From: Azolla caroliniana
Lineage: Eukaryota > Plantae > Polypodiophyta
NCBI GenBank assembly: GCA_043228905.1
Contig: JBHGNT010000008.1
Span: forward strand, 5,580,001 to 5,644,000
Direction of reading: 5' to 3'
DNA: 64,000 nucleotides
Shown: in pieces, positions 1-64,000 of the stretch
Layout of the letters: every line of letters starts with the position of its first letter
How positions within the stretch are numbered: the first letter of the stretch is position 1
Made by a program: the position numbers and the translations under genes
The notes under the pieces: model-generated
Database searches by the model: none
Seen by the model: the letters and a program-made list of their open reading frames with translations, nothing else
Told to the model about the DNA's origin: nothing

Positions 1-19
1 CGAAGATGTAGATGCAATG

Positions 20-520
20 GCTAGCTAGCAATAGAGGAGCGAACTATGGCGGCAAGTGTTCGAAAGTGGCAGTTTTAGAAGCTACAAGTGGCTAACAACA
101 ATACCGACACCCAATGCAAGTAAAATCACCAGCAAACTGTGTAGCAAACTGTGGCAACAATTGAGGTGCGAATAGTGGTGGAAATGGAGGAGTGAACAAT
201 GGCAACAATCGAGGAGTGATCACTTGCGGGCACAAGAGAACTGAACAGTGGCGGCAACTGAGGGTACTATGCCAGCAATGGAGGAGTGAACTCAGTCGGA
301 GCGAACAATAGTAGCAATCGAGGAGCGAACAGTTGCAGGCACAAGAGGACCGAACAGTGGTAGCAACTAAGCGTACAATGGCAGCAATGGAGGAGCTAAC
401 TCAGTCAGAGCGAATAGTGGCAGCATTCGAGGACCAAACAATGGCGGCAACTGAGCAATGGTAGCAATGGAGGAGCGAATTCAATCGAAGTGAACAGTGA
501 TAGCATTCGAGCTTGAATAG
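20..520. repeat. Degenerate minisatellite (~22-24 bp subunit like GCAATCGAGGAGCGAACAGTGG, higher-order period ~109 bp)
   Basis: Recurring gcaat(c/g)gaggag(c/t)gaac motifs; cacaagag at 231 and 340 gives period 109. May continue left of the window. Confidence 0.7.
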
Positions 521-1329
521 TCACAAAATGGTGGCCAACGTTATGTGGTAATGGATCATGCATAATGAACCAGGTCCTAGGAATTTGGTATATAATTAAT
601 ATTTCAAACCAGTCTAAATTTGTTTCCATTTATGGTGCTCATTTATATAATTAAAACATTCTAGTGTTTCCATTTATGGTGCCAAACAACTAAGTCACTA
701 GTAGCTTTTGGCATAGCCAAATACCTATGTCAAGAACACATCTAATTGTTCCCTTGCCCATGATTTCACCCTATTACTAGGTTTAAACCCTTTGTCATTA
801 CATTTTTGAGCTTTCTAATTTCTCAACAATTTTCTTTTTTAAAATTACAATAGTTTCTTTCATAGTGTTATTGTTTTTCCAAACAAAAGGTAGTTGAAAA
901 TGGTGGTAGGCAAAAGTTGAATATAACTTCTAACTATTGTAATTAAGATGGATGTATCACGACGCACAATAAATTGGGCACTTAATTACATTACTGAGAA
1001 AATCATTCAAAACATTAATAGAAAACATTAGTAGAAAGTTTTATCAAAAATCATTCAAAACAAGAAATTGGGCATTCAATTAGATGATCTAGGTCCTTCT
1101 CAATATACTATGATGGTTCTGTTGTTTCGTTATTCAAGTATCCCCAATGGGCAATAGGATCAATTACTTTCTCCTACTAATGAAGAAAAAATCCGATCTT
1201 CTATAACCACGATGAATAAACAAATTATCCACTATGTGATGCTAGTATATATTATCCTTATCAAATCTATAAAAAAACAGATGTAATTTCTTTGATTCTT
1301 GTTACTATCTCAACAATTTACTACACCAC

Positions 1330-2130
1330 AAACAAGCTTTAGTTAGGAAAAAAGTATTATGGATAACATCTTTTTCTTTTGGGAGGGTATTGCCTTCACT
1401 TCCAATAGATCAGAGGCCTTAGCTATTTTGCCATTAGACTTAAAAAAATTCAATGAGTGAGATTATTGGGATTTTCTTCATGGTACTCATCTAAGACTAG
1501 GTTTTTCCTAAGAAATGGGTGGTAGGAGAGTCATCATTTTAGACAACAACAAACAATTCAATCTTGTTGGGAAGGGGTTAAAGGTGATGTAATTCAAATT
1601 TCCCAATGTGTACGAAAAAGTTGTTCATTAGCACCCGATGTACTCCTATTTTCTGTTGAAGTCGAGTTTGTTTTTGGCTTGAAAGGAATAGTTATGCCCC
1701 TTGATGCAAAAAATGTAGTGGATGCGGAATATGTTGATGTTATAGAAATGTATATAGATGGTCATCAGCTTAGGAATCTACAAGAAACGTACACTTCCTT
1801 ACAAATATTATGTACATCTTCTGGCATATCAATTAATTGGAATAAATCGAGTGGTCTTTGGGTAGCATCCGACGCTTCTCCACGTCCTAATTTCAAATGG
1901 ATTCCTGATCAAGCTATGGAAGTTTAGATATATCAGATGCCAAGTAGGATCCAATATTCACAATTTAGGTTTCCCCACATCTTGATTTCAAATGGATTCT
2001 TGATGAGGGTATGGATGTTACATATCTAGGACAAAATGCAGGATTTAATATTCACAATTTGTTGACAATTTGGAAAATGTTGGAGAAAGGCTACACTATT
2101 ATTTGTACAAAGAGTGGTAGGAGTTAGCCG
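1330..2130 (+). mobile_element. Degenerate L1-like LINE reverse transcriptase fragment
   Basis: Broken frames read AILPLDLKKFNE*DYWDFL (cf. LLDFEKAYDRVDW), VRKSCSLAP (cf. VRQGCPLAP), DAEYVDV (cf. YADD) and SGISINWNKS in ORF 1679-1927. Small internal duplication around 1890/1986. Confidence 0.7.
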
Positions 2131-3666
2131 TAAACTATTTTTTGAACCTAAGGAATAACCCATCTTATGCGCATTATATTCATAATGGGTGTGAGAGTGC
2201 AAAGGGTGAGATAGTACTTGCACCAATTTGAGTATGAAACCACCAAAAACCATGTAGAAGTTTAGGTTATCTATAAGACTTAATTGTAATAGGGACCTTC
2301 GCAGATCTATGTACAGTTCATCTAGCGAGAAGTACATGTCCTAGTTTTTGTTATTTACGGAAACGGCATTGATCATTAATCACCAGAAAGAGAGAAAACA
2401 TTAATGAGACAATAGCACATATGTATGTACATAAGAGACAAGAAAAAAACAATTGCCCAAATGTGAAGAAACTAGGGAAGGGCAATTTGGGAATATGAAG
2501 AATAATTATCTATCCAAAGTGGGTTTTTGGGGATGGGGAAGGGCATTTCCGAGATTTCGAAAACTCAGGAAAACAAATTTTTATGCTAAATATTAAATAA
2601 ATTGCAGATAAAATCAAGACTGCTGTCTTCTTATTTTTCTGTCATCAAATTTCAAGCCTACGAAAACTGAGAAAAACAGAGCATTTTAAATTTGGCCTTT
2701 TTTTTTTTTAATTCTTCTTTTCTTTATATACATTAATTCCATGCTTCTTCATTCCATCTCTATACATGAAATAAATTTAATGAAATTAAAAATCAAAAGA
2801 AAAACAGAACCAGAAACAAAACAAAACATAGAAAGAGCTACAAAATGTCGGCGCAATTTGGATCGTTTTCATTGGTGCGATGTTGAGCCTGTGTGGAGGA
2901 AATTAATCAGTCAATGAATTCAAATCCAATAATTAATTGATTAATTACTTAAAATCCCATCTATGTATATGGAGCTCATTAATAAAGAAAACAAAAGATT
3001 GAATGAATTAACAGGAAGACAGGAAATGAATTAACTAATTAATTAAAACATAGATATATATATATATATATATGTAAGGAATTAATTAGATCACACTTAT
3101 ATAGGTGTGTATCCATATGAATGAGGAATTAATGAGTTAATTGAATAGCTCATGAATTTGATTGATTGTTTAATGTTGAAAGAGATTCCATTAATTTTGA
3201 TTTGTTTTTCGTTTTTGGTGAGAATAGGAAGTGATGATGGGATAGGGGGACAGAATCGATGAAATTAAGGAATTAAATAGGTTTTAGATAGAACGAATGA
3301 GGGGAGCAGCAGCAGGGTTTCTAATCACAATAACAGAAAAATAAAAAATAAAAAACAACTAAATCAAATCAAATTAAATTTTGCTGTTATTATTAATTGA
3401 ACGAATGGTCCAAATTTTTTCTGGGTTTTGTTTCTTGAGGGCCGGAAATATTAATGAATGGTAATTAAAGGCTCTCTCTCTGTATTGGGTTTCTTGTTTC
3501 TTGGTTTGCTTTTTGCTTTTTGTTTCTTGTTTCTTGTTTTTTGCGTTTTGCGTTTTGCTTTTGCGTTTTGCTTTTTGCTTTTTGCTTCTTGTTTCTTGTT
3601 TCTAAGATGTTTTTTGTTTTTTGTTTTTTGGGCGAAATTATGGAAGAGGAAGAAAAAAAAAAATAC

Positions 3667-3876
3667 TCAGTAAATTTTTTTTTGGGTTATTTGTTTTCTG
3701 TGTTTACGAATTGGGATTAAAAAGCTCGCTCTGTTTTGCTTTTCTGCAGGTTTCACACCTGAGGAGGAATTGGGCGCGCGGCTGTTCCAATTGCGCTTGC
3801 GATGGTTGATGAACCAATTATTGATCTGTCGCATCTCCAGCCCTGTCTCATCCATCATTCTCTTCTTCTCATCTTC
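3667..3876 (-). CDS. KNOX2: Class II KNOX homeobox gene, exon 5 (homeodomain helices 2-3 and C-terminus)
   Basis: AG acceptor at 3878-3877; reads [32 protein letters not shown]...IY*. A further small 3' intron after SSG cannot be excluded. Confidence 0.85.
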
Positions 3877-4069
3877 CTATATTAATAATAATAATAAACA
3901 CAGACACACACACAGATCTGATCACACACATAATTCATTCATACATCTTCATCTATTCAATTCTATTCTATTCTGTGTATGTATAATATACTATTATACA
4001 CCCACATCATCAATCATGCATCATTATTTCTGTAATTCATTCATATGATCAATGGCATATATGTATATA

Positions 4070-4520
4070 TCCTCATGATTATTAACCAACTTAAGTCTCT
4101 CCTCAAGATCATCATTTGTCTGTCCCAATCATGAGGAGGAAGACAGAATCACATTTTCTTTGGAATTTTATACATATATATATATATATATAGTCAATGA
4201 TGGATCTCTACTCATTGGACACACCATTACATGAACATTCCAATGATTAATCTCGATGAAATTTTTATTACTTCATCAATCATCATTCACTATTTATGTA
4301 ATAATGGATTCATGATTAAGGACATAGACATCTCATCATCATGATTAACTCTCTCCTCAAGATCATCATTGTCTCTCTCAATCATCATGGATTCATGAGG
4401 AAGAGTAACTGAGTAATATGTTTAGATTTGTATAAAAATGAAAGGGCCAAGCTCAATGATGATCTACTCATTGGACACACCATTACATGAATATGCCAAT
4501 TATCAATCTCAATGAAAATC
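4070..4520. repeat. Diverged tandem duplication (~260 bp) in KNOX intron 4
   Basis: ctctcctcaagatcatcatt and tctactcattggacacaccattacatgaa each occur twice about 255-260 bp apart. Confidence 0.75.
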
Positions 4521-6691
4521 TGATACATAAAACTTTGAAAATAATACACACACAAACAAACAAACAAACAAATATGTATGCATACATTAAATGAGATCCC
4601 TTGCAATGTTATTATCCCAATACACTACTCTCACATATATTTTACTATGATGATGAGGTACAATTGAAAGAAAACTCAATGATAAACCATAAATTAACTA
4701 TCATTTCTCCATGAGCTGATCTTGATCTATTGGAATCAACAACAAAAAGAAAAAACAAATGTCTTAGGAATCAACACATAAATTGATATTCATCTTCTAA
4801 TATAATCTTTGTTCTTCTGAGTCGCTAATTAATCTACATTTCGGTAAATACTCATTCTTAGGGCATAAGATATCCTAGTAAAGAAGACTATATATCTTCG
4901 CACCAATATGTATATATGTCGCCCTAAACAAGCCTTTTCCATGATCATCATCAATAATGAGGAACATTTGAAACATGGTTTCTATGACTAAGAAAGTGAG
5001 ATGTTATATTTGATGGTCAAGGCAAGTGCCTATTATGGGTAAAAATCCGATTTCTCACCAAATCTAGTTCAAAGTTGGGCTAGAACTAATTACTCCGAGC
5101 TATGTTATATTTGAAATGTTCATATATGTGATATGTTGATACATGCACATACACATACATTTATATATTGATTGCATATGTGAGTAACATCTTTAAGGTT
5201 CCGATTTATGGGCACCAACAAAATGTGAGAAACATCCCATTAATTCTTTACCATAAAAAATGGCATGGATTTCATAATGTTGGTTTCCCATCGTTTTAGC
5301 CATTAAAAGTACATCATATATCGGCCTTTCGCAAGCTTTCTGTGACACTACTACGAAATGTGGTTTCCATGATTAATTAATAAAAGCTCATGCAATCATA
5401 ATACAATAAGAGTTGTGGGGTAAACACATTGATAAATGATAATGCCAAATTATGAAACCTGGTTTCTATGATAAACAAATGCACAATATGGATATACGTT
5501 TCCACAATATAACATTAATGCACAAAATGTACTCACCCAATAAGATTATCATGTAGTTTAGAATCAATTATTGTTGCTTGTATTTTAAATATATCTAACC
5601 ATTTATTGTTTATGATTGGAAATGAGATGCATAAAATGCACATATTTTGAAAGTGCACCATGCATTATAACGAAATCCCTCATGCAATGCAATACAATAT
5701 GAAATAATGGTTTCGTTGATTAATACTATAATATCTAGTACTAGTGTTGCGCGTCTAGATACTGAAATGGAAGGATTGAACTTTCGTTTGTTAACTAATT
5801 AGCCCCAATAGAAATTTGCATTTACAATATAAAACTTTTAAACATAGTTATTTTTTAGTGGAACACAAACTTTGATTCGAAATTGTTGAGTAAAAAGTTG
5901 ACTTTAAGGAAAGACATTTCAAAAACGGGGAGTCAATTTCATAGGCTCAAACTCAAACATAAAAGATATATTACTACAATTTACAACTATGGAAGGATCT
6001 CCCGAACTTACCCCACGTTCTAGCTAGTATTATCTAACTAGCCTAGAATCAAGGTCTAGGCCGTCAAGGTCATGAGCATCTTCCTTATTGTTGGTGGGAT
6101 GAGTAAGGGGTATTCATAAACCTACTAGTGAATACCAAATGAGCGGACAAATCAAGCGCTAAACCTAATTTATCTAAATGCACAAAAAACTTGTTGAGTC
6201 TCACTTAGTCAATCTTAATAACTTAATGTTAGCTATTAAGGAAATATGTAAACAAGGAAGAGTCGATTAATAGGCACCACATGTAAAGTATAATGTGAAA
6301 ATACGATTTCCTTTATGACACTAATTTCAGGCACTACCATTGACAAATAGAATAAGAAAGCCATTGCATTATTGTTATCGTCATAACGACCATTAAAATA
6401 TTAAACTCTCAAAGGATATTATGTTTTGTTTATTATTAAGATTACTGGGTTAATATTTGTCATTAGTTGGTATGTTTAATAATTTGAAACACTAATATGG
6501 CCTAACAAATCACTTTGTGCAGCTATGTTGAGTATTAGTTTGCAACGCTAATATGACCTAACTTTCCGCAACTATGTGTGGGGAAATATGGTGGCTACCT
6601 TGGCTCTTAATTATGATGATGAGCAATAATTTGGCTATCGACCTTCATTACGATGATATCTATGAGAACTTGACGAACTAAAAGTAACGTC

Positions 6692-6846
6692 ACCGGAAAT
6701 AAGAGAAACATTGTGAGTTTTAATTTCAAGCCAATTTCAAGGACTCACAACCTTTGGAATTCTAAAAACCGGAAATAAGAGAAACATTGTGAGTTTTAAT
6801 TTCAAGCCAATTTCAAGGATTCAAAACCTATGGAATTCTCAAAACT
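6692..6846. repeat. 76-bp tandem duplication in KNOX intron 4
   Basis: accggaaataagagaaacattgtgagttttaatttcaagccaatttcaagga at 6692 and 6768. Confidence 0.85.
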
Positions 6847-9808
6847 GTTTATAGTTAGTAAGTCCAAGAGGTCCTTTTGGTTACTTTTTACCACATGCAA
6901 GGTATTTTGTACTTGGCTCCCACATTTTGCCAATCTGTTATCAGATGTATTGGCACTATCAAGATTAAGGCAATCGCGACGATGATACTGGTGTGACAAC
7001 AATACTAGTAAAAATCAGTGCACGTATATTACAAATTAAACACATTGATACATTTATCAATTTCTAGTCTTTTAATGTAATGAGTAATGGCTAGGGATGT
7101 CAAAGAGACTAATATGAAAGCTCGAATAATCATATGATAATATGAAGAACCTTATTTTTGAAGAATATAAGGATGAAGATAGATTCATCATGTCGATTGA
7201 GTATTTAAATTGGGCAATGGAAACAAGTATAATTTAGTCTCAATTTTGGAATTTATATGGAAATTAACAAGAAGCAATATTCTCTAAAATCTTCTTTAAT
7301 GGGAAGTTAACTATGTGCTAGTAGTGCACTATTTACACGAATTGTTATCATGAAAAACATAATTGACCCAACCTTAGTAATGATCATAAGAGCAAGATCA
7401 AGCCTCATAGTTTAAATGGATCATACAAAAAAAAAAACCATTACATCTATATATCATTATACAACTATTGCATCCAATATATGTCAGAGTGACACAATCC
7501 GAGCAACAAGGCATGTGATGACTAAAGTTAATGCATGCATCAAATTTGGTCCCTCATGGGAAATGACGAACGAATATGTGACCATGATCTTATTATGGAC
7601 GTCAATTAGTTAATGGACGTCCTTGGTGATTGTAGATCATGATCTATGGTCGTTTATAGTCTAAAGAAATTTGGTCATTTGAAGCTAGTAGGTAGCTAAA
7701 TTAAACTCCTTTCTATGGTGTTTCATGTATTCCTAATGCTCAAAAGTTAGTAAATTACCATTCATATTAGGCATGATTATCTTTAGAGATGATGCTATAA
7801 TGTCCCCCAAGAGTACTGACCCATGATTGCAAACCAAGTTTAAATCCAAGTACTATGTGTCTAACAAATGGACCGCAATCGCTCGTGTAGCATCGAATTA
7901 GCACACAAGCATTCGATTAGGGTACCAATAGGATGATTATCATCAAGTTCATATACATTAATAAAGCAATCCAATACATAATACACAATCAAGATTGCAA
8001 ATCTTATAGACTCTATATCAATGGTTCTAACATAAGTTCTATAGCAAGGGGAGGCTTATACCATATATTAGAAGGCTTCAATTCTACCCTAAGATTGAAT
8101 AATATGTGCAATGTGGCTGAATTGCAGTATATTGTTGGATGATTTCAAAAGCCATGTTACTACGGTCGGTCATGATCAATCGATTACATATATGAATCTT
8201 ATGATCAATTATACGAGAATCACACCACGCATCACATGATGTTAATGCAAGGTGATCATGCCCACGGAGACTACTCCACATGAGATTAATATTGTTCATG
8301 ATGAAATCGTGAACAATATTGTACCTCAATGACTATCATTTATCGAATCGGTGTTTATAATAATTACATTGATCCCAATGTATAAATAATTGGGTATAAA
8401 CTAGTTGAAGGATACCATAATGATCAGTAGAAGTCAAATTTAATGTAGTAAAATATGACTATATATATATATATATGTATGTATGTATGTTTTGCATAAT
8501 AATTTGTTCATGACCATAAATATATTTCCATATAATGCATTCCTTTTGTACTGTTTTAAATTCAGGTGCAGATGATAATTTCCAGTAATAAGGGTGTGGT
8601 GATCTCTACCTAGACAGCTTGATCCACCACTTTAATGGGGCCTTGTAGAAGATAATGTGACACAAATTGCAGCATTATACTGTGTTTAATGGAGTTCAGC
8701 AGATGCTCTTCAATTAGGTGACACAAATTTCAGCCTTATCTTGCAGTGATTCTAATGGAGCCTACAGTATAACTAGCAATATTTTTTGAGCAAATAATTA
8801 TGTGACAATCACAGCTTTGTGAGACTGTAATGGAGTCTTCTGCAATTTGCCAGCAATAATTATTGTGAGAAACTTTATGTCCCACATTTGTGATTAATTG
8901 AATCCATTCTATTTAATTCATGGTGTAATGTTAATTTGTCTTCTAATGATCATATAACTTATGTATTTCACCGATGATCTCATTGCAGCAATCAATTTTA
9001 GAAGTGATGCCCACAGGCTACTACATTGAGATTGTGGATGACCATATTGATTAATTCTAATTGTTTGAACTCCATTAAACTAGAATCGGCCATTGAAATT
9101 ATAAGGTTTTTCATGGATTTAACAAACCATGCATTCAATACCATAGCTACCCAAAGCTCAATCTTTCGATAATGTCCGTTAATTAGGAGAAAATCGGACG
9201 AAACAGATCGAAAGCTAGAGATGGAGATATTAACATGCAGGAATGTGGCTCATGATCAAAGCCATTAAACCTAATTCACCATGGATCAATGGTTGCACCC
9301 AACATAGGCCCTTCCATAATCCAATATATGGATGAGTTTGACAGGCATGTAATTTCGGTAATTCGATTTACATGGCCGGGCGGGGGGGGGGGGGGGGGGG
9401 GGGTAAATATTGATTTTAACATTAACATCAACAATTCAATTCTCTTGGCCTGCCTAGGTGAAGAAGCATAATGATTAATTACCTGTTAGGATTTACATTT
9501 TAATCACCTAGTCTCCTACCATACCGATGTTTCCATATGTATAACATCTGGGAGGAGAATAACTAGTTGGCTAATTCATCGATCCATTTAACTATCTCAT
9601 AATTGATTAGTTGGTTGTATTGATATATATAAATGCAAAGGCCATACTTTAGTCCAAATTCACTTAATGTACACTATATGCAAGCAACCTTATAAGAATG
9701 ACTTTATAAACAGCAAAAATTGTTAATTAAACCAGCTAATTCTGAAGTCAATTTATAAATTACTGCTTAATTTTGCATTAATGGGATGCATAGAAGTTCG
9801 AGACTAAC

Positions 9809-9937
9809 CGTTGGATAAGGCCATTTTGAGTGTGCATTCCACCACTTCTTTAGAACTGTGACATCTCCGGGAAGTTTCCCAGCGAGCCGCTTCCTAATGA
9901 TCTCATCTCTTATCGCAACAATGCTTTCTCGATATCT
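9809..9937 (-). CDS. KNOX2: Class II KNOX exon 4 (end of ELK, homeodomain helix 1, TALE PYP loop)
   Basis: AG..GT bounded, 129 nt, phase 0/0; [43 protein letters not shown]. The intron inside ELK and the AGKLPGD/HSKWPYP motifs are class II hallmarks. Confidence 0.93.
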
Positions 9938-10185
9938 CTACATTAATGCATATCGAAACGATCATAAATATAACTTGGTATATACATAAGGATCGCATAT
10001 ATATTTTTCAATCGAAACTAGATAGATCACAATCACAATTCAAGATATAATTATATTATAGAATGACACATTTGGAGTAACTATAGAATGTGTGCTATCA
10101 ATGTATAATGGAATTATATATAGCACTTGGAATTATGTGTGGGTTGGTTACCAACTAGGGTTAGTATAATAAGACCCCTTCTTAC

Positions 10186-10361
10186 ATCTTTTAGCTTGTG
10201 TTTGAGCTCCATCCGCACATACTCGAAGAGCGATCGATCAATGTCATAAAGTGGATCTACGCCACAATCGACTTCTCCTAAGTCGTGGTCCGAAGACGTG
10301 TACTCCTCATTCAATTCATGGTTTGCATTTCGTGCATTCGATATGTCATCCGGAGAAGCTC
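10186..10361 (-). CDS. KNOX2: Class II KNOX exon 3 (acidic linker and start of ELK domain)
   Basis: AG..GT bounded, 176 nt, phase 1/0; (G)ASPDD...DRSLFEYVRMELKHKLKD (cf. ERSLMERVRQELKHELKQ). Confidence 0.92.
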
Positions 10362-10680
10362 CTACATAGATATATATATATATATGTATATATATATTAT
10401 TGTATAGTTTAAAAGTAATCACAATTTATTAGACATATCATGTTATGATTAATCGATCGATTGATCAAATGAATATGCGAACGAACGGAACAAGAAATAT
10501 AGATCAATTTGTGTGGATTCGATCGATCGCATTTTGATTCGAAGGGCAATAATAATAACAATCGATTCGAGACAATTGGCAACGAGAATTAGCGATATCG
10601 CGTACAAATATAGGGGCCGCATTCGCGTGCGTAAAATGATCCAAATGATCCCTATATTTTAAAATCAAGAGTTAGAGTAC

Positions 10681-10801
10681 CCGTCAAATCGCAGAATGCT
10701 TGTTCGAGTTCACAGAGAGCATCCATGGCGTTACTCGATTGAGGTATGACATACTCCTCCAAGTGCCTTCGAAGGATCATGAGCAATTGCAAGTAATTCT
10801 C
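10681..10801 (-). CDS. KNOX2: Class II KNOX exon 2 (KNOX2 subdomain of MEINOX)
   Basis: AG..GT bounded, 121 nt, phase 0/1; ENYLQLLMILRRHLEEYVIPQSSNAMDALCELEQAFCDLTG. Confidence 0.9.
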
Positions 10802-11097
10802 CTGATTTGTATCGGAATCGAGAACAAACAAAAAAAAAGAAAAACAAATTTATTTTGGAGTTTGATTATAGTGACCCAAAATGCTAGGTAAGCTGAGCAA
10901 AACAGTGTAATTGGACATATTATTCAAATCTTGGGGTAGAATTGAAGCCTTTAATAATATAAAACCTAATATATGGTATAAGTCTCCCAGTAGCTACACA
11001 ACTTATGTTAGAATCATCGATATATACGGTGGCAGAGGCCGACACGCGAAAACATTGGAAGCCTAGGCCACACGAAAACATTGGAAGCCTAGGCATT

Positions 11098-11266
11098 TGG
11101 GTTTAGGGGGTTTAGGGTTTTTTTAGGGGGTTTAGGGCTTTTTAGGGGTTTAGGGTGTTTAGGGTTTTTTAGGGATTAGGGATTAGGGATTAGGGTTTAG
11201 GGATTAGGGATTAGGGATTAGGGATTAGGGATTAGAGGGATTAGGGATTAGAGGGATTAGGGATTA
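11098..11266 (+). repeat. Interstitial telomere-like array (GGGTTTA / GGGATTA) in KNOX intron 1
   Basis: About 20 heptamer-like units grading from TTTAGGG to ATTAGGG, ending ~23 bp from the exon 1 donor. Preceded by a 26-bp duplication at 11043-11094. Confidence 0.9.
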
Positions 11267-11289
11267 AGGTTGATGCAAATCGGGCTCAC

Positions 11290-11402
11290 CATGAATTCGT
11301 CGATGTTTTCCTTGGGGGAGCTTCGGATTAGGTGCGGGGAGGAGAGGAGCTTGTTGTTGGTGTTGTTGGGCGGGATGCCGGACATGGGGATGGAGGAGCT
11401 TG

Positions 11403-11440
<38 letters not shown>

Positions 11441-11918
11441 GAGGAGGTGGTGGTGGTGGTGTCATGGTGGTGCTGATGGTGATGGTGGTGGTGGTGGTGG
11501 TGGTCATCGTCCTTACTGAGCATGAGGTACTTGATGGCGACACTGTGGGTGTTGGCGAGCTGGTCCTCGAGGGCGCGCACCTGCTCAGGCGGGAGGCCGA
11601 CGCTGAGGCATTGGACGTGCGCGCGTAGGAGGTGCTCGAAGAGCGGGTGCGAGACCATGTCCGCCTTCAGCTTGGCCGACAATCGGAGCTCATCGATAAC
11701 ATGAAGGAATTCATGTCCGGGCGAGGAGGAGGAGGAGGAGCCGCCCAGGCCCGGGCCCCCGCCCCCGCCATTGTGGCCACTCATATTTCCACCAAAATTA
11801 GGGTTGTAATTGTGATGAATGTTTAGGGTTGCTGTAGCAGCCCCATATTGCATGGATTCGGGCGCATTTAGGGTTATGTTACTGCTACTGCTACTGCTAC
11901 TGTGCGCATTCTGTAGAT

Positions 11919-11949
<31 letters not shown>

Positions 11950-12057
11950 GTTATAGATTGAAGCAAAATTGCTGCTGTTCTCCTCTAATCTGTTGTTGTT
12001 ATTGCTCTGCTGATGCAGCGCTGAGGAGCTTGGAAAGAATGGTCGCTCGTGAGCCAT
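11290..12057 (-). CDS. KNOX2: Class II KNOX exon 1 (low-complexity N-terminus, KNOX1 subdomain)
   Basis: ATG at 12057; KLKADMVSHPLFEHLLRAHVQCLSVGLPPEQ (KNOX1); ends IDEFM|GTGAG donor at the conserved KNOX intron position. Five exons sum to 1404 nt, in frame. Confidence 0.9.
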
Positions 12058-12917
12058 TTCTTTCTCTCTCTCTCTCTCTCTTTTCTTTCTTTCTTTTTTA
12101 AATCTTTCCGTTTAAATTTTGCTTTTCTTTTTATTTCTTTTAATCTTTCTCCTCCTTTCTTTTGCTTTTCTCTTTTAGATTTCTGTTTTCTTTTTGGGTT
12201 TTCTGATTATTTCGGGGGCGTGGATTTAGTATACAGTATATAGGGTCGATTCTCTTCCACGATGATCATGAAGTGGCCCCCTGCGGCGGATTGGATCTGC
12301 ACAGACCAAAGAAAAATCAAACACTGAAGTGTAGCGATGGCGGAAAATTTTGCAGAAATTTCATGCGTGAAGTGAAAATCTGCAGAATTAATTCGACAAC
12401 TGATGATGAGGAAGCAGGGAAAAAAAGCACAGAAAATCTATGAAGTATACTAGTAGGCGATTTGAAATCAATCCCAGAGGGAGATGAAATTGAGCCAAAA
12501 GATTCAGAGGACTGATTATTAAGGTTAAACTATCTGGAATTCAGATGGTACCTTGCAGTAGGGTTGCGCTTAAATATTTAGTTAAAGATTTGAGTTTAGG
12601 GTTAATTAGGGTTTAGCTCAGGACTAGCAGTGTTAAAAAAAAAATGATAGCTGGTTATTAGGGTATGAGGTCACAACCAAGCTATAAAAACCAAAAGGTG
12701 AATGGATTTTGGAGATATGGTTACTGTAGCAGATTGAGTATGCAGGAGGGGGGGGTAAGGGTGGTTATAATCATAGCCAAAAAAAAAAAAGGCATGGAAA
12801 ATCAGGGGGTTAGGGCTAGGGTTTTAGCAAAAATACCAACAGGACCGTGGAAGCTCTGTCAAATTCCAATGGGGTTGGGTAGGGCAGGCTAATAATGGAG
12901 GTTCAGCTCACCACTCC

Positions 12918-13100
12918 CTTAGGGCTAGGGCTAGGGCTAGGGTTAGGGTTAGGGTTAGGGTTTCTAGTGTTAGCAAAAGAATTGCTGAGGCTTTGTCAAA
13001 TGTGATCGAGTACTAGGTATTGTGATGCAGGTAAACAAGAGCAGCAGTATTAGGGTTAGGGTTAGGGTTAAGGTTTAGGGTTTAGGGCGTAGGACTAGGG
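12918..13100 (+). repeat. Telo-box-like clusters (TTAGGG/CTAGGG/TTTAGGG) upstream of KNOX
   Basis: (ctaggg)n(ttaggg)n at ~12918-12963 and ttaggg/tttaggg at ~13050-13100. Confidence 0.8.
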
Positions 13101-13169
13101 TAATGCTTGTGTGTATGTAGGGTTTTGGAGGGGAAACAGGGAACAAGAAAAAATATAAGAAAGATCAAG

Positions 13170-13280
13170 ACACACACAGAGAGAGGCAGGCAGACACAGA
13201 GAGAGAGAGAGAGAGAGAGAGATGTGTGTTAAATCAACTAACAAAGATTGACAAATAAAACAAAAATATGTACATGCATT

Positions 13281-13315
<35 letters not shown>

Positions 13316-14067
13316 CCCTATAAATGCATATGTATATATTGCAAATGTATGTACGTATGTAATGTATGTATATATGTACGTACCGAGGTACTATGTATGT
13401 ATCATGTATGTATGTATGTATGTATGTATCTATGTATGTATGTATGTATGTATGTATGTATCTATGTATGTATGTATGTATTGATGTATGTAATGTATGG
13501 TATGTATGTATGTATGTATGTATGTAATGTAATGTATGTATGCAATGTATTGTATTGTATGTATGTGTTTATGTATATATTCTATATGTAAGTGTATGTA
13601 TGCAATGTATTGTATTGTATGTGTTTATGTATATATTCTATATGTAAGTGTATGTATGCAATGTATTGTATGTATTGTGTGTCTGGATGTATTGTAAATT
13701 TGTATGTATGTATTGAATGTACGTATTGTTTGTTTGTATGTATGCATCTATCTATCTAAAGTGGACAAAAAGAAGAGAGAGAGAGAGAGAGTGGGAGAGA
13801 GTGAGTGAAAGTGACAAGTCTGATGATGAGATGAGAGGGAGGTCTTCACTTTTTTGGGTGGTTATGTATTTTGTGGGTTTTGTGTGTAGAGAGGAATTGG
13901 AGAGGTGTTTTTGATTGATGCTCTCGGGGGGTTGGATTTGTGTGTGTATGTATGTATGTATTCTTTTGGAGATGTGTACTGAGAGCATGAAAGTGGCGTG
14001 CAAGGTGGCCATCTTCTAGGAGCAAGTCACGTGACACCCCCCCCAACACACACACACACACATGCAC

Positions 14068-14116
<49 letters not shown>

Positions 14117-14120
14117 TGTG
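13170..14120. repeat. Compound microsatellite block: (GA)n, (GT)n, (TATG)n, (CATACA)n
   Basis: Visible simple repeats; the ORFs called here are repeat artefacts. Confidence 0.9.
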
Positions 14121-14166
14121 CACACACATTAATTATACATAGATAGATAGACATCCCACTATACAT

Positions 14167-14289
14167 TAACAATCGGCAACGGTTCTGTTAACCACGACTT
14201 AACGGTTTAAACAGTTCGGGTTGGTTCGGGTTTCAAAAACTTTAACCGGAGGTTCGGTTTTGACATTCTCGAACCATTGCCGATTGTTA
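14167..14289. mobile_element. 123-bp hAT-type MITE
   Basis: 18-bp TIRs taacaatcggcaacggtt / aaccattgccgattgtta (1 mismatch); perfect 8-bp TSD ctatacat at 14159-14166 and 14290-14297. Confidence 0.88.
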
Positions 14290-17149
14290 CTATACATTGA
14301 TACACATCCATCCATACTTACCTTGTAACACCAACCCCCCCAAGCCCACCTAAGGTGGACATCAAGGGGCTAGTCACGTAACACTCACTCACATATGCTA
14401 CCCACCCAAGGTGGCCATCTAGGAAGTCATGTGAGGCTTACATAAACAAACCCCATGCGTGCACGCATGCACATATGCAACCAACCTTCCCCCCCCACAC
14501 ACACATGTGAGTGGCCATGTAGGCCAAGACTGGAACCCATCCGAAAAACTAGAAACTCAACACATACATTTGTAGATGTCTACATGATGTGGGTGTGCAT
14601 ATAAATATTGTACACACACACTCACTCACAACTACACATGTCGATCTCCATGCATCCATATCTCTTATTTTGACATTGTAGATCTCTCTTCTCTTGCGAC
14701 TATGTACTACATATTACCTGCAATTACTACTATTACTATTATTAGTTTTGGTTTATGGTTACTACTCATCCTCCTCCTCAAGTATCTTATTGTAACATTG
14801 CCCTTGGTCCAAAAGGCACCCCTCCCTTGTTTGTCTTGTTTGTACATCCCCCCATCCTCATTGGATTTGTTTACGTACGGTCCATTATGCTCTCCTTCTA
14901 CCTACTCAAACTCTCTCTTTATATATATATATCTATATATCTTTCTCTCTCATTTTGTAGGCCAATTGACTCTTGGGAGACGTTATTACACTTCTTCGTC
15001 ATTGTCGTAGTCGTCATTATTGTTTCCTCCTCCTCCTCCTCCTTCTTCTTCTTCTGTGTGGTGGAACTTGAAAGGCACACATCAACCACATTGAAAGATA
15101 CAACACTAACTCACCTAAATGGAGAAATGTAGAGAGAGATCTTAGAACTCAAGATTAATCAGAGCCTAAGACGACTAGGAAGAAGGAGGAGACACCCTCT
15201 CTACAAACAAGTAAGATCTATTATTCGTAAGCAATCAAGATGAAGGGTGTTTCATGTGGCATTTTGGATGGTTTATTATGACCCATCTTACTATCTCCAA
15301 CTTTATCTTCATTTATTATTTGTCCAAATTCATTTCTCAAACTAGCAAACAAATTATGAGATATATAAAGCTTTGGTCTTATAGGCCACATTTGCTTCAT
15401 TAGAGACATTGGTACATCCACAAAGTCTCTCTCTTTCTTTTTTGCAAATGTATGTTTATATAAAACAACATGGCAATACGGAAAACCCATGCTATCCTTA
15501 CTACAATAGTAAATCTTATGGCAAGTTAAACTCTCTTAGGTGTTGCAATACTATGTGAGTTAAAGACGTCTGTTCTGCGGATAAGGTGCCTACAAAGCTT
15601 GCTTGTGAAAATTGCCAAATCAAGTTTCTTTTTAGCCTACGACCTATTGTTGTATTCCATGGAGAACAAGAACTCATTTGTCAAACTCCAATTGTAGCAC
15701 ATACTCCAATACCGAAAGTAGTAAAAAAAAAAACTTATATGAATCTATGATGGTGAGGGTAAAGCTCTCCCCCCTAAACGAGAACCAACTGAAAGGGTGA
15801 CAAAACATCCCTACTTAACGATGCCCAAGGTTAAGACATAACAACCCAATATGCCTTAGCAATTGGGCATGTAAGGAATATGTGCGTTGCATCCTTCTCG
15901 ATCGTAGTACATAACACACACACTCGCACTCAATCTCTCTCTTTCCAATCAATCTCAAATTTCCATGTGCCACAAAAGATTGAGCAATAATAATAGTATA
16001 GGCCCTAATAAGATTTAGCTGCATTGTGCAAACCAAAAAACAAAACAAAAAAACACTAAATGTTTTAAGTCATAGGGCCTCTCAACACACATATAACATT
16101 TATATTCTAATTGTTCGCCTTGCGTGCACTATAAAAGCTAAAATGTCAAAGAGAAAAGGATGCATTATCATGAAAACCAAGGTTTCCACCTTTTTTGACC
16201 TTAAATGGAGGTGTTTTGGTCAATTGGTTAATGTTATTAAAATCCTTCGCTATCATGAAAATTGAGCGTGTTTGAGAAAACTAAAAGTTTTACTTTTTAC
16301 CCAAAAAATAGTGATTCAATTAATGCTCTTAAACTCCTTAAGGATGAAAATTCTTAAGCCTTAAGAAACTTAGTAGCCTTATGGAATAGAGCGCAACTTG
16401 CCTCCCATGCAATTTCATTAAGCGTCTTAATTTTATTATGCATGCGACAACGTTTTAGCTTCTAGTAATATCTCAAATGTAATACAAAACTCGCTTAGAT
16501 ATTTTAAATAAATCCTTGTTTGTTCTCTCGTGCGCGTTATTTCTACATTCAAGCTCTCTTTGTCCACCTTCAATCAAATTCTCTTTGTCCACCTTCATGC
16601 CTCTAATTGATTGTGTTATGATTCCTCCCTCTTATCCCATAACACATACAATGAAGGCACATGTTAGTATTACTATGAGCTCTAAAGTAATCCCAACATT
16701 ATAGTTTCACTTAGGTATGAAGGGCTAAGGTTAGGGAAAGTATGACATAGGGGAAGATGACTTTATACTCGCGGGTTGAAAAGTGAGTCAATGTCATGTT
16801 GTTTGATCTAACCTACAAAGTTATCATAACCACATGCGCCTTTCAAAGCACTACACATACCCTTGCTCGATCCATAATTTTTTTTGTTTTGAGCTATCCA
16901 TCCAAATTGCCCAATGTTGGTTGCTATTCAATCAATAGTTTAAACACAATAGTTTGTACCACACACTACTTCCTGGAATGTACTTTACTTTCACCTAGTT
17001 TGCACCTATCAATCAACTAACCATTTTCCCTCACAGTTTGACAACGAAACATATACATCATCGAATGGGCCTTGCATCACTTAGCCAATATGTTATTGTC
17101 CATTGATATGTCCCTAAAGTTGTATACTCTGGTTATGATCATATATTGG

Positions 17150-17560
17150 TCAAATTTTCAAACAAGTTTCTACAATCATAAATACTTTCACGTTAAAATA
17201 ATATTATTTTGGAAGTGGGATAATCTAAAAAATGCATCCTCTTTATTTATGAAAGTAAATTTTATGTTGGTGATTCATATTCTTTTCAAAAGCATGTGCG
17301 CAGTCCAAAATTCTCCACCACTCGATTGTTTTATGCAATTTTGTGTACAACTCATATGCATTGTATGTAATTTGAGTTCTTTGATAATTCTAGAATAGCT
17401 TGAGCACCTTCTTCCACATTATTTTTTTGCATTTAGAGTTTTGTAGTTTATAGTAAAAGAGATTGCCACAAACCGTTTCATTGTTGTGAAAAACATGTCG
17501 AAACTTCAGGTAAGATTTTGTTGCAACAAATTTGTATAATTTGCTATCGTCTGAGCCATG
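17150..17560 (-). pseudogene. Possible highly decayed hAT-like transposase C-terminal fragment
   Basis: Only short motifs in broken frames (FDMFFTTMK, IEWWRILD) resembling the hAT dimerisation region; weak. Confidence 0.25.
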
Positions 17561-18059
17561 TTTACAAACATGTTCTATATGTTTATAGTGAGCTCAACAT
17601 AGAATTTCCAGCATGAAATTGCATGGTCAAAGTTCAGATCAATTTTCTATATCCACTCTAGAAAAACTTGTCCAAAACATTATTAACTCCATGATATATT
17701 TTTCTACATGGATAAAGCACATGTGTTGTATTTCTACCATTTACGAAACTACTATGTGTTGTATTTTTGCCATTTACGAAACTGCTAGAATTTTTCTTCA
17801 ATTAGTAAATTAGACCTTCATGTTATTGCACAATCCATTAAGATTCAATGCCGTGAACGTTCTTGTTTTGTTCACCACATTGATGCTCACCACATTGATG
17901 TGAGTTTATAGTTGAAAATCATAGTTCTTTAATTAATCTTATAATTTGCCAATGTTTATATATATTAGCTATATATGCTCAATAAGTAGCTATTTTATCT
18001 CTATAAATTGTTCGATGAATTAGTAATTACATATCATGTTTTGGATATTGGTAGTTTTC

Positions 18060-19965
18060 TTGGCTACATAAGGAGGGCGTATCATCTAATTGTGCTCGAT
18101 CTCGTTTGCAAGCTGAAACACAGAAACATTGTCTATGGGACTGCCTTGAGTCTCAATTGGTATGGAAACTCATTCTAAGAATATTTTCCAATTACTTTCC
18201 CAATCAATCCTAAATCAATGGCCCATGGTGGTTTGGATATCACTTGTCCGCTCTAGTTTTCATTATGATCCTGAATCAATGGGCCATGGTTTTCACACTA
18301 GCTCCAGAATAGTTCATGTACTTCTATTAATGTCCATGCAGTTTTTAGGAAGAAGGAAGGAGGTGCAACCATTATGGGAGGTATTGAGTAGTACTACTAT
18401 ATATTACATCAAGAAGGCTAGTTGCTCTCTCATTTTTCATCAAGCTAGAGTATCTCCAATTGAATTGGTATGTAATATTTAGTTGTACATGGTCCATATT
18501 TTAAAGGGACAATGGGATTGTATTATTGGAGATTCTAAAGATAAAGCCGCTCAACATCATTATCTTACTCTGTGGAAAACTACTCCACTTATGTCCTCGA
18601 AGATGGCAATTCTTTTTGGCACTTTCAGCCACCAAGATGGTTGTTCTATCAGCCGATCACTTAAGAATCAAAACTATGTAATTTGCTTACACTAATGAAT
18701 GAATATCTTTTATAAATGATATATTATTGGCTGTGAAGGGTATCTCACCTAATGGGTGCATCTCTTATTTTGAGGTTCTTGATAACAATAGAATGCAGCC
18801 TCATGCTTTTGACTGCAACTACTTTCAACATGTGTGGAATGCACCAGTCAGAGTGATTGCAAAAATGGGAAAGAAGTGGCTGCCGAATCCTCATCCTTCT
18901 ATTGCTCATATGTGTGATATGATGTGGTTGTATGCAAAAGAACCTGTTGCAAGACTACTATGGGATCCGGGGGGCTGGTTCTGGACATATTCCTTGGGGG
19001 AACATATCATAAGGAAGGTCATTAGTAAGGTCTATGAATGTAATGGCGCCAACAGCACAAAAACATTGGACTAACTAGGGTGTTTCAACGTTGCAGTTGA
19101 AAACATATTGGAGATGGATATGGTCTTTCAAGGGGCCTTCTAAATTTATTCTTTTTAGATGGCTATTAGTGCATGTTGCATTACCAGTTGGCCAGACATT
19201 AAAAGGGAATGTAGCGCATAATCTCAGGCAATGTGGATTTTGCTCCGCAACGCCGAAGACTACTAAGCATGCCCTCTGGTCTTGTCCCTTGGCTCAGCAA
19301 GTATGGAATAAAGTTCTTTCTTTATTCCTAACAATCAATGTTGGTTGCTTGTTCTCATGGGGAGCAATGGTGTGGGGAATATTACACTCCAGCCTAATTG
19401 TATGATGTAGATGATATACAAGAGGCCATGACGGCATATAATAGAAGATTGATATCAATTAGTCCGTTTCAGCAACCTCGAAAGCAGATGCGATCTGTCC
19501 AGATCTGGAAAATTGTGACTACGATAACATTATGGGTATTATGAAAATGTAGATGCAGTCGACTTTACGATGCTGCAAAGCTTGGCATTCCAGAGGTATT
19601 GCTTGAGATATGGGAAACATTGTTGACAGTAGTTCGTGGGCAGTATGATAACATGTCTGGTTCTCCAAAAAATATTCATAAAAGAAGGATGAAGCTTCTT
19701 CACTTATGGAGGAAGGTGCCTCTCTTTGTAATGACAAACCAAAGACCTCAATGGAATTATCATCTTCCATGAACCCTTTCTTGATATAAAATCAACATTT
19801 TAATGTATCGTTTAAGGCTTAACAACCCTATATAAGCTGTTTTTGTATGTACAAGTTTAGGTGTACATACATTACGTTGTAAGCCTACAGGCAGATAACT
19901 TTTACTTGTACTTTCTCGATGTTTTAATACTATTGAAGAAAATCTTTTATAAATAAAAAAAAAAA
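18060..19965 (+). mobile_element. 5'-truncated degenerate LINE 3' end with zf-RVT motifs and poly(A) tail
   Basis: AETQKHCLWDCLESQLVWK (~18110); YWRWIWSFKGPSKFILFRWLLVH...CGFCSATPKTTKHALWSCPLAQQVW (19091-19405); AATAAA plus A-run at 19952-19965. Confidence 0.75.
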
Positions 19966-21102
19966 CTAGGGAGCTTGCATGATTATATCATGATTGATAT
20001 TAACTCGATTTGGGCTAGGGCATACATACATGCACATGTTTTATTCAATACATTGTCCACTTGTTCACACATATATGTGCATATGTATATAGATTCATAC
20101 ATTCATTGGCACACATGTATACATCCATCCATTCTTGGGCACATCCATACATTCATAGGATCACATTTAGTTGGCTCAATAATTCATATTTACACACATT
20201 TGGACTATTCTACATGAGTATATGTATATACAAGTAGATAGTGCATTTCATGGGGGCATGCTCACTAAGCCTTTCGCCAAGAATCAATTCACAAATGAAA
20301 AATGAGAATGTGACCATGCTAGACAATGTTGCATGATCCAACTAGAAGGCTTACAAAAGTCTAAGTTTGTTATGATTTGTTCTTTCCACTTTATGTTCTC
20401 AATGTGCATGCTTATTACAATAGGAAAATTGTGGTACCACCACAATAAGTGGTAGCAAATGTACCACCTGAGCATGCTTACGCCCATATATTTATATTGG
20501 TGGAAGAAGAACCATGTACTTATAGTGGATAGATATTAATATTACTTGCCTCATTAAACTATGGCGATCATTAAAATAATGCCTTCAAATAAATGTTTTC
20601 TCAAAATTTGCCATCCTTATAAGCTCAAGTCACAACTCAATCCCTAATATAATTTGCATTGACATGAAATTAAGGATAGGTTTTGGCCTATTAGTATTGG
20701 TAGGCACATGAAACTCTATTTTGTTCAATAGAATGATATCATTTTGCTATAAAATTATGGCTCGGGTGCTTAAATTGAATCACGTGCCTGTTTATGAGAC
20801 GTCAAGACTTTTAGTAAATATGAGTCATATTTGCTCAATCGGGGTGTTTTCATACAAGTGACCCATCTAATATAGTCATGTTTTTACTGAAACAAAACAC
20901 ATGATTGATGCATTTCTATATTGTGTAAAAGATTGTAATGTTTATAAACTCAATGTTTGATGAACGAAATCTAAAGTGATGGGTTTACACTATGCGTTTT
21001 TGTAAAAAACGCAACACATTTTCGATGTTTTTCTTTAAAAATTTTGCACAGTAACCTTAACTTTTGAAAATCCAAGGATTGAACTATTAGGTAGGATTAC
21101 AC

Positions 21103-21179
<77 letters not shown>

Positions 21180-21180
<1 letters not shown>

Positions 21181-21372
21181 CCCATATGGATGTAGCTCAG
21201 TTGGTAAGGTTGCCCAATGGAGACCCGGTGGTCATGGGTTTAAGCCCTACATTTCATAGTGGCATCTAGTGAATTAAGAGATATGTATGGAGTATATAAT
21301 AGAGAGATGAGTAAATTTGGGTTTCAAACCCAAGACATAGTGACTTGTAGTGTAACAATTTACCAAAGATAA
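21180..21372 (+). mobile_element. tRNA-derived SINE-like / tRNA pseudogene fragment inside a (TA)n(GA)n microsatellite
   Basis: A-box TAGCTCAGTTGG at 21193, degenerate B-box GGTTTAAGCCC at 21237 (tRNA spacing); no intact cloverleaf; GA runs on both sides. Confidence 0.55.
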
Positions 21373-23849
21373 GAGAGAGAGAGAGAGAGAGAGAGAGAAC
21401 TCATGGGTTCATGCATAACATTTCTACGTAGTGGTGTACAATTGCAATGTGGTGGGAACTTTGTTATTGGCAAAATACTTCATGCCCATGTTCTACCAAT
21501 GTCAAGTGTATGAAAACCTCAAAAAACAATTATTCTAGCGTTTAACTTGATATAATTAGTCACACACTAATCACTCTTTATTTGATTTTGACACCATATG
21601 TTACCTATAACATGTTTACACGAAAAAACCACATCAATAATCCATATTGTAATATATAATTGATGAATCTGAATATGTTAACTTTAACTATCCAAATAAT
21701 ATGTGAATCTTTTGAGTATGGTATCCGTTTCCTTGTGAGTAAAGAGAGACACGATGATGACAAATTATCGTCCTTTGGAGTCAAGTAGCATGACATGAAG
21801 ATGGAGAAAAAGAGGTAGAGATTTTGATAGAATAATTAACTAACTAGCTTTAATTGCAAGGTTTCCTTACAAGATATAACAACCACTCTAATCATCATGG
21901 ACCACTATCACAGAAATGAGCAAAGTAAGTGAATACAAAAGTTGTACAAAGTGTGGTAGTTTAATAAGAGAATTAATTATCCATCAACACACAAACATAA
22001 TGAATATATCATTTGACATGATTATAGGCACAAACATCTTGTTATGAACTTGGTTTCTAAGTATGAGTGAGTAAATCAATCTATAAAACATATTGCCTGA
22101 GTTACATATCAAATTCTATGTGGCAAAAACTATAAAGTATAATGTTTTTTTTACTGCACATGTGGAAAATTCTAGGATGCCTTTTAATTTGTTTCGGCCA
22201 AAACATTTGATACCATGGGTAGTCTAGTTTGTTTTTTACAGTGTCCAAAACTTTGACATTTCTTAAAATTGTAAGACTCTTATGTGACCATCGTTTTCAT
22301 ACTTTCAAAGGCCTTTAAGTGTAGTTGATCTCCTTCTTGCCCTTATTTTTATTGAAACAACTTATCTCTCCTTGTCTCATGCAACAGGACCATGTTACTA
22401 GAATGTGGCATTCTCCATCTCACCTCTTTATGTGGATATAATTAGATTGTGCAGTGAAGGATTGTATTTGGTGAATGCTTTACCCTCAAAGATTAAGCTT
22501 GAGAGGATTTTGTGAAAGAGATTGACACATTCTCTTACCCATTTATTTCTCCAATGTACGTTTTCTTCAAATATGACTACTTAAGATAATCATTGTAAGC
22601 TGTCAATCCTTTTCATAGTCTCTTCAAGGTTTTAATAGCCTTAAGGGTCCTCGAGTAGTCAACTTGTACTATAGAGTGGTGGTCCTTTGATCTACTACGT
22701 TTATAAAGATGGAAAGTCCTTTCATAATGGCATATCTAAAATTTTGAGTCGTAGATAATCCATGGTAAGTTTGAAGTTGGAGATTTTTTGTAGCCATAGA
22801 ACATAGAAAGTGTGTCACACAACTTCTTCACATTACAAAAAGTTTAATTATTCAATTGTGTTGCACTTGGATTTAAATTAAGACACGGGCAACCTTATAC
22901 CCTTTAGAAAGCCTTTAGGTTAGACCCAAGTTTGTTGTTTATATGGTAATGCAAACCCATGGTACATATGCTGGATCAATTTGTTGTTGCAAGCTTGTAG
23001 AAAAACCACTTGTATGCATTAGGAGAAAACATTTAGCGAACTTAACCTATACAAAATGTATTGCTTAAGTGATTGTTGGATAATATAAAATGCAAATTCT
23101 TTTGGACTTTGGATATTTATTACTCAGTCCCATTTGTTTACTAGCTAGAACTTAGTCACTCTCATTCTATCTTTCACTTTGAATGACACTAGTCTCTACT
23201 TTCATTTTCTCCCCAAATCTCTCTCACTCCTGAATTCACTATCACTGGCTCAAATCTTTTTGTCGCTCTCGCTTTCCATTTCTCTGTTTCTCTTTCTCTC
23301 TCTCTCTCTACCTTTAGTATGCCAGTATTGCTTTTGGAGTTTAATATGAGCACACTCCCTCTTATCAATCTCCTCTCCACACACACACTCTCTCTCATAA
23401 TTTCTCCCACTCTATCTTGAATATCTCTTTCAAATTGTCCCAATTTCTCTCCCTCCCTCTCTCTCTCTCTCTCCCTCTCTCTCCCTCTCTCAAAGACCTA
23501 TTATGAGACATAAACAAAAAAGGAATAGATGTAAGATATGAAATAAATGATTTGGAAGATGGGATGCAATGCCCTTGCTTCATGAAACCTTAATAGATGA
23601 CTAGGTAAATGAAGTTTTTTTGCAACATCAATATATCACAACAAGGTAGAGTTGTGGAGGTTTGTGCATCAAATCTTATATTACATATGTTGTACAAATT
23701 ACAAAATTATCTTCTTTTCTAAATGGGAAAAACATACTCACCATACATGCTAGATCCCACCCCCTTATCCACCGTCCACACCATGGCTTCCATATAATTT
23801 AGCTCACATTCTTTTTTATGTGAGGCAATAGTCCAATGCTTGTACCTAT

Positions 23850-23884
<35 letters not shown>

Positions 23885-24041
23885 GTGGTCACTGCCCATT
23901 TGCGCTTCTAGCAGAAATGGCGGAACACACCGATGGTGACGCAAGGAGGAAACGACTCAAGGTGGAACTACCAACCCCCACATTGGATGTTTCCTACTCA
24001 CCTCCCACCCACCCTTTGTTGTAGGCCACAATATCTGGCTG

Positions 24042-24429
24042 TAACAATCAGCAACGATTCGGTTTCAACAGTTAAAAACCGTGGTTTAACGATTTTTTAT
24101 TTTTTTATTAAAATTTTTTATTTAACTTAAAAAGAAAATGTAAAAAATGATTTTTTTTAAAAAAAATTGTTTTTAAATAATATTTTCATGCCTTATTCTC
24201 ACATTTTGGGAAAATTTAAAAATTAAAAAAAAATTACAAAAATTAAAAAAATTAAAAACTACGGTTTTACCGATTTAATGGCTTAATGGTTTGAAATTTT
24301 TTTAATGGTTCAATTTAACGGTTTCGTGGTTCGGTTCGGTTTGGTTCAGGTTTCAACATCTCTAAACCCTAAACTGGTTTGGTTTGGACCCTCTCAAACC
24401 AAACCGAACCAAACCGTTGCCGATGATGA
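24042..24429. mobile_element. Longer relative of the hAT MITE at 14167
   Basis: Ends taacaatcagcaacgatt / aaccgttgccgatgatga; internal (c)ggtt/aaccg subterminal repeats; no TSD recognised. Confidence 0.65.
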
Positions 24430-24854
24430 AGGTCACTAGTTTATAACTATAGGTACTTACTTACATTAAGTAGTCAATTTGAAAGGATATGTATGTCGTC
24501 TCATATTCTTGAACTCGGTCAGAGGGTGATTACCTGATTTATGTATAAGTGAGCTTGTATAATCTTTCTATAATAATCTCTCATTACTAATGAGAATTTA
24601 CTTTGATTAAGGAAACATATTTTAAGCACTTGCTTTTAATTTACTTTAAATGTCAATCTCAACTTTGAAAATATTTTCTTTTTGGAAAACAAAAATCCAC
24701 TTTCAATTCCTTAGGTCATATTTGATCTCTGTGGATGATAATAGAATATAGTTATTGATCTATCTCTTTATGTTCATCCACATAAAAACTTGATAAAGAT
24801 GCATAAAACAAGACAAGGGTTTAATTTGTAGATTCAGAAACCTTTTTGAAAAAG

Positions 24855-26099
24855 TGTCATGAAAGGGAATAAGGTAATGTTCTAATAGATGTAGTACGGT
24901 AATAGGGAAGAGAATGTTCTAATAGATGTGGTTAGGTTATATGTATGTTATAATTGTTGTAGTCTTTGGAATCACATAATGTCGTGACTTGAGAGTAGGA
25001 GAGAGAGAAAGAAGATTGGTGTTGAACCAAATGAGTTCGTATGAATTAGTATACACCTATTTATAGGTCCTTATGGAGTATTGTAGAATGTTCTAGAGTA
25101 TTTTAGATATTTTAGATATTTAGGATAATCATGGATTATTCTAGAATGTTCTAGAATGGTTTAGAATACTCGAAATATCTTATAATAATTAATAATATAA
25201 TTACTATAATTATATATTATATATCTTTGTATGTGTTATCATAATGGCTAAGAGGTTGTGGGTTTGTCTCCTTCTAAGCCAAAATGTATGTAATCATGAC
25301 ATTATCCCCCCTTTTCAACGACGAGTTCCACAAGTCGTAAGACAAGACTTCAAACTTCGCTTATGGGGATATTTGGTGTGAAAAGTAGCAACCATAGTAG
25401 AGGTGTTAGCAAGATTCTGTGTAGGCTCCCATGTTCAATCGTTAGGTGTATAATTTAACCAGTCAACCAAATAATATAGTTTGTTGTGGACGATCTTGGA
25501 GTCAAGAACAACAACTTCATATTCGGATCCATATGAAACTTCAACTAGAGGTGGGGAGGGAGATGTAACACGACCCGGAAGAGAGCTTGTTGTGTATGAC
25601 TCCAAAAGTGAAACATGGAAGACCGGGTGAAGATGCATATGAGGAGGTTAGATCAAGTTGAAATGCCACATCATTGATCTTACCAAATATCGCATATGGG
25701 CCAAAACACTGATAATCCAGTTTATAGCAAGTTCTCGTGGTTTTAATGTTACCTTGTAAGAGCCATACTCGATCAACCACTTGAAACTTAGTCGATGAAT
25801 CACATCGATGATGATCGACAACCTTCTTGTGAGAGTTTTGAGCATCACATAAATTGTGCGAAAGGATAACCTGAAATTCTTGGAGTCGGGTGAGTTGATC
25901 TTCAATAGCTGGGTTTGTCGGGAGTTTTGGATGTTCAAGCATTGTCCAACGACGATGGTACCCAATGCTTGCGAAAAATGGTTAATATCCAATAGAAGAA
26001 TGTTCAGAGTTGTTGTAAGCAAATTCTGCCAAATGTAGGAGATTGACCCAATCATCTTGTTGATAGTTGATAAAACAACAAAGATATTGCTCCAATGTC
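24855..26099 (-). mobile_element. Old Tcn1-like chromovirus, 3' part (3' LTR 24855-25301, PPT, chromodomain, integrase C-terminus); host of the nest
   Basis: TGTCA..TGACA LTR; PPT at 25302-25315; YEVVVLDSKIVHNKLYYLVDW chromodomain; frameshifted homologue of the 43735-47292 Pol. Confidence 0.85.
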
Positions 26100-27532
26100 T
26101 GGTTTGTAGAACAGATATGAGCGGAAGAACGTGTGAGGACCTGTTAGTTTGTGAACAACAAACAACACAAACATGCAACACAAGAAGAAACAGTAGATCG
26201 ATAGAGATTGGAGCTTCAATGGATGTTCTTGTTATTTTGTAACTCTCTCTCTAAAAGACTCAAGATACAAACTTTTAGAGCTTATATACTAAGCCCTAAC
26301 TATTTGGACGTGTTCACACTTATGGATACTGTTGAGCGGCAAGCTCAACTGGAGCCGGATCGACTGGATAAGCCTGAGCCAGTGAGCAAGACAGATCGGT
26401 AAGCCGGTGAGCAACCGAGCCGACAAGCAACAGAGCCGGTGAGCTGGGGAGTCGGTTAGCCGGATCCAATCGGTAACCGGAAGCCTAGTATTAGTTTAGA
26501 CTACTAGGCAGTTATAGTCTCGTAGTAAGTGTCAGATGCTCGTGTGAGCATTGAAGTACGCGGTACTTCTGTCAGTCCCACGAGGACTTGTATAAATAGT
26601 GCTACTGAGCATAGTTGTAAGTGACACAGAGAGTGTGTTTTATATTGTTTTGAATATAACTTTTACGTTCTGCTCTCTCTCTCTCTCTCTGCCTCTCCCG
26701 TGTACTCTGTGTATTCTCTGCTTTCTCTATTTTCTAACGCTTCCACAAGTAATTGTTTACATGGTATCAGAGCGCGAGGGTTGAGAACCTCTACATCCGA
26801 CAAACGCTTGAGAGCAAACCCTAACAAGTCGTAAGAACAACAGACAGAGAAGTGATGGATAGAGGAATGGCTAGATGGCTCCCTATGAAGAAACTCGACA
26901 GATCCAACTACGCATCTTGGTCATACAAGATGCACCAGTACCTGCTTGCGCATGGCTACTGGAGTTTTGTCGAAGGAGCCAACGAAACAACACCTGATGC
27001 GGCATATAAGGATTTCCTAGTGTGGGAACAATCAACAAGCAGAGTGATGTACTGCTTCGCATCCAGTGTCGGAGACCAGCTGCTGAGCCACATTCGGGAT
27101 GCCAAGACGCCGAAGGAGGCTTGGGGAAACCTGAAGAAGGTTTTCGCCGCGAGCACTACAACCCGGAAGCTGCAACTCCGACAGGAGTTAAGCAATGTCC
27201 GATAGAAGGACATGTCGGTGGCGGATTACACGGCCCGGATCAAAGAGATCTGTACTCGCTTGCCTCTATCAACGTTACCGTAGAGGAAGACGAGATGGTA
27301 CAGGTTTGTCTTGGGGGCTTGGCGTCTAAGTTCAGAGCGTTCTGAACGGTGGTATGTACAAGGGAGAATACACCGTCATTTTTCGACTTACAATCGATGC
27401 TCCTTGTAGAGGAGAACCACGCCGGTGCGTCAACTAGCGCACCCATTGATAGCTGGATGCTGTACACGGAAGCGGATCGGTCCCGTGGGCGTGGTGGACG
27501 AGGCGGGTCGGCACACAATGGAGGCGGCCGGC

Positions 27533-27592
27533 TGTCAGTACTAATTCTCTGTTTAGTACTAATCCTCTCTCTGTTTAGTACTATTCTTGATA
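27533..27592. mobile_element. 60-bp micro-insertion with LTR-like ends in element A gag
   Basis: TGTCA...TGATA ends; TSD ccggc at 27528-27532 and 27593-27597; removing it puts upstream gag back in frame with the CWYCGKKGHRESEC knuckle. Confidence 0.8.
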
Positions 27593-30223
27593 CCGGCAAG
27601 ACCAATAACAAAGGCACAGAGAACGTGCCGACAACAGTTTCGGACCCTTTGGGAGCAGGGGGAGTCATGGCGGCACCGGAAGACGGCAAGAGAAGACTGC
27701 TACGGAATGCTGGTACTGTGGCAAAAAGGGCCATAGAGAAAGCGAGTGCTAGAGAAAACCCTACGGCAAGGTTGGCAAGGATGGCCGACAAAGCTCGCAC
27801 TACGCGAAGGGATCAGGAGGATCCAAGAACGGTAACGGGCCAGCCTTGGTGATGAAGCACGAGGCGAACTCGATGAAGAAGACCACTTCCAAATCGGAGG
27901 AAGTGTGGTATGTTGATTCTGGTGCGTCAAACCACATGACGAGCCACAAAGAGTGGTTCTCCGTTTTGGAGAAACCGGATCAACCAGGAGTAGTCGAAAC
28001 CGGAGACGACACTCCTCACCCAATCGTGCACATCGGAGAAGTCCCTTTAAGCCACGTCGGAAAGAAAGGGAAGCTAATGAACATATTACACGTTCCGACA
28101 ATCACGAAGAACCTGGTGTTGGTCGAACAGATCGTCGACCGAGGGATGCAGGTGCAATTTACGCACCTTGGGTGCTTCATCGAGGAAGAGGGCCAAATTA
28201 TTGCGCAAGGGCGCAGAGACGGGAGGATGTTTATCCTCGACACCAATGACATCGGCACCGCTTTGTTTGCAAAAGGACAGAAGGTCAAATCGGACATCAA
28301 CCTATGGCACAAGTGGATAGGCCATGTCAATTACCGGAGGCTTCAAGACCTGCAAACGAAACAAGTTGTTTTTGGTTTGCCGAAGTTCAGCAGCCGGAAG
28401 GCACAAGTATGTGAAGCCTGCCAACTCAGGAAGCAACACTGGCTTCCATTCCCTACCGAACGTAACTGGAGCCGTAACAAGCTCGAACTTATCCATTTGG
28501 ATGTGTGGGGACCGTCACAGAATGTTAGTCTTGGCGGGAGTCGATATTTCGTCTCCTTCATCGACGACTATACGCGACACACATGGATCTACCTCATTGA
28601 GCGGAAGAGTGAAGTCTTTGAGTGTTTCCAGAGTCTCCAAAGCATGGTGGAACTGGAATCGGAGAGGAAGATCAAATGCCTGCGGTCGGATGGCGGAAAA
28701 GAATACTTTTCCGGCCAAGTCAACAGTTATCTGCAGCAAAAGGGAATTCGGCGAGAGTTCAGCTGCAGATACACACTGCAACAGAACGGTGTTGCCGAAA
28801 GGAAGAACCGGTTGCTTATTGATGCGGCAAGGGCAATGCTGGAGGAGAAGAGCATGCCCAAATTCTACTAGGCGGAGGCAGTCCGAACAGTTGTCTACAT
28901 CCAGAACCGGATCGGTGACAAGGTGTCAGCTCACGAGTTGTATTTCGGGCGCAAGCCGAATTTGAGACACCTTAAGATCTTCAGTAGCATTGCATATGTG
29001 CATGTACCGGATGAGAAGCGGAGGAAGTTGGATGCAAAATCGGAAAAATGCATCCTAATCGGATATGCTCAAGAGAAAAAGGGTTATAAATGTTATAACC
29101 CCAGGACAAAGCAGGTCCGAGTTAGTCGAGATGTTGATTTCGATGAATTGGCATCATGGTACTCCTTACCGGCCCCGACCTCCGAATCCGACCCGATGCC
29201 AGATGATGAGGCTAGTGAGCCTGAACCGGCCCAGGTAGATGATGATGAAGCGTGGACTCAGGATGAGAGTCCGGAATCGTTTCGGTTGAGCATGCTGAAC
29301 GAGAGACTGAGTCAATATGACCAGTCCGATGAGGAACCGGCGAGTAGTGGAGACTCTGTCGTACTCTCCCCGCGCGAGGAACTGAGGAGATGGTTCACGC
29401 GCAAAGAGAAAGGGAAGAAAAAGATGTCGGAATTCAAAACCGGCAACGATGAGTCGGATCGGTGTGCATCCGACCCCGGCAAGGAGAAAGGCGGACCTTC
29501 GGCAACGAAGACCGAACCAGCCAAGAAAGGCCTTAAACCGGGCAACGGTGAGTTACGCCGGTCCACCCGCCAGAAGGATCCCGTCAAGCGGTACGAGTAC
29601 AATGAGTAGATGGCGCATCACTATGCGTACATGACTAAGGTGGCGGAAGTGCGTGAGCCGGGAACTACGCAGAAGCGGAAAAGGACACAAATTGGCGTAC
29701 CGCTATGGAGGAAGAAATGCGGGCATTTGATGTCAACGAGACATGGGACCTAGTTGACCCTCCCCGTCACTGTAAACTGATCGGATGCAAGTGGGTGTAC
29801 AAGGTAAAGTACAACGCAGTCGGTTCAGTTAACCGGTACAAGGCCCGGTTAGTGGCGAAGGGATACGCGTAGACCCACGGAATCGACTACGACGAGACCT
29901 TCGCTCCGGTCACGAGGATGACGACGGTTCGTGTGGTACTGGCGGTTGCTGCAGCAAGAGGGTGGCATCTTCACTAGATGGATGTGAAGAATGCGTTTCT
30001 TCAGGGTGATCTTGAAGAAGAAGTTTTTATGACTCAGCCCCAGGGTTTTCAATCGGAGATGAACAAGTCGGCGGTATGCCGGCTGAAGAAGTCGTTGTAC
30101 GGCCTAAAGCTAGCCCCTCGAGCTTGGAATGTGACGATCACACACCGGTTGCGTAAGATGGGGTTTGCGGCCTCCAAGTCCGACTCTTCATTGTTCATCC
30201 GGCAAGGCTCAGCCGGTCCGGTA

Positions 30224-33200
30224 TGTTGAGAAGCAAGCTCAACATGGTATGTGATGCTTATGAGAAATAAGCTATAGTAGCTATTTAGCTACTAGTGAAC
30301 AAAAAGGTAAAACAGCTATTTAGCTAGTGACAGCTAATTAGCTAGTGAACAACTATTTAGCGACTGATAGCTAATTAGCTACTGGCAGCTAATTAGCTGC
30401 ATGTGTAATAACTTATGACTTAGGTAAAAGTAAGTGAGAGTGAATAGGAAGTAAGTAGTAAGAAAAAACAGAGAATAGTGAGTAGAGAACTCTGAGAGAG
30501 TGTGAGAGACCAGAAGACTGACGAGAGCAAGTTGAGCTCTACATGTAGTAGAAGAAAACCATTTTGCTACTATAGAGGTAAGTCCCCTTTCCTTTCTCTG
30601 TCTGTTTAGAGCACGCTAACGATCCAGCACACTACGATCCGCCGCGCACATAAGAAGAGCTCGAGTGCCTTCTTCACGTTTTCTTAACATGGTATCAGAG
30701 CAGAGTTGCTCATAAAGAAGAGTACAAAAGTGCATAGATCTGAGAAAGGTATTTCTCTGTTTGCTGATCTGAATCAGAAAGTTACTTGTTGAAGTAATTG
30801 TAACAGAAAACCTAGTTTGGAAGAGATAATGGCTGCAGAGAATGCGGGCCAAATAGTTACAGAGAAACTAGATAAAAACAATTTCCCGGCGTGGAAATTT
30901 AGAATGACAAATTTCCTAATGGGGAAAGGATACTGGGATTACATTGAAGGAGACCTAGAAGAGGCTCCGGAGATCCCAGAAGAAAATGCCACAGCAGCAC
31001 AGATTAAAGCATTCAAAGATTGGAATCAAGGGGCAAGGAAGGTAATGCATTGGCTCTCACTTAGCATCTCAGATTCGATGCTTGGGCACATACAGGATGC
31101 TATGCTCCCAAAAGAAGCTTGGGACAGTTTGGTAAAACTGTTTGCAGTAAACACAAAAGCTAGAAAGCTACAGTTGAAGACTGAGCTAAATACCTTAGAA
31201 AAAGGTAAGATGTCAATAAATGAGTATGCCCTAAAAATCAAGAGCATATGTGAATCACTTGCTTCTATCAATGTAAAGATAGAAGATGATGATAAGGTAG
31301 AAATATGCTTGAGAGGCTTGGGACCCCAATACAAAAGCTTTAAAACCTCTATGCTTACAAGGGATAGTATCCCAAGTTTCTCAGATCTGGTTTCAATGCT
31401 TGTAGTAGAAGAAAGGAATCAGATGGATGATGTAAATAAAGGAAATCTTGAGAATGAGGGGCAAGCCCTATATAATAGTGCCGGAAGAGGCCGAGGAAGA
31501 GGCCATGGAAGATTTGGCTAAGCAAGAACCAACAATAATGGTTATCAAGGAAGAGGACAACAAACCATTAGAGGAAGAAACAACAACAGAGGCAGGGGGA
31601 GCAACCAAGGTAGAGGTAAGCAAACATATGTAAATGATGATGGCTGTTGGTATTGTGGAAAACCAGGCCACACACAGGCTGAATGTTAGAAGAAGCAAAA
31701 TGATGAGCAAAGAGGAAAGAGACAGCAGAATAACTATGCCCAAACTAGTGAAGATTGTGAAAAAGATGGTGCATTTGTGGTACAACATGAGATAGCAGCA
31801 GTGGCTGAAAGCTCACAGAAATGTAATGAAGAGTTTACATGGTATGTAGACTCGGGGGCATCTAACCATATGACTGGACATGCAAATTGGTTTGAGAGTT
31901 TAAGAGAACCAGAGGTTCCTGGTTATGTACAAACAGGTGATGACACAACTCACCAAATAAAACATGTTGGAGATATCCCATTGTGGGAAGAAAGAGGAAA
32001 AACCAAGTATATGTTGGATGTGATGCATGTTCCAAATCTTGCTAAGAATCTGATTTCTGTTGGACAGATAGTAGAGCAAGGTATGCAAGTAAAGTTTAAG
32101 CAAAGTGGATGCTATATAGAAAAGAATGGGAAGCTCATTGCAAAAGGGAAGAGACAAGGAAGAATGTTTATCTTGGATGTAGAAATGCCCAAACAGATTT
32201 CAGCCATGTTTGCAAATGGAACGAGTGTAATCTCAGATGTGGAAATGTGGCATAAAAGGATTGGCCATATAAGTATGCAAACATTAAAGAATATGTTGAG
32301 AAAAGATGCAGTGGCTGGACTGCCAAACTTGAAAAAGTGTGAAATGGGAAAGGTATGTGAAGCATGTCAATATGGTAAGCAAAACAGGTTGCCATTCCCT
32401 CATGAAAGACATGTAAGCAAAAATCTGTTGGATTTGGTACATACAGATGTATGGGGACCAACAAAGAATGCATCTATTGGTGGATGCAGATTTTATGTTA
32501 CATTTATTGATGATTGTTCACGGAAGACATGGGTGTACTTCATGAAGGAGAAAAGTGAAGTATTTGACTGTTTTCGTAAGTTTAAATGCATGGTAGAAAA
32601 GCAGGCTGGTACTAGGATAAAATGTTTGAGATCTGATGGAGGAGGAGAGTATTTCTCCAATGAATTTTCTGATTTTTTGCGTAATCAGGGAATAAGAAGA
32701 CAGTTCACATGCCGATATACTCCACAGCAAAATGGAGTTGCTGAGAGGAAAAACAGAACTTTGGTGAACATAGCAAGGGCAATGATGACTGAGAAGAACA
32801 TGCCATTATACTATTGGGCAGAAGCTGTAAATACAGCAAATTACATTTTAAATAGATGTATTACATCAGGAGTACATGAGGCAACTCCTGAAGAGTGTTT
32901 TTATGGCAGGAAGCCTAGCTTACAACACTTGAAAGTGTTTGGATGCCTTGCATATGTACATGTGCCTGCAGAAGTAAGAAGTAAGTTGGATCCAAAAGCA
33001 GAAAAATGTATCCTTGTTGGATATTCAGAAGAACAAAAAGGGTACAGATGTTATAACCCTGTGACTAAAAAGATTGTGACAAGTCGAGATGTGATATTTG
33101 ATGAGTTGGCTAGTTGGTACAACCTAAAACAGAATCTAGAGACTGATGAAGACTGTCAAAATGAAGACAAAGACAGATCAGAAAATGTAGAAGACTGTCA

Positions 33201-35660
33201 CAGAGATGGAGACAAGGTTGGACAGCAAAGTCCAACATCAACAGAATGTTCTGGACCATCAAAAAGCTCAGATGGTAAATCTGATTCAAATTCATGGAGT
33301 GGAAAAACTGGACAGAAAAAATCTGATGACAAAAAAGGAAAACAGAAAATGCCAGAGTATGAAATCCTGGATGACCTATCAAAAAACATGGAAGATGAAG
33401 ATTCAGATATGTCTTTGGATGATTTCCTTGGAATACAGGAAATGAAAATCCTTGGTATGGAAAAGGCAATAAAGAATGCAAATCAGAAACTGAGAAGATC
33501 AGATAGAGAGAAAAAGACTGTGGAAAGATTTGGGTATGATACATATATGGCTATGCACTATGCATATATGTCTAAGGTGGTACAGATCCCTGACCCAAAC
33601 AGCTTTGAAGAAGCAAAATCTGAGAAGAAATGGATGGATGCAATGCAAGAAGAGATTGATGCATTGGCTGAGAACAAAACGTGGGATTTAGTGAAGTTAC
33701 CAAAAGAGAAAAATGTGGTAGGCTGCAAATGGGTCTACAAGACAAAGCATGACTCCAATGGAAATGTAAGTAGACATAAAGCAAGATTGGTTGCAAAAGG
33801 ATATGCTCAGATGCAAGGGATTGATTATGATGAGACTTTTGCACCGGTTGCAAAGATGGCAACCCTGAGAACACTACTTGCTGTAGGAGCAGCCAGAAAA
33901 TGGATTTTGCATCACATGGATGTAAAAAATGCTTTTTTACATGGTAACTTGGAAGAAGAAGTGTATATGAGTCAACCACCAGGTTTTGAAGATAAGAAAC
34001 AACCTGATTATGTATGTAAGCTGAAAAAAGCTCTCTATGGACTGAAACAGGCACCAAGAGCATGGCACAGAGAACTTTCAGATTCTCTGAAAAATCTTGG
34101 TTTCAAAATGTCAAAAGCTGATCCTTCTTTGTATGTAAAAAGTGAAAATGATTGCATTGTTATTATTCTGATTTATGTAGATGATTTGATTATTGGAGGA
34201 GATTCCGTGGATGAAATAAGAAAGTTGAAAAAAAATCTGGAAATGCAGTTTCATATGAAAGATTTGGGAGATCTGAGATATTTTCTTGGTATTGAAATCA
34301 TCAAATCTGAAAGTGGTATATGTATGTTGCAAAAACAGTATGCAACAACTATGTTGAAAAAGTATGGTATGCTTGGATGCAAACCTATTGCTGTACCACT
34401 TGATAAAAACTGCAAGTTGAGGGCTGATTTGGGAGCCAAGATAGAAGATGTAAACATGTACAGGTCTATGGTGGGCAACCTTATTTATTTGACTATAACA
34501 AGACCTGATTTGAGCTATGCTGTTGGATTAGTCAGCCAATTTATGCAACAGCCAACAAAGCCACATTTGGACTGCATTAGAAGAATTCTGAGGTATGTAA
34601 AAGCTACTCAGAACTATGGATTGTTTTACAGGGCTGATTTGGACATAAATCTGGAAGGATATACAGATGCTGATTGGGCTGGAAGCCAAACAGACAGGAG
34701 ATCCACAAGTGGATATATCTTTACATTGGGAAGTGCAGGTATTTCATGGAGTAGCAAGAAACAGGCTACTGTTGCATTGTCTAGTACTGAAGCTGAGTAC
34801 AGAGGAGCTGCCATAACCACTTGTGAAGAGGTATGGATTAGAAGATTGCTTGCTAATTTGGGAGAGTATATAGACGGTACTGTCACAATCTGGTGTGACA
34901 ACATGAGCAGCATTCAACTTGCAAAGAACCCTGTGTTCCATGCAAGAACAAAGCACATTGAAGTGCATTATCACTTTGTTAGAGAAAAAGTGATTGAAGG
35001 AGAAGTTGATCTGGTGTATGTGAATACAAATCAGCAGGTTGCTGATATTCTCACAAAGGGATTGAGTGTGGAAAAGCATACACAGTTTCGGAACATGATG
35101 GGAGTTGTAAACATTGATGAGATGGCTAAAAAGCAAAATGGAAAAGAAGATTGAAGAGAACCTCAAGCAAGAATAAGTTGAGCTTGAGGGGGAGTGTTGA
35201 GAAGCAAGCTCAACATGGTATGTGATGCTTATGAGAAATAAGCTATAGTAGCTATTTAGCTACTAGTGAACAAAAAGGTAAAACAACTATTTAGCTAGTG
35301 ACAGCTAATTAGCTAGTGAACAGCTATTTAGCGACTGACAGCTAATTAGCTATTGGTAGCTAATTAGCTGCATGTGTAATAACTTATGACTTAGGTAAAA
35401 GTAAGTGAGAGTGAATTGGAAGTAAGTAGTAAGAAAAAACAGAGAATAGTGAGTAGAGAACTCTGAGAGAGTGTGAGAGACCAGAAGACTGACGAGAGCA
35501 AGTTGAGCTCTACATGTAATAGAAGAAAACCATTTTGCTACTATAGAGGTAAGTCCCCTTTCCTTTCTCTGTCTGTTTAGAGCACGCTAACGATCCAGCA
35601 CACTACGATCCGCCGCGCACATAAGAAGAGCTCGAGTGCCTTCTTCACGTTTTCTTAACA
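30224..35660 (+). mobile_element. Copia element B (young, full-length), inserted in the RT of element A
   Basis: TSD cggta at 30219-30223 and 35661-35665; 466-bp LTRs 30224-30689 and 35195-35660 (about 7 differences by eye); PBS at 30690; PPT before 35195. Confidence 0.96.
30829..35154 (+). pseudogene. Element B gag-pol, one reading frame broken by two stops (TAA 31519, TAG 31687)
   Basis: Gag, CCHC knuckle, PR (WYVDSGAS), GAG-pre, IN (HTDVWGP, SDGGGEY), RT (YVDD) and RH (TDADW) are all in the same frame. Confidence 0.92.
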
Positions 35661-38600
35661 CGGTATGTATCCTGCTGTATGTTGATGATTTAGTCATCAC
35701 CGGACCGGGTCAAGTTCCAATTGTCGGACGCATTTGAGAGGAAGGACCTGGGGGACCTTCATTATTTTCTTGGGATCGAGGTGATCCGAACCCCCGACGA
35801 CATATTACTCTCACAATGACATTACATCTTGAATATGTTGTACAAGTTCGGCATGACAAAATGCCAACCTATCTCCACACCCTTGGACTAGAACCAGAAA
35901 CTTCGTCCCAACTCCGGACCGGCTTGCAACAACAAACGGTTCCGAAAAATTGTTGGAAGCCTTATTTACTTGACTATCACGCGATCTGACATCAGCTATC
36001 TAGTCGGAATGATAAGCCAGTTCATGCAGAAGCCAACCGTGGAGCACCTTTAGTGCGCGCAGCGGATACTGCGATATGTAAGCGGCACGAAGGACCAAGG
36101 ACTGTTATACCGACGAGGTATAACCGCAGAGCTAGTCGGTTACACGGATGCCGACGGGGCCCACGATGTGTCGGATCGCAGATCCACTTCTGGTTTTATG
36201 TTTTCCCTTGGGAGCACAACTGTTGAGTGGAGCAGCAAAAAGCAGCCAACAGTGGCTCTATCAAGCACTGAGGCTGAGTACCGGGGCACAACCTTTGCAA
36301 CCTGCGAAGCCATTTGGCTTCGGCGACTGCTGCGAGACTTGCGGATCGAGGTACCAACCCTGATCCCGATTTATTGTGATAACATCAGCAGCATGCAGCT
36401 CGCAAAGAACCCTGTGTTCCATGCTCGCACGAAGCACATAGAAGTGCATTATCACTTTGTGCGTGAGCGGGTCCTGAGCGGTGAAGTTGAACTATGGTAT
36501 GTTCACACGGATCGGCAAGTTGCCGATATCTTCACCAAGCTGCTTGGATCGGGCAAGTTGCAACACTTTACCGACATGCTTGGTGTTCAGCATCTCGACG
36601 TGCCGCACTTGAGGGGGAGAAGAAGGGGCAAAGACACCGCCGGAACGGGCAAAGGCAAAGAGACTGTTGCCGACACCGGTAAGGGAAGAACCGGAAGAGG
36701 GGAAGACAAGGAGGCTGAAGAAGCCGAGGATGGAAGCAAGGCCAAGACCCGAACGTGGTCTGATGTGGTGAAGGGCCTTAAACCGAAAGACGAGTTGGAG
36801 GATACCGACTCGGACAAGAGCTGGAACGAATCAGGGACAACCAATTCGGACCAACAGATGGATCCGGATGAACTGAATCAACTGGAGGCCAAGCAGACAT
36901 GGATGCAGCAAAAGTCGATGCCATTGCGGAGGAACCGACAGATCGGCAAGCACCGGAGTCATAGTAGCGAAGGTGTTGAGAGGGGCCTATTGAGCAGACA
37001 TGCCGATTGAGAAGGTCGAGGCGCGCAGAACCAGAAGGGTCGTGGCAAACAGAACCGGACCGGACGAGGAGCGCGAGCAAGGCGGAGCGACGCCAGGAGA
37101 AGTCGGTTGGAAGAGCCGACTGCCATAGAGGCTGACACTAGGATCCAACCTCAAGTTGAGCTTGAGGGGGAGTGTTTAGCGGCAAGCTCAACTGGAGCCG
37201 GATCAACTGGATAAGCCTGAGCTAGTGAGCAAGACGGATCGGTAAGCCGGTGAGCAACCGAGCCGGCAAGCAACAGAGCTGGTGAGCTGGGGAGCCGGTT
37301 AGCCAGATCCAATCGGTAACCGGAAGCCTAGTATTAATTTAGACTACTAGGCAATTATAGTCTCGTAGTAAGTGTCAGATGCTCGTGTGAGCATTGAAGT
37401 ACGCGGTACTTTTGTCAGTCCCACGAGGACTTTTATAAATAGTGCTATTGAGCACAGTTGTAAGTGACATAGAGAGTGTGTTTTATATTTTTTTGAATAT
37501 AGCTTTTACGTTCTGCTCCCTCTCTGTCTCTCATGTGTACTCTGTGTATTCTCTGCTTTGTCTGTTTTCTAATGCTTCCGCAAGTAATTGTTTACAGATA
37601 CAAAGTGGAAGGACTCGGCCTTTTATGCCAACAAGCTCACCTGTAAAAGCACTACTCTTTCTATATATGATTGTTTGGGGCCATCTCCCCCATAAACCTA
37701 GATTACATTTTAATCTAAAGTTATGGTTATAAATCAGTTGGCATATAGCCGAGTCAACAAAGATAAAGTTGGTATCTAGCCTGATTCGGCTAGTCATCCA
37801 GGTCAGCTTGTCTAAGTCGGTCAGATCAACTTAGCTTCAGCTCCTTGTTAATCTTTCTTCTGCTCTACCGTTTGTCGTAGTCCTATCTGTGTCCTTAGTG
37901 CTCCAAAGCGTTGATTTGGGAGTGGCTTCGTCAAGCAATTGGCGATGTTCACCTCGGTGTCGATCTTCCAGACTTCGAGCTTTTTCTCGGTCACTAGTTC
38001 CCGGATATGATGATACCGCACCTCAATATGCTTTTTCTTCGCATGATAGACAAGATTATTAATGACTCAGTGTATCACGCTCTGTGAGTTGAAGTAGATA
38101 GTTGGTGTTGGTCGGTCGATTCGATTGTCATCGAGAAATCGTCTGACAATCAGTGCAAGCAGATGGCTTCCTTCACTGCTTCTGATGTTGCTATGTACTC
38201 TACCTCTGTGGTAGATAGAGCTATGCACTTTTGTATCTTCAACCTCCATAATATGGCATCGCCACCATAGGTGAAGATGTAGCTTGATGTTGACTTCCGA
38301 TTGTCTAAATTCCCGGCATAGTCGGAGTCGGTGTAGCCTTCGACTTTGGTTGGGTTTGCCGACCCAAAAATCAGTTGTGCATCCTCGGTCCCTTTTAGGT
38401 ACCTGAAGATGTGCTTGACAGCCTCCCAATGCTTCCGTCCTAGGTTTGACATGTGGTGGCTAACGACCCCTATGACATAGGCAAGGTGAGGTCGGTCGCC
38501 ACCATCGCGTACATAATACTTTCTACAACAGATACATAGGGTATCTTCCTATTGAGCTCTCTCTCCTTGTCAGTTGAAGGAGAGACTCTGTCTGATAGTC

Positions 38601-41600
38601 AGATCGACATCAAAAGCGGTGTTGGTGTTGGCTTCACGTTCTCCATATTGAAGCACGTCAACACCTTTCGGATGTAGTTGGACTGAGAGAGCCGGAAAGT
38701 CTTTGTCATCCGATTTCGTTCAATTCTCATGCCCAATATATCTCCCGGCTTGTTTGAGTTCCTTCATCGCAAACTTGTCGTGAAAGCTCTATTTTAGCTT
38801 TCCGATTTTGGTTTGATTACTTCCTACAATCAACATGTCGTTGACATATAGGATTAGATAGATCCGAAACTCATCGGCCAATTGCCGAGTATATAGACAT
38901 GGGTCGGAGTTGGACCGGTTGTAGCCTAGCTATCAGATGCAGGAGTCAAACTTCTGGTATCACATCCTCGACGCTTGCTTTAAGCCATAGAGGCTTTTCT
39001 TCAATCGAAATACGAGATGAACTTCCTCCCTTGCCTCCGTGAAGCTTGCCGGTTGAGACATGTAGATGTCTTCTTCTAGATCTCCATGGAGGAAAGCCGT
39101 CTTGACGTCTAGCTGCTCAAGCTCTAGGTCCTTTGTCGCCACGACCCCTAGTAGGAGCCGAAGGGTGGTCATCGTCACTAATGGTGAGGATATCTCGTCG
39201 TAGTCAACCCCGTGTTCTTGTTTGAATCCCTTTGCAACAAGTCAAGCTTTGTATTTGGATTTCTCAGAGTTTGATACATATTTGTACTTGAAGACCCATT
39301 TGTAGGGTAGTGGCTTCCTTCCTACTCGTAGTTCGAACAACTCCCATGTTTGATTCTGTCGAATCGACTCCGTCTCAGATTGCATGGTTTGTAACCATGT
39401 ATCGGCATCCGGTGCGGCTATAGCTCCTTCATATGTGCTTGGTTCGGTTGCATCTGTGTAGTTGACGTAGTCGACGCTCGGTTGATAGAATGTTGATGGC
39501 CTTTGAACTCGTCCGGATCTCTTGGGTGCTGAAATGATCGGTTCGGATCCTTTGATTGGCTATGTCGGTCGATCGGTATTTGTTGAACCACTGATGTCAG
39601 GAGTCTTGTTGGGTGACTCGCCCCTGTAGAGGGATTTTGGCGGTGTTGTGTCATCCTCCCCTTCTTGGGGATTGATTGACATGGCAACTTTTGCCTTGGA
39701 CATATTGTCTTTGTCAGTTCTTCTCAATCGTGTAGTCAAACCATTTTCGACTAGTGGACCTCTTGCCGATTCGGGGTCAGTAGGAGTGGTGTTGACTCGG
39801 TCGATTTCGACTATTTGTCGCATTGCCGATTCGGCCCGGTGGGTCGGTCTTGCTACGTCGTCTCTATCGATTCAGCCCACTGTTGTCAACTAGTTCCGTT
39901 CAGAGAGAATAGAGTCTTCGTTGAAGACTACATCACTGCTCCGGAACAACTTCCGGTTCCCTGGTTCCCATAGCTTGTAGCATTAGCCTAATGCCCCATC
40001 TGTTCCATAACCGAGAAATATGCATGGGGTGCCAACTTGGTCCTCTTCTCCCTGGGGATGAATGCATAGGATTCACATCCGAATATACAAAGTTTGTCAT
40101 AGGTTGGTTGTTTGCTTGACCATAGTGCCTGTGGTACTTCGAGCTTGATTGCTTTCAACAACGATAGATTTATCAGGTAAACTGCCGTCTGCAATGCTTC
40201 AGCCCAAAACTCTAGCTTCAGTCCGGCTTGCTGGAGCATTGCCGTCACCCTCTCCTGGATTGTTCAGTTGATCGGTTCTGCCACTCCAGTTTGCCGGATC
40301 CCTTTGTTAGACAGGTATTGTTTGAAGGCTTGGGAGGTGTTTTCTCCTCTATTGCTAGATCATAGTGTCTTCACTCTGTATCCTGTTCGGACTGAGTGAA
40401 GACGTCAAGCGCTTCATCTTTTGACTTAATCGAGTAGGCCCAGACCTTCCATGTATAGTCATCGACAAATGTGATGAAGTACCGGGATCCTCCTAGTGAT
40501 CGCTCAGGCATAGGCCCACATATATCTGTGTGCACGAGCTCTAGGGGTTTTCGTATCGTCTCATAGTGGAGAGAATGCGAACTTTGGGTCTATTTCCTGT
40601 ATCGACAATGCTCACAGAAGTCCGTCTTATTCTAGAGTTTTGGGATGTAGCCGACCGCCATCAACCAATCAAGTCTAGCTTGAGACATATGGCCAAGTCA
40701 GCCATGCCATAGGTTCTTGTTGGTCTTTTCGGTTACATTCACAACCCCTTCGAGATTGATTGCCATCATTGGGTACAAGTTGTTGTACTTGTGCCCGCTT
40801 CCAATTCTTAGGTTTTCGTGGCTGATTATCCATGCCGCCTCATTGAGAGTTGTTCGGTACCCATCTTCGGCTAACATGATGATGGAGACCAAACTCTTCT
40901 TCAAATCGTGTACGTCCCAACCTTGGTGTAGGGTGATCATGTTGCCATTCGGTAGTTAGATGGGGACCTCTCCGATCCCTATATTATGCAGTCTTGCCCG
41001 TTGCTGAGTCGTATTGTGTCACTGGCTTCGGTCGAATAGTTCGAAAACCCTTTGATGTTCAGGGTCACGTGGAATGTGGCACCGGAATCCAGCAACCACG
41101 TATGTGCATCTTGCACAGTGTAGAGGACTTCTCCAATCATTGAGTCATCTAAGGAGAGGATTTCTCCCGATCGGGTGTCGGTAACATTGATTTGGTTGCC
41201 GACTAGGGAGTGGGTCGAGTCGGATCGTCCTCAATTCCACTTAGATCGCCGACCACTCTCTTTTCTCTTGATCGACCAATAATCGGAAACATTATGACCG
41301 ACTTTTCTTCAATGGGTGCAGAAATCACCCGGTCGGCTATTTCTCGACTTCAATCGCTGTCAGTCTCCCCTCGTTCTTGACCGATTGATATTGCGACCGG
41401 TTTTGTCGGCTTGTTCCTGCGATTGACTGGTTCGGTCAGTCGACTCAGTTGAGTGATGGGTTTTTGCCGACTCGTCGATGGTGAGTCCCATCAATTTTCG
41501 CTGAATGTCCTTTGTGAGGACTTGGCCGACTATTTCCTGTAGGTTTAGATTTGGTCGGCTATTGGCAAATGTCGTGCAGAATACCTCCCAACTCACCGGC

Positions 41601-42441
41601 AACCTCGATTGGAGGGCAATGGCTTTCACTTCTTCTTCAAAGTTAATCCCTTGGGAGGAGAGTTCAGAAAACACCCAACTGAAGGTGTTGATGTGGGAGG
41701 TGGTTGGATCGGTTTCTCTCATCTTCATGTTGAACAATTGTCTGATCAGTATCAATTTCGAAGATGAGGACTTCTTTTCCTACACAGCCTGCAACTTCTC
41801 CCATAACGAGAAGGCTATTGTCTCCTTGTCCATGCTGAAGTAGAAATTTTTGGCCAGATGCATTCAAATGGTGGAGCGCAAGATTTCGTCTATGGATCTC
41901 CAGTCTTCGGCTGTCATCGAAGCAGGTTTTTCACTGACATGTCGAATGGATTTGACTTGTCTTCTGATGATCAACACATCTTGCATCATCTCTTTCTACA
42001 AGGCAAAGTTTTTGCCATCGAACTTTCAGATTTCAATTATTGTATCAGATGTTGAAGCCATGTTCCTTTTGAGAGAGAGATTTTACTGACCTGGTCTTTT
42101 CTTTTAGCCGGATAGCTTCTCCTCTTAGCTTTTCTGCTATTCATCGTTGCTGAACCACAAGTCGCTTTGATACCAATTGTAGAACAAATATGCATGGAAG
42201 AACGTGTGAGGACTTGTTAATTTGTGAACAACAAACAACATAGATATGCATCACACGAAGAAACGGTAGATCAATAGAGATTGGAGATTCAATGGAAGTT
42301 CTTGTTATTTTGTAACTCTCTCTCTCTACAAGACTCAATATACAGAGGTTTAGAGCTTATATACTAAGCCCTAACTATTTGGACGTGTTCACACTTGTGC
42401 ATACAAAGTGGAAGGAGTCGGCCTTTTATGCCAACATGGTT

Positions 42442-42646
42442 GGTGCACTCACTTTGCCCGTTAATTTCTAGATGGTAGCTAGAAGAGAGGTTGCAAGAAG
42501 TATGTAAGAGTTTGAACATGTGCCTCCAAAATTTTGAGATCAACTAGGGACCCTAATCACTAATAATTTCATCTGGAAGACTATGGTGCCGAAATACCTC
42601 TAACATGAGTAAATCAATTGTCTCTTTGCTAGTAATGGCCTTCTTA
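42442..42646 (-). mobile_element. Continuation of the old chromovirus integrase
   Basis: Joins 26099 across the tggtt TSD; colinear with 44520-44750 of the young element. Confidence 0.8.
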
Positions 42647-43402
42647 TGACGGGAACTACAACGCTCCTTATGCGCAACGCTCGGCCACAACCGAACTTAG
42701 AATCATACACAGAAAACAGTGAAAGAATGCACGACACGAAGAAGAGAAGAGTACACAGGATGTTTACGTGGAAAACCCAAACTAAGGGAAAAACCACGGC
42801 AGCCCACAGGCTGCAAACTATCACTATGTTAGAATGTACAACAGTGAGTTCACGGAGGCAACGACCTCGTGCTCACGATCTTCGCCACAGGCGGCAGTTA
42901 CAATTGAGGCAACGACCTCTTCCTCTCTCTCACTCTCTCTGTACACAGTTACACGCTCTGATCTCGCGCAGACAAGAATAACAACAACAACCTCAAAAGG
43001 TTTGCCCTAAGTCATATTTATACTAATATGACTTTTCGGCTATTTACAAATACAGCCATGATGGACTCTCAGAAACATATTTACGAATATGTCTCTTCAT
43101 TCGGAGAGCACTTCTCACCGGGTCTGCACCATCCGGCTCTCCGTAGCCGGGTACTCCTCATCCGGTTCTCACCGGGTCTGCACCATCCGGCTCTCCAAAG
43201 CTGGGTACTCCTCATCCGGTTCTCACCGGGTCTGCACCATCCGGCTCTCCGTAGCCAGGTACTCCTCATTGTCAGGAACTCTATTAAGGCAGAGAAGGAA
43301 TTAGTACTAAAAGAAGGATTAGTACTATTGTTGGGGAATAGTACTAAGACAGAGAAGGATTAGTACTATGAGAGGTGTCGAACTTTGAGAGAAGGAATGA
43401 GT

Positions 43403-43452
<50 letters not shown>

Positions 43453-43734
43453 TGATGCGAAAGATATATGTATTATATGACGGAAGATATACAACAGTAG
43501 TTAGAAGGCTTAAGACTGGCGTTGAACCGATTTGGTTCGAACTAATGCCTTGCGCCTCCTTTTATAGTGTCTTCAGGAATACTCCTGAAGTTTCTAGAAT
43601 GTTCCAGAGAAATCTGGAATATACATCAATTTCCTAATAAAACCTAAATGAAAATAATATCCTTCAAATTACAACTCATAACCTAATGGTAAAGTCTCGA
43701 CCCGTGTAACAAAAGGTTATGGGTTCGAGTCTAG

Positions 43735-46700
43735 TTATGACACTATCCCCCCTTTAAAACGACGAGTTTCACGAGTCGTTTTGGATTGAGGACCCGGTTT
43801 CTCGGGATATCGTCGATGGAAGTCTTCTAGAAGAGCACGAGCATTGGTCACATTCTCGATCGGTTCCCAAGTACGCTCGCTGGGACTATATCCTAGCCAA
43901 TCGACTAGATAGTAGAGCTTGTTGCGAACAATCTTGGAATCGAGGATGGCAGCGACCTCATACTCAGGTCCATCTTCGAGCTCGATAGGAGGTGGAGGTT
44001 GTATAGTACGTCCTGGGATAGTGCTCTCGTGATAGGGTTCGAGGAGAGAACTATGAAACACCGGGTGTATCCGAAGTTGCGGAGGTAGCTCGAGACGAAA
44101 AGCGACATCATTAATCTTCCCGATAATACGGAAAGGACCTAATCGTCGATAATCCAACTTCTCACATGGGCGAGTAGTCTTGATGTGTCGTCGTAGCAGC
44201 CACACCCGATCTCCAATGTTAAAACTGGATGGAAGTCGATGACGATCTGCGTAGTCCTTGTGTGATTGTTGAGCTTGCTGGAGTTGAGTAGATAAATCCG
44301 CTTGTATCTTGCGTAACCGCTCCAAACGATCCTCCGCGCAAGGATTTGTGGACACTTCTGGGGTTTCAAGGACACACCACCGGGGATGATATCCCGTATA
44401 AGCGTAGAATGGCGTGACTTTAGTCGATGCGTGGATAGCGTTATTATAGGCAAATTCGGCGAACGGAAGAATATCTGCCCAGTCATTCTGATGATAGTTG
44501 AGAAAGCACCGCAGATACTGCTCCAGTGTTTGATTTGTTCGTTCGGCTTGACCGTCGGTTTGTGGGTGGTAGCCGGAGGAGAGGTTACAAGTGACCTTCA
44601 GCATTTTAAAAAGGTGCTTCCAGAATTTTGACACAAACTGGGGTCCACGATCGCTGATGATATTATCAGGGAGTCCATGATGCCGACATACTTCCCGCAT
44701 GACAATTTCGGCGGTGTCTTCACTAGATATTTCTTTAGTACATGGTAAGAAATGAGCCATCTTCGTATATCGATCCACCACTGTGAGAATCGCACTGAAT
44801 CCCTTAGAGACTGGAAGATCTGTAATGAAGTCAAGAGCAATGGATTGCCATGGCTTGCTTGGAATTGGTAATGGTTCTAATAAACCATATGGATGATGTC
44901 TTGGCATTTTCGCTCTGCAGCATGTATCGCAAGTCCGAACAAAATCTTCGACAAATTGTCGCATACGGGGCCACCAGAATGATCGTTGTACTAAATCTAA
45001 TGTTTTAGTACTACCAAAATGTCCTGCTGTATATGTGTCATGGCAGTTTTGTACTACTCGAAGGCGGCAAGAACCATTAGGAACATACAAAAGTTCTTTA
45101 AAGAAGAGTAATCCATCACAGTATTTGAATTGCCGATAATCCGTACCTGGTGATTGTGATTGTGAACATGACGCTCGAGAGGGGTCAATTTGTGCTAGTA
45201 TAGCTTGGGCGAAAGCGTCAGTCTTCAAGTCCTCACGTATAGTATTGGTAATGTCGGAATCCACGGGCATGTCAAAGATCTGTGCTGCTTGCAGTCGTGC
45301 TGGACCCAAGATTACTTGCTTCTGGTTATCGAAAGCTGGCTCACCGGGACGTGGTGTTAGATACGAACGCCGTGATAATGCATCTGCTTTCCCTTGGTGC
45401 TTCCCCGGACGATATGTAATTTTGAAGTCGAAGCGTGTGAGGAAATGGGCCCACCGAGCTTGACGTCGATTCAGTACACGAGCATCTTGAAAGTAGGCAA
45501 GGTTCTTGTGGTCACTGAATACAGTGACCTGATGAGGAGATCCCTCCAAGAAATGCCTCCATTGCATAAAAGAATCAACTATTGCTAATAGCTCTTTATC
45601 ATGAATTTCGTAGTTGATTTCGGCGGCGTCAAACTTACGGGAGTGGAAAGCCACAGGATGTAGCTTCTCGTCGTTACCCTGTTGTGACAGAATGCTCCCC
45701 AATGCGAAATCCGATGCATCAGCTTCGATAATGAATGGTTTTTCCGGATCCACATGACCTAAAATTGGAGCTGATGTAAACACCTTCTTAAGACTCTCGA
45801 AAGCCATGTCCGTCTCTTTAGACCAAATGAATGATTGTCCCTTCCTGGTGAGCTGTGTGAGAGGCAGCACAATTTTTGAGTAATTTTGTATGAACTTCCG
45901 GTAGAAATTTGCAAAGCCTAGGAAGCATTGCACATCCCGCACCGAACGCGGAGTGTGCCATTCTATCACCGTTTTGACCTTGGCTGGGTCCATAGATATG
46001 CCTTCTGAGGAGATGACATAGCCGAGAAACTCCACTTGGTTGCACCCGAAACTACATTTCTCTAACTTTGCATACAGACCATGTTCTCGAAGTCGTTTTA
46101 GTACTAATAGTACATGAGAATCATGTTCTTCTTGGGTCTTTGAATAAACCAGTAGATCATCCAAATAGATGATCAAAAAATCATCCAAGAGGTCTCGAAA
46201 TATATCATTCGCCATGTGCTGGAAGACTGCCGGCGCATTAGTGAGTCCGAACGGCATGACCGTATACTCGAAGTGCCCATATCTGGTGCGAAACGCGGTC
46301 TTCCATTCATCTCCTGGTCGGATCCGTACGAGGTTATAGGCTCCTCGTAAGTCGATCTTCGTGAAGAACCTGGCACCGTTGATCCGTTCTAAAAGACTTG
46401 AGATAAGGGGAAGAGCATACCTATTTCTTACTGTGACCTTATTCAAGCCACGGTAATCTACAACGAGTCGAAGCGAGCCATCTTTTTTCTTGACGAAGAA
46501 AATGGGTGCGCCGGCTGGAGATTTCGAATGCCGAATGAAACCGTTCTCCAAATTCTCCTCTATATAGGCTCGAAGGACTTCTAGCTCGGTTGGTGACAAA
46601 TTGTAGATCGGCCCCCATGGCGGCTCTTTTCCCGGTTGTAAGTCGATGGCGCAGTCGTACGGCCGATGATGAGGAAGTGTGTTGGCTTGTACTTTATCGA

Positions 46701-47331
46701 ACACATCAGCATACTGACGATACTTCTCGGGAAGTTGAACGGTGGACTCCTCTTTGGTGATGCTGGAGGGTTGTACTGATATTGCAAAGAGAAACATTTC
46801 CTCCTTGCGCCCTTCCTCACGCAACTGACGTAGCGAAATGGTTGCAACCTTCTGGGTAGATCCTTGGGTTTGTCGCAACCGGATTTCCCTTGTCCTCCAA
46901 TCTATGTCTGGGTCATGTAACTCGAACCATGGTAATCCTAAAACTATGGGATGTTCTGGAATACTAATAATATTAAATGATACTACACATGTTAAGTTAT
47001 CCAGGACAATATTAACGGGTTCCGACTCTTCTATGATATTACCAGAAGCAATGGGACGACCATCAATGACTACTACTGAGGCTGGACATGGGAGCTTTCT
47101 GAGAGATATCTGATGAGCTCGGGCAAAATTCCTATCCATGAAGCAAGAATTAGCTCCGGAATCTAGAAGGGCTAAGGTATGTACTGGAGGGGTACTTTTA
47201 GTACTAACTGCTACTTGGACTACGAACACATCACTAACTTGCTTAGAGGGAATGGAACCACTAATGGGCTGCACAGATCTAGGGCTGTCCAACCAAACGG
47301 CTCCTATTTTGGCTGGACTTAGTCGTTTAAC
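43735..47331 (-). CDS. pol: Chromovirus Pol (PR-RT-RH-IN-chromodomain), -1 frame relative to gag
   Basis: LLDSGA, YLDD, EADASD, HHCC/DDE integrase, YEVAAILDS...WEP chromodomain; no AUG before PR; stop lies inside the 3' LTR. Confidence 0.93.
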   Translation of the reverse strand, partial: VKRLSPAKIGAVWLDSPRSVQPISGSIPSKQVSDVFVVQVAVSTKSTPPVHTLALLDSGANSCFMDRNFARAHQISLRKLPCPASVVVIDGRPIASGNIIEESEPVNIVLDNLTCVVSFNIISIPEHPIVLGLPWFELHDPDIDWRTREIRLRQTQGSTQKVATISLRQLREEGRKEEMFLFAISVQPSSITKEESTVQLPEKYRQYADVFDKVQANTLPHHRPYDCAIDLQPGKEPPWGPIYNLSPTELEVLRAYIEENLENGFIRHSKSPAGAPIFFVKKKDGSLRLVVDYRGLNKVTVRNRYALPLISSLLERINGARFFTKIDLRGAYNLVRIRPGDEWKTAFRTRYGHFEYTVMPFGLTNAPAVFQHMANDIFRDLLDDFLIIYLDDLLVYSKTQEEHDSHVLLVLKRLREHGLYAKLEKCSFGCNQVEFLGYVISSEGISMDPAKVKTVIEWHTPRSVRDVQCFLGFANFYRKFIQNYSKIVLPLTQLTRKGQSFIWSKETDMAFESLKKVFTSAPILGHVDPEKPFIIEADASDFALGSILSQQGNDEKLHPVAFHSRKFDAAEINYEIHDKELLAIVDSFMQWRHFLEGSPHQVTVFSDHKNLAYFQDARVLNRRQARWAHFLTRFDFKITYRPGKHQGKADALSRRSYLTPRPGEPAFDNQKQVILGPARLQAAQIFDMPVDSDITNTIREDLKTDAFAQAILAQIDPSRASCSQSQSPGTDYRQFKYCDGLLFFKELLYVPNGSCRLRVVQNCHDTYTAGHFGSTKTLDLVQRSFWWPRMRQFVEDFVRTCDTCCRAKMPRHHPYGLLEPLPIPSKPWQSIALDFITDLPVSKGFSAILTVVDRYTKMAHFLPCTKEISSEDTAEIVMREVCRHHGLPDNIISDRGPQFVSKFWKHLFKMLKVTCNLSSGYHPQTDGQAERTNQTLEQYLRCFLNYHQNDWADILPFAEFAYNNAIHASTKVTPFYAYTGYHPRWCVLETPEVSTNPCAEDRLERLRKIQADLSTQLQQAQQSHKDYADRHRLPSSFNIGDRVWLLRRHIKTTRPCEKLDYRRLGPFRIIGKINDVAFRLELPPQLRIHPVFHSSLLEPYHESTIPGRTIQPPPPIELEDGPEYEVAAILDSKIVRNKLYYLVDWLGYSPSERTWEPIENVTNARALLEDFHRRYPEKPGPQSKTTRETRRFKGGIVS

Positions 47332-48488
47332 TCTTCTTCTAATTGGCTAAGGACATCAAATTTGTTTGCGAGATTCGGACTATTAGTACTATTAGGACTA
47401 TTATGACTATGAGGATTATCAGAGATTCCTAGTGACATAGACTCGGGTTTAGTATAGTCAGAACTAACAATGACTTGGTTTACCTGCCTTCTTGGTCTAT
47501 GGGGACAGTTTATCGCGATATGCCCTGGTCCACCGCAATAAAGGCATAATCGGTTTGTTCGGCGTCGTTGCTTTTCCTCCTCCGATAGCGGCCCACGACG
47601 ACGTGTAGTGTCAATTTCCATTGGAGTTGGAGTACTTACTGGAGGCGCATTATGTGACTCCCTTTGAAAAGGTTTCGCTACCATTGAGGCATAGGTAGGC
47701 TCGGATCTTGCCCTCGGCATCTGAAATTGTCGTTCCGAACGTCGCTCGAAGAGGCGGTTGTCACATCTGACCGCTCGACTGATTGCTTCTGTTAATGATT
47801 TTGGCTCTTCAGGGAAAGTCAAGAGTAAATCCTTGACATCGTTGCGTAGACCATAGCGGAACTGCTCCATCAATGCTTGATCATCCCAGGGGATATCGGC
47901 GGCGAGTAGGCGGAAATCTGCAGCATATGCGGAGGCTGGACGGTCACCTTGGCGTAATCGCCGGATTTTGTTGATTGCAGTCCTTATGCTGTCAGTATCT
48001 CCAAAACATGCTTTAAACTCACTTATGAATTCTTCAAAATTATTTAGTACTGGAGATTCCTTTTCTAGTAGCGGAGCGAACCATGCTAATGCTGAGCCAT
48101 TTAACAACGTGCCTACTAAACCCACTCGTGATGCATCGGTGGGATATCGGGACGGATGCATTTGAATAACTAACCGTACCTGGTTAAGAAACCCTCTAAA
48201 CTGCGATCGCGTTCCATCGAACTTCGTGGGAAGGCCAATCTTGGGTTCTTTATGAATCCCTTGTGCTCCGTGCCCTTGTTGTTGCATTGCTACGATGGTT
48301 GCTTCGAGTTGTTGCACGCGTAACGCAAGTTCCCCATGCTGTTGTTGCGTTTGCTGCTTTTCTAAGGAAATTTGCTGAAGATCCCCCAACAAGCGTTGAT
48401 TTTCTTGTTCCAAAGCATGAAACTTCTCTTTCAAGCATTGAAATTCCGAGAAAACGGATTGATACTCTTCAGCGCTAACGGTGGCCAT
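47319..48488 (-). CDS. gag: Chromovirus Gag (PEG10/Rtl1-like capsid, CCHC knuckle)
   Basis: 389-aa ORF; KFDGTRSQFRGFLNQ, LRQG, QFRYGL, PTPMEID, CLYCGGPGHIAINC. Confidence 0.93.
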   Translation of the reverse strand: MATVSAEEYQSVFSEFQCLKEKFHALEQENQRLLGDLQQISLEKQQTQQQHGELALRVQQLEATIVAMQQQGHGAQGIHKEPKIGLPTKFDGTRSQFRGFLNQVRLVIQMHPSRYPTDASRVGLVGTLLNGSALAWFAPLLEKESPVLNNFEEFISEFKACFGDTDSIRTAINKIRRLRQGDRPASAYAADFRLLAADIPWDDQALMEQFRYGLRNDVKDLLLTFPEEPKSLTEAISRAVRCDNRLFERRSERQFQMPRARSEPTYASMVAKPFQRESHNAPPVSTPTPMEIDTTRRRGPLSEEEKQRRRTNRLCLYCGGPGHIAINCPHRPRRQVNQVIVSSDYTKPESMSLGISDNPHSHNSPNSTNSPNLANKFDVLSQLEEELND

Positions 48489-48709
48489 GGGATGAAGGAA
48501 AAGGGAAATAAGAGACTAGTAGGAAAGGAGAGAGACAGAAGGAAGAGGGAGACTAGTAGGAAAAATCGGTTCAAACTGTCAGGAACTCTATTAAGGCAGA
48601 GAAGGAATTAGTACTAAAAGAAGGATTAGTACTATTGTTGGGGAATAGTACTAAGACAGAGAAGGATTAGTACTATGAGAGGTGTCGAACTTTGAGAGAA
48701 GGAATGAGT

Positions 48710-48749
<40 letters not shown>

Positions 48750-51700
48750 TGATGCGAAAGATATATGTATTATATGACGGAAGATATACAACAGTAGTTA
48801 GAAGGCTTAAGACTGGCGTTGAACCGATTTGGTTCGAACTAATGCCTTGCGCCTCCTTTTATAGTGTCTTCAGGAATACTCTTGAAGTTTCTAGAATGTT
48901 CCAGAGAAATCTGGAATATACATCAATTTCCTAATAAAACCTAAATGAAAATAATATCCTTCAAATTACAACTCATAACCTAATGGTAAAGTCTCGACCC
49001 GTGTAACAAAAGGTTATGGGTTCGAGTCTAGTTATGACACTCATCCGGTTCTCACCGGGTCTGCACCATCCGGCCCTCCGTAGCCGGGTACTCCTCATCC
49101 GGTTCTCACCGGGTCTGCACCATCCGGCTCTCCGTAGCCGGGTACTCGTCATACGGTTTATCAACACTGTTCTTCTCCCTTCCCATCCGGAGGGACCTGT
49201 CTCCCAACAAACTCCCCCTTCACTCTGGCATGAGGTGTCTTACTAGTCCGATCCTCTTCCGGCATGCATCCAGCTTGTCGGGTATCAACACTTCAGTCAG
49301 CATATCTGACCCGTTCTCGGCCGTGTGGATCTTCGTCAGTGCGAACTCCTGGTCATCTACTCTTTCCCGGATCCAGTGATACCTTCGTTGGATATGCTTC
49401 GTCCGGAAATGGTAGGCCGCATTCTTAGCAAGGTGGATGGCACTTTGACTGTCGCAATAGAGCCGGTATTCATCTTGTCGGATACCGAGCTCTCCGATGA
49501 AGTCCTTCATCCATAACATTTCCTTGCCGGCTTCCACAGCCGCCAAGTACTCCGCCTCCGTGGTTGACAACGCAACCGTCTTCTGCAGCCTCGACTGCCA
49601 CGAAACAACTCCCCCTGCATATGTCATTACATACCCGGATGTGGACCAGCTGGTATCCACATCAGCCGACATGTCTGAATCGGTGAAACCGTCAAGTTGA
49701 GATTTTCCGGAGCCGAATCGGAGACACATATTTGAAGTGCCCTTCAAATACCGGAGTATCCATTTGACCGCGTTCCAGTGCTCCTTGCCGAGATTGCTCA
49801 TAAACCGGCTCACCACTCTGACTGCGTATCCTATATCCGGTCGGGTACACACCACTGTGTACATCAAGCTCCTGACGGCAGAGGCATATGGAATCTTCAT
49901 CATATCCGCCTTCTCTGCTTTCGTCTTCAGGCTTTGCTTACCGGATAGCTTGCAGTTTGCCGGAAGTGTCGATCCGACCGGTTTCGCATCTGACATGTTG
50001 AACCGGTGAAGCACCTTTGTCACGTACTTCTCTTGTGATAGCCATAATTGCATCACTGACCGATTCCGGATAATATGCATCCCCAGCATCTGTCTTGCCA
50101 GACCCAAGTCTTTCATTGAGAAGGTCCGGTTGAGAGCCTTCTTCAGCATCCGTATTTTGACTTGGTCCCGTCCGACGATCAACATGTCATCCACGTACAG
50201 AAGGAGTATCAGGAAGTCGCCTCCTTCAAACTTCTTCACAAACACGCAGTGATCGGCCTACGTCTTGTGGTACCCTTGATCGGTCATGAAGGAATCGAAC
50301 TTCCGGTACCATTGTCGGGGAGCCTGCTTTAGTCCGTACAGGCTCTTCTTCAGCCGGCATACCAGGTGCTCCTTCCCTTTCTCCACAAATCCCTCCGGTT
50401 GCTGCATGTAGATCTCCTCTTTGAGGTCGCCGTGAAGGAATGCCGTCTTCACGTCCAACTGTTCTACCTCGAGGTCCATGCTTGCCGCTATACTCAGCAC
50501 CGTCCGGATGGAGGTCATCTTTACTACCGGGGCAAATATCTCGTCAAAGTCCACGCCCTTTTTCTGCTGGAAACCCCTTCACCACGATCCTGGCTTTGTA
50601 TCTCGGGGGGTTGCCGGCATCTCCCGGTTTCAACTTGTACACCCACTTGTTTCGGAGTGCCCGCTTTCCTTTCAGCAACTCCACCAATTCGTACGTATGG
50701 TTCTCATGCAGGGAATCCATCTCATCCTGCATGGCATTTAACCATTTGCGGCTGTGGGTGTCATCCTTCGCTTCTTCGAAGCTTTCCGGCTCCCCCTCAT
50801 TGGTCAGCAGAACATGCTCTGCAACCGGAAATCTCCGGGGCACCCTTCTCTCTCTGAGAGGATATCTCCGTCTTCTGGGTTCGGTAACCGGCTCCTCCAT
50901 TTTCTCTTCATCCGAATCTGATTCAGGGTCTTGGCCGGTTCCGGTTTCAGCTTCCTCTACTTCTTCTTCTGCCGGTTCGGTATCCTCACCGTAACCGGCT
51001 GGTTCCTCGAGTGCTAACCGGTCTCTTGCCGGTTGGGTCTGCTCATCGTAGAATTGATCATTACCGGTCGACTCGGAGTTCATTATCTTCTTCTCCGACT
51101 CCCAGTCGGCGAGCGTCTTGTTCTCCATGAAGATAATATCTCGACTCTGGAATACCTTCTTGTCGACCAGGTCCCACACTTGGTAGCCGAACTCATCGGC
51201 GCCGTAACCGAGGAATATGCATGGCCGGGTCTTTGGATCCAACTTTCCTCTCCGGTCCTTAGCTACATGCACGTACGCGAGACACCCGAATACCTTCAGA
51301 TGCCGGTAGGATACTTCCTTACCGGTCCAAACTCTCTGTGGCGTGTCTCCGTCCAAGGGTACTGAGGGTGATCTGTTTATCACATATGTCGCCGTCGACA
51401 GTGCCTCAGCCCAAAACTTCTTGGGTAGTTTTGCATGCGCCAACATACTCCGGACCCTCTCCATTATGGTCCGGTTCATCCTCTCGGCCAGCTCATTTAG
51501 TTCCGGCATCTTCGGCACGGTAAATTCGAGCCGGATTCCCTTCAAGTGACAGTACTCCTCGAACTGCCCCCGGTATTCACCTCCGTTATCTGCTCGAGCC
51601 GCCTTCAGTTTCCGGCCGGTTTCTCTTTCCACTCTCGCGTGGAGCTCTTTGAAGACGGATAACACCTGATCCTTCGTCTTCAACGGTGTGGCCCACAACT

Positions 51701-51753
51701 TCCGGTTGTGGTCATCTATGAATGTCACGAAGTACTGTGATCTTGCATGTGAC

Positions 51754-52170
51754 TTGTAGATGCCGAAATGTCCAGCCATCAGCGTGTCATGACATTGTTG
51801 CAAGACTTGTAGTCGAGAAGGACCATCAGGCACATACAATAGAGTTTGTCGAAAAAGTAAACCATCATGCCAATTGAACTGGTTGTAGTCTTGACGAGGA
51901 TTTTACGATTGTGAGCAAGAAGCATGATGTGGGATAATATGGTTCAAAATGTCTTGCGGGAATTCATCAGTCTTAATATGCTCCCAAATGGAATCAAGAA
52001 GACTTGAATCTCTAGGTGTTTCTATAACATGAAATGCCATTAGTTGTAGACGATCAAGACCCTAGAGGATTTGCTTCTGACTGTCGAATGTAGACTCTCC
52101 TGGTTGAAGTTCCATATACGAACGTCGAGATAAAGCGTCTGCTTTTCCTTGTTGCATCCTAGGACGGGAT
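51754..52170 (-). mobile_element. Old chromovirus pol fragment (RH-IN junction)
   Basis: QQGKADALSRRSY and LYVPDGPSRLQVLQQCHDTLMAGHFG; homologous to 45000-45420. Confidence 0.8.
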
Positions 52171-52481
52171 AAATACAAAGTCGTCGACGTTGTATTTTAC
52201 TCTGTACACCATCTGTAGCCGATCGGCTTGACACCTTTGGGGGTTCAACCAAGTCCCAAGCTTCCTTTTCGACCAGTGCATACATTTCTTCCTCCATGGC
52301 CGATTTCCAATTGACGTCTTGTGTCACCTTCGTGTAGCTCTTTGGCTCATGTATCTCCACCACTTTGTTCATGTATGCATAATGATGCACCATGTACTCA
52401 TTATACCCGTACTTGATAACAAGATTCTTCTGTTGAGTTGACCGGCGCAACCTTGCTGAGAATCGACCGGCCACAACCGGT
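52171..52481 (-). mobile_element. Fragment of an element A-family Copia (pre-RT region)
   Basis: RLRRSTQQKNLVIKYGYNEYMVHHYAYM...WKSAMEEEM matches 29550-29720. Confidence 0.7.
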
Positions 52482-52727
52482 TGATGTTCGTGCGTATGTG
52501 GGTGCAAAGATCGAGAATGACAAAGTCTAGAGTACAGAGACAACAAAAGAACCCGAAGTACAGAGACACAAGATTTAACGTGGAAAACTTGGATCGGGAA
52601 AAACCACTAGGGCTCACAAACCCCAAGAAACAAATCACTATATATGGAGAGATGAATACAAGGAGACTCGGAGGCAACGACCTCAAGCTCGTCTTCATCT
52701 AACAAACGGCGGTAGAGTTACAACTCA

Positions 52728-52765
<38 letters not shown>

Positions 52766-53280
52766 GTTACAGTAGCAACAACCAACAGTAACTTGTTTAA
52801 CAAATAATCAACAACCCTTAACTACTTGCCCTAAGTGTATTTATACTAATACAACATTCAGGGCTATTTACAAATATATCCCACTAAGGTCACATATTGA
52901 GGCTATTTACAATTATGGCCTCCGAATCAGCTTTGACCGAATCGGCTAATAACTGAGTCGATTTTCGGCCTTGACTAAGTTTATCTATAAGCTCCATTCC
53001 ATTCAACTCGTGCTCTTTCCATCTAGAGGGACTTGTTTTCCCAACAAAATCCCCCTTCACTCCGGCATGGCGTGCTTTGTTAATCCGACCCTTTGTTAGC
53101 ACGCACTCAACTTCTCTACCGACAATACCTTTGTTAGCATATCAGATCTGTTTTCCACAATGTGGATCTTCATCAGAGCAAACTCCTTTTCTTCTACTCG
53201 CTCTTGGAGCCAATGGTATCTCCTCTGGATGTGCTTGGTCCTCGAGTGGTAGATAACATTCTTCGCAAGTTGGATGTTTT
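52482..53280 (-). mobile_element. Copia element E 3' end (LTR 52482-53046, PPT, RNase H end)
   Basis: TG..CA LTR related to the D LTR; aaatccccctt PPT; IQLAKNVIYHSRTKHIQRRYHW. Confidence 0.78.
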
Positions 53281-54375
53281 CGTATATGCACACCTAAGCT
53301 AACCGGAGAAACACACACACACACACACACATAGATATATACATGATGCCCGTGGTGACGTCGGTGTTGCTCGGCAAGCGAGAGGGGGCTTGCATCCCAG
53401 GATTGGTCGGGAAGCACCTGCGCGTGTTCGCGCGACGGGATCCTCGTGTAGGGCACCTCTCTGGTAGAACCGCCTCCTATCGCCAAGGAGTACTCGGGCT
53501 TGCCGGCTCGAATCGGTCTTGCACGCCGAGGAGTGAAACCTGCCACCGAACTTCCGAACGCATGGGCTCACCACCACGATAGAAATCGACAATCACACAC
53601 GCACACAGACACACCGGGACGTGGCGTGCTGAGAACCTGTAGAAGGCGAAGACAAGCCACGTGTTGCCTGTTGCAACCGAACACCCCCAACTACGCATGC
53701 ACACTGACGAAACCCTAGTAGAGATAAAGTGTTTAAGAACAGAGACATAGATAGAGATAGAGACAAAACTAGAACTTATACACATAAGTTTATTAACAAA
53801 ATGGAACCCAAATACCAAAAATAAAATGGGAACCCCTTTACAAGGGATGCTCCCTTCCTTTTATAGAACAAGGAGAGGGATGTGTAACAATGTGGGATAA
53901 ATCCCGATTTACATGGGATTCTCTGTCCTGACTTAACTCCTACTCCGTGCCATAAAGGCGCCCCTATCACCTACACTATTTGTACAAGGGTGATTGCACA
54001 TGCTCCACCTCGCTGATTCTTCTGATATTCCCCGGTTTCTCACCATGGCCCGGAATCTTCACGACACCGTGAGTCTGGAACCAATCCGAAGGCCTTGGTT
54101 ATAGAAGATGACTCTAACCGGGCAAGAGGCCGGAATTGGAGTCCCCAGAACTAGGACAAATCAAGGACGAGGTAGAAATCAAGGGGGAGGCTGTTTTGGA
54201 ATAGAGTTTTCTATGTTCTTCTCTCTCCGTCTCTCCCCCGTACATTGTGTTGATTAAGCTTTCCATTAAACGTTCCTTATCTTCCTTGTCTCTTCTTTTT
54301 TATCTGTTGTTACCCGGTTGTGTCTCTTAAGCTTCCGCATGGAAGTCGGGGCACTTCAAGAAGAATTGCTAACAC
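53281..54375. mobile_element. Unresolved LTR-like fragments
   Basis: Minus-strand TATA near 53860; PPT-like aagggggaggc followed by TG at 54192; no TSD resolved. Confidence 0.35.
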
Positions 54376-56260
54376 TTCTGGAAAGCCAAAGGGGGAGCCG
54401 ACATTCCGGAACCGAAGAAGATTTCAGAAAGGAGAGGAATGCCGGAGATTGCAACAAGTGAAGAAGAACTATTGCCGATCACCGAGGAGAGTGAGCTACA
54501 TCTTGTTAGCAATGAAATGACGTGGGTGGTTGACTCTGGAGCGTTTTTGCATTTGACCCCCCACCGGAAATGCTTCTCATCTTACAAAGCTGGAGATCAC
54601 GGTTGTGTCTGGAAGGGGAATGACAGTGCATGCCGAATTGTCGGCTTATGAGACGTGTTACTGACAACGTCAACTAGGTGCAAGTTGTTGTTGAAAGATG
54701 TCTGACACGTTCCGGAGGTTCGGTTGAACTTGATATCAACTAATCGGGTGGATGATGAAGGCTATACGGGTAGCATCCGGAATGGAGTCATGAAATTCAG
54801 AAAAGGAATCCTGATCGTGGCCCAAGCCCAGAAGATCAACACATTGTACCTAATGCATGCCCGGATATGCCGGGAAGAGGTGAACGTGGTATCTGACACT
54901 GCCAGTGAGTTGTGACACAAGAGGTTGTGTCACATGAGCCAGAAAGGGATGAGAAGACTTGCCGAAGATAACCTCATTCCGGAGGTGAAAGACGCGCAAC
55001 TTGAGAAGTGTACCGATTGGTTGGCCGGAAAGTAGAATCGAACCTCTTTTCGGTCGAAACCACCGTCGAGAATGCACCGTTGGAACTTCTGCATACCGAT
55101 GTATGCCAAGTGGACATGAAGTCACATGCCGGATCATAGTACGTCGTGATGTTCATAGATGACCACAACCGGAAGTTGTGGGTCTCACCGCTGAAGACTA
55201 AGGACCAGGTATTATCCGTCTTCAAGGAATTCCAATTGAGAGTGGAAAAGGGAAACCCTAAACCCTAAACCAGCTCGAATTTACCGTGCCGAAGACACCG
55301 GTGCTGAATGGATTAGCCGAAAGGATGAACTGGACTGTGATGGAGAGAGTTCGGAGCATGTTTGCACATGCTAAGTTGTCCAAGACGTTTTGGGCCGACA
55401 TGCTGATGACGATGACCTATGTGATAAACAGATCACCCTCAGCGCCCTTGGACGAAGACACACCACAGAGAGTATGGACCAGTAAAGATGCATCTTATTA
55501 GCATCTGAAGGTGTTCGATTGTCTCGCCTACGTGCATGTAGCAAAGGACAAGAGAAAGAAATTGGATCCGAAGTCCCGACCATGCATATTCCTCAGATGC
55601 GACGATGATGAGTTTGGTTACCAAGTGTTGGACTTGTTCGACAAGGTTTTCCGTAGTTGAGACATAATCTTCATGGAAGATAAGACCATTGCCGATTGGG
55701 AGTTGGCGAAGAAGATAGTTGACTCTAGGTTGACTGAGAGAAATCGTTTGGAAAATTCTAGGACGCATCCGGTCGGAAGCTGGATGTCAGTCGAAGACCA
55801 TGATGAACCGGCCGGATTCGGATGGGGAACCGAACTGACCGAAGAAGAAGAATTGGACACTGGAAACCGGTCCAGACCCTGAATCGGATTTGGATGAAGA
55901 ATAGATGGAGGAGCCAGTGGTCGGAAACCAAGGACTGAGATATCCCCTTAGAGAGAGAAAGCCCCCCCAAAGATTTTTGGATGCTGAGCACGTTTTACTA
56001 ACCGACGAGGGGGAGCCAAAAAGCTTCGAAGAAGCAAAGAAAGACACCCACAGCCGCATGTGGTTGAGTGCCATGTAGGATGAGATGGATTCCTTGCATG
56101 AGAACCACACATATGAACTGATGGAGTGGCCGAACGGAAAGAGAGCGCTCCAGAACAAGTGGGTGTACAAGCTGAAACCGGGAGATGCTGGAAATCCACT
56201 GAGATAGAAAGCCCAGATCGTGGTGAAGGGCTTCGAGCAGAAGAAAGGAGTTGACTTCTT
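54376..56260 (+). mobile_element. Copia fragment F (D-family; PR, IN, start of RT), degenerate
   Basis: WVVDSGA, NGLAERMN, YKLKPGDAGNP, ...KKGVDF, then an abrupt strand switch. Confidence 0.82.
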
Positions 56261-59200
56261 GGAGAAGGTCCGGTTCAAGGCCTTCTTCAGCATCCCGATT
56301 TTGGTTCAGTCTAGTCCGACAATCAACATGTCATCCACCTACAGAAGGAGTATCAGGAAATCTCCTCTTTTGAATTTTTTCACAAACACGCAGTGATCAA
56401 CTTGTGTCTTGTGGTACCCTTGATTTGTCATGAAGGAGTTGAAATTCTAGTACCATTGATGGGGGGCTTGCTTCAATCCGTATAAGCTCTTCTTGCCGGC
56501 ATACCAAGTGCTCCTTCCCTTTCCTCTCAAATCCTTCCGGTTGATGCATGTGGATCTCTTCTTCGAGGTCGCCATGTAGGAATGTCGTCTTGACATCTAG
56601 TTGCTCTATCTCGAGGTCCATGCTTGTCACTATGCTCAATACCGTCTAGATGGATGTCATCTTTACTACCGAGGCAAAGATCTCGTCGAAACCCACTCCT
56701 TTCTTCTGCTGGAAACCCTTCACCATGATCAGGGCCTTGTACCTTGGTGGATTTCCGGTGTCTCCCGGTTTTAGCTTGTACACCCACTTGTTCCGGAGTG
56801 CCCTCTTTTCTTTCAGCAACTCCGTCAGTTCGTATGTGTGGTTCTCATGCAGGGAATCCATCTCTTCCTGCATGGCACTCAACCACTTGCGACTGTGGGT
56901 GTCTTTCTTTGCTTCTTCGAAGCTTTCCAGCTCCCCCTCATCGGTCAAAAATACATGCTCTACATCCGGAAATCTCCGGTTCCTCCATTTGTTCCTCATC
57001 CTCATCCGATTCGGGATCTTGTCCAGTTTCGGTGACTTCTTCTTCTTCGGTCAGTTCGGTTTCTTGTCTGAATCCGCCCGGTTTGTCGAGTGTCATTCAG
57101 CTTCTGGCTAACATCCGGTTTTCAACCGGGTAAGTCCTTGTGCCCTCAAGTCGGTTTTCATTGGATGATCCAGAGTTCATCACCTTCTTCTCCGATTCCC
57201 TTTCGGCAATGGTCCTGTCTTCCATGAAGACTATGTCCCGACTCTAGAACACCTTCTTCTCGACCAGATCCCACAGTCGGTAACCAAACTCATCATTGCC
57301 GTATCCAAGAAATATGCATGGCTTGGTCTTCGGATCCAACTTTCCTCTCTTGTCCTTTGTGACATGCACGTATGCGAGACAACCAAACACCTTCAGATGC
57401 CGGTAAGACATGTCTGTACTGGTCCATACTCTCTGTGGTGTGTCTCCATCCAAGGGTGTTGAGGGTGATCTGTTTATCACATAGGTCGCCATCATCAGCG
57501 CCTCAGCCCAAAACGTCTTGGGTAACTTAGCATGTGCTAGCATGCTTCGGACTCTCTCTATTATGGTCCGGTTCATCCGTTCGGCCAACCTGTTTAGTTC
57601 CGGCGTCTTCGACACGGTGAATTCGAGCCGGATTCCCTTCGACCGACAGTATTCCTCGAACTGCCTCCGGTATTCTCCTCCGTTATCTGCTCGAACCGCC
57701 TTCAACTTCCGGCCGGTTTCTCTTTCCACTCTCACATGGAGCTCCTTGAAGATAGACAACACCTGATCCTTCGTCTTTAATGGTGAGACCCATAGCTTCT
57801 GGTTGTGCTCATCTATGAACGTCACGAAGTATTGCGATCCGGCATGTGACTTCGTGTCCAGTTGACACACATCGGTATGCACCAACTCTAGTGGTTCATT
57901 CCATCTCATTGGTAGTCTTGACCGGAAGGAGGTTCTGTTTTGTTTGCTGGCCAAGCCGTCGGTGCACTTCTCAAGATGCACATCTTTCACCTCCGGAACG
58001 AGGTTATCTTCGGCAAGTCTTCTCATCCCCTTCTGGCTCATATGGCACAGTCTCTTGTGCCACAGTTCACCGGCCATGTCAGATGCTATGTTCACTTCTT
58101 CCCGACATATCTGGGCATGCATCGAATATAGCGTGTTGATCTTCCAGGCTCGAGCCACAATCAAGCTTCCTTTGTAGAATTTCATTACTTCGTTCTGGAT
58201 GCTACCCCTGTAGCCTTCATCATCTAGCCGATCGACTGATATCAGGTTCAACTGAACCTCCGGAACGTGTCAGAATTCTTTTAATAACAATTTGCATCCA
58301 GTTAATGTCGTCAACAACACATCTCCTATGTCGACAATTCGGCATGTACCTTCATTCCCCATCCAGACACAACCATGATCTCTGGCTATGTAGGATGAGA
58401 AGCATTTATGGTCCGGTGTCAAATGGAATGATGCTCTGGAATTGACAACCCACTTTGTCTCGTCGCCGACAAGGTTTAACTCATTCTTGTCGGTAATGAG
58501 CATCAATTCTTCTTCACTTGTCGCGATCGCCGACGTTCCTCTTCGATCCAGACCTCTCTGGTCCGAACTCTTCTTCAGATCGGTGGTGTCGGCCCCTTTC
58601 TCTTTTCAAAAATGCTGACAGTTCTTCAGAAAGTGCCCCGGCTTCCCACAGTAAAAGCAAGTGGGCCTTCCCCTTGACTTCAACCTCGTCCCCGATTTGT
58701 CTCGATTTTGGGGACTCCGATACTGGCCTCTTCCCTGGTTGTGGTCATCTTCTGTAACCAAGGCCTTCGGATTGGTTCCGGACTCCCGATCCTTTCAGCG
58801 AGCTTCTTCATCTAGCAAGCTTGATTTTACCCTTGCGAGGGACAACTGCTTTCCTTCCGTCCTAGCGTTGCCCAACGTGACAACTAGCATCTCCCAAGTA
58901 TCCGGGAGGGAACCGAGCAGGAGCAATGCGAGTACCTCATCCGCATGAGGTACTTCCAACGAGGTGGCTTGGTGTATTAGCCCCTGGAAGGCAACCAAAG
59001 ATCTTTAACCACTAGCATGTCCCTCATCTTCAACTTCCACACTGAGTAGTTGGAGTCGGTGAGCTTGAACATGCCGTCAAACAACTCTTCCATTTCCTGT
59101 ATTGTTCGCTTTGATACCAGTTTGATAGGAAATAGTGCGGAATATTCCTCGGCCGTAATGGAGTCTTGAATCACTTCGATGAGAATCAAACACAGAAATG

Positions 59201-59610
59201 GGAAGTAGGGAGTGAACGCACATACACACACAAACAACGATAGAGAACACATGATGTTTACGTGGAAAACCCTAAATGGGAAAAAACCGTGGGAGCCCAC
59301 ACACTCCAAACTATCACTATATGAGAAAGGTACAATCAGAGACTCGGATGCAACGACCTCGAGCTCTGTATCTTCGCCAGCCGACGGGTACAACAGAAAC
59401 TAGTTATGTATCTCTCTCTCACTCACTCACTCTATGTATACAATAATATACAACAACACCATATTTAGTGATTGCCCTAAGTCATATTTATACTTATATG
59501 ACTTGAGCGTTATTTACAAATATAGCCTCGATAGGCTCACCATGAAACATATTTACACATGTTCTTGGATCCGGTTTGCACTGGATCCGGTTTCCAGGTC
59601 GAGTCCGGAA

Positions 59611-62514
59611 TGTTAGGAAACAGGTCCCTCCGGATGGGAAGTGAGAAGAACCGTGTTGATGAGCAACTCGGCCGAGGCCAAAACCGGAAATCGTGGAGAT
59701 AGCCAACACGGAAGGCTAAGTTTGTAAATAGTCTGAACATGCCCCCGTGGGCTAAACTTGTAAACAGTCGAAAGGTTACATTAGTATATAAGTACTTAGG
59801 GAATCATGTTAGATGTGTGCGTGATTTGTAAAGTTACTGTTGACGAGGTTGTTATCTCTGTAATTGTGAGAGTGAACAAGTGGGAGTGAAAGCGTGTGAG
59901 CTCCATAGCCGTCTATTGGCGAAGCAGGATCTCGAGGTCGTTACCTCTGAGATCTCTGATTGTATTGCTTTATCTCATAGTGTTCTGTTTCAGAGTTTGT
60001 GGACTCCACGTGGTTTTTCCCAGTTCGGGTTTCCACGTTAAAATCTGTGTCATTCTCAGTTTCTGTATTCTGTTTTTCCTTTCTATTAGATGGACTATTA
60101 TTCTACAAACGTACAACTGGTTGTGGCCGGCAATGATTTTAACTTCAAACTGGTATCAGAGCGAGCAACACAGAAAATGGAAGGAGACGGGAGCGGTTTT
60201 CCAAGTATGATGGTTCTAAATTCACAGAACTATGCGGACTGGAAGATTAAGATGGAAGACCTTCTCATTGTAAAAGCCTTGTATGAGCCAATCGACATAT
60301 CGGAAATACCAAAGGGGGTATTGGAGTCAGACTGGAAGCTTCTGAATAGGAAAGCCGTGGCCACTATCCGACAATGTGTCGACGTAAGTGTCCTTCAGCA
60401 CGTGGCGAACGACACGAATACCCACGAGATGTGGTAGAAGCTGTTGGGTCTCTATGAGAGGAAGAATGTGCTCAACAGAACCTCATTGATGAGGAAAATA
60501 GTAAACCTGAAATACAGAGACGGTGAGAGCATGGTTGAACACGTAAGCACATTTATGGGGTATGTAAATCAACTTGCAGCGATCAAGTTCCCCTTGGATT
60601 ATGCAATGCAGGCAATCATGCTGATGTGTACGTTGTCGTAGTGTAATTCGCACACTACGTGAAAAATTACATTTTTGGTCTCTCCGGATAGGACATGGAG
60701 TACCCGGTGAGAACCGGAAGAAGGAATTGGTAAGGAGACCCGGCAAGAGCCGGATGAAGAAGGCCGGTGAGAGTCGGTGAGAAACGGACAAAGAGATCGG
60801 TAAGGAGGTCCTGGTAAGAACCGGACAAAGAAAACTAGCAAGCACCGGATGAAGCAGAATCGGAAAGAGCCGGATGAAGAAGGCTGGTGAGAGTCTCTCA
60901 CCGGATGAAGAGACATATTTGTAAATAGAAGAAAGTATAAATATATATATATTACATGCATAGGGCAAGATTCGAACCTTGCACCTCCATGTTAATAATG
61001 TTAAGCCTTATCATTATATTAGAGTATTATGAATTTTAAAGTTATATTAAACTTTATCCCATGTAAAATTTCTAGACATACATGGTACAAAAAGTTATTC
61101 ATGCATAGACACTTGAGTTAAAAGAAAAGATGAGATAGAAAGCTAATCATGGACATGCAATGTGCATGAAAACTAAAGATAGGAAAAAGCATGATGCTTG
61201 CTTGTGATAAACTTAGACTCTTCCAACACTATATAAGGAAGAGAGAAAGATGTATAGAGTTGTTGATTATTTTTACAAGGGTTGATTAATATAATATAAT
61301 CGTGGGATCCACGAGTTTGCTAACTATTTTCCTCTCTTAATTTGAGTACTCACTAATACACTATACTCGTGGGATTCACGAGTTTTTCATATCTTTCTTT
61401 CCTACAATATATTTCATATTCTTAATTGCCTTAGAATTTTCTTTCCTCCTAGTCCAAAACCCCAGTGGTTCCCACCCGATTCACGCAACGATCCGGAGCC
61501 GCAAGGCACGACAACGTTGCTGAAAAGCTGGGAGAACTTGGTGGTTACTCTCAGCACCTCCTGCCAAGAAGAGAACTTGTCTTTGTAGACGGTGAAGACA
61601 AGCATCTTGAACGAGGAGGTGCGTCGGAAGAACAAGGAACCGATCCCCGACTCAAAAGACGATGAGTTCGGCTACCGAGTGTGGGACTCGGTCGACCAAA
61701 AAGTATTCTGGAGTCGAGATATTATCTTCATGGAGGACAAGACGATTGTCGACTGGGAGTTAGAGAAGAAGATAATGAACCCCGAGTCGACCAGTAAGGA
61801 AAAGTTTCGATTTGATGAAATGCAGTTCCAACCAGCAAGAAGCCGGTTAGCATTCGATGAACCGTCCGGTGACGGTGTGGAGACAAAACTGGCCGAAGAA
61901 GAAGGAATAGGTGAAACCGAAACCGGACAAGACCCCAAATCGGATTCGGATGAAGAGAAAATGGAGGAGCCGGTTACCGAAGCCCAAGGACACAGATATC
62001 CTCTCAGAGAGAGAAGGCCCCCCCGTAGATTTCCGGATCTAGGCCGAAACCGGAAATCGTGGAGATAGCCAACACGGAAGGCTAAGTTTGTAAATAGTCT
62101 GAACATGCCCCCGTGGGCTAAACTTGTAAACAGTCGAAAGGTTACATTAGTATATAAGTACTTAGAGCAATCATGTTAGATGTGTGCGTGATTTGTAAAG
62201 TTACTGTTGATGAGGTTGTTGCCCCTATAACTATGAGAGTGAACGAGTGGGAGTGAAAGCATGTGAGCTCCATAGCCGCCTGTTGGCGAAGTAGGATCTC
62301 GAGGTCGTTGCCTCTGAGATCTCTGATTGTATTGCTTTGTCTCATAGTGTTCTGTTTCGGAGTTTGTGGACTCCACGTGGTTTTTCCCAGTTCGGGTTTC
62401 CACGTTAAAATCTGTGTCATTCTCAGTTTCTGTATTATGTTTTTCCTTTCCATTAGATTGACTATTATTCCGCACACGTACAACCGGTTGTGGACGGCAA
62501 CGATTTTAACTTCA
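59611..62514 (+). mobile_element. Internally deleted Copia element H, inserted in the LTR of G
   Basis: TSD cggaa at 59606-59610 and 62515-62519; 5' LTR 59611-60147; PBS 60151; gag from ATG 60177; deletions join gag to the post-IN region (~61655) and then to a 5'-truncated 3' LTR (~62040). Confidence 0.87.
60634..61513 (+). mobile_element. Solo-LTR-like insertion in H gag, with an embedded D-family LTR fragment
   Basis: Ends tgtcgt / acgaca; 4-bp TSD acgt (60630-60633, 61514-61517); gag resumes TLLKSWENLVV; TATA near 61231. Confidence 0.68.
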
Positions 62515-62590
62515 CGGAACCCTTCCGAATCCGGTTCCTTCATCCGGCTCGTCCGGTTCTCATCCGGATCCCATCCGGAGGGACCGAATT

Positions 62591-62641
62591 TGTAAAAACG
62601 AAGGTGCGGAAGCTTTAGACAACCGGCTTAGCCGGATAGCA

Positions 62642-62701
<60 letters not shown>

Positions 62702-64000
62702 ACACACAGAAGGTACACGGGAGAGACAGAGATAGAGAAAGGGCAGAACAACTTAAATCTATAGTCATAAACTCTGTAAAATTCTCTTTGTATATACAAC
62801 GTGCTCAACAACACTATTTATACAAGTCCTAAGAGGATTGACAAAAGTACGGTGGACTTCAATGCTCACACGAGCGTTTGACACTAACTACGAGACATTA
62901 ACTACCTTGTAGTCTAGGCTGCTACTAGGCTTCCGGTTACTGCTTGATCCGGCTAACCGGCTCCCTAGCTCACCGGCTCACCAATCCGGCTCATCCTTTT
63001 GGATGTGGATCCGGCTCAGGCTTATTCAGTCGATCCGGATCCGGTTGAGCTTGCCGTTCAACACTCCCTCTCAAGCTCAACTTGAGGTCGGATCATAGTG
63101 TTAGTCTCCATGGCAGCCGGTCCTTCCATCCGGCTCCTTTTGGAATCACTCCGCCTCGCTCGCGCTCCTCGTCCGGTCTGGTCCGGTTCCGTTTGCCGCG
63201 ACCCTTCTGATTTTGTGCACCTCGGCCTCCTCGGTCGGCTTGTCTGCTCAACAGGTCCAATTCAGCTCCCTCGCTGTTGTGACTTCGATGCTTGCCGATT
63301 CGCCGATTCCTTCGTGTTGGCGTCGACTTTCGCCGCATTCTCGTCCTCTTCGCCTTGAATTGATCCGGTTCTTCTGAATCCGTCTGTTGAACCGAATTGG
63401 CTGTCTCGAATTTATTCCAACTCCCGATCCGTCTTCTAGTTCTTCCGAATCCGTCTGAATCGGTCGCTCCCGATTTGTCTTCCGGTTCCAGGCCCTTCAC
63501 CACATCGGACCATGTCCGGGTCTTGGCCTTCTTCTTCCGGTCAGCTCTTTCCTTCTTGACTCTACCACCTTTGCGGCTTGTTCCAACTTGTTTGGATGTG
63601 TCAACTTCCTTTGTCGACTCGGATCCTTTCTTCTTCTTGTCTCTCCCTTTGTCGGCTCTTCCCTCACCGGCACAATCGGTAGTTTCTTTGCCTTTGCCCG
63701 TTCCGGTGTCTTTGCCCATTCTCCCCCTCAAGTGTGGCACGTCGAGATGCTAAACACCAAGCATTTCAGTGAAGTGCTGCATCTTGTCCGATCAGAGCGG
63801 TTTGGTGAAGATGTCGGCAACTTGTTGATCCATATGAACATACTGAAGTTCGACTTTACCGCTCAGGACACGCTCACGCACGAAGTGGTAGTGCACTTCG
63901 ATGTGCTTTGTGCGAGCATGGAATATGGGGTTCTTGGTGAGCTGCATGCTGCTTATGTAGTTGCAGTACATTAGGATCGGGGTTGGCACTTCGATCCGCA
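62591..64000 (-). mobile_element. Copia element I (element A family), 3' end; runs off the window
   Basis: 3' LTR 62591-63063 homologous to the A LTR; PPT; RH end KNPIFHARTKHIEVHYHFVRE plus the C-terminal extension ORF 63093-63740. Confidence 0.88.

What the first reader, a model, noticed from the sequence alone, without database searches (positions are those of the whole stretch)
27528..27597. 60-bp micro-element with integrase-type signature
Seen: TGTCA...TGATA ends, perfect 5-bp TSD ccggc, and three AGTACT-centred subrepeats. Its reverse complement (aatagtactaaacagagagaggattagtact) closely resembles the U5 end of the chromovirus LTR (aatagtactaagacagagaaggattagtact, ~43337-43367). It interrupts Copia A gag cleanly. 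Inference: the solo LTR of an extremely small non-autonomous (TRIM-like) parasite of the Tcn1-type family, or a minimal att-att substrate integrated directly.
Basis: partly seen in the sequence, partly recalled or inferred. Interest (0 to 1): 0.75.

Follow-up and report, generated by a model that had tools for sequence, protein, structure and literature searches.

The report
Collapsed remnant of a chromovirus LTR
A real 60-base insertion in a dead plant jumping gene carries both end motifs and the tail of a common retrotransposon's end repeat, and is likely an ordinary insertion whose middle was later deleted, not a new miniature element.

Summary
The insertion is real: 60 bp at 27533-27592 (TGTCA…TGATA) with a 5-bp duplication CCGGC, and related Copia sequences show the empty site in 4 of 4 sequencing runs laid. 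Its last ~47-56 bases are the U5 end of an abundant self-priming (Tcn1-type) chromovirus LTR subfamily. In public contigs that end runs on into the lineage's primer site and continues upstream as conserved LTR interior. The first five bases equal the lineage's U3 start. No laid contig in 4 of 4 runs joins TGTC to this U5 (0 of 265 records), so the many-copy TRIM prediction failed where testable. The 60-mer also lacks the TATA box and self-primer this lineage likely needs. Best reading (0.7): a normal insertion collapsed by internal deletion, probably helped by short homology. Limits: no whole genome was held, the parent's full LTR was not seen, these runs also lack this locus's own junction, and one ambiguous contig end leaves sibling mini-copies open (about 0.12). 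The scan's notes show no earlier finding of this. Ordinary retrotransposon debris with a tidy anatomy.

The parts
27528..27532 (+). Left copy of the 5-bp target-site duplication (CCGGC)
   Evidence: Sequence; empty site with 5 ambiguous letters in 4 of 4 runs
27533..27537 (+). TGTCA, equal to the U3 (left att) start of this chromovirus lineage; inferred to be all that is left of U3
   Evidence: Window LTR starts TGTCA; 8 of 11 related loci printed have TGTCA after the purine tract
27537..27592 (+). U5 end of a multi-copy chromovirus LTR subfamily: three AGTACT modules, a TC-run 4 bases shorter than in the nearest relatives, and a right end TGATA (likely TGACA after C>T)
   Evidence: Contigs cover 27546-27583 with 0 differences and 27537-27586 with a 4-base gap; they end in CA or run into GTTTGAACC
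27593..27597 (+). Right copy of the target-site duplication (CCGGC)
26330..37596 (+). Host element Copia A (LTRs 26330-26761 and 37173-37596, duplication GATAC, 25 of 424 LTR columns differ); gag is broken by the insert and by stop codons; Copia B is nested in it
43270..49039 (-). Full chromovirus used as the reference relative (LTRs 43270-43742 and 48577-49039, duplication CTCAT, 1 of 463 LTR columns differs; gag, pol and chromodomain; self-priming site)

Best explanation
The 60-bp piece is a true insertion with a 5-bp target duplication, made of the lineage's TGTCA start and the U5 tail of a common chromovirus LTR, and it is likely what remains of a normal element after its middle was deleted. 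Shown: integrase-type ends and duplication, the empty site in related Copia sequences, U5 identity of the last ~50 bases, and TGTCA as the lineage's U3 start. Inferred: a full-size Tcn1-type element integrated into Copia A gag; then, in the chromosome, either a solo LTR formed and lost about 400 bp, or one larger deletion joined the first bases of the 5' LTR to the last ~55 bases of the 3' LTR. Inferred: the join was helped by short homology, since the U5 array in this lineage begins at a TCTCA-like motif that mimics the TGTCA start, and by the palindromic AGTACT modules. The remnant has no promoter or primer and is predicted to be immobile.
For: Empty site in 4 of 4 runs. U5 end abundant and linked to the primer site GTTTGAACC in runs X1, X2 and X3, the same motif that follows the window chromovirus 5' LTR. 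Upstream of 27554 the loose ends share one conserved sequence (6, 5, 10 and 9 contigs in X1, X2, X3, X10; agreement 0.84-0.89) rather than varied flanks; it carries CCTCT[CT]AGTACTAAT in X1 and X10, like the window LTR's interior CCTCTCATAGTACTAAT. Depth is 0 over 27519-27536 in 4 of 4 runs, 265 records laid; the four listed records that reach 27537 have other letters before it. In the window LTR the U3 start TGTCATA and the U5-array start TCTCATA share 6 of 7 bases. Related LTRs measure 395-473 bp and hold a TATA-like motif and, in 3 of the 4 LTRs seen with their primer site, a 12-nt complement of it; the 60-mer has neither. Deletions at micro-homologies are a documented way LTR elements decay (PMC1940013, passages read).
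Against: The parent subfamily's full LTR and its U3 start were never seen; only up to 30 upstream letters are shown. The one contig that shows the nearest (tandem-module) subfamily upstream has CTCT, not TCTCA, before the module, so the short homology at the actual join may be only 1 base, or two deletions were needed. The runs lack this locus's own junction and hold only 0.17-0.59 of the region's words, so they are probably other genotypes, and the tool filters some records. One loose end in X3 begins GTCAGTACTAAT (CTCAG), which could be an internal variant or a sibling mini-copy. A deletion breakpoint within 5 bases of the element's end is a priori uncommon.
Confidence: 0.7

Rival explanations
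1. The deletion happened during reverse transcription: after copying ~55 nt of U5 (which folds into hairpins) the minus strand would jump early to the U3 start by short homology, giving a full-length cDNA with two 60-bp LTRs. It integrated as a dead copy and later recombined to a solo mini-LTR.
For: Explains why the join falls exactly at the U3 start. U5 array folds (z -5.2, 0 of 200 shuffles for the window LTR; z -2.3, 4 of 200 for the insert). Solo LTRs of 79-87 bp exist (PMC3281118, passages).
Against: Needs two rare steps; no element with two 60-bp LTRs was seen. A search for the mechanism in print gave nothing relevant. The final sequence cannot be told from a chromosomal deletion.
Confidence: 0.12
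2. One reading: solo LTR of a non-autonomous TRIM-like family with ~60-bp LTRs that borrows Tcn1-type enzymes.
For: Intact ends and duplication; precedent of 85-bp LTRs with solo copies (PMC3281118); solo LTRs in 101 of 115 non-autonomous beet families (PMC13570524, sections 25 and 27); one X3 loose end starting GTCAGTACTAAT.
Against: One copy in the window; 0 of 265 laid records with the TGTC start; no TATA-like motif and no self-primer in 60 bp, whereas the lineage likely self-primes from within its LTR (PMC6317226 passages).
Confidence: 0.12
3. A 60-bp linear DNA with both att ends was integrated directly by the chromovirus integrase.
For: Both ends and a 5-bp duplication are present.
Against: No route to make such a DNA is apparent; bending 60 bp of duplex so that both ends enter one integrase complex is sterically unfavourable (own knowledge; search found no paper). 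The end order is not that of a two-LTR circle junction.
Confidence: 0.03
4. A U5 fragment was pasted in as repair filler at a staggered break, the TG start being chance or an internal TGTCA variant.
For: GTCAG occurs as a variant at the start of the U5 array in run X3.
Against: Needs the 5-bp duplication, the exact right LTR end and a TG left end all by coincidence.
Confidence: 0.03

Closest known systems
Solo LTRs and internally deleted LTR-retrotransposon remnants of plants (PMC1940013, passages read)
   Same: Both LTR termini and the target duplication kept; interior lost; no coding or priming signals.
   Different: Extreme loss: about 60 of an inferred 400-480 bp remain, with one breakpoint within about 5 bases of the left end.
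Tcn1-clade chromoviruses (PMC6317226 and PMC2864245, passages read)
   Same: TG…CA ends, 5-bp duplication, and U5 linked to a non-tRNA, self-priming-type primer site in relatives; the window's full relative has a chromodomain and 463-473-bp LTRs (SM-Tcn1: 440 bp).
   Different: The 60-mer itself has no R region, TATA or self-primer. Clade placement of the parent rests on features and best hits, not on a tree with named Tcn1 references.
SMART / FRetro129 small LTR retrotransposons and TRIMs (PMC3281118 passages; PMC13570524 sections 25, 27)
   Same: Very short TG…CA unit with a 5-bp duplication, like a SMART solo LTR (79-87 bp).
   Different: SMARTs and TRIMs are multi-copy families with paired short LTRs, a primer site and a purine tract; none of this was found here, and the sequence is a sub-part of a longer LTR.

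Membership tests
LTR-integrase insertion | TG…CA termini | tested here: met
   TGTCA…TGATA; relatives end in CA at that place, one likely C>T change
LTR-integrase insertion | 4-6-bp target-site duplication with an empty site in relatives | tested here: met
   CCGGC; skip of 65 with 5 ambiguous letters in 4 of 4 runs
TRIM/SMART solo LTR | Many copies with the same two ends and different duplications | tested here: not met
   1 copy in the window; 0 of 265 records in 4 of 17 listed runs reach the left end. Caveat: own genome not searchable, runs lack this locus's junction
TRIM/SMART solo LTR | Paired short LTRs around a primer site and purine tract | tested here: inconclusive
   None in the window; short contigs cannot show pairs; the primer site seen after this U5 is that of the autonomous lineage
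TRIM/SMART solo LTR | LTR holds promoter and signals needed for copying | tested here: not met
   No TATA-like motif; at most 4 nt complementary to the window element's primer site
Internally deleted LTR remnant | Ends are the two ends of a longer LTR | tested here: met
   TGTCA start in the window element and 8 of 11 loci printed; U5 end with conserved upstream continuation
Internally deleted LTR remnant | Full-size parent LTR of the same subfamily, or longer allele at the locus | not testable with these tools
   No genome held; exact-pattern scans empty; both read-laying runs used
Internally deleted LTR remnant | Micro-homology at the join | tested here: inconclusive
   6 of 7 bases in the window's relative; TCTCA in one subfamily but CTCT in the nearest one
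Tcn1 chromovirus (parent lineage) | Chromodomain at the end of pol | tested here: met
   PF00385, E 2.2e-14; translation
Tcn1 chromovirus (parent lineage) | Self-priming site instead of a tRNA site | tested here: met
   12-nt complement inside the LTR in the window element, L001 and L003, with matching changes on both sides; 7 nt in L010. Prediction from sequence only
Tcn1 chromovirus (parent lineage) | Groups with Tcn1 / Tf1-Sushi in an RT-RH-INT tree | not tested
   No tree built. Named hits: fungal and vertebrate proteins mostly 48-64% identity, seed-plant ones 42-53%, which fits but is not a test

The most novel reading that the evidence does not exclude
This lineage repeatedly collapses its LTR at the TGTCA/TCTCA look-alike, yielding 60-70-bp mini-LTRs, some of which belong to a mobilised non-autonomous family with LTRs shorter than the 85-bp SMART LTR; the insert would be one solo copy and would show how little LTR an integrase of this lineage needs.
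Probability: 0.12. Interest if true: 0.5.

Novelty: new member of a known kind. Interest (0 to 1): 0.15.

Why it matters
As read here it is a neat example of how LTR insertions shrink to footprints that keep both ends and the target duplication and that annotation tools would miss; it changes no model. If sibling mini-copies with different duplications turn up, it would instead mark an unusually small LTR and a repeatable route from an autonomous self-priming element to a miniature parasite.

Tried and rejected
No whole genome was held, and the loci's source records could not be searched. Exact-pattern scans for the U5 motif found 0 matches in viral, metagenome and prokaryote genome contigs; these collections probably lack the host, so this is no evidence on copy number. 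The 80 protein-related loci gave no match to the 60-mer and served only for LTR anatomy. A scan of them for short TGTCA…TGACA units with duplications gave 3 hits in 597,982 bases against a shuffle mean of 0.2; one lies in a tandem repeat, one in pol, one (L056) is unexplained; none resembles the insert. Long contigs table 8 extend past the U5 end, not upstream, so they were not used for LTR length. Summed contig depth was not used as a copy number. Absence of this locus's own junction in the runs was not taken as proof of polymorphism. A second relaxed hit (21676-21829) has no other match in the window and was dropped. Assembly artefact rejected: it would not give the duplication, both end motifs and the empty site. 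Earlier scan notes held nothing on this element. Paper searches gave nothing useful; searches gave the papers cited. No supplements were read.

Full report
Observation. The insert is 27533-27592, 60 bp, TGTCA…TGATA, between two CCGGC copies, with AGTACT at 27537, 27555 and 27577. It is AT-rich (GC 0.32) in a GC-rich gag (0.66, 0.59). Ends plus duplication occur once in the window against 0.145 in shuffles. The empty site, a skip of 65 bases with 5 ambiguous letters, stands in 4 of 4 runs laid, so it is a true insertion. Codon phase is the same at both duplication copies. The host is a land plant by its KNOX1-domain gene and plant-type retroelements; I did not identify it further.

Context. The insert sits in Copia A (26330-37596; 25 of 424 LTR columns differ), which also holds the younger Copia B (8 of 467). 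A young chromovirus lies at 43270-49039 on the minus strand (1 of 463), with RT, RNase H, integrase and chromodomain. Insert bases 22-54 match its U5 array at 32 of 34 columns (score 54, shuffle maximum 34 of 1000).

What the relatives show. No genome was held, so I laid contigs of 4 of the 17 listed runs on 27519-27606 at 88% likeness (51, 30, 93 and 91 records). Cover is very high over 27552-27590, lower over 27537-27551 and zero over 27519-27536 in all four. In X2 one contig matches 27546-27583 without difference at depth 396; contigs in X1, X2, X3 and X10 reach 27537, the listed ones with 3-4 extra TC-run letters. To the right, contigs go on with CA and then either varied sequence or GTTTGAACC, the motif that follows the 5' LTR of the window's chromovirus; some end TGATA before that motif, so the C>T end is not unique. 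To the left they go on into one conserved sequence that resembles the interior of the window's LTR, not into varied flanks. Tables 7 and 8 of that call were cut (15 and 236 rows not shown); the depth table covers all records laid. So the bulk of the insert is the U5 tail of an abundant LTR subfamily, and its left end was not seen on any relative.

The left end. TGTCA starts the LTR in the window's element and follows the purine tract in 8 of the 11 related loci printed (one has TGTTA, two show no LTR). LTRs whose ends could be read measure 395-473 bp. In the window's LTR the U3 start (TGTCATA) and the start of the U5 array (TCTCATA) differ by one base, and one subfamily in the runs has TCTCA directly before GTACTAAT. 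A deletion between such look-alikes would give the insert's start. This is inference: the nearest subfamily shows CTCT there in the one contig that reaches it, and the parent's U3 was not seen.

Why a 60-bp LTR is unlikely to be a working LTR here. The lineage appears to self-prime: 12 nt after the 5' LTR are complementary to a site inside the LTR, about 30 nt after a TATA-like motif, in the window element, L001 and L003, with matched changes on both sides (7 nt in L010). Neumann et al. (PMC6317226, passages) predict self-priming for most Tcn1 elements; Novikova et al. (PMC2864245, passages) found neither tRNA nor self-priming evidence for SM-Tcn1 and give its LTR as 440 bp. The 60-mer has no TATA-like motif and at most 4 nt of such complement. 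A mini-family would need an outside promoter and another primer.

Against this reading. The four runs do not show the window's own junction or a long exact piece of this Copia copy, and hold 0.59, 0.57, 0.45 and 0.17 of the region's words, so they are likely other genotypes or species and the tool filters records; the negative result is about those genomes. The test only sees copies with the same inner layout. One X3 loose end (8 contigs, median 10 letters, longest 25) begins GTCAGTACTAAT (CTCAG at looser settings); it may be an internal variant or a ~67-bp sibling. Solo LTRs of 79-87 bp exist for SMART elements, called the smallest LTR retrotransposon in 2012 (PMC3281118, passages); I did not check later size records.

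Mechanism and odds. Normal integration followed by chromosomal deletion, 0.7; early strand jump during reverse transcription followed by solo formation, 0.12; TRIM-like mini-family, 0.12; direct integration of a 60-bp DNA, 0.03; repair filler, 0.03. Decay of LTR elements by solo formation and micro-homology deletions is established (PMC1940013, passages), and truncated derivatives are common even in non-autonomous families (PMC13570524, abstract and sections 25 and 27). Searches showed no paper on a remnant of this exact form, which says little given the library's limits. The steric argument against direct integration is from my own knowledge.

Verdict. Real feature, right lineage, ordinary explanation most likely. 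Interest 0.15.

Noticed in passing
window 48559-48576 (minus strand, after the 5' LTR) and about 48817-48828; L001 4200-4664; L003 4039-4471: Tf1-like self-priming signature: 12 nt after the 5' LTR complement a site in the LTR about 30 nt after a TATA-like motif, with matched changes between the three elements.
   Followed up: partly
window 43270-43368 and 48577-48675: The chromovirus U5 is a modular array of palindromic AGTACT units that folds into hairpins (z -5.2). It seems to hold an internal former end, and contigs in X10 and X3 show back-jumps in the array (table 5c), so this U5 expands and contracts.
   Followed up: partly
window 43270-49039: Very young chromovirus copy (1 mismatch in 463 LTR columns, long open gag and pol frames) inserted in a 54-bp tandem repeat (43112-43269, 49040-49158).
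   Followed up: no
window 30224-35661: Copia B nested in Copia A with duplication CGGTA; 8 of 467 LTR columns differ.
   Followed up: no
window 11257-12111 (minus): First exon of a KNOX1-domain homeobox gene with long low-complexity runs, flanked by telomere-like TTAGGG/TTTAGGG runs at 11101-11266 and 12919-13087.
   Followed up: no
window 50112-58788: Several Copia-like pol fragments in direct and inverted orientation (75-85% identity), a nested cluster not resolved.
   Followed up: no
L001 and L003: Related chromoviruses in tandem, sharing one LTR between two internal regions.
   Followed up: no
L056 650-789: 140-bp stretch with TATCA…TGACA ends and a 5-bp duplication; may be chance.
   Followed up: no
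window 21676-21829: 154-bp TG…TA stretch with a 5-bp direct repeat; single in the window, within chance expectation.
   Followed up: partly

Follow-up and report, generated by a model that had tools for sequence, protein, structure and literature searches.

A candidate -1 frameshift signal, conserved among relatives, at the gag-pol junction of a Tcn1-type chromovirus from Azolla caroliniana

Analysis of 64,000 nucleotides of Azolla caroliniana DNA (contig JBHGNT010000008.1, positions 5,580,001 to 5,644,000; hereafter the window) revealed a retrotransposon whose gag and pol genes overlap in different frames, their junction carrying a slippery heptamer followed by a predicted H-type pseudoknot. 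On comparative sequence grounds, the signal is real, conserved and very probably functional. By analogy with viral and cellular systems, we consider it likely that programmed -1 frameshifting on this heptamer, stimulated by the putative pseudoknot, sets the ratio of Gag to Gag-Pol. The ORF layout, the -1 position of pol, the heptamer and its conservation are direct observations. The parts of the element are as follows (window coordinates).

43270-49039, minus strand: whole element including both LTRs
48577-49039, minus strand: 5′ LTR, 463 nt, TG...CA
48863, minus strand: TATA-like box in the 5′ LTR
48830-48819, minus strand: predicted transcription start (placed by its distance from the TATA box) and self-primer
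48563-48574, minus strand: self-priming-type primer binding site, 12 nt, exact complement of LTR 48830-48819
47319-48488, minus strand: gag, 389 aa (Pfam Retrotrans_gag, Ty3_capsid, DUF4939)
43735-47346, minus strand: pol ORF in the -1 frame, 1203 aa from stop to stop (Pfam and ORF list)
43743-43755, minus strand: polypurine tract
43270-43742, minus strand: 3′ LTR, 473 nt
43265-43269, plus strand: left copy of the 5-bp target-site duplication; the right copy, 49040-49044, is identical

The two LTRs are identical except for one substitution and a microsatellite indel of 10 nt. Such near-identity, together with the perfect 5-bp duplication, indicates a recent insertion. The order of domains (gag, then protease, reverse transcriptase, RNase H and integrase, with a C-terminal chromodomain) and the TG...CA LTRs are those of a Ty3/gypsy chromovirus. 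Pfam detects protease, reverse transcriptase, RNase H, integrase and chromodomain in pol, which also has an SH3 domain, the chromodomain being of group I; the CCHC knuckle of gag scores slightly below the Pfam cut-off. A predicted self-priming site, 2 nt inside the 5′ LTR end, takes the place of a tRNA primer site, and the complementary LTR stretch lies 26 nt past the TATA box. The group I chromodomain carries aromatic Tyr, Trp and Tyr where expected, at what we take to be the positions of the aromatic cage. The overlap of gag and pol and the length of the target-site duplication complete the picture. Judged by its sequence, then, this chromovirus is intact, inserted recently and has the features of the Tcn1 type (Tf1/sushi group), and the chromovirus identity and intactness assigned in the first-pass annotation are borne out by the Pfam domains, the two open frames, the LTRs and the duplication. 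In the available text of a survey of such elements, self-priming is given for 83% of the Tcn1 clade, overlapping ORFs for 60% (149 elements), 5-bp duplications for 100% and an aromatic-cage group I chromodomain for 95% (PMC6317226). The reverse transcriptase core shares 122 of 144 residues with Selaginella SM-Tcn1, as counted by eye. Among the 120 Pol homologues listed, the named matches are fungal, fish and algal, none being from a seed plant. Over 43735-43755 (minus strand), the pol frame crosses the polypurine tract and stops 8 bases into the 3′ LTR. The insertion site is a 54-nt tandem array, present on both flanks (43103-43269 and 49040-49206).

Other features of the window include degenerate pol-related fragments on the minus strand at 25297-26107 (54-58% identity) and 42433-42789 (43%), neither of which retains a gag-pol junction. 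In a further minus-strand segment (50547-52166), a fragment resembling Tcn1 pol, with 55% identity to residues 646-782 of pol, continues in one open frame into copia-like integrase sequence; the segment probably represents a gypsy/copia chimera formed by nesting and deletion. A copia-like element with 98% identical LTRs occupies 30224-35494 (plus strand); its gag and pol parts are split by two in-frame stops, most simply explained as mutations. A divergent KNOX homeobox gene, presumably class II-like by its motifs, has exons at 11260-12111 (KNOX1 domain), about 9790-9900 and about 3700-3870 (minus strand), with two homologues found. The KNOX1 domain marks the host as a plant, and the range reported for Tcn1 elements would make it a non-seed plant (PMC6317226, PMC2864245).

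At the junction, gag ends on the minus strand in GAG UUA AAC GAC UAA, terminating at 47319, and the heptamer lies in the gag frame two codons upstream from the stop. These features, the 6-nt spacer and the 11-bp stem with its single G-U pair agree base for base with what the first-pass annotation had described. The predicted structure begins 6 nt downstream from the heptamer, as it does in the family copies, the accepted range for -1 signals being 5-9 nt. Its components are listed below.

47325-47331, minus strand: slippery heptamer G_UUA_AAC, gag frame
47319-47324, minus strand: spacer, 6 nt, whose last bases are the gag stop codon
47308-47318, minus strand: 5′ arm of stem 1, 11 nt
47298-47307, minus strand: hairpin loop, 10 nt, made of the 3-nt loop 1 (47307-47305) and the 5′ arm of stem 2 (47304-47298)
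47287-47297, minus strand: 3′ arm of stem 1, 11 nt
47261-47286, minus strand: loop 3, 26 nt
47254-47260, minus strand: 3′ arm of stem 2

Pairing of the hairpin loop with 47260-47254, likewise proposed at the outset, is found at these positions and gives 7 bp in the window, two of them G-U. With the last of these pairs disrupted in 9 of 34 sequences, 6 bp of stem 2 remain as its conserved core. The earlier statement that pol is open in the -1 frame with no AUG before the protease also stands: the first Met of the frame is residue 70, downstream of the protease catalytic Asp at residue 62, hence a whole protease could not result from AUG initiation.

Taken alone, the window signal is modestly beyond chance, and the single-sequence fold is non-significant (z of -1.68 with a program that cannot model pseudoknots; 15 of 200 shuffles fold equally well). 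The stem 2 duplex is worth -11.2 kcal/mol, a value reached by 10 of 300 shuffles, and 7 of the 827 slippery-type heptamers in the window are followed by an 11-bp stem 5-9 nt downstream. The weight of the signal thus comes from its position at an ORF junction and from its conservation. A small hairpin over the heptamer, present in the window fold, was dropped because relatives lack it. Searching the window against Rfam returned no frameshift family at an E-value of 10, the two weak matches (E up to 10) being unrelated.

Scanning metagenomes matched 395 stretches and yielded 185 relatives, the best 80 of which were kept (79 loci). With the window included, 52 of 80 sequences reach the gag end, 50 contain the gag stop and 38 have a downstream protease match; the other 12 junctions could not be scored for frame, mainly because of contig ends. 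Pol lies in the -1 frame, in an ORF overlapping the shift site, at all 38 scorable junctions (37 loci and the window), and gag and pol share one frame in none. No AUG occurs between the start of the pol frame and the protease alignment in 35 of the 38. As 78 of the 79 loci stem from one assembly series, with many collapsed high-coverage contigs, they represent related families and not independent lineages; independent support is that of two sequences, the distant locus L075 and SM-Tcn1, described below. Among the 62 closest Gag proteins, 44 terminate in LNE, LND or SNE. The summed depth of four DNA runs, a crude measure based on contig depth, peaks over 47251-47331. No relatives were found by protein or pattern in a viral contig collection, nor by pattern in a genome contig collection.

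Conservation at synonymous positions was assessed in 26 of the 38 sequences, selected for long open frames and freed of duplicates. Background four-fold sites in gag and pol are nearly saturated (mean major-base frequency 0.54; 1 of 249 sites at 0.95 or above). All four such sites in stem 2 are invariant, and the only one in stem 1 alternates between A and G, opposite a U. Unpaired positions vary, namely the third base of loop 1 and the sequence of loop 3, whose length changes in three-nucleotide steps (26, 29 or 32 nt). The heptamer and stem 1 (47331-47287) form the best-conserved 45-nt window within 1.2 kb. Across 34 junctions, pairing is possible in 97.1% of 612 pair cells, as against 20-60% when partners are slid, and the stem 2 arm is the best downstream partner of the loop in 30 of 33. 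The family copies had also been singled out as the place to look for covariation. Here the outcome is mixed: within the family, covariation is weak, changes on both sides affecting 1 of 18 pairs (a level reached by 114 of 500 shuffles), and support takes the form of conservation; compensatory double changes do appear in L075 and SM-Tcn1. A second in-frame UAG in the hairpin loop (47304-47306, minus strand) is present in 14 of the 26 sequences and lost in 12. This is the position of the gag stop in distant relatives, which would fit an earlier stop having arisen within the spacer in the window family. In one relative (L056, 1198-1300), the junction is interrupted within stem 1 by unrelated sequence, through an insertion or an assembly chimera.

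L075 is 45% identical to the window element in Gag and 53% in Pol. Its heptamer, in frame with gag, is G_GGA_AAC, the spacer again measures 6 nt, and the -1 frame stays open for 790 codons, up to the contig end. Nine of 11 stem 1 positions pair, with two mismatches and one double change. Stem 2 has undergone three double changes (A-U to U-A, C-G to G-C and C-G to U-A), can be extended to 9 bp and outperforms 297 of 300 shuffles, the remaining 3 matching it. Its 3′ arm falls within a unit of about 39 nt, repeated about three times in frame (L075 1437-1560), which offers alternative partners with longer loops. Inspection by eye of SM-Tcn1 (nt 1539-1623; sequence from the PMC2864245 supplement) reveals G_GGA_AAC, a 6-nt spacer, a 10-nt loop, an 11/11 Watson-Crick stem 1 with two double changes relative to the window, a 7/7 Watson-Crick stem 2 with one, and a long loop of about 33 nt, near the commonest length of the window family. 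Several junction residues encoded by SM-Tcn1 differ while the pairs persist. In both L075 and SM-Tcn1 the gag stop lies inside the hairpin loop, 7 codons past the Asn codon. An Asn 7 residues from the Gag end is found in 51 of 58 distant Gags, preceded by E, G or K in 49, which suggests that the junction layout is shared over a wide clade. A scan for the peptide motif at the N-termini of the 120 listed Pol homologues gave no match (0/120), as gene callers start downstream of the motif. Not every distant relative has the signal, since 10 of these 120 are single-ORF Gag-Pol fusions, all at most 54% identical.

The 50 junctions display GUUAAAC (37), GUCAAAC (6), AUUAAAC (4), AUCAAAC (2) and GUUAAAU (1); the heptamer of the window family is invariably R_UYA_AA(C), and the canonical U_UUA_AAC is absent. 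By the classical rule X_XXY_YYZ, which admits GUU and GGU in place of XXX (PMC5644247), the window heptamer and 37 of the 50 conform, while 12 with AUU, GUC or AUC do not; these three triplets are not named as exceptions in the available part of that source. Searching the literature for GUCAAAC or AUUAAAC in a frameshift context gave no result. The first base is a purine in all 42 distinct junctions, and the Asn codon is AAC in 41 of 42, as compared with 36% in gag. A silent route to U_UUA_AAC is open in 15 of 42 (Val GUG 9, Leu CUG 3, Ile AUA 3) and used in none. These 15 junctions amount to about three or four clades, so that the lack of U_UUA_AAC among them is no more than a hint.

In the tree, the UCA variants (4 of 26 rows) fall into a single clade with support of 100/100. 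Having pol frames open for 934-1234 codons, these elements look functional. The UCA codon, found in the P site in 8 of 50 junctions, is a poor fit to tandem slippage: on G_UCA_AAC or A_UCA_AAC, re-pairing of the P-site tRNA would be barely possible. One tentative scenario, which we regard as possible but somewhat doubtful, is that plant Tcn1 elements have kept one ancient frameshift pseudoknot from Selaginella to the present host through compensatory change, and that the slippery site was detuned in the window family, one clade operating on G_UCA_AAC or A_UCA_AAC. If so, little beyond A_AAC and a long pseudoknot would suffice for a -1 shift occurring naturally in a eukaryote, and frameshift predictors would have to admit a wider set of motifs.

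As regards folding, slippage and efficiency, the model proposed here draws on viral and PEG10 precedent. Most ribosomes would terminate at the UAA and release the 389-aa Gag. A minority would be held up while UUA occupies the P site and AAC the A site, the pseudoknot resisting unwinding 6 nt ahead, and could then slip to GUU AAA and continue into pol. The product would be a Gag-Pol of about 1584 aa (388 + 1196), and Gag would remain in excess, as required for particle assembly. Speculatively, the imperfect P-site triplet, with its purine in first position, might keep efficiency low.

Rather than by a pseudoknot, the -1 shift might be driven by the 11-bp hairpin, the loop and downstream arm being kept for an RNA role of the packaging or dimerisation type. 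The hairpin is stable unaided (about -14 kcal/mol on its own), stem-loops are able to stimulate frameshifting (PMC7618472, in the part available), and, within the family, no stem 2 pair has changed on both sides and the last one is often broken. We nonetheless find this explanation unlikely, given that stem 2 pairing survives three double changes in L075 and one in SM-Tcn1, that its four-fold sites do not vary, and that the geometry matches pseudoknots with an established stimulatory role (PMC3835772). Other ways of shifting, for instance slippage of a single tRNA on A_AAC or of a polymerase, could be entertained inasmuch as A_AAC is the only part common to all variants including G_GGA_AAC, the P-site triplet being GUU, AUU, GUC, AUC or GGG. 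Against it stand the constraint on the first heptamer base, the absence of a long homopolymer and the fact that no indel at a 5% share is listed over 46900-47700 in four DNA runs; tandem slippage is preferred, and the other routes appear highly improbable.

Pol might alternatively be made from a spliced or separate transcript or by reinitiation, the junction being conserved as a protein linker. Splicing sets the Gag:Pol balance in plant Ty1/copia elements (PMC5580714) and likewise in Ogre (PMC6317226), as far as the available text of these sources goes, and at 47483, a position resembling a splice donor, 96% of the 26 sequences have GT. This GT, however, is part of a Val codon whose adjoining synonymous bases vary, the only in-frame acceptors are unconserved, and there is no conserved in-frame splice pair. 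A separate start is at odds with the rarity of AUG codons ahead of the protease alignment and with a first Met that, in the window, follows the catalytic Asp. Protein constraint does not explain frozen synonymous sites, nor pairs that distant relatives keep while swapping residues. All this renders the explanation very unlikely. Three presumed-RNA runs, yielding 13-40 short contig pieces with no junction-spanning joint listed, are uninformative on expression or splicing. There is, finally, the view that the frame break is private to a dead copy and the hairpin due to chance. Plant LTR elements do mostly consist of a single ORF, and random frameshifts are found in many copies (PMC6317226, in the part available). 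The first-pass annotation had itself named a private indel, with other copies in a single frame, as what would overturn its reading; the family copies refute this, pol being in -1 in 37 of 37 scorable relatives. Combined with LTRs one substitution apart, a perfect duplication and two open ORFs, this leaves the dead-copy view a negligible chance. Frameshifting stimulated by the predicted pseudoknot thus remains the preferred reading.

The closest known counterparts are SM-Tcn1 and the plant Tcn1 clade, which, in the available text, share the two overlapping ORFs, the group I chromodomain and the 5-bp duplication (PMC2864245, PMC6317226). The SM-Tcn1 junction matches the window element in spacer, stem and loop lengths but differs in having G_GGA_AAC and the gag stop in the hairpin loop, whereas the window family has R_UYA_AAC and a stop five codons earlier, in the spacer. 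Tf1/sushi elements of fungi and fish (sushi-ichi, MAGGY, skippy, grasshopper and Cryptococcus Tcn1) resemble it in self-priming, chromodomain and -1 pol. The mammalian genes PEG10/Edr, PNMA3, PNMA5 and Rtl3 also employ a -1 shift on a heptamer ending in A_AAC with a downstream structure; for PEG10, as anticipated in the first-pass annotation, and for PNMA3, this is a pseudoknot, with synonymous-site suppression around the signal (PMC5009743, PMC11299033). These differ in being domesticated Ty3/gypsy host genes with an experimentally tested G_GGA_AAC, and the likeness to the window signal is one of layout. The atypical G_UUA_AAC is, as the first-pass annotation stated, the EAV ORF1a/1b shift site (PMC3835772). 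Moreover, the 6-nt spacer, 11-bp stem 1 and 7-8-bp stem 2 are shared with IBV (spacer 6, stem 1 11, stem 2 7, long loop 32) and LDV (6, 11, 8), according to Table 1 of the same source. Nidoviruses are RNA viruses with no relation to this element, and convergence is the simplest account of the resemblance.

In the portions of earlier work available, a 2003 survey (Gao et al.) is cited as having seen +1 arrangements only in plant two-frame elements (Atkins et al. 2016, PMC5009743), SM-Tcn1 is annotated as two ORFs with no occurrence of the word "frameshift" (Novikova et al. 2010, PMC2864245), and the Tcn1 ORF overlap is tabulated (Neumann et al. 2019, PMC6317226 supplement 5). A preprint on S. 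osmophilus (10.1101/2022.12.06.519325) describes programmed -1 frameshifting as predominant in Tf1/sushi elements. Its Fig. 4C takes in the moss element PpatensLTR2, so that a plant Tcn1 element may already have been credited there with -1 frameshifting; no heptamer or pseudoknot is given in the part available, where "slippery" does not occur. Our literature search, whose coverage stopped short of most subscription journals and of Gao et al. 2003, found no description of a heptamer plus pseudoknot in a plant LTR element; with journal coverage so limited, the absence of an earlier description is not proven. Since the mechanism is known, the Tcn1 ORF overlap is in print and the preprint makes -1 the norm, the finding is less surprising than the first-pass annotation supposed and was to be expected for the clade. 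It reveals no new mechanism. What is apparently new is the definition, in plant elements, of a signal that comparison supports, along with a series of non-canonical heptamers.

The signal defines, to the base, a candidate -1 frameshift in a plant retrotransposon and is short enough to fit a reporter. Together with its distant relatives, the family further supplies naturally occurring alleles of the heptamer on the one pseudoknot, with G_GGA, G_UUA, A_UUA, G_UCA and A_UCA preceding AAC. For annotation, it would follow that the gag-pol break of Tcn1 elements marks intact copies and not decay.

What the first reader, a model, noticed from the sequence alone, without database searches (positions are those of the whole stretch)
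48563..48863. tRNA-independent self-priming site in the chromovirus
Seen: no TGG-type tRNA PBS follows the 5' LTR. Instead TTGAACCGATTT (48574-48563, element sense) is the exact 12-nt complement of AAATCGGTTCAA inside the LTR (48830-48819), which starts 33 nt downstream of TATAAAA (48863-48857), about where the transcript should start. The old relative's LTR has a similar motif (gttgaaccaaat, ~25021) at similar distance from its TATA. Established: S. pombe Tf1 primes by folding its RNA 5' end onto the PBS. Inference: the same mechanism operates here.
Basis: partly seen in the sequence, partly recalled or inferred. Interest (0 to 1): 0.72.

Follow-up and report, generated by a model that had tools for sequence, protein, structure and literature searches.

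The report
Self-priming plant retrotransposon with fossil misprimings
This young plant jumping gene has no tRNA docking site: the 12 bases after its left repeat match the predicted start of its own RNA, so it likely primes its own copying as yeast Tf1 does (already predicted for this group), and miscopied insertions elsewhere in the genome likely record where that RNA primer is cut off.

Summary
Observation confirmed. The element is an intact 5,770-bp chromovirus (minus strand, 49039-43270) of the Tf1/sushi group that fits the plant Tcn1 clade. Its PBS (48574-48563) is the exact 12-nt complement of LTR bases 33 nt behind the TATA box. Five primer/PBS pairs in this genome and five in metagenome relatives keep the pairing with different letters. 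Self-priming is predicted in print for 83% of 1,500 Tcn1 elements (Neumann 2019), and this scan noted it before in two moss genomes, so the mechanism is not new. Added here: 46 of 1,806 PBS-bearing copies continue from the PBS into antisense U3, 43 of them over a long stretch; 13 of 40 distinct ones have exact 5-bp target duplications; in 10 of 31 the captured R segment begins at nt 11-19 and in none at nt 2-10, as expected if the RNA template had lost its first 12 nt. The 2-5 bases behind the PBS are hypervariable in young copies. Against: no RNA start data; some tRNA T-arms match 10 of 12 PBS bases; no named Tcn1 sequence was in the tree. New member of a known kind.

The parts
48577..49039 (-). 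5' LTR, 463 bp, TG...CA
   Evidence: differs from the 3' LTR by one substitution and 10 nt of a microsatellite over the aligned part
48857..48863 (-). TATA box
   Evidence: same spacing (32-33 nt) to the primer in families A, A', B, C, D
48831..48839 (-). U3 arm just upstream of the predicted start, weakly complementary to the primer (strong in families C and D)
   Evidence: family A not beyond shuffles (18% of 500 reach it); C, C2, C3, D and L185 at 0-0.2%
48819..48830 (-). predicted self-primer, first 12 nt of R
   Evidence: exact complement of the PBS; start of transcription inferred
48811..48817 (-). R strand of the predicted second duplex, pairs with the U5 end and GT spacer (48580-48575)
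   Evidence: predicted fold
48563..48574 (-). primer-binding site, 12 nt, 2 nt behind the LTR
   Evidence: unchanged in 30 of 30 young copies
48560..48562 (-). hypervariable bases directly behind the PBS
   Evidence: 10 haplotypes among 29 copies, background median 1, maximum 5 per 6-column window
47319..48488 (-). gag ORF (Retrotrans_gag, Ty3_capsid, DUF4939, zinc knuckle)
   Evidence: nearest named Atlas cluster PEG10
47287..47331 (-). gag-pol overlap with a slippery-like heptamer (47331-47325) and an 11-bp hairpin (47318-47287): likely -1 frameshift signal
   Evidence: function inferred
43735..47346 (-). pol ORF: PR, RT, RNase H, integrase, SH3, chromodomain
43743..43755 (-). polypurine tract
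43270..43742 (-). 3' LTR, 473 bp
49040..49044 (-). 5-bp target site duplication ATGAG (other copy 43265-43269)
25021..25065 (-). TATA and R-side primer motif in the 3' LTR of an old relative (family B)

Best explanation
This Tf1/sushi-group (Tcn1-type) chromovirus likely primes reverse transcription with the first 12 nt of its own RNA instead of a tRNA. Shown: the PBS is the exact complement of a 12-mer 33 nt behind the TATA box, and related families keep the pairing with other letters. Inferred: transcription starts at 48830; the 5' 12 nt fold onto the PBS (predicted pairing probability about 0.9) with a second short R/U5 duplex; the RNA is cut after nt 12 (by RNase H in Tf1, from the literature); the 12-mer primes minus strong-stop DNA, which ends at about R nt 13; the primer is copied into the plus-strand PBS, with errors at its 5' end that give the hypervariable bases behind the PBS. 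Because R(1-12) is the complement of the PBS, a PBS end can also anneal to R (or a U3-bearing R copy can prime on the PBS); the products read U3-primer-antisense U5/R, have two valid LTR ends and are integrated. They make up about 2.5-4% of PBS-bearing copies.
For: Geometry and chance. Covariation: A AAATCGGTTCAA/TTGAACCGATTT (30 copies), A' AAATTGGTTCAA/TTGAACCAATTT (12), B ATTCGGTTCAA/TTGAACCGAAT (6), C AAGGTGAACAA/TTGTTCACCTT (24), D AAGGAGATCAA/TTGATCTCCTT (8); 81 of 108 R/downstream pairs scored were exact complements (the 27 others include one-mismatch old copies and 3' or solo LTRs caught by a loose pattern). Family C is 65% identical to A in RT. Metagenome relatives: 9 of 42 loci with at least 2 kb upstream show TATA-spaced primer/PBS pairs, five new sequences plus family C's, against 0 of 42 reversed controls. 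Folding: mean primer:PBS pair probability 0.91-0.94 in 7 of 7 own-genome leaders. Footprints: 46 of 1,806 (reversed control 0) and 17 of 404 PBS copies run on into antisense U3; 13 of 40 distinct long A/A' cases have an exact TSD and 4 more match 4 of 5; 4 distinct family-C-group cases have an exact TSD; R segment starts at nt 11-19 in 10 of 31, at nt 2-10 in 0 of 31, p = 2.6e-7 against a uniform start (window width chosen after looking). Perfect U3-R-U5-PBS-antisense-U3 palindromes with direct TSDs exist in both groups (L332, L416). [quoted passage not shown]
Against: No RNA 5' end, cleavage product or cDNA was observed. T-arms of tRNA-Ala(tgc) and one tRNA-Gln(ttg) copy match 10 of 12 bases of the family A PBS, tRNA-Thr and a tRNA-Cys copy 10 of 12 of A'; the tRNA set was partial (50 distinct sequences, 15 anticodon types). 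The third duplex of the Tf1 'pretzel' was not seen in the predicted folds of families A-D. 2 of 6 metagenome leaders did not form the duplex in the predicted ensemble (0.08 and 0.00). 21 of 31 R starts lie further downstream, and in the C group one copy (L375) aligned from nt 3 against a poor reference. 23 of 40 distinct fold-back copies have no TSD match found.
Confidence: 0.93

Rival explanations
1. A tRNA fragment ending at T-loop A58 primes, and the LTR match is secondary.
For: 10-nt exact matches of the A and A' PBS to T-arms ending 19-20 nt from the tRNA 3' end; the A/B primer plus the next bases reads like a B-box.
Against: The LTR match is longer (12 nt) and conservation in young copies stops exactly at nt 12; the C and D PBS have no tRNA match above 5 nt in the partial set yet match their own R exactly; the R starts in fold-back copies pile up behind nt 10, not at nt 1.
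Confidence: 0.03
2. The primer is element RNA but comes from the R copy at the 3' end of the transcript or from the second packaged RNA, not from the same molecule's 5' end.
For: The fold-back copies read U3-primer-antisense U5, which is what a U3-bearing R copy would give if it primed on the PBS; three copies carry PBS plus 5-8 nt of antisense U3 and then normal leader. The idea was raised for another lineage in earlier finding e1-7857552.
Against: In normal copies the error hot spot lies exactly behind the complement of nt 1, and the primer starts at a pyrimidine|A 32-33 nt behind the TATA in every own-genome family, which points to a 5'-terminal primer. cis versus trans cannot be told from these data.
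Confidence: 0.12
3. Self-priming holds, but the fold-back copies arose after integration by host replication switching at the 12-bp inverted repeat, so they say nothing on the cleavage site.
For: An inversion between primer and PBS in an integrated element would keep the TSD; 23 of 40 cases have no TSD found; several copies are nested or multiply rearranged.
Against: Palindromes L332 and L416 have the same 5-mer in direct orientation at two U3 ends; inverted copies stop exactly at the LTR terminus and jump to internal sequence instead of running into host flank (L333, L324); a 3' LTR is followed by a PBS in L359, L364, L426; none of the 40 is the simple primer-to-PBS inversion followed by PBS and leader.
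Confidence: 0.15
4. The complementarity is chance or a relic without function.
For: Short word; no expression data.
Against: p about 1e-4 to 1e-6; kept through replacement of the letters in ten primer types; very young intact copies exist (LTRs 99-100% alike).
Confidence: 0.01

Closest known systems
Plant Tcn1 clade of chromoviruses (REXdb; Neumann et al. 2019, PMC6317226; Novikova et al. 2010, PMC2864245)
   Same: Chromodomain, 5-bp TSD, size inside 5466-9444 bp, overlapping gag and pol ORFs, no tRNA PBS, self-priming predicted for 83% of 1,500 elements.
   Different: In the passages read the published evidence is a BLAST complement of at least 10 bp; covariation, the R/U5 duplex, the post-PBS hot spot and fold-back insertions were not in them. 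SM-Tcn1 was reported without evidence for either kind of priming. No named Tcn1 sequence was available for the tree.
Tf1/Tf2 of S. pombe; Tj1, Tosmo1-3, Tcry1; Tf1/sushi group
   Same: 5' end of RNA complementary to a PBS next to the LTR; cut predicted right behind the primer; second duplex between R and U5.
   Different: Primer 12 nt (11 in Tf1 and in families B-D); two ORFs with a likely -1 frameshift (Tf1 is listed among the single-ORF or stop-codon fission-yeast elements); third duplex not evident; mechanism is proven by experiment only for Tf1.
Ty1/copia TAR lineage (Houba, Osr-1)
   Same: Self-priming predicted in plants.
   Different: Other superfamily; no chromodomain.

Membership tests
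Ty3/gypsy chromovirus | PR-RT-RH-INT order with C-terminal chromodomain | tested here: met
   (Chromo E 2.2e-14 at 1129-1179)
Tf1/sushi group | RT-RH closer to fungal and vertebrate chromoviruses than to seed-plant chromoviruses | tested here: met
   named fungal and vertebrate hits mostly 50-64% identical, seed-plant hits 43-52%; (quick tree): seed-plant and Closterium rows form a separate clade (99), the element sits among unnamed environmental rows next to fungal rows with weak deep support; Gag nearest named cluster PEG10
Tf1/sushi group | PBS complementary to the RNA 5' end, no tRNA PBS | tested here: met
Tf1/sushi group | Transcription start at the first base of the primer | not testable with these tools
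   only contigs were available; indirect support from TATA spacing and the post-PBS hot spot
Tf1/sushi group | Three-duplex 'pretzel' leader | tested here: inconclusive
   central duplex and R/U5 duplex predicted; third duplex not seen in families A-D
Tf1/sushi group | Cleavage of the RNA right behind the primer by RT/RNase H | tested here: inconclusive
   indirect only: R starts at nt 11-19 in 10 of 31 fold-back copies, none at 2-10; the enzyme was not tested
Plant Tcn1 clade | Groups with named Tcn1 elements in an RT-RH-INT tree | not tested
   no named Tcn1 or PpatensLTR sequence came from any call
Plant Tcn1 clade | 5-bp TSD, 5.5-9.4 kb, overlapping gag and pol, CHD chromodomain | tested here: met
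   TSD ATGAG, 5,770 bp, ORFs overlap at 47319-47346 against the table row
Plant Tcn1 clade | Host is a moss or club-moss | not tested
   host has a KNOX gene, so a plant; the KNOX search gave only two unnamed hits
tRNA-primed plant chromoviruses (Tekay, Reina, CRM, Galadriel) | PBS complementary to a mature tRNA 3' end (starts with TGG) | tested here: not met

The most novel reading that the evidence does not exclude
Self-priming carries a built-in error path: since R(1-12) complements the PBS, 2.5-4% of integrated copies are mis-primed or mis-transferred products (inverted-leader elements and 600-700 bp palindromic mini-insertions with TSDs). Their junctions are a fossil map of the primer cleavage site and show that the element's own leader is copied at the PBS, giving in-genome evidence for Tf1-type priming in a plant without any RNA experiment; a U3 arm that pairs with the primer (families C, D) may be a counter-measure that hides the 3' R copy.
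Probability: 0.7. Interest if true: 0.55.

Novelty: new member of a known kind. Interest (0 to 1): 0.38.

Why it matters
Self-priming has been shown by experiment for Tf1 and only predicted for plant Tcn1 elements. Covarying pairs and the fold-back insertions turn that prediction into something testable from genome sequence alone: any lineage suspected of self-priming can be screened for 'PBS followed by antisense U3' and for where the captured R segment starts. The same path seeds short palindromes and inverted LTR pieces in the host genome. The basic mechanism is not new.

Tried and rejected
RNA evidence: no RNA holder listed; three runs laid were contigs only and give no start site; one contig of run X3 (depth 3.5) showed the PBS-into-antisense-U3 join, which served only as the lead. 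Idea that the U3 arm suppresses fold-back: the group with the strong arm shows no lower rate (17 of 404 against 46 of 1,806; different patterns, so a rough comparison), not supported. Idea that a C behind the PBS is a copy of the cap: C follows the PBS in most families, but the leader is pyrimidine-rich and family A has T in 21 of 29 copies; inconclusive. B-box or tRNA origin of the primer: fits A and B only. Host lineage through the KNOX exon: two unnamed hits. Tree is the quick version, the careful search did not finish, and it has no named Tcn1 row. Primary Tf1 papers (Levin 1995; Lin and Levin 1997, 1998; Atwood-Moore 2006; Esnault and Levin 2015) are not held. The family C part crashed and was rerun. 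Rows dropped before the R-start count: of 46 junctions, 3 with only a short extension, 3 duplicates, 7 with the whole R (6 with U3 upstream, 1 with a duplicated piece) and 2 without an R-U5 piece, leaving 31.

Full report
1. Observation. The 5' LTR (49039-48577, minus strand) ends in TGACA; GT follows, then TTGAACCGATTT, the exact complement of 48830-48819, which begins 33 nt behind TATAAAA at a C|A step. No TGG lies in the 16 nt behind the LTR. Chance is about 1.7e-4 for a match anywhere in the LTR and 2.6e-6 in the window behind the TATA. The old relative's motif at 25021-25032 is also 33 nt from its TATA, but it lies in a 3' LTR and has no PBS behind it.

2. The element. It is 5,770 bp long, has a 5-bp TSD (ATGAG), LTRs that differ by one substitution and a microsatellite length, an open gag and an open pol that overlap by 28 nt, and a C-terminal chromodomain. 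It sits inside the LTR of a Copia element. Named relatives of the RT-RH region are fungal and vertebrate elements at mostly 50-64% identity and seed-plant elements at 43-52%; the nearest hits (59-89%) are unnamed environmental proteins. A quick tree of 45 rows puts the seed-plant and Closterium rows in their own clade and the element among environmental rows beside fungal ones, with weak deep support. Gag is nearest to PEG10 among named Atlas clusters. This places it in the Tf1/sushi group; its anatomy fits the plant Tcn1 clade, but no named Tcn1 row was in the tree. The host is a plant (KNOX domain); its lineage was not determined.

3. Covariation. The genome holds 1,806 exact copies of the LTR-end plus A/A' PBS word and 404 of the family C word. 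Five primer/PBS pairs occur: A (12 nt), A' (one compensatory change), B (11 nt; the old relative's family), C and D (11 nt, middle letters replaced). Of 108 R/downstream pairs scored in the fetched loci, 81 were exact complements; the rest are mostly single mismatches in old copies or 3'/solo LTRs caught by the loose pattern. Among 79 metagenome loci, 42 had at least 2 kb upstream of RT; 9 show a TATA-spaced primer/PBS pair (five new sequences and one equal to family C) against 0 in reversed controls. Kin are not independent, but the letters are replaced wholesale while pairing, spacing to the TATA (31-35 nt) and an A at position 1 are kept.

4. Structure. From the predicted start to 40 nt behind the PBS, the primer:PBS pairs have mean probability 0.91-0.94 in 7 of 7 own-genome leaders and 0.62-0.94 in 4 of 6 metagenome leaders; 2 of 6 fail. 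A second duplex joins R nt 13-27 to the U5 end in families A, A' and C and in L185, where both sides differ from family C; in B and D it is seen only as a possible duplex. The third duplex of the Tf1 'pretzel' (described in a passage of bioRxiv 10.1101/2022.12.06.519325) was not evident.

5. Footprint of the primer's 5' end. In 29 young copies the 120 nt before the PBS and the PBS carry one deviation in all, while the 2-5 nt directly behind the PBS show 10 haplotypes (background median 1, maximum 5 per 6-column window). This is where plus strong-stop DNA would end after copying a 12-nt primer that begins at 48830. Inference: errors or untemplated bases at the strand transfer. Three further copies carry PBS plus 5-8 nt of antisense U3 and then normal leader, as from a slightly earlier start or a brief fold-back.

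6. Footprint of the cut. A contig joined U5-PBS to antisense U3. The own genome has 46 such junctions in A/A' (reversed control 0) and 17 in the C group, 2.5% and 4.2% of PBS-bearing copies. Of the 46, 43 continue over a long stretch of U3, mostly to the LTR terminus; 40 are distinct. Read in element sense they are: U3, primer, antisense U5 and R, a jump into internal sequence, and often a normal 3' LTR. Thirteen of 40 have an exact 5-bp TSD at both ends, 4 more match 4 of 5, 23 none found. In the C group 4 distinct cases of 17 junctions have an exact TSD; only a family C reference was used, so older C2/C3 copies stayed unresolved. L332 and L416 are pure U3-R-U5-PBS-antisense-U3 palindromes with direct TSDs; the two arms of L332 differ at 4 of 180 bases, so it is not a read chimera. 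Where the R-U5 piece begins inside R-U5 (31 cases), 10 begin at nt 11-19, 6 at 25-34, 15 further on and none at 2-10; p = 2.6e-7 for the first class against a uniform start (alignment edges are uncertain by 1-3 nt and the window width was set after looking). A tRNA-primed strong-stop would end at nt 1; a template cut behind a 12-nt primer ends at nt 13. In the C group several starts fall at 15-25, with poorer references and one alignment from nt 3. Two routes give the same sequence and are not told apart: a strand that has copied strong-stop DNA and its attached primer anneals by its PBS end to R of plus-strand DNA and copies U3; or a U3-bearing R copy primes on the PBS of a cut RNA. A host replication origin is the rival; it explains neither the palindromes with direct TSDs nor the stops at the LTR terminus.

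7. tRNA control. No mature 3' end fits. In a partial set (79 genes, 50 distinct sequences, 15 anticodon types) T-arms match 10 of 12 bases of the A PBS (Ala-tgc, one Gln-ttg copy) and of the A' PBS (Thr-ggt, one Cys copy), 9 of 11 of B, and at most 5 of C and D. The resemblance comes from the GGTTCAA word and does not extend to the other families.

8. U3 arm. Families C, C2, C3, D and L185 have a 10-13-bp hairpin between the bases just upstream of the start and the primer (0-0.2% of 500 shuffles reach it); A' is borderline (5-7%), A, B and three metagenome types have none. It could exist only in the 3' LTR RNA or in DNA. The idea that it hides the 3' R copy is untested, and fold-back rates do not support it.

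9. What is known. Neumann et al. 2019 (PMC6317226; passages; one supplement row) state that most Tcn1 elements lack a tRNA PBS and are predicted to self-prime (83% of 1,500). Novikova et al. 2010 (PMC2864245; passages) found no evidence of either priming mode for SM-Tcn1. [quoted passage not shown] That the Tf1 primer is not removed I know only from a title in a reference list. Searches (listings only) showed no paper on fold-back insertions of self-priming elements; the primary Tf1 papers are not held and may describe such cDNAs. Earlier notes of this scan report the same layout in two moss genomes and miscopied footprints in other lineages (unchecked).

10. Verdict. Real feature, interpretation supported (0.93), new member of a known kind. 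The added value is the genomic footprint of both primer ends. Interest 0.38.

Noticed in passing
window 47331-47287 (-): Slippery-like heptamer at the gag-pol overlap followed by an 11-bp hairpin: likely -1 ribosomal frameshift signal.
   Followed up: partly
window 43103-43269 and 49040-49206: The chromovirus is inserted in a 54-bp tandem repeat inside the 3' LTR of a Copia element whose RT lies at 49220-50257.
   Followed up: partly
window 30224-35494 (+): Young Copia element (LTRs 98% alike) with gag and pol in separate open frames.
   Followed up: no
window 11257-12111 (-): Exon with a KNOX1 domain; part of a host homeobox gene.
   Followed up: partly
L144, L306, L075, L277, L185, just upstream of the predicted start: U3 carries an inverted copy of the primer that covaries with it in families C and D (10-13-bp hairpin), absent or weak in A and B; function unknown.
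   Followed up: partly
window 48825-48815 (-): Primer plus following bases in families A and B match the RNA polymerase III B-box / tRNA T-loop consensus (consensus recalled); not shared by C and D.
   Followed up: partly
L332 (G000:C4:19.61 Mb), L416 (G000:C2:3.115 Mb): Palindromic mini-insertions of about 660 and 620 bp with 5-bp TSDs that would look like inverted-repeat elements (MITE-like) to an annotator.
   Followed up: partly
L328, L345, L346: The same fold-back insertion, nested in another copy's gag, occurs three times (once on C2, twice in tandem on C12).
   Followed up: no
L091, L108, L109, L409: Host tRNA genes lie in tandem arrays of one type (Lys/Asn, Ile, Arg, Cys).
   Followed up: no
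window 50000-64000: Several decayed Copia copies in both orientations form long imperfect inverted repeats.
   Followed up: no
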